Origin: Armatimonadota bacterium
GTDB lineage: Bacteria > Armatimonadota > UBA5829 > DTLH01
Length of the DNA stretch: 34,846 nt
Reading direction: 5' to 3'
NCBI GenBank assembly: GCA_038207085.1
Contig: JBBRAE010000029.1
Location: 1-34,846 of the forward strand
Shown here: piece by piece, positions 1-34,846 of the stretch
Position numbering within the stretch: position 1 is the stretch's first letter
How the letters are laid out: each line of letters starts with the position of its first letter
Notes under the pieces: model-generated
Told to the model about the DNA's origin: nothing
The model's input: only the letters and a program-made list of their open reading frames with translations
The model's database searches: none
Program-made: the position numbers and the translations under genes

Positions 1-837
1 GTCAGTGTCCTTGTGCTTGTTTCCGCTTCTGAAGAAGGAAATCGTTCGGTACTGCTTCAGTGACAGCCACTTCACATGACCGTCGCAGAACGACCAGTTT
101 TGCCCGCCGGTGTGCACGGGAGTAGGCGCTTCCTGCCACCATCTGTATATGCCATCAAAGCACGGAGTCTGAACCGGCTTGCCCCCGTTGGCTGCCAGAA
201 AATCCTGTTGACTATTCAAAGACCCGTCCCCGTGGTCGGCAAACATGACGGTCTTGGTAGGTCTGACAACCTCTGAGTCAAACGCAGTACCCGAGGCGCT
301 TCCCACATTCTCTCGACCGCCGTAGCTCTGAACCGACATCACCAGTGAAGAGTTCACGTCATAGCTTAGAGCAAAAAGCCCCTGATTTGTCCACCAGCCC
401 ACTTTGGAGTGCTTATCTGATGGGCAGACATAGATCTTGCGGGCCTTGTTGGTGTATCTCCAGAGGGTTCCCAAAGAAGGCTCAGCTCTCCACGTCCATT
501 TCGCTGTAGGAGGAGGACCTGGGTTGATGTACAGGAACGCGCCCGGTTGTGTCCACCTCCCCTTAAACCACATCCATGCGCTATAATCCTGCACTCCGTT
601 CACAATTGCCCTGCCATCTCTAAGTTCGTTTAGGGCGCCTCCGCTGGGATACCTCTGCTGCCAATCGTCCAGATACATCTTCATGGACTTGGTAAGCTGA
701 CTCAGGTTGCTGATACAGCTTGCCTGGCGAGCCTTCTCCCGTGCTCCTACGAACGCAGGGAACAGAATCGCTGCGAGAATAGCTATGATGGCGATGACCA
801 CCAATAGCTCAATTAGTGTGAAGCCTTTTCTACGCAT
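1..837 (-). CDS. Prepilin-type N-terminal cleavage/methylation protein with H-X9-DG motif (DUF1559-like); 3' end outside window
   Basis: Manual translation, no stop from 837 to 1: [48 protein letters not shown]...IYVCPSD...[25 protein letters not shown] upstream. Absent from the ORF track, probably because it has no stop in the window. Confidence 0.92.
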
Positions 838-1216
838 TGTGTATACGCTCCTTTCTCGATATCGGAATACTTAGTGTGCTTAAGTTCGGCATTGCAGACT
901 CTTTTTGGAGTTTAATTCGTTATTACAGACTGCTTGTCTACGTGAAATGTTCCGGGGTGCCAGGTAATATTTCGAGTACAGCACATTTCTCAAAGGAATA
1001 AGCCCAGCAACTATAGAAAGATTACCAATTAGATGCAGTTGCTGTCAATACTACTTGTAAGCTTTGCACAATGTTTTGATGAGTCTGGAGCGGGGGAATA
1101 CCGACTGCGGAGGTGTGACGGAACCTCTCGCATCGCACAAACCGCGCTGCTGACGGCTATCATCACAACGGAAATGAAAAATGGCACAAAGCGCCATTTG
1201 CGAGGAGGTGGGGAGA

Positions 1217-1582
1217 ATGCTCATTCAGTATATTCCATTTGTCATTTTGTTTGTAGTAGCTGTTGGGTTTGCGACGATATCACTTGTGCTCTCACACGTG
1301 CTCGGCCCGCAGCGACCGAACCCGGATAAGCTCGCGCCGTATGAATCGGGGATGGCTCCCATCGGCGGCACACGCGGCAGGTTTCCGATCAGATACTACC
1401 TCGTAGCGATGCTTTTCATACTCTTCGACATCGAGATCATATTCCTGTACCCCTGGGCCGTTATATATCTGTCCAACAGTGGCGCAAGAGGATTTCTCTT
1501 CGCCGAGATCATCGCGTTTGTCGCAGTCCTTGCGGTTGGGTACGTGTATGTCTGGCGCAAGGGTGCGCTTGACTGGGAATAG
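1217..1582 (+). CDS. nuoA: NADH-quinone oxidoreductase subunit A
   Basis: KLAPYESG, YYLVAMLFILFDIEIIFLYPW, WRKGALDWE. GGAGGTG RBS favours ATG 1217 over 1181. Confidence 0.95.
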   Translation: MLIQYIPFVILFVVAVGFATISLVLSHVLGPQRPNPDKLAPYESGMAPIGGTRGRFPIRYYLVAMLFILFDIEIIFLYPWAVIYLSNSGARGFLFAEIIAFVAVLAVGYVYVWRKGALDWE

Positions 1583-1634
1583 TATGTTTTGCTGAGGTTG
1601 TATGGGGGTAATCTTCCTCAAGCGGACAGGTGTT

Positions 1635-2114
1635 ATGTTATCAGAGCAGGCTAGAACCAAAATAATTGAAAGCAGAGACAGCTACCCCGACAGGCGATCG
1701 GCGGTAATGCCGGCACTGTACGTCGTCCAGGAAGAAGATGGACGGCTGACTGACGAAGGTATGGGCGAGGTCGCCAAGCTCCTTGAGATGCCTTATTCCG
1801 ACGTAGTAGGCGTCGCGACATTCTATTCCATGTACTTCGAGCGCCCAGTTGGCCGCTACGTTCTTGATGTGTGCAAGACGCTGTCCTGCGCGCTCCTTGG
1901 AGCCGAGAGCCTGGTTGAACACCTCTCGCGCAAGCTTGGGATCAAGGTCGGTGAGACAACTCCCGACGGGCTCTTCACCCTTCGAACGGTCGAGTGTCTG
2001 GGCGCGTGCGGCAAGGCCCCGGTGATGATGGTCGGCGACACCTACTACGAGGACCTCACGCCTGAAAAGCTCGACGGGATCATCGAGAGCCTTCGAAGAG
2101 AGGCGCAGGGTTAG
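1635..2114 (+). CDS. nuoE: NADH-quinone oxidoreductase subunit E (2Fe-2S)
   Basis: RSAVMPAL, VATFYSM, CKTLSC...VECLGACGKAP. Start could be 1602. Confidence 0.93.
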   Translation: MLSEQARTKIIESRDSYPDRRSAVMPALYVVQEEDGRLTDEGMGEVAKLLEMPYSDVVGVATFYSMYFERPVGRYVLDVCKTLSCALLGAESLVEHLSRKLGIKVGETTPDGLFTLRTVECLGACGKAPVMMVGDTYYEDLTPEKLDGIIESLRREAQG

Positions 2115-2117
2115 CCT

Positions 2118-3425
2118 ATGCAAATCGTCTTCAAACACATCGATGTGCCCGATATCGACCAGATCGACGTCTACCTGCGCGAAGGCGGTTACAAGGCGCT
2201 CGAACGCACGGTCAAAGATATGCATCCAGAAGAGATAATAGATGTAGTCTCAAAGTCCGGCCTCCGTGGCCGAGGCGGCGCGGGGTTTCCAACGGGCAAG
2301 AAATGGGCGTTTATCCCCAAAGACCCCTCACTTGCGAAGTATCTCTGCTGCAACGCCGACGAAAGCGAGCCCGGCACGTTCAAAGACCGAGAACTGATGC
2401 TCCGCAACCCTCACCAGCTCATCGAGGGGATGGCGATCTGCTGCAGGGCAATCGGCGCGAAGCGGGCGTTCATCTACGTCCGGGGCGAGTTCACCCAGCC
2501 GATAAAGACACTTAACAAAGCTCTATCGGAGGCTTACGCCAAGGGTTTTCTCGGGCACGGCATATTTGAAAGCGACACGGATATCGACATCCAGATCCAC
2601 CGTGGCGCTGGCGCATATATCTGCGGCGAGGAGTCGGCGCTTTTGAACTCACTTGCCGGTGTGCGCGGCGAGCCGAGGTTCCGTCCGCCGTTCCCCGCGA
2701 TCAAGGGGATCTACGACAGCCCGACCGTCATCAACAACGTCGAAACGCTCGCAAACGTGCCGCATATCATAAACAATGGCCCCGATTGGTTCAGATCAGT
2801 TGGCACAGAGAAGAGCCCCGGCACCAAAGTATTCTGCGTGAGCGGACACGTGAATCGCCCCGGCAACTACGAGCTTCCGATGGGCGTCACCGCGCGCGCG
2901 CTGATATTCGAGCACGCGGGTGGAGTCCTCGACGGCAAGAACCTAAAGGCGTTCATCCCGGGTGGCTCGTCTGTCCCGATGCTGACCGAAGAGAGCCTGG
3001 ACGTCGCGCTGGATTTCGAAGCGCTGATGGCCGCCGGGAGTATGCTGGGTTCGGCTGGGTTTATGGTGTTAAACGAAGACACCTGCATCGTCCGCGCGAC
3101 GCTCAACATGGCGCGTTTCTACGGACACGAGTCCTGCGGAAAATGCACCCCCTGCCGCGAAGGCACGGGCTGGATGGTCGATATGCTGGAAAGCATCGAG
3201 GACGGCGCAGGGAAGATCGGCTACATAGACCGTCTGGTCGACGTTGCAAACAGCATCAACGGACGAAGCTTCTGCGGCCTGGGCGACGCATCAGCCGCAC
3301 CTATACTATCAAGCATCAAGCATTTCAGAGAAGAATACGAAACCCACGTCCGCGAGCGGGGATGCCCGTTCAAAGGCGATGCGGGGTTTGCACTAAGAGA
3401 GGCGGGAGGAGGGGCTGGGGGTTAG
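2118..3425 (+). CDS. nuoF: NADH-quinone oxidoreductase subunit F (FMN/NADH-binding)
   Basis: SGLRGRGGAGFPTGKKW, CNADESEPGTFKDR, GAGAYICGEE, ESCGKCTPCREG...C. No extra C-terminal ferredoxin domain. Confidence 0.96.
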   Translation: MQIVFKHIDVPDIDQIDVYLREGGYKALERTVKDMHPEEIIDVVSKSGLRGRGGAGFPTGKKWAFIPKDPSLAKYLCCNADESEPGTFKDRELMLRNPHQLIEGMAICCRAIGAKRAFIYVRGEFTQPIKTLNKALSEAYAKGFLGHGIFESDTDIDIQIHRGAGAYICGEESALLNSLAGVRGEPRFRPPFPAIKGIYDSPTVINNVETLANVPHIINNGPDWFRSVGTEKSPGTKVFCVSGHVNRPGNYELPMGVTARALIFEHAGGVLDGKNLKAFIPGGSSVPMLTEESLDVALDFEALMAAGSMLGSAGFMVLNEDTCIVRATLNMARFYGHESCGKCTPCREGTGWMVDMLESIEDGAGKIGYIDRLVDVANSINGRSFCGLGDASAAPILSSIKHFREEYETHVRERGCPFKGDAGFALREAGGGAGG

Positions 3426-3565
3426 GGGTTAGGGGTTGGTGCAGCTTGATAGATTGTACCACTTGGTGAGAGATGGGTTTCGGAGACGGGGTCCCCGAAA
3501 CAACGAAAGTGGTACAGCCTTTCAAGTCTCGCCAGTCCGGCCCCCAATCCCTAACCCCCAGCCCC
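3411..3565. repeat. Nested inverted-repeat element with telomere-like heptamer arms
   Basis: GGGGCTGGGGGTTAGGGGTTAGGGG (3411-3435) pairs with CCCCCAATCCCTAACCCCCAGCCCC (3541-3565). Inner IR CTTGATAGATTGTACCACTT (3445-3464) / AAGTGGTACAGCCTTTCAAG (3507-3526). Central hairpin GTTTCGGAGAC-GGG-GTCCCCGAAAC. Confidence 0.85.
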
Positions 3566-3581
3566 AACCCCAATCCAAACC

Positions 3582-4784
3582 CTGCCTGAGCTCGTAATCT
3601 ACATCTTAATAAAGCTCGCTCTAGTAATCGTCGTTTTCGCGCTTTGGATGATGATGGTGCCTGTGCTCATCTGGCTTGAGCGGAAAGTCATCGCCGACAT
3701 CCAGATCAGGCTCGGCCCCAACCGCGTTGGCCCGTTTGGCCTGCTGCAGCCGATCGCCGACGCGCTCAAGCTCATCATGAAAGAAGAAGTGACGCCCGCG
3801 CTGGTCGACAAGTGGGTCTATCGCCTCGCGCCGATGATGATGATGGTCCCCGCGCTCCTTTCCATCGCGGCGATCCCCATCGGCGGCACGGTCACAATCG
3901 GCCCCCGGAGCTTTGCGCTTCAGATAATGGGAGCCTACCGCGGCCCCGGAGGGTTCTACGTGCCGGAGCTAGACGCGGGGATACTCCTCGTACTTGCCCT
4001 CTCGTCGCTTGGGGTCTACGGAATCGTCCTTGCGGGCTGGTCGTCGGCCAACAAATACTCTCTACTCGGCGGGATGCGCTCATCGGCTCAGATGCTCTCC
4101 TACGAACTGCCTCTGGGGGTAGCGCTGGTCGGCCCGCTGATGCTCGCCGGGACGCTTCGGCTAACCGGCGTGGTCGAATCGCAGGCGCATCCCTACATCT
4201 GGTTCATCATCCCTCAGTTTTTGGCGTTTGTGATCCACCTGATGTCGGGAATCGCCGAAACCAACCGCGCGCCGTTCGACCTTCCCGAGGCCGAGCAGGA
4301 GTTGGTCGGCGGCTACCACACCGAGTATTCAAGCTTCAGGTTCGCTATGTTTTTCATGGCCGAGTATCTGAACATGGTGACGGTGAGCGCGATCTCCGTC
4401 ACCTTCTTTCTCGGTGGATACCGTCTTTTCTGGAACGACATCGCGTGGCTCGGGCCTATCTGGTTTGGCATGAAGCTGCTCGCCGTCCTCTACTTCTTCA
4501 TGTGGATTCGTGGCACGTGGCCTCGGGTGCGCTTTGACCAGTTGATGAAGCTTGGGTGGAAGGCATCGCTCCCGATCGCACTCGCAAACGTGGTCGTAAC
4601 AGCGGCGATTCTAGCCTTCACCCCCGGCAACCCCACGCTCGTGCTCTCAATCGCAAGCGTGATCCTCAGCACAGCGGCGTTCTTCGGCCTGTCCTACGCG
4701 GTTTCCTACACACTCAGGCACAAGGCTTTCGCGCGCGAACAGGAGCTAAGACGGCGCAGGCTCGAAGGGACGGTGGAGCCGTGA
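3582..4784 (+). CDS. nuoH: NADH-quinone oxidoreductase subunit H (start uncertain)
   Basis: [70 protein letters not shown]. Frame is open from 3555 and encodes the first TM helix ([22 protein letters not shown]) upstream of the first ATG (3648). Start placed at CTG 3582 by inference. Confidence 0.9.
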
Positions 4785-5293
4785 GCTTCGAACTCTTCGC
4801 GTTTGTCATACTGGGATTAGTCGCCGTAGTCTCTGGGATAGCCGTCATAACGGCCAAGAACCCTATCCACGCCGTGATGTATCTCGTCACGAACTTTTTC
4901 GCGCTTGCGATGTTCTACCTCGTGCTCGCCGCGCAGTTCATCGCGTTTTTGCAGATACTCGTCTACGCGGGCGCGATTATGGTGCTTTTTCTCTTTGTAG
5001 TGATGATCCTGAACCTGACCGGCGCGATCGAAAGCGTGCGCGACAAGCTACCCGCACAAAAATGGATAGCCGTCGCGCTCGCCGTAGTGCTAATGCTCGA
5101 GTTCGCCGCAATAGCAGGCTCAGGGTCGATCGCGACCCCGAGGGCCGGAGCGCTCGCCGAGAGTTTCGGCACATCAAAACCGATAGGCCTGCTGCTCTAT
5201 TCACAGTATCTACTGCCATTCGAAGTAACAAGCGTGCTCTTATTGATAGCGATGGTCGGCTCGATAGTCCTTGCCAGAAGGAGGGAAGACTGA
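4781..5293 (+). CDS. nuoJ: NADH-quinone oxidoreductase subunit J
   Basis: [54 protein letters not shown] start overlaps the nuoH stop (GTGA). Confidence 0.94.
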
Positions 5294-5595
5294 TGCTTCC
5301 CATCACCTACTACGTGGGCCTCTCGGCGATGCTTTTCACCATAGGCGCGGTCGGGGTATTGATAAGGCGCAACCCGATCATCATGTTTATGTCGATCGAA
5401 CTGATGCTAAACTCGGCGAACCTCGCCTTCATCAGCTTCTCGCGCTACCTGAACCGAATGGACGGACACATATTCGTCTTCATAATAATGACCGTAGCCG
5501 CCGCCGAAGTAGCCGTCGGCCTCGGCATCATCGTCGCCATCTTCAAATCAAGAGGCGACGTGAACGTGGATGATCTAAGTGAGATGAAAGGGTGA
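5293..5595 (+). CDS. nuoK: NADH-quinone oxidoreductase subunit K
   Basis: [31 protein letters not shown]. 100 aa; TGATG overlap with nuoJ. Confidence 0.95.
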
Positions 5596-5814
5596 GGGGT
5601 GAGAGGATAGGGGTTAGGGTTGGAGCTGACGCATCTTGATAGGTTGTACCACTGAGGTCTGCTGGTAAACTTCGGGACACCTTTTCGTCCCGAAGCACAG
5701 ATGGTGAAACCGCCATCCTGAGCCATGCTGAGGCTCTCAAAGCACGAAGGATGAGCGCGGTACAATCTCTCAAGTTTCGCAAGCACCATCCCCCAGCCCC
5801 TAACCCCCAACCCC
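5590..5814. repeat. Second heptamer-armed nested inverted-repeat element
   Basis: G-rich heptamers 5590-5619 and C-rich heptamers 5790-5814. Inner IR CTTGATAGGTTGTACC (5635-5650) / GGTACAATCTCTCAAG (5759-5774). Internal CTTCGGGAC..GTCCCGAAG and CATCCTGAG..GAAGGATG hairpins. Confidence 0.82.
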
Positions 5815-5835
5815 GATTCTGACAAAGGAAGAATC

Positions 5836-7746
5836 ATGACCTACGCTTGGCTCGTGCCGGGGCTTCCGCTCCTGGGCGCGATAATAAATGGAATATTTGG
5901 ACGCTTCCTGCCGAGAAAGCTCGTGGGCTTCATCGCCTGTGCGCTCGTCGCGGGGTCGTTTGGCGTCTCGGTCGCGGTCTTCCTCCAGATTATGCGCCTC
6001 CCGGCAGCCGATCGCCACGTGACGAACCTGCTCTACAACTGGATATTCGCAGGCAGCTTCCGGGCCGAGATGAGCATACTCATCGACCCTCTATCGCTTC
6101 TGATGATGCTCGTAGTGACCGGCGTCGGCCTGCTCATACACATCTACTCGACCGGCTACATGGGCCATGACGAGGGCTTCTCCCGCTTCTTTACCTACAT
6201 GAACCTGTTCGTAGCCTCGATGCTAATATTGGTGATGGCGAGCAACTATCTCCTGATGTTCGTGGGATGGGAACTGGTCGGAATCTGTTCGTTTCTCTTG
6301 ATCAGCTTCTGGTATCACAAACCCGAGGCAGTCGCCGCTGGACGCAAGGCGTTTATCACCACCCGAATCGGCGACGTAGGCTTCACGCTCGGGGTTATTC
6401 TAATTTATCTCACATTCGGCACGCTCGCCTTCGATCCCGCATTCGCCGCAGCCGCAGGAGTCGCCAAAGCAAGTATAATCGTGATCACTACGCTGCTCTT
6501 TATCGGTGCAATAGGCAAATCAGCCCAAATCCCGCTCTACGTGTGGCTCCCCGACGCGATGGAAGGCCCGACGCCCGTGAGCGCCCTGATCCATGCCGCG
6601 ACGATGGTCACCGCGGGCGTCTACCTGATCGCCCGTTCAAGCCCGATGTTCATCCAAGTGCCCGAAGTGATGACCCTCGTCGCCACTGTCGGCGCTGTAA
6701 CGGCACTATTTGCCGCCACGATCGCGCTCGTCAACAACGACATCAAGCGCGTGCTCGCCTACTCAACGATCAGCCAGATCGGGCTTATGTTCGTCGGAGT
6801 CGGCGTCGGGGCGTTTGCGGCGGGGCTTTTCCACCTCATGACCCACGCGTTTTTCAAGGCGCTTCTCTTCCTTGGAGCCGGAAGCGTGATGCACGCGCTC
6901 GACGGCGACACCGACATGCGCGCAATGGGCGGCCTAAAGCCCAAAATGCCCGTCACCTATTGGACGATGCTCATCGCCGCGCTCGCGATCGCCGGAATCC
7001 CGCCCCTCTCAGGGTTCTTCAGCAAAGATGAGATCCTCCTCGGCGCATACTCCAGCGGCCACCCCGTGATCTACGCGCTTGGCCTCGCGACGTCGCTTCT
7101 AACGGCTTTCTATATGTTCAGGCTGTTCTTCAAGACGTTCCACGGTGAGCGAAAAATGAGCCAAGAGCGCTGGGAGCACGCCCACGAGTCACCGAGATCG
7201 ATGACCGCTCCGCTCGTGCTCCTGGCCATCGGCGCAGCGTTTGCAGGTGTGGTCGGAATCCCCGAGTTCCTCGGCGCGCACGGCGCGAGTTGGGCGAACA
7301 TAATCGGCAGGTTCCTTGCCCCCGCAATCGCCGTAGGAGAGCACCCCGCAGTCTCAACGACCCTTGCCTATACGCTCATGGCCGCCGCAATAGCCGTAGG
7401 GGTGATCGGCCTCGCAACCGCGTGGTATTTCTACATAGTCAAACCCGGCACGGCGGCAAAAATGGCGGAGCGCGCCCCCGCCGTTTACAGCACTCTTGTA
7501 AACAAATACTGGGTAGATGAGCTCTATAACGCCGTATTTGTCCGGCCGGGCAAGGCGTTCGCCGCGTTTCTCTGGAAGTTCGTAGACTCCGTCATAATCG
7601 ACGGCACCGTAAACGGCCTCGCCCGCGCCGTGGGAGGCCTCTCGATCATCGGCAGGCGGATTGAAACCGGCTATATCAGAAACTACGCGCTCGCGATCTT
7701 CCTCGGCGCAATCATTCTTGTAGGATACCTGGTGATAGGCAGATGA
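5836..7746 (+). CDS. nuoL: NADH-quinone oxidoreductase subunit L
   Basis: GKSAQIPLYVWLPDAMEGPTPVSALIHAATMVTAG, HLMTHAFFKALLF, FFSKDEI, C-terminal DGTVN..ETGYIRNY. Confidence 0.96.
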   Translation: MTYAWLVPGLPLLGAIINGIFGRFLPRKLVGFIACALVAGSFGVSVAVFLQIMRLPAADRHVTNLLYNWIFAGSFRAEMSILIDPLSLLMMLVVTGVGLLIHIYSTGYMGHDEGFSRFFTYMNLFVASMLILVMASNYLLMFVGWELVGICSFLLISFWYHKPEAVAAGRKAFITTRIGDVGFTLGVILIYLTFGTLAFDPAFAAAAGVAKASIIVITTLLFIGAIGKSAQIPLYVWLPDAMEGPTPVSALIHAATMVTAGVYLIARSSPMFIQVPEVMTLVATVGAVTALFAATIALVNNDIKRVLAYSTISQIGLMFVGVGVGAFAAGLFHLMTHAFFKALLFLGAGSVMHALDGDTDMRAMGGLKPKMPVTYWTMLIAALAIAGIPPLSGFFSKDEILLGAYSSGHPVIYALGLATSLLTAFYMFRLFFKTFHGERKMSQERWEHAHESPRSMTAPLVLLAIGAAFAGVVGIPEFLGAHGASWANIIGRFLAPAIAVGEHPAVSTTLAYTLMAAAIAVGVIGLATAWYFYIVKPGTAAKMAERAPAVYSTLVNKYWVDELYNAVFVRPGKAFAAFLWKFVDSVIIDGTVNGLARAVGGLSIIGRRIETGYIRNYALAIFLGAIILVGYLVIGR

Positions 7747-9338
7747 AAGACTACATTCTCTCAATTCTCATATTCCTGCCAATCGCCGCAGGCCTTGTGA
7801 CGCTTCTGATCCCAAGGCGACACGACGCGCTGATCCGATGGTTCACGCTTCTTGCGAGCCTCGCGACGTTCGCGCTCTCCGTCCCGCTATTCTTCTGGTT
7901 CAACTCAAGAACAGCCGCGTTTCAATTTGAGGAGTTCCGTCCCTGGGTGCAGATCCTCCCAAGAATAGTCGATGGGGCGACCCAGTACGCGATCAACTAC
8001 CACCTCGGCATCGACGGAATCAGCCTGATGCTCGTGCTATTGGCGACGTTTCTCACGCCGGTCGCGATGCTGGCGTCATGGCGCGGTATCACCGAGCGCG
8101 CCCGTGAGTTCTACTTCACATTGCTCCTTCTCGAAGGCGCGATGCTCGGAGTGCTCCTCTCGCTCGACCTGATACTCTTCTACGTATTCTGGGACGCGAT
8201 GCTGATCCCGATGTATTTCCTGATCGGCGTCTGGGGCAGCGGCAACCGAGTCTACGCCTCGATCAAGTTCTTCATATACACGCTCGTCGGAAGCCTGCTC
8301 ATGCTCGCGGGGATCGTCTATCTCGGCCTGACAAGCCCCGCAGGCGTCACATTCGACGTAGTTGAGCTCGCCCGAGCCGGGGTCCCCTACGGCCTGCAAT
8401 ACTGGCTGTTCCTGGCCTTCGGCCTGGCGTTTGCGATCAAGGTGCCGATCTTCCCGTTCCACACATGGCTCCCCGACGCTCACACCGAGGCCCCAACCGC
8501 CGGAAGCGTGATCCTCGCTGGCGTGTTGCTAAAAATGGGCGCATACGGGTTTTTGCGATTCTGCCTGCCGCTTTTCCCTGAGGCCTCAGTCACGTTTGCG
8601 CCTCTAATGGCGACCTTGGGCGTAATCGGCATCATCTACGGCGCTCTAGTCGCCTACGTCCAGCCCGACATGAAGCGCCTGGTCGCCTATTCAAGCGTAA
8701 GCCACCTCGGGTTCGTCGTGCTCGGCATTTTCGCCTTCAATATGGAAGGAATCCAGGGCGCGCTGATCGTAATGGTCGCCCACGGCCTCGCGACAGGCGC
8801 TCTGTTCCTGTGTGTAGGAATGATCTACGACCGCCGCCACACTCGAATGCTCGCCGACTTCGGCGGCGTATGGCGTGTGATGCCCGCCTTCGGCGCACTC
8901 TTCATGATCGCATCCCTGGCCTCGCTCGGCCTGCCGGGGCTATCCAACTTCCCCGGTGAGTTTTTGGTAATTGTCGGGGCCTTCGCCGCCAAGGGCTGGC
9001 TCTTCGCCTTCCTTGCGGCAAGCGGAGTAGTCTTCGCCGCGGTCTACGTGCTCTGGCTCTTTGGCCGAGTTATGCAGGGTCCGACCGAAAACCCGGACGT
9101 AAAAACAATGCGCGACCTCTCCGTCCGGGAGCTATTCGTCCTGGCCCCGGTCGCCCTGTTCATAGTGCTCCTCGGCCTCCTACCCGGCCCGATGCTCGCG
9201 CGAACGTCGCAGTCGGCACACGCGCTCGTCCAGACGATCAAACAAGCCCAGATTCGTGTTCGGGCGGATTTGCAATCCGCGCCGGAAAAGGCAAGCCGGG
9301 ATCTGCGATCCCACACCGAGCAGGAGACGAAAAGATGA
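7743..9338 (+). CDS. nuoM: NADH-quinone oxidoreductase subunit M
   Basis: GIDGIS, AIKVPIFPFHTWLPDAHTEAPTAGS, AYSSVSH, LGLPGLSNFPGEF. ATGA overlaps at both ends. Confidence 0.96.
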   Translation: MKDYILSILIFLPIAAGLVTLLIPRRHDALIRWFTLLASLATFALSVPLFFWFNSRTAAFQFEEFRPWVQILPRIVDGATQYAINYHLGIDGISLMLVLLATFLTPVAMLASWRGITERAREFYFTLLLLEGAMLGVLLSLDLILFYVFWDAMLIPMYFLIGVWGSGNRVYASIKFFIYTLVGSLLMLAGIVYLGLTSPAGVTFDVVELARAGVPYGLQYWLFLAFGLAFAIKVPIFPFHTWLPDAHTEAPTAGSVILAGVLLKMGAYGFLRFCLPLFPEASVTFAPLMATLGVIGIIYGALVAYVQPDMKRLVAYSSVSHLGFVVLGIFAFNMEGIQGALIVMVAHGLATGALFLCVGMIYDRRHTRMLADFGGVWRVMPAFGALFMIASLASLGLPGLSNFPGEFLVIVGAFAAKGWLFAFLAASGVVFAAVYVLWLFGRVMQGPTENPDVKTMRDLSVRELFVLAPVALFIVLLGLLPGPMLARTSQSAHALVQTIKQAQIRVRADLQSAPEKASRDLRSHTEQETKR

Positions 9339-11290
9339 GAATCCCACTCGACAACTGGCTGATTCTCATCCCCGAGCTTCTGCTCCTAATCGCCGCAATG
9401 AAGGTGCTATTAATAGGCGCTTTCACCCGGGGCTGGATGCGCCGCGCCATTCCCTGGGGCTCATTTGCCGCAGTGGCGCTTGTGATAGTCGTCGAAGTGC
9501 TGCTCTGGAACCGTCCAACCGTTGCCTTCAACGGAATGCTCGTAAGCGACAACTTCACGATTCTGGTCAACATCGCGATACTCATCGGAACCGCGCTTGC
9601 GATACTCTTGTCAGTCGATTACTCCCGCAGAGAGGAGCTTCCCCAGGGCGAGTATTACGGCCTGATAATGCTCTCGACGCTTGGCATGCTCCTGATGGCC
9701 GCAAGCTCGAACCTGATAATGATCTTCCTCTCCCTTGAGGTGCTTTCGATTGCGCTTTACGTGCTCACGTGCATCGCCCGCCATCGAGCGACCTCCCAGG
9801 AAGCTGGGATGAAGTATTTCCTGCTCGGCTCGTTCGCCTCGGCGTTTCTGGTCTACGGCTCGGCGCTGGTCTACGGCGCGACGGGCTCTCTCTCACTCCC
9901 TGAGATCGCACAAGCCCCCGCGAACACCCTGCTCTACGCCGGAGCCGCGCTCATCATAGTGGGTCTCGGCTTCAAAGTCGCGGTAGTCCCGTTCCAGATG
10001 TGGACCCCCGACGTCTACGAGGGCGCGCCGACCTCGGTCACGGCGTTTATGTCGGTTGGGACCAAAGCCGCCGCCTTTGCCGCGCTTTTGCGTGTGCTTC
10101 TCATAGCTTTCCCGACGATCCAGCCTGTCTGGGTCGACGCGATATGGCTAATCGCCGTCCTCACGATGATCGTTGGAAATGTGCTCGCGATCACCCAATC
10201 ATCGATCAAGCGCCTGCTCGCCTATTCCAGCATCGCCCACGCCGGCTACATACTGGTCGCCGTAACCGCCGCAAACACCCTTGCGGGCAAGACAGGCGCA
10301 AACGAGCTCGCCATACAGAGCATCCCGTTCTATCTGATCACCTACGCCTTCATGAACATCGGCGCGTGGGCGGTCGTCACCGCAGTCACCAAGAAGGGCG
10401 ACGAAGCCACCGCGCTCGACGACTACGCGGGGCTTTTCTGGAACCACCCCGCACTTGCGACTGCGATGGGGCTTTTCATGTTCGCGCTCGCCGGTCTTCC
10501 CCCGACGGCCGGGTTCACCGCCAAGGTATTCGTGTTTGTGGGCGCCTACCGAGCGGGTATGATCGGTTTGGTTATAGCAGCGGTTGTTACGTCGATCATA
10601 TCGGCCTATTACTACCTGCGCGTGACCGTGATGATGTTTATGCAGCGCCCGAAGCAGTCGCCCGTTGTCAGCCTCACATGGCCCACGGCGACCGCGATCG
10701 CGATATCCGCCGCCGCAACGATCTGGCTGCTCATATTCCCGGCAAGCACAAGATCGTTCGACCCGTCGGTCGCGAACATAGCGCCATCAGCTATTGGCTA
10801 TAGAATTACAGAAGGGACACCGAACATGATAACAGAAGGACAGAAAGCGCCGGAGTTCTCGCTTCCGACAATCGGCGGCAAGACCATATCGCTTCGGGAC
10901 TTCGAGGACAAACAGAATGTTATACTATATTTCTATCCTAAGGATGATACGCCTGGCTGCACGAAAGAAGCCTGCTTCTTCCGTGATCTTGAAGCAGAGT
11001 TCAAAGCGGCCAATACGGCGATCCTCGGCGTCAGCACGGACAGCGTAGCAAGCCACGAGAAGTTCGCCGAAAAGTTCCATCTCCCCTTCCCTCTCCTTGC
11101 CGACGAAGAGAAAACCGTCGTAGAGAGCTACGGCGTCTGGAAAGAGAAAATCAACTACGGCAAGAACTATATGGGAGTAGAGCGCACCACCTTCATCATC
11201 GACAAACACGGCACGGTCCGCAAGATCTACCCCAAAGTAAAAGTAGAAGGCCACGTCGACGAGGTGCTGGAGTTCGTAAAGAGTCTATGA
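9335..11290 (+). CDS. nuoN: NADH-quinone oxidoreductase subunit N reading in frame into a BCP/PrxQ peroxiredoxin
   Basis: EAGMKYFLLGS, FKVAVVPFQMWTPDVYEGAPT, LAYSSIAHAGY, AGLPPTAGFTAK, SAYYYLRV. No stop before the peroxiredoxin domain. Confidence 0.9.
   Translation: MRIPLDNWLILIPELLLLIAAMKVLLIGAFTRGWMRRAIPWGSFAAVALVIVVEVLLWNRPTVAFNGMLVSDNFTILVNIAILIGTALAILLSVDYSRREELPQGEYYGLIMLSTLGMLLMAASSNLIMIFLSLEVLSIALYVLTCIARHRATSQEAGMKYFLLGSFASAFLVYGSALVYGATGSLSLPEIAQAPANTLLYAGAALIIVGLGFKVAVVPFQMWTPDVYEGAPTSVTAFMSVGTKAAAFAALLRVLLIAFPTIQPVWVDAIWLIAVLTMIVGNVLAITQSSIKRLLAYSSIAHAGYILVAVTAANTLAGKTGANELAIQSIPFYLITYAFMNIGAWAVVTAVTKKGDEATALDDYAGLFWNHPALATAMGLFMFALAGLPPTAGFTAKVFVFVGAYRAGMIGLVIAAVVTSIISAYYYLRVTVMMFMQRPKQSPVVSLTWPTATAIAISAAATIWLLIFPASTRSFDPSVANIAPSAIGYRITEGTPNMITEGQKAPEFSLPTIGGKTISLRDFEDKQNVILYFYPKDDTPGCTKEACFFRDLEAEFKAANTAILGVSTDSVASHEKFAEKFHLPFPLLADEEKTVVESYGVWKEKINYGKNYMGVERTTFIIDKHGTVRKIYPKVKVEGHVDEVLEFVKSL
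10826..11290 (+). CDS. bcp: BCP/PrxQ peroxiredoxin domain (possibly also translated independently)
   Basis: MITEGQKAPEFSL...YFYPKDDTPGCTKEACFFRD...ERTTFIID. Own ATG at 10826 preceded by GAAGGGA; TAGAAT at 10801-10806. Confidence 0.88.
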   Translation: MITEGQKAPEFSLPTIGGKTISLRDFEDKQNVILYFYPKDDTPGCTKEACFFRDLEAEFKAANTAILGVSTDSVASHEKFAEKFHLPFPLLADEEKTVVESYGVWKEKINYGKNYMGVERTTFIIDKHGTVRKIYPKVKVEGHVDEVLEFVKSL

Positions 11291-11596
11291 TTCGCCGGGA
11301 CTATCCGACCTGGTCCGCTCCCTGGCAATATCACCAATGTGGTCATAGACCTCGCGACGATGCCCGACGCGCACGATGAGAACGACAACTTTTTCGTCCT
11401 GGACAACATACACAACGCGATAGTCGCCCTGTCGCACTCTGTAGCACGAGTCTATTCCGCCGAGCTTCTTTGACACGGATGGTCGAGGATCGTCCGCGAG
11501 CGCGGCAATAGCATCGGTCAGCAATTTTTGGGCGTCACGCGGCAGTTTTTTGATCTCCCGACGCGCGCCGGATGTCACCCTTACCTTGTATCTCAC
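11285..11596 (-). CDS. Type II toxin, RelE/ParE family
   Basis: YKVRVTSGARREIKKL...DPRPSVSKKLGG...YRVRQGDYRVVY...VGHRREVY. GTGA overlap with the antitoxin. Confidence 0.9.
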   Translation of the reverse strand: MRYKVRVTSGARREIKKLPRDAQKLLTDAIAALADDPRPSVSKKLGGIDSCYRVRQGDYRVVYVVQDEKVVVLIVRVGHRREVYDHIGDIARERTRSDSPGES

Positions 11597-11853
11597 AGCC
11601 CAAGTTCAGATCTGAGTTCGTCCAGCGAAACCGTGCTTTCAGTTTCCGCAAGCCGTTTCTTCACCACTTCGACATCCAGCCGGTCCTCAAGCTCTTCAAT
11701 CAGCCTTTCGAGCAGCGCAAGGTCTTCCATAGGAACAAGCGCCGCCAGTTCCTTGCCTCGACGAGTAAACACAACCCGTTCCTTGCCATAGGCCGCGCGG
11801 TTGATCAATTCTGCGAGCTGGTTTCTCGCTTCAGCGGTAGTAACCGTAGTCAT
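11593..11853 (-). CDS. Type II antitoxin, Phd/YefM family
   Basis: MTTVTTAEARNQLAELINRAAYGKERVVFTRRGKELAALV with an acidic C-terminus. Confidence 0.9.
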   Translation of the reverse strand: MTTVTTAEARNQLAELINRAAYGKERVVFTRRGKELAALVPMEDLALLERLIEELEDRLDVEVVKKRLAETESTVSLDELRSELGL

Positions 11854-11871
11854 ATCGACACCTACCTTACG

Positions 11872-11906
11872 AATTGTACAATTGAGTGTTACGGTACATT
11901 ATACCA
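11872..11906 (-). promoter_or_regulatory. TA promoter (extended -10) and palindromic operator
   Basis: Minus-strand TGgTATAAT (11898-11906). Perfect palindrome AATTGTACAATT at 11872-11883, between the -10 and the antitoxin start. Confidence 0.6.
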
Positions 11907-11970
11907 CACTTGACAACCTCCTGCCTGATAGGTTATCGTTCAACCGTTAGCTTGTCATCAGGGGAACCTC

Positions 11971-13161
11971 ATGCGGACATTCACCTATTCAATACTTGCG
12001 ATTCTTGCCCTCGCGCTCAACGGCTGCGGCGGTGATGGCGGAACGAGCGGCGGCGGAGGAGGCACACCGGGCGGAAGTGGGATCACGATCTCCCCGGACC
12101 CCGCGGTCACACCCACAAGCAGCTCCGTTCAGCTCTCAGTGAGCGGCGGAACCGTCACCTGGGACGTTCAGGAAGAAGGCGGCGGCTCGATCAACGCAAG
12201 CGGACTCTACACCGCGCCGAGCACCCCCGGCACATACCACGCAGTCGCGACAAGCGTCACAGATAGCACCAAGACCGACTCAGCCGAGTTGATCGTCGTC
12301 CCCTGGTCAGCCTCCGGCGGCCCGTCTTCCGGCGGCTACAGCCTCGCTGCGGTATGGGGAAGTGAGGGCTCCGGCAGGGGGCAGTTCCGCGACCCGACGG
12401 GTATCGCGCTCGACTCATCAGGCAGAGTCTACGTCTCCGACTCAGGGAACCGGCTAGTCCAGCGATTCGCAAACAACGGGCTCTTCCTCGACCAATGGTC
12501 GACCGCAAGCAACATCGTCGCGGCGGGAGACGCTGGCCCGATCGCTGTCAACTCCGCGGGCGACGTGTTCGTGCTCTACGGCCCGGGCGGCTACTACAAC
12601 CGGATCTACAAGCGCACATCGACGGGTTCGAGCCTGAACTGGGGGATCAGCACATTCCCCGGCTTCGATATCGACGTGACCGGCACAACTATCTACGCCA
12701 GCAACCCGACCAACACCGGATACCCCTCAGTGGTGCGCATAGTCAACCAAACAACAGGCGGCTTCTGGGTAGGCGGGCCAGGCGAGCTCGAAGACCCGAC
12801 CGGCGTCGCAATCGACTCCTCCGGCTACGTCTACGTCGCCGACAGGGCGCGAAGGGTCGTCATCAAGTATAACAGCACCGACCGCACACCCGTCATAACG
12901 ATCAACCTCGCCACCCGTGGCATACAGAACCCAAGCGGCATCGACGTCGACCCTTCCGGCAATATCTACATAGCCGACGTGACCACGACCAGGATATTCA
13001 AGCTAACCAACACCGGAAGCCCCCTGACAAGCTGGGAAACAGCCGCCTCCGGCCCCGGCGGCCACGACGGCCCGATCTGGGTCAAAGTAGACTCCGCCGG
13101 CGGCGTATTCGTCCTGGACAGCGGAAACAACCGGGTGCTGAAGTACGTGCCGCACAACTAA
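11971..13161 (+). CDS. Lipoprotein with Ig-like domain and NHL-repeat beta-propeller
   Basis: Lipobox-like LALNGC, Gly linker, GSINASGLYTAP Ig-like segment, repeated PTGIALDSSGRVYVSD / PTGVAIDSSGYVYVAD / PSGIDVDPSGNIYIAD. TTGACA at 11910-11915 upstream. Confidence 0.85.
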   Translation: MRTFTYSILAILALALNGCGGDGGTSGGGGGTPGGSGITISPDPAVTPTSSSVQLSVSGGTVTWDVQEEGGGSINASGLYTAPSTPGTYHAVATSVTDSTKTDSAELIVVPWSASGGPSSGGYSLAAVWGSEGSGRGQFRDPTGIALDSSGRVYVSDSGNRLVQRFANNGLFLDQWSTASNIVAAGDAGPIAVNSAGDVFVLYGPGGYYNRIYKRTSTGSSLNWGISTFPGFDIDVTGTTIYASNPTNTGYPSVVRIVNQTTGGFWVGGPGELEDPTGVAIDSSGYVYVADRARRVVIKYNSTDRTPVITINLATRGIQNPSGIDVDPSGNIYIADVTTTRIFKLTNTGSPLTSWETAASGPGGHDGPIWVKVDSAGGVFVLDSGNNRVLKYVPHN

Positions 13162-13178
13162 TACTTTAGAGCCGTAGA

Positions 13179-13231
13179 GAGGGCCATCCCAAGCCGTGCT
13201 GAGCCTGTCGAAGCACGAAGGATGAGCCCTC
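13179..13231. repeat. REP-like palindrome (CTGAGCCTGTCGAAG type) between convergent genes
   Basis: GAGGGC-CATCC...GTGCTGAGCCTGTCGAAGCAC...GGATG-A-GCCCTC. Closely resembles the hairpin at about 5714-5753. Confidence 0.7.
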
Positions 13232-13264
13232 CTCACCGGGCAGGAAAAGTTGTCTGCGGGGCTA

Positions 13265-13762
13265 TCATCCTACCTCTACCGGATTCTCCAACTCCCGAAC
13301 CTGGCAGTCATCCCTGTAGGTGTACTCAGGCAAAACGATCAGGGTGTTGACCCTCTTGCCCGGCTGTGTGGAAAACGGCGCGTGGTGCCAGATGCCTGGC
13401 TTCAACACGAGCATAGTTCCCTGAGGCACCCGAAACATCTCCGCACGATCAGCCGGAAACTGCGCGTCATCTGTCGGCGGAGCTACATGGCAGTAGATAT
13501 CGCCGTCGATCGGCATTATCACCTCACCCGTCCCCACATGAATCTCACTCACATCGATATTCAAATCCCGCCAGCCTACCTGACAGATACCGAACGCCGC
13601 CTTGGCTGAGCATCCGCCGCTCATATCCAGCACCCCTCCGCAGTCCGGCCAAAACTTGATGGTCTCCCCATCAAATAGCGGCGGTGTGTTGAGCGAAACC
13701 AGATTTTCGAACGTGCCGTACTTATCGAAAGCTTACTTGGTCAATTCCTGAACTGCGATCAT
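13265..13762 (-). pseudogene. Ureidoglycolate lyase-like cupin with in-frame TAA at codon 10
   Basis: AGGAAAGGA RBS, then MIAVQELTK*AFDKYG continuing in frame into the 13265-13633 ORF (HVGTGEVIMP...LKPGIWHHAPF). Stop at 13733-13735. Confidence 0.7.
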
Positions 13763-13868
13763 ATCAAAGCGTCCTTTCCTCTGTTTGAGAGCCGCTACAA
13801 GGAGCTGGCTTGCATACTCCTTAGTCTATTCCCTCTGGGGTTCCTTCCAGTAAATAGCACACAAACCC

Positions 13869-14636
13869 TCACCGACTCTCAACCAACCGATTCACCGGCG
13901 GATAAGTATCCTGAGACACAAGCGAGCGCGATGACCGGCCATTTTCCGTCACCCGCCGATAAACCGCAACGCGCAGCCCCGGCGCACCGTGATTGACCAC
14001 GTGCCAGCGCCTGCCGGACGAGTTCCTCCCCGTGCGAACGACCTCCGTCGGCTCGATCACCTTGCGCACCTCCCGCTCGACTGAAAACGTCTTCCCGGTC
14101 TTCCCCTGCGCAAGCACGCGGCAGACGACCTGATCTCCCGCAACCTCCGCCTCGATCTTGACCGGCCACGGATACGGGTTCCTGAACCGAAGGTCGATGT
14201 TATACTGCGCGACCGCCGCATCCTGCCCGGGCGGAGCGTAGCGCGCCGGAAACTGGTGCCGGTGCCGCTCCACGATCTCCATCCCCGAAAGCAGCGCCGC
14301 GTTGTAGAGCGTGGTCGAGGCCTGACAGACCCCGCCGCCCCAGCTCGGAATCAGCTCGCCGTTGTAGCTCACGGGCGCTTTCACATACCCCCGATCAGCC
14401 GACCACGACCCAACGGCACGGTTGAACGAAAACTCACCTCCAGCCGGAATCACCCGACCATCAAGCCCCCGCACCGCAAGCCGGAGGTTATGCGCCTGCG
14501 CCGAACTCCGCCCAGACGTACCCGTCCGATAAGCCGCGACTACCCTCCACCGCGAAGGCTGAGACGCCGCCCAGAAAACAAGCCCAAGCACCACCAAAAC
14601 CGACACTACCAAAATTGTCTTGCGATAATTACTCAT
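13869..14636 (-). CDS. VanW family protein with N-terminal membrane anchor and C-terminal G5-like segment
   Basis: FSFNRAVG...GYVKAP...GGGVCQASTTLYNAAL...ERHRH...GQDAAV...DLRFRN. The ORF-track N-terminus upstream of 14636 is translated repeat DNA. Confidence 0.85.
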   Translation of the reverse strand: MSNYRKTILVVSVLVVLGLVFWAASQPSRWRVVAAYRTGTSGRSSAQAHNLRLAVRGLDGRVIPAGGEFSFNRAVGSWSADRGYVKAPVSYNGELIPSWGGGVCQASTTLYNAALLSGMEIVERHRHQFPARYAPPGQDAAVAQYNIDLRFRNPYPWPVKIEAEVAGDQVVCRVLAQGKTGKTFSVEREVRKVIEPTEVVRTGRNSSGRRWHVVNHGAPGLRVAVYRRVTENGRSSRSLVSQDTYPPVNRLVESR

Positions 14637-14645
14637 AATGATCAC

Positions 14646-14810
14646 GTAGGGGCAGACCAACGTGTCTGCCCAAAAACTCTCCGTCGCAGAGAAATGGCGG
14701 ACACACTGGTCCGCCCCTACAAGCGCAGCCATTGAAGCTTGTGCACCCGCCATCCTGAGCCCCGTCGAAGGATGAGCGAGGCACCATCTCCCAACCCCCA
14801 ACCCCTAGTC
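14646..14810. repeat. Composite repeat: inverted GTAG-REP doublet, CATCCTGAG..TCGAAGGATG hairpin, heptamer tract
   Basis: GTAGGGGCAGACCAACGTGTCTGCCC (14646-14671) and GGCGGACACACTGGTCCGCCCCTAC (14696-14720). Hairpin at 14748-14778; CCCAACC/CCCAACC/CCTAG tract at about 14790-14810. Confidence 0.8.
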
Positions 14811-17800
14811 TCCAATCTCCATCAAACTCGCAGCCCCAATCCCGGCGATCTCCGGCTGGTACATCGCCTGCACCAGCGCCCCCGGCGCGTTGTAGCGGCC
14901 CGGAATCCATGCGCGCATCTCGTATTGGAGCGTCGACTTGCCCTTGGGAAGCGTGTCTACATAGAACGACACCCGTTCGTCACGCACGTCCATATCAGCC
15001 CACCAATAGTCCCACTCCCAGGGCTCCATCCGCCCCCGGTCAAACGCCTCGCAACCTGCGGGCAGATAGTCCTCGACCAACACGTGCCGGTACTCCTGCG
15101 GCGAGTTCACTATCACCCGGACCTGCATCGTGTCGCCGCTTCGGAACCTCGAACTGATGGAGTTAGACGGCCAGAGCTCGTTGTAGCGCAGGCTCTCGTT
15201 CCACCTCGGGACGAACTTTCTATACTCGCGGGAAACGGTGATCCCCGAGCCGGTGATCGTCCGCGGCGAGTCGTCGCGCTCTATATACTGAGTTGCCTCG
15301 ATGGTATAGTAGAGCGTCCCCGTCCCCTCTTTCACCAGACGAATCACGTTTGAGCCTTTGCCAACGTCGCGCGGACGGATGACGATCTCCCGCTCCGGCG
15401 CGAACACCGAGGCCTTGTCAAAGCGCGCGCCCCCGATCTCCCTGCCGTTGTCGAACACGGTCACTTTGCAGTCGGCCCCAAGCTCTTTGGTGCGGGCGAG
15501 GTAGTCGCTTGCGGCATAGATCACCATAGCCGTGTCGCGAGTCGACGACCAGTGGTTGTAGGCCCTTCGGCGCATAATCCCGCGCATAATGTCGGCAAGC
15601 CTTGGGTCCTCGGGGGTCAGCCGGTTGACGACCTGCATCGCAAGCGCCGTCACTTCAACATTGGACGAATCATAATCCCAGTCGCGCCTGCTCTTCCAGT
15701 AAACCTCTCCCCTGTCGATCTCAGCAGCGCTCCAAAGCCGCCTCAAGTATTCCCGAGCCCGCTCACCCTGTCCCAGATTGGCAAGCGTAAGCGCCACAAG
15801 CGCCGTGTCATAAGTGTCGCCCACGCCCGTTCGAGTAATCAGATCGATCTTCGCCCGCGCGACATCTGCTTTGCCCACAATCGAGAGCACGTAGGCAGCA
15901 TAGGAAAGATTCGGCGAAACCTTGCTCTGCCCCGCGACCTTCCGTGCGAGGTAGTCGATACCCTGCCTGAGAATCTCATCGTTCACCGCAAACCCCGCCT
16001 CGCGCGCCGTCTGCAGCCCGTAGACGACGTACGCCGTCATCCAGATATCTTCCTCGCCGTACTCGCACCATCCCCAGCCGCCGTTTTCGTTCTGGAAGTC
16101 GTAGAGCCGGTTCAGCCCTCGCCCGACCATATCCGGCAGGCGTTTCTTCAGCCCCTCGTTCTCGATCCCGAGGTTCTTCAGCATCCTCCAGATGACGACA
16201 TCGGGCAAAAACCCGCTCATAGTCTGCTCTGTACAGCCGTAGGGGTACGCGGCGAGGTAGTCGAGGCTTCCGATCAGCGACGACGCGAGCGAGGGCGCAA
16301 CTCTCACCCGAATCTCGCTCGCCCCACTGACCGCGTCCCCCCGAATAACGAGCTTCTCAAAGGTCGTATCCCCTGAAAGCGTCCCAACGCGAGTCTCGAC
16401 CTCCCTCTGTCCGTGCGGACGAACGGGGATTGTAAGCTCCATCGCGTCCTGCGCCCGTTCGCCGACCGCATACGCCGACACCGTCACCGGCCCAGGCCCA
16501 AGAACCGAAACCCACCACTCTGCCCGAGCCGTCCCGTCGCGATCGACACGCACCCGGCTGCTCGCGTGCCCCTCTACACGCAGCCCCGGAGCGCGAAGCG
16601 TCACATTCACCCGTTCATCACGGGACGTATAGTTGTGGACAATCGCCGAGACAAGCGCCCTGTCACCCTGCACCAGGAACCGAGGTATCTCAAGTCGAAC
16701 CAACAGCGGCTTGGTGCAGACGACGCTTGAAACGCACTGCCCGACCGCCGTGTCCACCGTGCAAGCCCGAGCCGTCGCCCGCCAGGTAGTCAAGTTGTCT
16801 GGAAGCTTCACCGACACCCGCGCAAGTCCCCGCGAGTCGGTCACAACATCGGCGCGCCAGTAGGCGGTGTCGAGAAAGTCCTTGCGCACCTTGCCCGTAA
16901 ACCCGCCCTTGTCCCCTGAGAGATACACGTTCGGGAACGAGTAGCGAGTGCTTACGGAATTGGGCTGGGCCGAATAGAAAAAGTCGCGAATCGGGGTCGT
17001 GTCGTCCGGCGCAATCGCATAAATTGCCTCATCGACCACACCCACAGACACCTCCGCCTGCACCGGCCTCCCCCGCCCATCGAGCGCCTTTATCACGTAA
17101 TTCGCTGTCTCCCCAGGCTGATACTTACGCTTGTCGGGGGTGACAGAAAGGCTGATCAGCTTTTCGCCAAGCGACACCTTCGCCCGCGCCTCGTCCTGCG
17201 CGAGCCGCTTCTTGCTCGCATAGCAGACCGACACGTAAAAGTTCGGGCGGTACTCGGCCTTGATCGGAATCTCGACCACGGTGGACTTGTCAGCAAGCTT
17301 GACTACCCTGTAGTCATAGAGCCGCCGCCCCTCCACCGTCACAAGTGCCGACGCGCCCTTGGCCTTGGTATTGATCATCACCCGCGCGACATCTCCGGGG
17401 TTGTAGCTCTTTTTGTCGAGCACCACTTGCAGATCGGGGTAGTTGTACCCCCCAAAGTCGCCCTCACCCGTCACCCAGACGTACTCCGAGCCCCTGATCT
17501 CGCGCCTCTTAGAGTCTTTGGCACGCACGCGGATCACATAAGACCCGGGCTTCTCAACCTTGAACGAAAACCGCGCCAGCCCCGCCCCGTCGGTGCGGAC
17601 AGTCCCGCCCGCGACCCGCTCGAAGCGCTCCTCATGGTTTGCCGAGTCCCAGTCAGTGAGATTGGCCGAAACCTCGACATCAACCCCAGCCTGAGGTTTG
17701 CCATCGTAATCAAGCGCCCGGACTTCAACCACGGACTCCTCACCAGCCGAAACCACATACTGCAGGGGCTGAACGCGCAGGCTGAACGTCCCCTGCGTCG

Positions 17801-19517
17801 CAATGATCGCCCCCTCGCCCATTGCCTCACTTCTGCTCTGATCGGTCACATTCGCAGAGACCGTAAACTGCTGGTCGTCGGTGTAGTAGAGTTCCCGTTC
17901 CCTGGGCCAGTAGGCGACGAACTCCACCTCCGCGACGCCATCCGGCCCGGTGCGCGCCGTCCCTTCGACGACCGCCTCCCCGTAGCCTCCGCCGTCGTAG
18001 TACTCGCCCTCGCCGTAGTACTCGCCGTCCTCCTCACCCGGCCACATCCAATACTGCGACCGATAGACCGAATAATGCACCTCTGCCCCAACAACAGGGG
18101 CTCCAAAGAAATAGGTCGCCCGAATCTTCGCCTTTATGCGTTCCCCGCGCGCGCATCGTTTCTTCGGCATCTCGACCGACACCGAAAACTCGGGCTTGCG
18201 ATACTCAGCCACGCTAAACGACGCCGTCTGTTCCTTCCCATTATACGAACAGGTCACATCATACCCGCCGGTCGCCGCATAGTCGGCCAGCTTGAAGCTC
18301 CCCGCAAACGACCCAAACCTGCCAAGCTTAAGACTCTCGGCGTAAACCAGCGTATCGCGCTTGTCGCGGACCTCCACACGCGCCTCGCCGCCCCCGGGCA
18401 TCCGGTAGGCGTCCCCGGCGAACCTGCGGACGATCCCCTTGAAATTGACCAGCTGCCCCGGCCGATACACCGGCCTGTCGGTATAGGAATAGATCGATGT
18501 ATCCCCGGCTTCAGGCTCATAGGAGTAGGAAGTCAAAAAGGCGACCGACTCCCCCTGCCGCCCCACGATCAACCTGTTCTCGCGTCCGGTCTCGGCCCCG
18601 CTTTCCCCGACTCGGCGAGTGGGTTTGGTCAGGAGCAGTCCGTCCGAGCCCGTCACACCGCCCGCGACGCTCGTCCCCGACTCAAATACGCTCACCCGCG
18701 CCCCCACAACCGGCTCACCTGAGTCAGGCCGCACCGCGTAGGCCAGAAGATCGCTCCCGCTCTCTTTGGTGACAAGCGCGAGGTCGCTTACTGATATCCA
18801 CCCCGTCTGAGCGAGCCTCCCGGAGCGCGCGGTGAGGACATATATCCCCGGAGCAAGCCGCCCCAGGCTCACCCGCTGGTGATAGGCCCCCTCGCTGTCG
18901 CGCCCGGTGACATCGACCGTCTTCTCCTGCTTTGAAGCGACCACGGGGCTTCTTTCGACCTCCCCCGCATAGCTCCCCCATCCCTGTGTGATCATCTCGC
19001 GGATAGGCGCGGCCTCAGGCAAGGTCACCTTGTCCGGGTCGATCTTGTAGACGACGAGCCTTACCTGGTCCGCTTCGCTGAAGCCGTCAAACTCGACCTC
19101 CGGCGTCTCGTCGCTTGTAAAAAGCTGCTGGTGGATGAAGAGGTTGAAGTACGGATCCCCCGGCGCGAGTTCGAGATTGAGCTTCTCGCGCCTCCCCTCG
19201 CCCACTTCGATCTCAGAAGGCTTCAGACTGTGGACCCTCGCAAACGACTCCAGCCGGTACTTGCCCGCCGGAATCTGGCTAAACTTATAGAAGCCTGCGG
19301 CGTCGGTCTTGACCGACTTTACGGCCTCCCCGTCGGCCCCTTTGGTCAGGCGCACCTCCGCGCTCTCAATCGGCCTTCCCGTGTCGGCCCCGACCACCCT
19401 GCCCTCAAGCGTCCCGACCGGCGTCTCGGTCGAGATCGCGTAGCCGAGCATCCCAAGCGCCCAGACCGCCGCAACGGCGAGCGCCACAAACGGTTTTCGT
19501 CCAACGCTGCGGATCAT
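14805..19517 (-). CDS. Bacterial alpha-2-macroglobulin family protein with thioester motif
   Basis: YTDRPVYRPG, EYRKPEF, VVDEAIYA, LPDNLTTWR, YPYGCTEQ, EDYLPAGCE, QAMYQPE. N-terminal hydrophobic segment and carboxypeptidase-regulatory-like domain. Confidence 0.93.
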   Translation of the reverse strand: MIRSVGRKPFVALAVAAVWALGMLGYAISTETPVGTLEGRVVGADTGRPIESAEVRLTKGADGEAVKSVKTDAAGFYKFSQIPAGKYRLESFARVHSLKPSEIEVGEGRREKLNLELAPGDPYFNLFIHQQLFTSDETPEVEFDGFSEADQVRLVVYKIDPDKVTLPEAAPIREMITQGWGSYAGEVERSPVVASKQEKTVDVTGRDSEGAYHQRVSLGRLAPGIYVLTARSGRLAQTGWISVSDLALVTKESGSDLLAYAVRPDSGEPVVGARVSVFESGTSVAGGVTGSDGLLLTKPTRRVGESGAETGRENRLIVGRQGESVAFLTSYSYEPEAGDTSIYSYTDRPVYRPGQLVNFKGIVRRFAGDAYRMPGGGEARVEVRDKRDTLVYAESLKLGRFGSFAGSFKLADYAATGGYDVTCSYNGKEQTASFSVAEYRKPEFSVSVEMPKKRCARGERIKAKIRATYFFGAPVVGAEVHYSVYRSQYWMWPGEEDGEYYGEGEYYDGGGYGEAVVEGTARTGPDGVAEVEFVAYWPRERELYYTDDQQFTVSANVTDQSRSEAMGEGAIIATQGTFSLRVQPLQYVVSAGEESVVEVRALDYDGKPQAGVDVEVSANLTDWDSANHEERFERVAGGTVRTDGAGLARFSFKVEKPGSYVIRVRAKDSKRREIRGSEYVWVTGEGDFGGYNYPDLQVVLDKKSYNPGDVARVMINTKAKGASALVTVEGRRLYDYRVVKLADKSTVVEIPIKAEYRPNFYVSVCYASKKRLAQDEARAKVSLGEKLISLSVTPDKRKYQPGETANYVIKALDGRGRPVQAEVSVGVVDEAIYAIAPDDTTPIRDFFYSAQPNSVSTRYSFPNVYLSGDKGGFTGKVRKDFLDTAYWRADVVTDSRGLARVSVKLPDNLTTWRATARACTVDTAVGQCVSSVVCTKPLLVRLEIPRFLVQGDRALVSAIVHNYTSRDERVNVTLRAPGLRVEGHASSRVRVDRDGTARAEWWVSVLGPGPVTVSAYAVGERAQDAMELTIPVRPHGQREVETRVGTLSGDTTFEKLVIRGDAVSGASEIRVRVAPSLASSLIGSLDYLAAYPYGCTEQTMSGFLPDVVIWRMLKNLGIENEGLKKRLPDMVGRGLNRLYDFQNENGGWGWCEYGEEDIWMTAYVVYGLQTAREAGFAVNDEILRQGIDYLARKVAGQSKVSPNLSYAAYVLSIVGKADVARAKIDLITRTGVGDTYDTALVALTLANLGQGERAREYLRRLWSAAEIDRGEVYWKSRRDWDYDSSNVEVTALAMQVVNRLTPEDPRLADIMRGIMRRRAYNHWSSTRDTAMVIYAASDYLARTKELGADCKVTVFDNGREIGGARFDKASVFAPEREIVIRPRDVGKGSNVIRLVKEGTGTLYYTIEATQYIERDDSPRTITGSGITVSREYRKFVPRWNESLRYNELWPSNSISSRFRSGDTMQVRVIVNSPQEYRHVLVEDYLPAGCEAFDRGRMEPWEWDYWWADMDVRDERVSFYVDTLPKGKSTLQYEMRAWIPGRYNAPGALVQAMYQPEIAGIGAASLMEIGD

Positions 19518-19519
19518 TG

Positions 19520-20962
19520 TCAGGCCTCCCCACTCTTGCGCGAGACGGCCCACGAGACCGCCGCCCAGGCAAACCCGAGCACGATAACTGCTCCAAACAC
19601 CGCGATCTTGGTCGCCCGAGGCTCGTCGTAGACCGGCAACACCAGCCCCGAGAACACCACCGCCGACACCTGCGCGACAGCCGTCAACACCTGATAATGC
19701 GACTCCCTGACACGTCGAACCTCGACCGCCCCCACTTCAGAAAAGAGCAAAAACACGTTCGCCGCAATAGTCCCCACAAGAAACCCGAGCACCGCCCGTG
19801 GCCCCCAGACCACCATCACCACAAGCGGGGCGAGAGCTGCAAACGCCCCTGCCGCACATGCGCTCGGGACCCTCCACACCCGGGCCCGAAGCTCCGGCAT
19901 AGGAAACATCGAAGAGACGACAAGCGGGAACACAGCCCCAACTACAAGTGCGACCAGCGTATAGTACGCCCGCAGGTCGATCCCCCGAAGCTCATCGGCG
20001 AACCCCTCCATAAACAGCCGCACCAGCGCCACGCCAAGCCCGATCCACACCGCCGAAGCAACCACCATGGCCCGTTCCCCAGAGCGAACCAAAGGTATCA
20101 GCACCGCAAACGATACAAGCGCCGCAAGCCCCACCCCAAACCCCGCCATCGAGCGAAACGCAAGCGCCGCAAGTGCCACCACAAGAAGCGCCACCACCGC
20201 CGGGGCCTGTCCACCTTCGATGCGAACCGACGATATCCAAGCCACAAGCGCGTAAGTCAACACCCCAAGAACAACCACAAATAGAAGCGACCAGTCAGGA
20301 AACACCTTCCAGGCAAACACCGCCGCAAGCCCAACGGTCACAACCGCAGTGACGAGGCTCACAACCCACTCCCGCCCCCGAGAAAGCGCCGTCCCCGCCA
20401 CATATCCGATCACCACGGAGGCCAACACCAAAAGCGGCGCGCGCCACCACAGCCGGCCATCGACCGTGTCGTACCGAAGCGTCGCCAAAAGCACAGTGGA
20501 GCCCAGCACGAGCGAAGAAAGCGCCCAAAGCGCATCAAACCCCTCAAGCGCAAGCCCAAAGACAACCGCGGGAATCACAGCGCCGACCCAAAACCCACCG
20601 AGCGCCGCCTGGGGGTAATCGGCAAAGAGAACAAGCAAGAGGCTCACAGCAAAAAGCGCAGCAGAAGGCGCAACTACGACCGCAAACGCCGAACGACATC
20701 GATAAGCCAGCCACGCCGCAGCCGTCCCCACGACCCCGCCGACCAGAATCCCCCAGCCGAGCCTTCCCCCAAGCGAAAACGGCGGAGTTTGAGGCAGAGT
20801 CAACAGAAACGCTACCGCCACAACCGCAAGTGAGGCGAGTGCTACGGGCAGGACCGGCGAACTTTGATCGTCGTCCCCCTCATCCCTGCCACCCGCAAGA
20901 GTTCCAAACGCAGCCACAGCCGCGCCAACCACAAGACCAATCCAGCTCAATACCGTTTCCAC
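19520..20962 (-). CDS. Polytopic membrane protein of unknown function
   Basis: 480 aa, almost entirely hydrophobic segments (roughly 14-16 TMs by eye). GGAGG RBS before GTG; ends 2 nt before the macroglobulin ATG. Confidence 0.8.
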   Translation of the reverse strand: METVLSWIGLVVGAAVAAFGTLAGGRDEGDDDQSSPVLPVALASLAVVAVAFLLTLPQTPPFSLGGRLGWGILVGGVVGTAAAWLAYRCRSAFAVVVAPSAALFAVSLLLVLFADYPQAALGGFWVGAVIPAVVFGLALEGFDALWALSSLVLGSTVLLATLRYDTVDGRLWWRAPLLVLASVVIGYVAGTALSRGREWVVSLVTAVVTVGLAAVFAWKVFPDWSLLFVVVLGVLTYALVAWISSVRIEGGQAPAVVALLVVALAALAFRSMAGFGVGLAALVSFAVLIPLVRSGERAMVVASAVWIGLGVALVRLFMEGFADELRGIDLRAYYTLVALVVGAVFPLVVSSMFPMPELRARVWRVPSACAAGAFAALAPLVVMVVWGPRAVLGFLVGTIAANVFLLFSEVGAVEVRRVRESHYQVLTAVAQVSAVVFSGLVLPVYDEPRATKIAVFGAVIVLGFAWAAVSWAVSRKSGEA

Positions 20963-21029
20963 CCAAATCCCTCCAGCTCCAAATAAGCGATCCCATCCAT
21001 CTCAGGATAACGCCTGAGGCAGGCACAAG

Positions 21030-21053
21030 GTTTACGCCGCTCACACGGGGTAA
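21030..21053 (+). promoter_or_regulatory. SigB/SigF-like promoter
   Basis: GTTTAC-N12-GGGTAA, 35 nt upstream of the small membrane protein ATG. Confidence 0.5.
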
Positions 21054-21088
21054 AGACAATATGAGAAATATTTTCGAAGGAGACATCA

Positions 21089-21262
21089 ATGACAGGACTA
21101 CTTTGGATCATCGTCGCCGCGCTGTTCGCCCTGTGGGTCATAGGCATGATAGCCAAATGGACACTCAGCATTGTGTGGGCGCTTTTAGTCATAGCGATCG
21201 TCCTCGCCCTGATCGGCGCCGTCGTGAGCTTCATCACAGGCCGACGAGTCCCACACACGTGA
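21089..21262 (+). CDS. Small two-helix membrane protein, lmo0937/DUF5670-like
   Basis: AAGGAG RBS; MTGLLWIIVAALFALWVIGMIAKWTLSIVWALLVIAIVLALIGAVVSFITGRRVPHT (57 aa, shorter than anything in the ORF track). Confidence 0.8.
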   Translation: MTGLLWIIVAALFALWVIGMIAKWTLSIVWALLVIAIVLALIGAVVSFITGRRVPHT

Positions 21263-21413
21263 GGCCCCGGAGGTTGTCCCCCGGGCGGCGGACACGGCTA
21301 AGAATATCTCCCAACGATCCCGGCGGGTCTAATCAGCCCGCCCCCTTACCCAGAATGCGTTATACCCAAAACAGACACATCAGGATATGCTGATTCTTGT
21401 AATAAGGCCCTTT

Positions 21414-21558
21414 GATTTGTGGAGCGCACCCTTCGAGAGCCTCAGGGTGAGGGGTTTGACTTGGGTGAGATATGAGAGATCGTACCGCGCCCACCAATCT
21501 TCCAATTACAGATCAACCTAAAACCAATCACGTTGAGGCTCTCGAAACGTGCGCTCCA
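21414..21558 (+). mobile_element. 145-bp palindromic MITE/REPIN-like element, copy 1
   Basis: Terminal IRs TGGAGCGCACCCTTCGAGAGCCTCA / TGAGGCTCTCGAAACGTGCGCTCCA. Six mismatches by eye to the reverse complement of 29229-29373. Confidence 0.8.
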
Positions 21559-21760
21559 CCCCAAGAACCAACCCCCACCAATCCCACGAAGCTAATCCCT
21601 ACCATTCACAGCCACAAAAAACATCGCTCATCCCATGCAAACCGCGGAATAATGTGATAAACTGCATGTAGCATGCTTGCGCCAACGTGGGCATGCTCAA
21701 GCATATCGTATACTATTACTGAGGACAACGATCCTTGGACATACAAAGGAGAAAGCGAAC

Positions 21761-24700
21761 ATGAGCATTCGTGCCACACTTACAGCTATTGCCGCAGTTT
21801 TGATCGCCACAGCCGTCCCCGGCTTTACGGTGAACCCACCGGTGAACTTCCCACCGCCAACGGAGTGGAACCAGCCCGCAGGCGCTCCGAGCGCGCCCGG
21901 TGACGCTTATAGCGCGACATTCGGCACATCGACCCCTGCGGCCAACGCCCCCGTGATCGCGGAGTGGACGCGAATCGCCAAGCCCGATGAAACCGTCACG
22001 TTCACCGGCGCAAAGTTCACCAGCCGGACCGGCGTGGACGCGGGGACCGACACCACGATCTGGCTCTACGCATGGACCCCTGACGGCGGCGTGATGCGCC
22101 AATGCAAGGTGTGGAAACTCTACTCCGACAACATCATTATGGCAAGCATTCCTGAGGATGTCCCGTTTGGGATGTACCTGGTCTGGGCGGAAAACGAAGC
22201 CGGAACGAGCGCTCCTGTCTGCATCAACAAAACCCAGACGGAGTGGGTCGGCACCCTCGGCCCATACGCCGCGCCGGGGCAAACCAAGCGCATCTTCGGC
22301 AAGAATATTTCAACCAATCACGGCACCGCAGCGAGCCACGTCTACATCCGGCCCGCAGCAGGCGGAAGCTTCACAGAGTGCACCTGGACGCAGGTAGAGC
22401 CGGTATCGGTCGCCTTCACCGTCCCCTCCGACACTCCCGCAGGTAGCTACAAAGTTTATGTGCACAACGGCCACGGTGGCCAGTACGGCTGGAGCGACGC
22501 GCTTGACCTCACTGTCAGCCCCTCTTGGGTCCGTGGAGCCGGAGAACTCTCCGTCATCCCGTCAGGCGGCAACGACACCCCCACGATCCAGGGCGCGATA
22601 GACACCGTTAGCGGTTACACCGGTGGTGGGACCGTCAGGCTCACGAACGGCACCTTCAACTGCTCCGGCACGCTTAAAATGAAAGACGGCGTCCGCCTGA
22701 TCGGAGCCGGCAGAACGCAGACGACCCTGCTTTTCTCGACATCCGGCGCCGAGTTTACGTTCAACCAGGGAGCAAACCACGTAACGGTCCAGGATCTCAC
22801 GATCAAAGCCGGGCCTGGCATAAATATCTCGACGCACTCCGAGGCGGTCCACGGAGGAGCGATCAACAGCGATTTGACCCTCAAAAACATCGACTGGCTC
22901 CTAAGCTCCGACACCGTATCATCTATCGGAATGTACTACGCCGTCGACCGCTTCGAAGTGGACAACTGCACCTTTTACGGAGTCCTTGCAGGAGATGGGC
23001 GCGACTGGTGGATCCACAACAACACGCTCTATGGCGGGCGCGGAGCCGACGACGGCTGCATGGCGCTTCTGCAGGGCACCGGCAACCCGCACGGGCGCTA
23101 CGTCATCGAGAATAACGCCGCAAGCACCCTAAACTGGCCGAACAACAGCGGCAACCGTAACTACCACGAGTATATGACCGAGGCGCAGAAAGACGAGCTG
23201 GTCTGGTGCGCAAGGTTCATCTTCTTCCAGATGGGAGCGGACTCCTACGAAAACTCCTACATCTCGCACAACACCACCCAGGATGTCGCGATCGAAGACA
23301 ACAAGGGTGAAACGATTCTTTTCCACAGCTCGGAGTCTTACAGATACTGCCAGGTGGCAAGTAACAGCGAGCGCACGCTCACCATCCGCACCGACGGCAC
23401 GTTTGACGGCGACCCGAACTTCAGGATCTACGACACTGCGCCATTTACCACGGTTCCAAACGGCTGGGGATGGGGCAGCATCATCGACAACCGCGCCTAC
23501 GTCATAATCGTCGCAGGCACAGGTGTCGGCCAGATCAGAAAAATCGCCTCCCACACATCAACGACGATCACCGTCGACTCGGACTGGCGAGTCCAGCCCG
23601 CAGCCGACTCCAAGATCATTCTTGACTATATCAACCGCAACCACATCCAGTACGCAAACGTAATGAACGCGCTCCCCGTGGGCTACGTGTTTAAAAGCCA
23701 CATCGCAAGCTACGGTGTGAACTACGACGGCGGGTCTTTCGGCTGCGTCGCTGAGGACAACACAAGCTACCGCACCGCCTACGGCGACGGCATACAGGGC
23801 TATATGTTCGCCCCATCGATGTGGAACGAGATGCGAAACGGGCGGGCGATTAACGCCCTCGCCTCCGGCCAGACGATCGCTGCCCGTGCAGGCTACGATT
23901 CAAACAACGGCGACCCAAACTACGTCAACTGCGTAGGCGCTGTCACGCTCGGCAACTTCTTCCACGGCGGCAGAAGCGAGGGCAAGATCGATTCCCAGAC
24001 CATCCCGGAGACCAAAAACTCCAACAGTCGTCAGCTGGTCGGCAACGCCTTTGACGGATTGACAGTCACAAACGGCGGAGGGTTCTCCGGCAACCTCGAC
24101 GACACTCTCTACCGCAACAACTCCTTCAGCGTCCCCGTCGAATCGGCGTGTATGACGCTTGCCCAAAACTCTCAGGCGATGCTCTGCGGCAACACCTACA
24201 CCGGAGGCTACGTCCGGTACAGCGTGACCAGCCCAAGCGCCGCACCTGCCGCGCCCTACCGAGTCGCCCGATTCACCGGATACACGGGAAGCCCAGTCGG
24301 GGACATCATCGTCCCGATCGCAAACCTCGGAACCGCCCTAATGAGCTGGAGCGCAACACCAAGCGCCCCGTGGATCAGCGCAAGCGCAGCCTCCGGCGGG
24401 TCTACCCCGGCCGAAAGCGAGCTTGATCGGCTTATGATCGGCGTCAACACCACCGGGCTCACCCAGGGCAGACACTGGGGCTACGTAAACATCGTCGCGG
24501 GAGCGAAATCGACGAGAATCGGAGTCGTCCTGGACTTAGTCGATGGCCCTGCGACAAACCAGGCCCCAATCGCCGCGTTCACAACAACCCCAACCGCCGG
24601 AACCCATCCGCTTGTGGTCAGCTTCAACGCAGGCGGGTCGATCGACTCCGACGGCCTTCTCACTAGCTATGCCTGGGATTTCGGCGACGGCACAAAGGGA

Positions 24701-26332
24701 ACCGGCCAAACAGCCAGCCACACCTACCAGGCATCCGGGTCGTTCTTCCCGACGCTTATGGTCACAGACAATGACGGCGCAAGCAACGCCACTTTTTCAG
24801 TGCTAAGCGTCTCGCCGACTCTCACCTCCGTCACGCTCTCGGGCAGCCCTACCCCTCCAATCGATGCAGGCACATCGGTCACGTTCACAGCGACCAGCAT
24901 CGGCGGCTACCAGCCCCGCTACAAGTTCCTGGTAAAGACCGCATCGGGCTGGACCACCATCCAGGACTACTCAAGCTCAAACACCTGCCTGTGGACCCCG
25001 ACCGCCGGCTTCTATGATATCAAGTGCTACGCCAAGTCAAGCGACTCAACCAAAGTCTACGACGCGGTGAGCAGCGTACTGAGCTACCCCGTAGGCCTGC
25101 TCCCGAGCTCTGGGATGGCGTTCTGGCTGAAGGGGGATGCGGGAGTCTCCGCGAGCGGCGGCAAGATGAACGAATGGGCCGATCAGACCTCTGGTTCGAC
25201 CAAGAAGCTCACACAGGCCACCCCGTCCTACAAACCGACACTCGTAGATGCCGCGCTAAACGGCAGATCGGTCGTCAGGTTCGCGGGAGGCTATGCCTGT
25301 ATGTCGACAAACGCCTCGGTTCTGGCGCAGAACACTGACTTCACAGCGTTCACGCTGGCGAGGATCACCAACGCGCCGCCATACTCGAACTACCAGTATC
25401 TGTGGTGGATCGGACCGGACTCCCCATACACCGGCTACGGTATGTGGATGAGTACCAACGGAAGGCTGCGAAGCTCCTGGGGCAGCCAGAACGGAATAGT
25501 CACAACGTCGTCCGCTCCGAGCGCCGGAACCTGGCACACGGTTGTCAGCCGTTACACCCCCGGCGCACACGAGATGTGGCTCGATGGCACTCAACTTACC
25601 ACCGCGACCAAGGCCGACTCCAACCTTACCGTCGGGTTCACCGCGGGCAACTCACCCTCGCTGTTCCAGGGATTTGCAGGCGACCTCGCGGAGGTGCTGA
25701 TCTTCTCCCGCAAGCTCACCAACACTGAGAAGACGGGGGTAGAGCAGTATCTCTCCTCCCGCTGGACCGCCCCCGTGCCCACCTCACTTGACAGGCTTAG
25801 GGACGTACTTGCTCTTGGTGACGGAGTAACAGTCTCGATCACCTCTGCCAAGGTTGCAGTAAACCCGTCCGGCATCTACTCGGACGGAAGTGTCTACGTA
25901 ATCGAAAGCGACCGCACATGCGGCCTGAAAGTAACGGGAGCGGGGTCTGTCAACATCGGGGACACCCTCACCCTCTCCGGCACGACCGACACCGATGTCA
26001 CAACCGGTGAGCGGGTGCTTCGAGTATCTCTCCCCGTAAACAAGGGCGAGCCGACCGAACTCGGCTCACTTGGCCTCTTGGGCAAGAGCTTCTCCGCCAC
26101 CGGGCAGCTTGTTCGGGTATGGGGACGCGTAAAAGAAACGACCGCGTCCTACCTCACTCTTGACGACGGGTCAGGTGCAACCACAAAGGTCCAGATAGAC
26201 GGCCTTGCGACCGCTCTGGCCACCATCCCGGCTATCGGCGACTACATAAGCGCAACCGGACCGGCCGGGATGATCGCGGGAAGCGTTCCGGCTGTAAGAG
26301 TCAGGTTCCCGAGCGATATAGCGATCTATTAA
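21761..26332 (+). CDS. Large secreted modular protein: pectin-lyase-like beta-helix, BACON-like, PKD, Y_Y_Y-like, LamG/ConA-like and C-terminal OB-like modules
   Basis: AAGGAG RBS and signal peptide MSIRATLTAIAAVLIATAVPG; NDTPTIQGAID...GGTVRLTNGTF; WSATPSAPWIS; APIAAF...YAWDFGDG; IQDYSSSNTCLWTP; WLKGDAGV...GDLAEVLIFSRKL...EQYL; VRVWGRV...LDDGSG. Confidence 0.8.
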   Translation: MSIRATLTAIAAVLIATAVPGFTVNPPVNFPPPTEWNQPAGAPSAPGDAYSATFGTSTPAANAPVIAEWTRIAKPDETVTFTGAKFTSRTGVDAGTDTTIWLYAWTPDGGVMRQCKVWKLYSDNIIMASIPEDVPFGMYLVWAENEAGTSAPVCINKTQTEWVGTLGPYAAPGQTKRIFGKNISTNHGTAASHVYIRPAAGGSFTECTWTQVEPVSVAFTVPSDTPAGSYKVYVHNGHGGQYGWSDALDLTVSPSWVRGAGELSVIPSGGNDTPTIQGAIDTVSGYTGGGTVRLTNGTFNCSGTLKMKDGVRLIGAGRTQTTLLFSTSGAEFTFNQGANHVTVQDLTIKAGPGINISTHSEAVHGGAINSDLTLKNIDWLLSSDTVSSIGMYYAVDRFEVDNCTFYGVLAGDGRDWWIHNNTLYGGRGADDGCMALLQGTGNPHGRYVIENNAASTLNWPNNSGNRNYHEYMTEAQKDELVWCARFIFFQMGADSYENSYISHNTTQDVAIEDNKGETILFHSSESYRYCQVASNSERTLTIRTDGTFDGDPNFRIYDTAPFTTVPNGWGWGSIIDNRAYVIIVAGTGVGQIRKIASHTSTTITVDSDWRVQPAADSKIILDYINRNHIQYANVMNALPVGYVFKSHIASYGVNYDGGSFGCVAEDNTSYRTAYGDGIQGYMFAPSMWNEMRNGRAINALASGQTIAARAGYDSNNGDPNYVNCVGAVTLGNFFHGGRSEGKIDSQTIPETKNSNSRQLVGNAFDGLTVTNGGGFSGNLDDTLYRNNSFSVPVESACMTLAQNSQAMLCGNTYTGGYVRYSVTSPSAAPAAPYRVARFTGYTGSPVGDIIVPIANLGTALMSWSATPSAPWISASAASGGSTPAESELDRLMIGVNTTGLTQGRHWGYVNIVAGAKSTRIGVVLDLVDGPATNQAPIAAFTTTPTAGTHPLVVSFNAGGSIDSDGLLTSYAWDFGDGTKGTGQTASHTYQASGSFFPTLMVTDNDGASNATFSVLSVSPTLTSVTLSGSPTPPIDAGTSVTFTATSIGGYQPRYKFLVKTASGWTTIQDYSSSNTCLWTPTAGFYDIKCYAKSSDSTKVYDAVSSVLSYPVGLLPSSGMAFWLKGDAGVSASGGKMNEWADQTSGSTKKLTQATPSYKPTLVDAALNGRSVVRFAGGYACMSTNASVLAQNTDFTAFTLARITNAPPYSNYQYLWWIGPDSPYTGYGMWMSTNGRLRSSWGSQNGIVTTSSAPSAGTWHTVVSRYTPGAHEMWLDGTQLTTATKADSNLTVGFTAGNSPSLFQGFAGDLAEVLIFSRKLTNTEKTGVEQYLSSRWTAPVPTSLDRLRDVLALGDGVTVSITSAKVAVNPSGIYSDGSVYVIESDRTCGLKVTGAGSVNIGDTLTLSGTTDTDVTTGERVLRVSLPVNKGEPTELGSLGLLGKSFSATGQLVRVWGRVKETTASYLTLDDGSGATTKVQIDGLATALATIPAIGDYISATGPAGMIAGSVPAVRVRFPSDIAIY

Positions 26333-26362
26333 CGAGTCCTAAGATGCGGGCGGCGCGCTGAT

Positions 26363-26911
26363 TCAGGCGTGGCCGCCCACATCTTCCTGTTCTTCATCAA
26401 TCTCATCGGAGTCCGTGTCCATCGCGCTTTCAAGCTCGCCGCCTCGCCTGCCTTCTGCTGGCTCCTGCTCATCAACGGGTTGGAACCCCTTGGGCATCGT
26501 CGTGACGATCGGCACTCCGTAGACCACGTCGCCGGTTGTCACGTCGCCCAGCTCCTCCACGCTTTCGCGCTCCTCATCGTCATCATCTGAGAGGTGAGTC
26601 GTGACCGCGTCGTCGTAGTTATCCATATAATCAGAAGGGAGCATGTCGTATTGGCTCTCTTCCCAGTTGATATCAATATCCTCTTTGTGCGGCGTTCCCA
26701 TAAGGTCAACGTCGGCGTTGGGGTCGACTTTGCGCTTGGGATGCGGAAACGTCAGCGCCTCATCGACATCCACATCCTCCGGGATTTCGAGGTCTTTACC
26801 AAAGGCGTCCCTATCGTGGGCGATATGTGAAGTGCTCTCGCCGCGAGCATCGATCAGGTCTTCGAGGTTTTCAACATCGTCCCTGTCATGTCTCAGTCTA
26901 TCATCAGGCAT
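26363..26911 (-). CDS. Highly acidic hypothetical protein (182 aa)
   Basis: GGAGGT RBS before ATG 26911 (MPDDRLRHDRDDVENLEDLID...). Very D/E rich. Confidence 0.75.
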   Translation of the reverse strand: MPDDRLRHDRDDVENLEDLIDARGESTSHIAHDRDAFGKDLEIPEDVDVDEALTFPHPKRKVDPNADVDLMGTPHKEDIDINWEESQYDMLPSDYMDNYDDAVTTHLSDDDDEERESVEELGDVTTGDVVYGVPIVTTMPKGFQPVDEQEPAEGRRGGELESAMDTDSDEIDEEQEDVGGHA

Positions 26912-27000
26912 CTCGGATACCTCCATCGGTGGCGCTACGCGCCTGCCTTTAAGAAACGGCGCTATCTGCGCCGTCGAGGAGCATTTCCCCCAAGATTGAG

Positions 27001-27026
27001 ATACCCCCCACCCGACGCCCGTAAAC
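27001..27026 (-). promoter_or_regulatory. SigB/SigF-like promoter
   Basis: Minus strand GTTTAC-N14-GGGTAT upstream of the acidic protein. Confidence 0.55.
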
Positions 27027-27249
27027 TGAGCAGACAGGCCTGTGATGGCCCGACCAAAGTCCAGATCACAGGCATCGACCATCTTTCTCACGGTGAAAAC
27101 TTACCGCTAGATCGGTTCCGAAGCCGTACTTAACCATTGATACCTAGATCAAAACACTGAGCAATACAAAGAAGGTGCGGTTGACTGGTAATCGAGGAAC
27201 AGAATAGGGATGCCGACAGTTCTTGCCCGCAACCAAAGCTTAATATCTC

Positions 27250-27278
27250 TTGACAGTCCAGCGGATGAGTTATACCAT
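27250..27278 (+). promoter_or_regulatory. Sigma70-type promoter
   Basis: TTGACA-N17-TACCAT, 30 nt before ATG 27309. Confidence 0.6.
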
Positions 27279-27308
27279 AGGACTTGCAGACGAACCGGAG
27301 GAGATGGA

Positions 27309-27857
27309 ATGCATCAGGAAGTGGTAATGGCCGGCACCGGCGGACAGGGGATTATGGTAATGGGTCAGCTATTGGCTCATGCGGCGCTTGTTGAGGACAA
27401 GAACGTGTTGTGGTTCCCGTCCTATGGCCCCGAGTCCCGTGGAGGGACCGCTGACTGCACGGTGATCATCTCGACCGACGAGATCGGCTCCCCCATAGTC
27501 GACGCTCCGGACTCCCTGATCGCGCTCAACCAGCCGCTTCTCGACAAGTTCGCCCCAAGCGTCAGGCCCGGCGGCGTAATCGTCGTCAACTCGTCGCTCG
27601 CCGTCCCTCCCGAATCCCGAAGCGACTGCAAAATCGTCTCCGTCCCGGCAAACGACATCGCAAGCGAGCTCGGCAATGCCAGAGTCGTAAACATGGTAAT
27701 GCTTGGCGCGTTCGTCCAAGCTGCAAACCCAGTAAAGCTCGAAGCCGTCATCAAAGCGCTCTTCGACGTCCTCCCCAAGCACCGCCACGACCTGCTCCCT
27801 CTAAACGAGCGAGCCCTAAGACGCGGCGCGGAACTTCTGGCGACGGCGTTCTCCTAG
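27309..27857 (+). CDS. 2-oxoacid:acceptor oxidoreductase gamma subunit (PorC/KorC-type)
   Basis: AGTGGQG, PSYGPESRGGTA, IGSP, NMVMLGA, LNERALRRG. GGAGG RBS. Confidence 0.9.
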   Translation: MHQEVVMAGTGGQGIMVMGQLLAHAALVEDKNVLWFPSYGPESRGGTADCTVIISTDEIGSPIVDAPDSLIALNQPLLDKFAPSVRPGGVIVVNSSLAVPPESRSDCKIVSVPANDIASELGNARVVNMVMLGAFVQAANPVKLEAVIKALFDVLPKHRHDLLPLNERALRRGAELLATAFS

Positions 27858-28657
27858 CGACTACCCAGCTTATACTCCGAAAGCGCAAGAGTCGTCGCCG
27901 TCTCCATCTTGAGCACTGCGACATCATCCTCGCCTTCCGGGCGCACCCGTAGCGAGCTCACGGAGACTTCTTTCACCATCCCGACCTTGGGATAATAGTA
28001 AGAGGTGACCTCGATGTTCCCCGAAACGATCTCCAGCCGGTTCTCCCCCTGCAGCAGGTAACCCTCGACCCCGTCCGGGCTCGTGCTGACGACCTTCAGG
28101 CACCCTTTGAACGTCCCTGCGGGCACACTAACATCTTCATAGCCAACCGCCTCGCTGTAGGGTCGGATGCTGAAGCCTTCCTTGTAGCTCACTCGCCCCG
28201 CGCGCCAGCCTGTTCCCGGCGCACACGGCAGGCGCATCTCAAGGTAACACGTGCCCACGTCGACGCTCGAATCCTCCCCGTCGTCCCAGGCCATGTTGGA
28301 ATCGACCCAGATCCCCCCCGGCGTCGCCCGACACGTCTCCAAGCCAAAGGTGCTCGATGACTCCACCTTGCCCGACTCCGAGTAGGTAGTCTTGACCGAG
28401 CGGTTCGAGAGCGCCATAAAGACAGTCTTGCCATCCCCTTTGCTCGCCGCGACGATCTCGGTCTTCTCCGTGCCAACGCCTCGGTTCGACATCCGAACCG
28501 GCGTCCCTTCAAAGTTCATCGATGACTGCTCGAACACCTTGTAGACGCTCTTGTCACCCTTGGCGGGCTCCATCTCAGCAAACCCGAAGCTCCCCGCGCG
28601 CAAACCCCCAGCGCAGGCAAACACCAACAATGCAGATATCAACGAAAAACGCTTCAT
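27854..28657 (-). CDS. Secreted beta-rich hypothetical protein (DUF3108/TapB-like)
   Basis: Signal peptide MKRFSLISALLVFACAGG; EDVSVPAGTFKGCLKV...YYYPKVGMVKE motif. Confidence 0.65.
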   Translation of the reverse strand: MKRFSLISALLVFACAGGLRAGSFGFAEMEPAKGDKSVYKVFEQSSMNFEGTPVRMSNRGVGTEKTEIVAASKGDGKTVFMALSNRSVKTTYSESGKVESSSTFGLETCRATPGGIWVDSNMAWDDGEDSSVDVGTCYLEMRLPCAPGTGWRAGRVSYKEGFSIRPYSEAVGYEDVSVPAGTFKGCLKVVSTSPDGVEGYLLQGENRLEIVSGNIEVTSYYYPKVGMVKEVSVSSLRVRPEGEDDVAVLKMETATTLALSEYKLGSR

Positions 28658-28898
28658 AGCAACTCCAGTCGCAAATATGGGTAAGACGAACAAGCTCAAG
28701 GCAACTCTGCCCTCTGAACTTATGATAGCATTCGGCCTACACAAACACAACTATAGTGGGTATAACAGATGTGGTGAATGTGAAAGGGGATTTCGGTAGC
28801 CTACGTCGGTCCAAACCACATTTTGCGCATCGTGAGCGTCTACCCAAACGACCCCTGCTTCTTTGACGGTTTTGACGTTTGGGATATGGGCATCATCA

Positions 28899-29036
28899 TT
28901 ACCGAGCCGCAATCCTGCCCCTGCTCCTGTTGTAGAGCGCCACATCAAACCCCATAAGTGACAAATGCCCGGCCATAGCGGTCCCACCATGCCCCGCGCC
29001 AAGCACCGCGAACTTCGGATAATCAAACACCGACAT
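28899..29036 (-). pseudogene. N-terminal fragment of an NAD(P)-dependent opine (octopine/nopaline) dehydrogenase-like gene
   Basis: AAGGAG RBS; MSVFDYPKFAVLGAGHGGTAMAGHLSLMGFDVALYNRS (Rossmann GxGxxG), stop after 45 aa, no recognisable continuation. Confidence 0.65.
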
Positions 29037-29228
29037 AGGTCTCGACTCCTTTCCCCTGCTGTAGAAATAACGTCTTCGCCTGCCCGTGCATTTCAGTTTA
29101 TATACAGCTTCTGACGGCTGAGGGAAGACCATCATTCCCCCAAAACGGCATATTGGGCGAGAGTGGCGCGTCACAAACCTGGCCGCGGGAAGAACTGCGA
29201 AAGCCTGGGTGGATGTCCGTTCTTTGAA

Positions 29229-29373
29229 TGGAGCGCACGTTTCGAGAGCCTCAACGTGATTGGTTTTGGGTTGATCTGTAATTGGAAGATTGGTGGGCGC
29301 GGTACGATCTCTCACATTTCACCCAACCCAAACCCCTCACCCTGAGGCTCTCGAAGGGTGAGCTCCACAAATC
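29229..29373 (-). mobile_element. 145-bp palindromic MITE/REPIN-like element, copy 2 (inverted)
   Basis: Reverse complement of 21414-21558 with six mismatches. The ORF track shows the same peptide MRDRTAPTNLPITDQPKTNHVEALETCAP at both sites. Confidence 0.8.
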
Positions 29374-29416
29374 TATCAACGTGCAACGTCAAATGGCAGC
29401 TACTCCAACCTCAAAA

Positions 29417-30457
29417 CTAACCCTTCTTAGGCGAATGCCCCTTACCCGCAGCAACGGTTCGCCCAACCGACATAATCCTGGCCGCAAGACAAGGCGCGCA
29501 CTTTTCAGGCTCTTCGTTGATGCAGCGCTTGTTCGGATATATTTCGTAATCGACGCGATAAGCAAGCGGCGTATGGTTCGGCATCACCACGTTCGCCCCG
29601 GCTTTGAGCGCCATCTCCCGCCCATACTCATCGATCGACCCCGTAGCGGTCGTCGCCGGAATTAGCGCGTTTCGCGTGACGATCCGAGCGAGCGCGACCA
29701 TCCTGAGCGTCATCTCAAGCGACCCCTGCGCCGCATCGCCAAGCGGCGTGTTCGGGTGCGGAATAAACGGCCCGATCCCCGCCATATCGACATCAAGTTC
29801 TTTCAAGAGCATAATGTCGCTCGCCATGTCATCGATGGTCTGCCCCGGAATCCCGACCATGCACCCCGCGCCCACCTGGAACCCCAGGCGTTTGAGCTCC
29901 CACAGGCACCCCAGACGCGCTTCAAGCGTCGAATCAGGGTGGATCTTCGCGAAAAGCTCGGGGTTAGACGTCTCGTGGCGCAATAGATACCGGTCCGCCC
30001 CGGCATCTTTCCACAACGCATAATGCGAGTGCGGCCGCTCCCCAAGGCTCAAAGTAATAGCGATATCGACCGACGACTTGATCCGCCGAACAATATCCGC
30101 CATCACTTCAGCCGTATAAAACGGGTCCTCACCGGACTGGAGAACGATCGTCCCGATGCCGAGATCGCCGAGGTGTTTTGCCTGCTCGACCATCTCGTCC
30201 GGCGTCATCCGGTATCTGTGCACGTCCCTGTTGGAGCGCTGCAGCCCGCAGTAGAGGCAGTCGTTCTTGCACGTGTTCGAGAACTCAAGAAGCCCCCTGA
30301 TATGCACCCCGTCCCCGCAATACTTCTCGCGAACGGCGTTCCCCGCATCAAGGAGACGACCAGAGTCGTCTCCCTCAAGCGAAAGCAGAAAAACCACTTC
30401 CTCACGGGTCAAATCCCCGGTCTCTATGCACTTATTTAGAAGGCTGGTAAGGTTCAT
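29417..30457 (-). CDS. hydE: [FeFe]-hydrogenase maturase HydE (radical SAM)
   Basis: IRGLLEFSNTCKNDCLYCGL, VLQSGED, ADRYLLRHET, GIGPFIPHPNTP, PATTA, GANVVMPN, YEIYPNK, C-terminal Cys cluster. Adjacent to hydG. Confidence 0.9.
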   Translation of the reverse strand: MNLTSLLNKCIETGDLTREEVVFLLSLEGDDSGRLLDAGNAVREKYCGDGVHIRGLLEFSNTCKNDCLYCGLQRSNRDVHRYRMTPDEMVEQAKHLGDLGIGTIVLQSGEDPFYTAEVMADIVRRIKSSVDIAITLSLGERPHSHYALWKDAGADRYLLRHETSNPELFAKIHPDSTLEARLGCLWELKRLGFQVGAGCMVGIPGQTIDDMASDIMLLKELDVDMAGIGPFIPHPNTPLGDAAQGSLEMTLRMVALARIVTRNALIPATTATGSIDEYGREMALKAGANVVMPNHTPLAYRVDYEIYPNKRCINEEPEKCAPCLAARIMSVGRTVAAGKGHSPKKG

Positions 30458-30466
30458 AGTCTTGCC

Positions 30467-31876
30467 CTAGATATACACATCCCGCTCGCCCTGCTCTATT
30501 CGCGCAAGCAGCTCGACCGTCTTTTCCCGCAGGTTCGGCCCAAGGTCCGACAGGCACTCGGAAAGCACGCGCTCGCCCTGCTCGCGGGTCTCACCCTCTG
30601 CGTAGTCGATCAGATACTCCTTGAGCGACAACAGCGCGTTCGGCCCGCACATGTGATGAATATCCCCGTGCTTGGCAAGCCCCATAAACCGCTCACCCGT
30701 GCGCCCCGTCCTGTAGCACGCGGTGCAAAAGCTCGGTATAAAGTTATCCTTGCACAACTGGCACATAACTTCCGAGAGTGTCCGCTCGTCCCCAATAGAA
30801 AACTGCTCGGTCTCGGGCATGTGCGCCTTTGCGTCGTGATATCCACCCGGCGATGTTCGCGACCCCGCGCTGACCTGCGATATCCCGAGGTTGATAAGCT
30901 CGTTTCTAAACTCCGCGCGCTCGCGGGTCGAGAGAATGATCCCCGTGTACGGCACCGCAAGCCGAAGTGTCGAGACGATGCGCCTCATGTCGTCGTCGCT
31001 CACCGCGTGCGGTGGATTGTTCGCCGCCGGTGCGTTCAGCGCAGGCTCAAGCCTCGGCACTGAGATCGTGTGCGGCCCGATTCCGAACGTCTGGTCAAGG
31101 AACTGCGAGTGCATCAGCGTCGCCATCACCTCAAACTTGTAATCGGTCAAACCAAAGAGCGCCCCGATCCCCACATCGTCAATCCCCGCCTGAATCGCCC
31201 GCGACGGCGCATGAAGCCGCCACAGATAGTCCTTCTTGGGCCCTGAAGGGTGCATATTGGCATAGGTTTCGACGTGATAGGTCTCCTGGAAGCACTGATA
31301 CGTCCCGATCCCCGTAGCGTGGAGCCTCTTGAAGTCGTCGACCGAAAGCGGCGCGCAGTTGACGTTAACCCGCCTGATGCTCGCATTTCCGACCTTCACA
31401 CCGTAGACATCCGCGACGGCCTGCTCTATATACGCGATCCCGCTCTTGGTCGGATGCTCCCCTGCGACCAGAAGCACACGCTTGTGCCCCTCATCAAGGA
31501 GAATCCTGACCTCGCGCTCGATCTCTTCTGTCGAGAGCACTCGGCGCACGAGCCCGGTGTTGTCTTTCCTGAACCCACAGTAGAGGCAGTTATTTGCACA
31601 GACGTTGCTTACATAAAGCGGCGCGAAAAACACCATCCGCCGCCCATAAATCGTATCTTTCACATAAAGCGCGGCGTCATAGATTGCCTGGACGACCTCA
31701 GGGTCGCTCGCCTGCAGGAGCACGGCAAGCTCATCGAGCTCAAGCCCCTTGCACTCCCTCGCCTTTGCGACGACCTCCAGCCCCCGCTCTTTCCCCGCCG
31801 CCTTTCCAGCCTCAAGCAGCGAGAGCACCTTCGCCTCGTCAACAAACCCAACTCGTTCATCCACTACTACATTCAT
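30467..31876 (-). CDS. hydG: [FeFe]-hydrogenase maturase HydG (radical SAM)
   Basis: FAPLYVSNVCANNCLYC, FQETYH, GPHTISVPR, C-terminal CTAC-x22-C auxiliary cluster motif (distinguishes it from ThiH), GERDVYI end. GGAGG RBS before 31876. Confidence 0.93.
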   Translation of the reverse strand: MNVVVDERVGFVDEAKVLSLLEAGKAAGKERGLEVVAKARECKGLELDELAVLLQASDPEVVQAIYDAALYVKDTIYGRRMVFFAPLYVSNVCANNCLYCGFRKDNTGLVRRVLSTEEIEREVRILLDEGHKRVLLVAGEHPTKSGIAYIEQAVADVYGVKVGNASIRRVNVNCAPLSVDDFKRLHATGIGTYQCFQETYHVETYANMHPSGPKKDYLWRLHAPSRAIQAGIDDVGIGALFGLTDYKFEVMATLMHSQFLDQTFGIGPHTISVPRLEPALNAPAANNPPHAVSDDDMRRIVSTLRLAVPYTGIILSTRERAEFRNELINLGISQVSAGSRTSPGGYHDAKAHMPETEQFSIGDERTLSEVMCQLCKDNFIPSFCTACYRTGRTGERFMGLAKHGDIHHMCGPNALLSLKEYLIDYAEGETREQGERVLSECLSDLGPNLREKTVELLARIEQGERDVYI

Positions 31877-31946
31877 AAGTCTTCCTCCAAACAACAGCCT
31901 CTTCCATATTCATGTAACCGTGACGAGGGGCTATTGAAACATTACA

Positions 31947-31995
31947 TCGTGAAAATCTGCACAACTATTCTACAACTATGCCCAGCGGCACGCAA
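31947..31995 (-). promoter_or_regulatory. hydG promoter with Rex-like operator
   Basis: Minus-strand TTGCGT (31990-31995)-N17-TAGAAT (31967-31972), then TCGTGAAAATCTGCACAA (31947-31964), 12/14 match to TTGTGAA-N4-TTCACAA. Confidence 0.6.
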
Positions 31996-32126
31996 GCGAG
32001 TGTTGGTAAAAAAATAGTCGTTGGGGCAGAAGGTAATCGCCTGCCTGTTGGTGAAGAATCTATTACCATGTTGGGAATATACATGGCAAAGGGTTGATTG
32101 TCCTATCGAGAAAGGGAGTGATGGGG

Positions 32127-32654
32127 ATGTCGATCCTTGGGCATTTCCGGAAGTCGAACGAGGCTTGCGGGTGTCGCTGGACCAAGGTACTGCACAGCAT
32201 GGAGATGTTGTTGGTAAGGGAGAGATCCAACGACCTCGGCCGGGACCGCGATCTTGACTGGGAGTATGAGCACATAAAAGAGTGTGCCAGGATCGCCAAA
32301 GTCCTTGCTGTGCACAGGAGGCTCGACCCCGAGCTTGCCGCGTGCGCCGTCATAGTGCAGAACATTGGCCGGATACTTAAGGGCCGTTCCGACAACCACG
32401 CCGAGTCCGGCTACCTGCCGGCAAAGCAGTTGTTCACCACACTGCGATGTTTCACGCAGAAGGAGATCGATCTGCTCTGCACCGCTGTTCGAAATCACAG
32501 CAAGAAAGAGCGAATCGACGGTCCCCTGGACGAGCTAGCCAAGGATGCGGACATCTACGTGCGCTACCTGAAAGGCTCAGAGCTTGTGCGTCCGTACGAT
32601 CTCCGCCGCTTGAAAGCAGTGCAAGCCGACCTGCTAAAGCCGGTAAAAAAGTAG
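32127..32654 (+). CDS. HD-fold protein with degenerate HD motif
   Basis: WEYEHIKECARIAKVLA..R.LDPELAACAVIVQNIGR...NHAESG...AVRNHS...ELAKDAD. Confidence 0.75.
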   Translation: MSILGHFRKSNEACGCRWTKVLHSMEMLLVRERSNDLGRDRDLDWEYEHIKECARIAKVLAVHRRLDPELAACAVIVQNIGRILKGRSDNHAESGYLPAKQLFTTLRCFTQKEIDLLCTAVRNHSKKERIDGPLDELAKDADIYVRYLKGSELVRPYDLRRLKAVQADLLKPVKK

Positions 32655-32675
32655 GGCGAACCAATGTGTCCGCCC
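32651..32675 (+). repeat. Single GTAG-type REP
   Basis: GTAGGGCGAACCAATGTGTCCGCCC, similar to 14646-14671. Confidence 0.65.
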
Positions 32676-32738
32676 GATCTCCGACTAGAGAGAAGGCGGC
32701 AGCGGGAGTGTCTCCCCGTTCTGCCGCGCGAACGCGCG

Positions 32739-33158
32739 TCAAGCCGCCTTCTGCATCATCTTTTCTCTTAAGAACGCCCCAAACACCGCGTCGGTCTGTG
32801 CGATGTGATCCACAAGCCACTTTCCGATGCTCCGCTGCATATTGAGGACAAGTAGTGTAGACTTCCCCTCCCGCTCAAGCTGCTTGACGGAAAGTTCGAA
32901 CTCTTTGATGAACCGCTTGTGCTGAGCTATATGCACGGGTGCGCTTCGATAGTCATACTTGCCCATCAAGAGCTCTTCGGTCCCAAAGTGATGGACCACA
33001 TAGTCTCCCAAGAACTTGATCGTCTTGGTGAGCTCATCTGCCCCTTTGCCTTCTCTCATCGCCCCAAGCAGGCTATCGAGCGCTTGGAACAGTTCTTTGT
33101 GCTGGTCATCGATCACTTCGATGCCTGTAGCCAGTCTTTCCGACCATTGCGTTGCCAT
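32739..33158 (-). CDS. Bacteriohemerythrin
   Basis: WSERLATGIEVIDDQHKELF...HFGTEELLM...HIAQH...WLVDHIAQTD. AGGAG RBS before ATG 33158. Confidence 0.93.
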   Translation of the reverse strand: MATQWSERLATGIEVIDDQHKELFQALDSLLGAMREGKGADELTKTIKFLGDYVVHHFGTEELLMGKYDYRSAPVHIAQHKRFIKEFELSVKQLEREGKSTLLVLNMQRSIGKWLVDHIAQTDAVFGAFLREKMMQKAA

Positions 33159-33334
33159 TGAGCACACTCCTATATAGACCAGATACTTGCTGTTGATCAT
33201 ATTATCGGTAGATAGAGTGTTTCACTAAAGTCCTGCGTAGAACAGTCGGCCTCCAGATACCGGTCAATCCAACCGATACCAATAATGAATGGCAGCCCGC
33301 AATTGTACTAGCCCGCTCTATCTCCCTATAAGGC

Positions 33335-34306
33335 ATGAAAACCATGTCGATTCGAAAGAAGACGCTGCTCGCGATCTTCGCCACTCTTGTGGTGCTGATC
33401 GGGGTGCTGTTTGCAACGTCCCAACTGGTCATAATGAGCAGCTTTGACGCCTTGGAGCGGGAGGATGCCGCCAAGAACACCGAGCGGTCCAGGAGCGCCT
33501 TCCATGAGGTTCTAAACGGGATGTCGACAAAGACTGCGGACTGGTCGGCTTGGGACGATACCTACGCGTTTGCCAGCGACCATAACCGGGACTATGTGGA
33601 GTCCAACCTGCTGGTTTCTTCGTTCGCGGCAATGAAGCTGAATTTTGTCGTAATCATGGACCGCAGCGGCAAGATGGTCTACGGCCAGGCCTACGACATC
33701 GAATCCAACCGTATGGTGAAGCTCCCGGGCGACCTTGGCAAGCACCTTTCGCCGGACAGCAAACTTCTCAGCCACAAGTCGACAGACAGCAGCGTTGAGG
33801 GTTTGGTGATGCTCCGCGAGGGTCCGGCTATGATAGTCTCTCAGCCCATCGTGAAGAGCACCGGAGACGGCCCGATCCGCGGATCTATCCTTTTTGGACG
33901 TTTCCTCGACTCTGAAGAGACCAAGCGGCTCTCCCAAGTCACCCACCTCTCGCTCACGACCTACGCGGCAGGCAACACGTCCCTCCCCCCCGACTGCGCC
34001 GACGCGTTCAAGTCGATCAAGGCCAAAGAGGTGCGCACCAGTCCCAGAAGCGAGAACTCGATCGCCGGTTACGCGCTTCTAAGCGACATCTACGGCAAAC
34101 CCGCGGTGCTCGTAAAGGCTGAAATGCCCCGAGACATCCACAGCCACGGTGTTCAGTCCGTCAACTACCTGATCACAGCCTTCCTGATCGCCGCGACCAT
34201 CTTTGCGGTGGTGATGATACTTCTCCTGGACAAACTGGTCCTCACCCCGCTTGCCAAACTGAACAAGCTGGCAAGCTACACGATGCACGAGTTGGGGCTG
34301 CAGTAA
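33335..34306 (+). CDS. CHASE4 sensor-domain membrane protein without cytoplasmic output domain
   Basis: TM1, DWSAWDDTYAF, PIVKSTGDGPIRGSILFGRFLD, TM2, then VLTPLAKL (start of a HAMP) and a stop shortly after. Confidence 0.82.
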   Translation: MKTMSIRKKTLLAIFATLVVLIGVLFATSQLVIMSSFDALEREDAAKNTERSRSAFHEVLNGMSTKTADWSAWDDTYAFASDHNRDYVESNLLVSSFAAMKLNFVVIMDRSGKMVYGQAYDIESNRMVKLPGDLGKHLSPDSKLLSHKSTDSSVEGLVMLREGPAMIVSQPIVKSTGDGPIRGSILFGRFLDSEETKRLSQVTHLSLTTYAAGNTSLPPDCADAFKSIKAKEVRTSPRSENSIAGYALLSDIYGKPAVLVKAEMPRDIHSHGVQSVNYLITAFLIAATIFAVVMILLLDKLVLTPLAKLNKLASYTMHELGLQ

Positions 34307-34705
34307 GAATATGCCTTGCAGTCCCCAGCGCACCAGTTGCATGTCAGGCGGCGTACTCCTTCCACCGTCCGAGCCGCCGCCCCCACCACCCTAAAAGCGT
34401 AGCAACGAGCCCTGCCACGATTGCTGTACAGAACTGACTGCACCCGTCCTGATAGATGTTTCTGTATCACTGGCTGCTCATACTCTCTTGTCGCTTCATT
34501 CCCTCCAGCCGTCGAAAGTTGCTGCGGGAACTTGACCGGATTATCCCATCACAGGGCAAAGCCCAGCGTTCCCGCACCATACAAACACGAAGGGAGTGTC
34601 CGGCTGGGGCGGGCTCGAGTCAACATTGCCGGGATAATAGTATCAGGTCTGGCTATTCTGTATCTGCGGTTCGGTGTTGGCAGCGCCGACGAGGAGATCT
34701 AGCCC

Positions 34706-34846
34706 CAATACGGTTCATATTAGCACTTTTTGTGCCATCCTATATATAGCAGTATCGTTGGAGGTATATGAGGATGGCTCGAACAGCAAGTAAAATGCCT
34801 GGCGGGGCAAGGATAGCTGATTATGTCAATTTGGGCGTGATTGCAA
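34706..34846 (+). mobile_element. Left end of an IS4-family insertion sequence
   Basis: CAATACGGTTCATATTAG (34706-34723) resembles IS4-group terminal repeats and precedes a transposase-like start. Confidence 0.65.
34774..34846 (+). CDS. IS4-family transposase, N-terminus only (runs off window)
   Basis: GGAGGT RBS; MARTASKMPGGARIADYVNLGVIA resembles IS4-group transposase N-termini as I recall them. Only 24 codons visible. Confidence 0.65.
   Translation, partial: MARTASKMPGGARIADYVNLGVIA

Follow-up and report, generated by a model that had tools for sequence, protein, structure and literature searches.

A nuo operon without nuoB, C, D, G and I is probably part of a dispersed but ordinary gene set for complex I in an Armatimonadota-like genome

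When a bacterial operon encodes the NADH-oxidizing pair and the entire membrane arm of complex I, and neither NuoG nor a quinone module, does it specify a new kind of enzyme or is it one piece of a gene set dispersed over the genome? NuoB, C, D and I form the quinone module of complex I, and NuoG carries the Fe-S clusters that link NuoF to NuoI. The question is raised by a stretch of 34,846 nt (hereafter the window), in which the plus strand carries, between positions 1217 and 11290, the tightly coupled genes nuoA-E-F-H-J-K-L-M-N; this order, recovered with Pfam and NCBIfam profiles, is the one proposed in the initial annotation. Two readings had been offered there, relocation of the five genes or a new complex. 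The evidence is consistent with relocation, itself something that we infer rather than observe, and the new complex found no support. We consider it very probable that the window holds part of an ordinary gene set for 14-subunit complex I, belonging to an Armatimonadota-like genome with nuoB, C, D, G and I at other loci.

Nuo models match all nine proteins, with NuoE, F, H, K, L, M and N scoring above the curated NCBIfam cut-offs for complex I, whereas hydrogenase-4, Mrp and F420 models give far lower scores. Likewise, tblastn queries from a Brocadia operon (L002) recover the nine subunits with E values of 1e-30 to 0. In the NADH module, nuoE (1602-2114, +; 170 aa) reaches 184 bits against TIGR01958 (cut-off 142.4), the best solved relatives of its product are the 24-kDa subunit of complex I, and the cluster motif C-x4-C...C-x3-C is retained in alignment with all four cysteines intact. 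The distance of about 50 nt previously given between nuoA and nuoE holds from an alternative start at the second ATG (1635; 52 nt), but not from the first (1602), which leaves 19 nt. The product of nuoF (2118-3425, +; 435 aa) scores 607 bits against the TIGR01959 equivalog (cut-off 558.65), and its best solved match is NuoF of M. smegmatis complex I (510 bits, versus 441 for HydB). A glycine-rich stretch, the acidic ADESEPGT and the cysteine stretch ESCGKCTPC are unchanged or nearly so, and presumably correspond to FMN/NADH binding and cluster N3. The protein has complex I length and only the four NuoF domains; Pfam detected no extra Fe-S domains in it, including the extra ferredoxin domains of the HydB type. 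NADH-oxidizing NuoF and its partner NuoE are both present, with the motifs conserved in complex I.

All seven subunits of the P module (NuoA, H, J, K, L, M and N) were found as well, encoded throughout on the plus strand. The nuoA gene (1217-1582; 121 aa from the ATG at 1217, with GGAGG upstream) matches PF00507 (E 3.7e-37), and its product is 47% identical to Brocadia NuoA over 120 aa. For nuoH (3582-4784), the match to PF00146 has an E value of 5e-118 and that to NF004741 scores 340.6 bits (cut-off 305); the best solved matches are NuoH/Nqo8, with 363 residues aligned (11-373), including a conserved loop of 13 residues. Homology and the first transmembrane helix of NuoH begin at about 3582-3588, with the tblastn match starting at 3588, upstream of the first ATG, GTG or TTG (the first ATG is at 3648). 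No canonical start is available for this helix, only CTG at 3582 or ATC at 3573. The GTG start of nuoJ (4781-5293; PF00499, E 2e-38) overlaps the nuoH stop by 4 nt, and the junction sequence bears out the GTGA overlap described earlier. The ATG of nuoK (5293-5595; GGAGGG upstream) overlaps the nuoJ stop by one base, and its product scores 128 bits against NF004320 (cut-off 57). Full-length NuoL (5836-7746; 636 aa) reaches 765 bits against NF005141 (cut-off 556) and 756 against TIGR01974, compared with 306 for hydrogenase 4 subunit D and 225 for subunit B. NuoM (7743-9338; 531 aa) scores 611 bits against TIGR01972 (cut-off 263.8), and NuoN proper (9335-10786; about 484 aa) scores 433 against TIGR01770 (cut-off 332.6). 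In a C-terminal alignment the nuoN stop codon is missing at the point where all 10 nearest homologues end, and therefore the frame runs on to 11290. The read-through portion (10787-11290, +) encodes a 13-residue linker followed by a Bcp/PrxQ (AhpC/TSA) peroxiredoxin (PF00578, E 6.5e-41; NF006960, 154.5 bits, cut-off 140), which retains its own ATG (10826) with a purine-rich stretch ahead. By these matches, the nine proteins are canonical subunits of complex I, and their cofactor motifs are intact.

The unusual nuoH start and nuoN end could reflect decay rather than function. An anaerobic lineage possessing [FeFe]-hydrogenase maturases might have lost its quinone module and nuoG, leaving nine genes that are turning into pseudogenes. 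Besides the first helix of NuoH without a proper start, abutted by a repeat, and the lost nuoN stop, repeat elements have entered two intergenic spacers, and the hydE, hydG and ferredoxin-oxidoreductase genes in the window point to an anaerobic lifestyle. Nevertheless, we regard such decay as quite unlikely. About 9.5 kb of coding sequence contains neither a frameshift nor an internal stop, translational coupling is kept at five junctions, every conserved stretch inspected in alignments of NuoE, NuoF and NuoH is intact, and identity between NuoF and its nearest homologue reaches 86%.

The five remaining genes are absent from the full window and not just from the operon, because tblastn of both strands with the Brocadia NuoB, C, D, G and I set returned nothing better than E=0.045, so that their reported absence extends to all 34,846 nt. 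The best values were 2.5, 2.4, 0.045 and 6.5 for NuoB, C, D and I, respectively, and 1.5 for NuoG, which had no Pfam match in the window either. The area searched includes about 23 kb downstream and 1.2 kb upstream of the operon, and neither flank contains any of the five. Thus neither NuoG nor the quinone module of complex I is encoded within the window.

It had also been observed that a repeat occupies the place where nuoG would sit. A palindromic repeat does fill the nuoF-nuoH spacer (about 3400-3587), with the nuoF stop codon inside its left arm. The left arm is G-rich and the right arm C-rich, with an inner hairpin; the inverted arms (3411-3435 and 3541-3565) are 92% complementary, the predicted RNA fold has an energy of -108.1 kcal/mol (z = -7.25), and no Rfam family matched the element. 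However, the repeat is not specific to this site, since the nuoK-nuoL spacer, from which no gene is missing, holds a second copy that shares both termini (5594-5820; -107.7 kcal/mol, z = -5.4), and related pieces occur at 13183-13227 and 14736-14811. These repeats bear on whether the gene set is an assembly artefact, in which some of the five genes, nuoG being the likeliest, would have been lost through the collapse of two flanking palindromic repeats, or the contig would be chimeric. A repeat of about 190 nt at the F-H junction with other copies in the window is what such an error would need, the collapse of two direct copies leaves one intact copy, as observed, and two related loci (L003 and L011) keep nuoG at exactly this position. 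Even so, an artefact seems to us improbable: a member of the same repeat family also separates nuoK from nuoL without the loss of a gene, and repeat collapse cannot produce the A-E junction (19 nt, no repeat) or the 4-nt overlap of nuoH and nuoJ. Moreover, all nine genes have an even GC3 (0.64-0.79), and nuoG stands alone at a distant locus in Fimbriimonas ginsengisoli (PMC4072686).

The arrangement of related loci is consistent with dispersal. We compared at least 80 NuoH-related loci among the matches listed, 78 of which contain both nuoH and nuoJ; they are not independent, with about 50 from Terriglobia and 13 from Poribacteria, and they are distant relatives, as NuoH identity to the window is at most 55%, so that closer genomes may exist beyond this list. 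Among these, nuoJ directly follows nuoH with no NuoI match between them in 70 of 78, and NuoI intervenes in the other eight, which fits the earlier suggestion that the H-J coupling is an old arrangement. Several phyla have collinear partial operons from which one or another subset of B, C, D, E, F, G and I is missing. Examples among the matches listed are A-H-J-K-L-M-N (L063), A-E-H-J-K-L-M-N (L008), A-EF-G-H-J-K-L (L003 and L011), A-H-J at a contig end (L005), A-C-D-E-F-G-H-J-K-L-M-N in Terriglobia and A-B-C-D-E-F-G-H-J.. in Poribacteria. The operons of L008, L003/L011, L063 and Terriglobia resemble that of the window in being collinear, ancestral-order subsets in which the membrane genes stay side by side and peripheral-arm genes, nuoI in every case, are left out. 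None of them, at NuoH identities of 47-55% among the matches listed, has the same subset, and the exact A-E-F-H-J pattern was found in none of the 80 listed loci; the closest either keep nuoG (L003 and L011) or are without nuoF (L008). By its gene content and order, then, the window operon appears to belong to this collinear series of partial nuo operons. Its nearest named relatives among the matches listed are Armatimonadota (66-77% identity for NuoF, 57-65% for NuoN), and in a NuoH tree the window pairs with the Armatimonadota locus L005 (SH-aLRT 84), a pairing that joins two long branches.

A sequenced relative offers a parallel. In the complete genome of F. ginsengisoli Gsoil 348 (Armatimonadetes), whose whole nuo set is present according to the main text, the 14 genes are spread over five loci: nuoA/C/D/E (OP10G_3429-3422), B and I (3920-3921), F alone (4660), G alone (1073) and H-J-K-L-M-N (0710-0704), with nuoJ directly after nuoH (PMC4072686 Table S19). 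Both this genome and the window have nuoH followed by J-K-L-M-N without nuoI, keep nuoB, nuoI and nuoG away from the membrane genes, and preserve the ancestral order inside each fragment; the likeness is one of gene arrangement and nearest phylum. They differ in that nuoA and nuoE of F. ginsengisoli lie beside nuoC and nuoD with nuoF alone, whereas A, E and F of the window are joined directly to H-J-K-L-M-N. Nitrospina gracilis NUO-2 is also distributed over loci, namely nuoACHIJKLMN, nuoEGD, a lone nuoB2 and a lone nuoF2, although its NuoF is reported to be atypical, without an FMN site and with extra clusters, and the window NuoF is typical (PMC3578206). Compared with the canonical 14-gene nuoA-N operon (Brocadia L002; E. 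coli, T. thermophilus), the nine window proteins are orthologue-grade and in the same relative order, but all five of B, C, D, G and I are missing. The 11-subunit complex I-like enzymes share with the window a reduced nuo set and a full membrane arm; as described, they have lost NuoEFG at the genome level and kept B, C, D and I, the opposite of what the window has at the locus level (PMC11238625; bioRxiv 10.1101/2025.03.13.643058). With NuoE and NuoF present and B, C, D and I absent from the locus, the operon does not encode an enzyme of this type. The nuo set of the organism is probably not reduced at the genome level.

The more radical reading pairs NuoE/F and the membrane arm with a catalytic module from outside the Nuo family, such as one of the hydrogenase type, in a new energy-converting complex; we judge this highly improbable. 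Its appeal is that the 34.8 kb truly contain none of the five genes and that hydE and hydG are present in the window. No described complex with this subunit set is known to us or turned up in the literature searched, which argues faintly in its favor. However, hydE and hydG, once cited as a nearby hint of a hydrogenase module, are 18 kb from the nuo operon, on the opposite strand and behind unrelated genes (a toxin-antitoxin pair, an alpha-2-macroglobulin and PKD/NHL proteins). No hydF or hydA adjoins them, and the 34.8 kb encode neither a catalytic hydrogenase subunit nor any other redox partner. The subunits best match complex I, scoring as Nuo and not as Hyf, Ech, Mbh or HydB/HydC. Furthermore, NuoG is the attachment point of NuoE/F in complex I structures, and no wiring to a membrane arm is known for NuoE/F without it. 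Scattered but complete nuo sets are also documented in the same phylum (PMC4072686).

Two known hydrogenase types were considered individually. A group 4 [NiFe]-hydrogenase (Ech/Hyf/Mbh) does not fit, with no hydrogenase subunit in the window, the NuoL model scoring best and NuoA, J and K present; nor does an electron-bifurcating [FeFe]-hydrogenase HydABC, as the window has the maturases HydE and HydG but no HydA, and NuoF is 435 aa long, versus about 600 aa with extra Fe-S domains for HydB. The window also contains a gene for the gamma subunit of a 2-oxoacid:ferredoxin oxidoreductase with no alpha or beta neighbor. This lone gene and the lone hydE/hydG pair are in keeping with scattered subunit genes.

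It would be a very long shot that the genome truly lacks NuoB, C, D, G and I and that NuoE/F and a seven-subunit proton-pumping arm use an undescribed electron-output module, for example one related to the [FeFe]-hydrogenase to which the maturases in the window belong; the result would be an energy-converting complex of a new class. In a milder variant, the five subunits may come from a second nuo operon of the 11-subunit type, and a single quinone module would then serve two membrane arms. Such sharing is hinted at by L003 and L011, with their tandem '...L-M-N, atpB, atpE, A-EF-G-H-J-K-L' loci.

Returning to the dispersed gene set, which we prefer, the window fragment would encode the NADH-oxidizing flavoprotein pair NuoE/NuoF and seven membrane subunits in ancestral order, other loci would supply NuoG and the quinone module of NuoB, C, D and I, and the products of all loci would assemble into a normal NADH:quinone oxidoreductase. 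The five genes likely lie elsewhere in the window's own genome, as they do in the sequenced relative, and the operon therefore probably does not represent a new kind of enzyme. Only a genuine lack of the five genes in the genome would make the finding an important one. Under the ordinary reading its importance is modest, and A-E-F-H-J-K-L-M-N becomes a further arrangement among the collinear partial nuo operons, a series in which soluble-arm genes leave, nuoI and nuoB first, while the membrane genes remain together. Annotation pipelines and metabolic reconstructions of fragmented MAGs that demand a complete operon would err here by calling complex I incomplete. Hence, modules that seem to be missing at the locus level in Armatimonadota-like genomes should not be taken as missing functions.

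At positions 1217-11290 of the forward strand, nine complex I genes are arranged as nuoA, E, F, H, J, K, L, M, N, as judged from open reading frames, Pfam and NCBIfam, and this is the order proposed in the initial annotation. Neighboring genes are separated by 3 nt at E-F, 156 nt at F-H and 240 nt at K-L, and they overlap by 1 nt at J-K and by 4 nt at H-J, L-M and M-N, the H-J overlap being the GTGA already reported there. The nuoA-nuoE gap, previously put at about 50 nt, has this length (52 nt) only if nuoE begins at its second ATG, but measures 19 nt from the first. Pattern scans for promoters and terminators across positions 800-12000 gave nothing above shuffled sequences, and no internal operon boundary was found. 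The lack of nuoB, C, D, G and I likewise holds for the entire 34.8 kb. When NuoA-N from the canonical 14-gene operon of Brocadia (locus L002) were used as tblastn queries against both strands of the whole window, the nine subunits were matched at E values from 2e-30 to 0, and the best value for NuoB, C, D, G or I was 0.045; none of the window's other large open reading frames is one of these five subunits by Pfam or NCBIfam. We consider it very probable that the operon is one part of a nuo gene set of the ordinary kind, split between loci of an Armatimonadota-like genome.

The encoded proteins themselves are canonical complex I subunits. NuoE, F, H, K, L, M and N pass the curated NCBIfam cut-offs for complex I (607 bits against 558.65 for NuoF with TIGR01959, 765 against 556 for NuoL with NF005141, and 611 against 263.8 for NuoM with TIGR01972), and the window's nuo proteins obtain much lower scores with the hydrogenase-4, Mrp antiporter and F420H2 dehydrogenase models. 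The 435-aa NuoF has the four NuoF domains and no others in Pfam, and its best solved relative is NuoF of Mycobacterium smegmatis complex I (8e9g_F, 510 bits), compared with 441 bits for a HydB hydrogenase subunit. On alignment to solved relatives, its glycine-rich, ADESEPGT and ESCGKCTPC cysteine stretches are unchanged or nearly so, and we take these to serve FMN/NADH binding and cluster N3. NuoE matches the complex I 24-kDa subunit best and keeps its four cysteines, and about 360 residues of NuoH, including the 13-residue loop, align with solved NuoH/Nqo8.

The initial annotation had raised the possibility that a hydrogenase-type module docks onto these subunits, given hydG and hydE nearby, to make a new energy-converting complex. 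The two maturases are real, with HydE (TIGR03956, 381 bits) and HydG (TIGR03955, 523 bits) both above their NCBIfam cut-offs and encoded by adjacent genes at 29417-31894. However, these genes lie on the reverse strand, opposite to the operon, with unrelated genes in between (a ParE/Phd pair and genes for an NHL protein, a VanW protein, a 1582-aa alpha-2-macroglobulin and a 1551-aa PKD protein), and no gene for a catalytic hydrogenase subunit, hydA included, and no hydF is found in the window by Pfam or NCBIfam. An [FeFe]-hydrogenase is probably encoded elsewhere in this organism. Moreover, NuoE and NuoF attach through NuoG in established complex I structures, and we know of no path to the membrane arm for a complex that has E and F yet lacks G. 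It is thus more likely that nuoG is located elsewhere than that a machine lacking this subunit exists, and a new energy-converting complex is extremely improbable. In the region between the operon and the maturases, the bacterial alpha-2-macroglobulin gene (14805-19553) is adjoined by a 480-aa open reading frame with no family match (19520-20962, reverse strand); this frame falls in a stretch of extreme AT skew (0.56 at positions 20001-21000) that also has short direct repeats at 20116-20193.

A repeat had been reported where nuoG would sit, and the F-H spacer is indeed palindromic over about 190 nt (3400-3587), with a G-rich left arm that contains the nuoF stop codon, a C-rich right arm and a hairpin inside (-108 kcal/mol, z = -7.25). 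The association is not specific, however. The K-L spacer contains another element that shares these termini but differs in its core (5594-5820; z = -5.4), and related pieces are present at 13183-13227 and 14736-14811. Because members of this family, whose G-rich and C-rich termini carry GGGGTTAGGGG-type runs, recur in this way, it is a common intergenic element of the genome and not a marker of nuoG loss. A second family is represented by 166-nt copies at 21414-21579 and 29208-29373. No Rfam family matched anywhere in the window at gathering thresholds, so the repeats do not belong to a known RNA family; both families are palindromic, strongly folding and intergenic, and are MITE- or REP-like. 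The further copies in the window, together with the one filling the F-H spacer, might have caused the assembly to collapse at the repeat, with loss of a gene between nuoF and nuoH, but this is very unlikely for an element that is common between genes, the K-L copy included. There is also a small chance that real recombination between two repeat copies took out a gene at this place.

Both nuoH and nuoN have unusual ends. NuoH homologues carry about 28-30 residues ahead of the WLERK motif. In the window, the coding sequence for this part starts at about nt 3582, in a frame that is open from 3561 and has its first ATG, GTG or TTG only at 3648, within the first transmembrane helix; the only candidate starts for a full-length protein are CTG at 3582 and ATC at 3573, and no Shine-Dalgarno-like sequence lies ahead of either codon or of the ATG. 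A palindromic repeat abuts this start region (3561-3650, forward strand). The ten nearest homologues of NuoN all stop two residues past a common S-V-A motif, a position at which the window has no stop, and the open reading frame (9335-11290, forward strand) continues through a 13-residue linker into an in-frame Bcp/PrxQ peroxiredoxin that retains its own ATG (10826). A conserved NuoN-peroxiredoxin architecture is ruled out, since the peroxiredoxin domain occurs in none of the 119 other NuoN homologues listed, and the 62 further long proteins that carry a related peroxiredoxin domain all lack a NuoN domain. The fusion is therefore either an isolated loss of the stop codon or an error in the sequence, rather than a known architecture. 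Convergent with the operon are genes for a ParE/RelE-like toxin (11285-11596, reverse strand), which overlaps the final 6 nt of the fused frame, and a Phd/YefM-like antitoxin (11593-11853, reverse strand). The absence of ATG, GTG or TTG ahead of the first helix of nuoH, the lost nuoN stop and the repeats inserted in operon spacers could be signs of early decay. Nevertheless, about 9.5 kb of sequence is free of frameshifts and internal stops, the motifs are preserved and NuoF reaches 86% identity with its closest homologue, and a decaying operon is therefore most doubtful.

An ordinary split gene set is also consistent with gene order elsewhere. We compared at least 80 loci from a search of genome contigs with NuoH as query and 10 kb flanks, all of them distant (47-54% NuoH identity) and not independent (about 50 are from Terriglobia and 13 from Poribacteria), with gene order called by tblastn using Brocadia references (E<=1e-5). 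Both nuoH and nuoJ were found in 78 of the listed loci. In 70 of these, nuoJ follows nuoH with no NuoI match, at gaps of -1 to 247 nt in 69 and of 484 nt in one, and in the other eight nuoI lies between them, with gaps of 442-708 nt. Similarly, of the 56 listed loci in which nuoC comes after nuoA, 38 have no intervening nuoB (gaps 0-187 nt). The listed loci form a collinear series of partial to full operons: A-H-J and then the contig end in an Armatimonadota locus (L005), A-H-J-K-L-M-N in Blastocatellia (L063), A-E-H-J-K-L-M-N in Eisenbacteria (L008), A-EF-G-H-J-K-L with fused EF in two uncultured bacteria (L003 and L011), A-C-D-E-F-G-H-J-K-L-M-N in Terriglobia, including the complete Terriglobus roseus genome (L015), A-B-C-D-E-F-G-H-J-K-L-M-N in Poribacteria and others, and the full 14-gene order in Brocadia and a few others. 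The exact order A-E-F-H-J-K-L-M-N was not found among the at least 80 listed loci, and the window's gene set fits into the series between L008 and L003/L011. According to section 8 of a genome-level survey (bioRxiv 10.1101/2025.03.13.643058), complex I is complete in most Acidobacteriota species, and we infer from this that Terriglobia carry at other loci the nuoB and nuoI that these operons lack. Within the series, the Eisenbacteria locus has a lone nuoE, without nuoF, between nuoA and nuoH (9038-10936), and the fused NuoE-NuoF (5422-7305 in L003, 5120-7036 in L011) is a single protein of 627-638 aa. The latter two operons are preceded by nuoL-M-N of another operon and atpB-atpE, and no B, C, D or I is present at these loci; such a tandem arrangement may point to a pair of membrane arms, perhaps with a shared quinone module.

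The nearest taxonomically labelled relatives of NuoF (66-77% identity; best match overall 86%) and NuoN (57-65%) are all from Armatimonadota/Armatimonadetes MAGs. The NuoF matches at 71-86% identity include two relatives with longest contigs of 75,402 and 56,283 bases, lengths that recur among the NuoN matches, which suggests that nuoF and nuoN may share one contig there. A tree built from NuoH of the window and of the at least 80 loci joins the window with L005, an Armatimonadota locus (SH-aLRT 84), although both are long branches and their join is liable to artefact. Upstream of the operon, positions 1-837 (reverse strand) encode a protein with a prepilin-type N-terminal methylation domain, DUF1559 and an H-X9-DG C-terminal motif. 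This family is usually held to be a planctomycete signature, and here it occurs alongside nuo proteins that have their closest relatives in Armatimonadota. An origin in Planctomycetota, to which this gene would point, is rejected in view of the NuoN and NuoF homologues and the NuoH tree.

The armatimonadete Fimbriimonas ginsengisoli provides an example of how such a set can be arranged, as its complete genome has all 14 nuo genes in five places (PMC4072686, Table S19): nuoA, C, D and E (OP10G_3429, 3428, 3425 and 3422), nuoB and I (OP10G_3920 and 3921), nuoF (OP10G_4660), nuoG (OP10G_1073), and nuoH, J, K, L, M and N (OP10G_0710, 0709, 0708, 0707, 0706 and 0704). There nuoJ directly follows nuoH, as it does in the window; nuoB and nuoI are paired at another locus, and nuoG stands by itself (PMC4072686). 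The rRNA operon of this genome is also split and its dnaA-region genes are scattered (PMC4072686), and the genome of a second armatimonadete, Chthonomonas calidirosea, is termed "seemingly disorganized" in the abstract of PMC4959169. Outside this phylum, NUO-2 of Nitrospina gracilis is a further scattered set on record (PMC3578206); a keyword scan of Spero et al. in mBio (PMC4453560) found no wording on split nuo loci. Further lone subunit genes are present in the window, namely hydE-hydG without hydF or hydA and the gamma subunit of a 2-oxoacid:ferredoxin oxidoreductase (27210-27857, forward strand), with no alpha, beta or delta gene adjoining. With a split gene set of this kind, nuoB, C, D, G and I would be encoded at putative other loci of the same genome.
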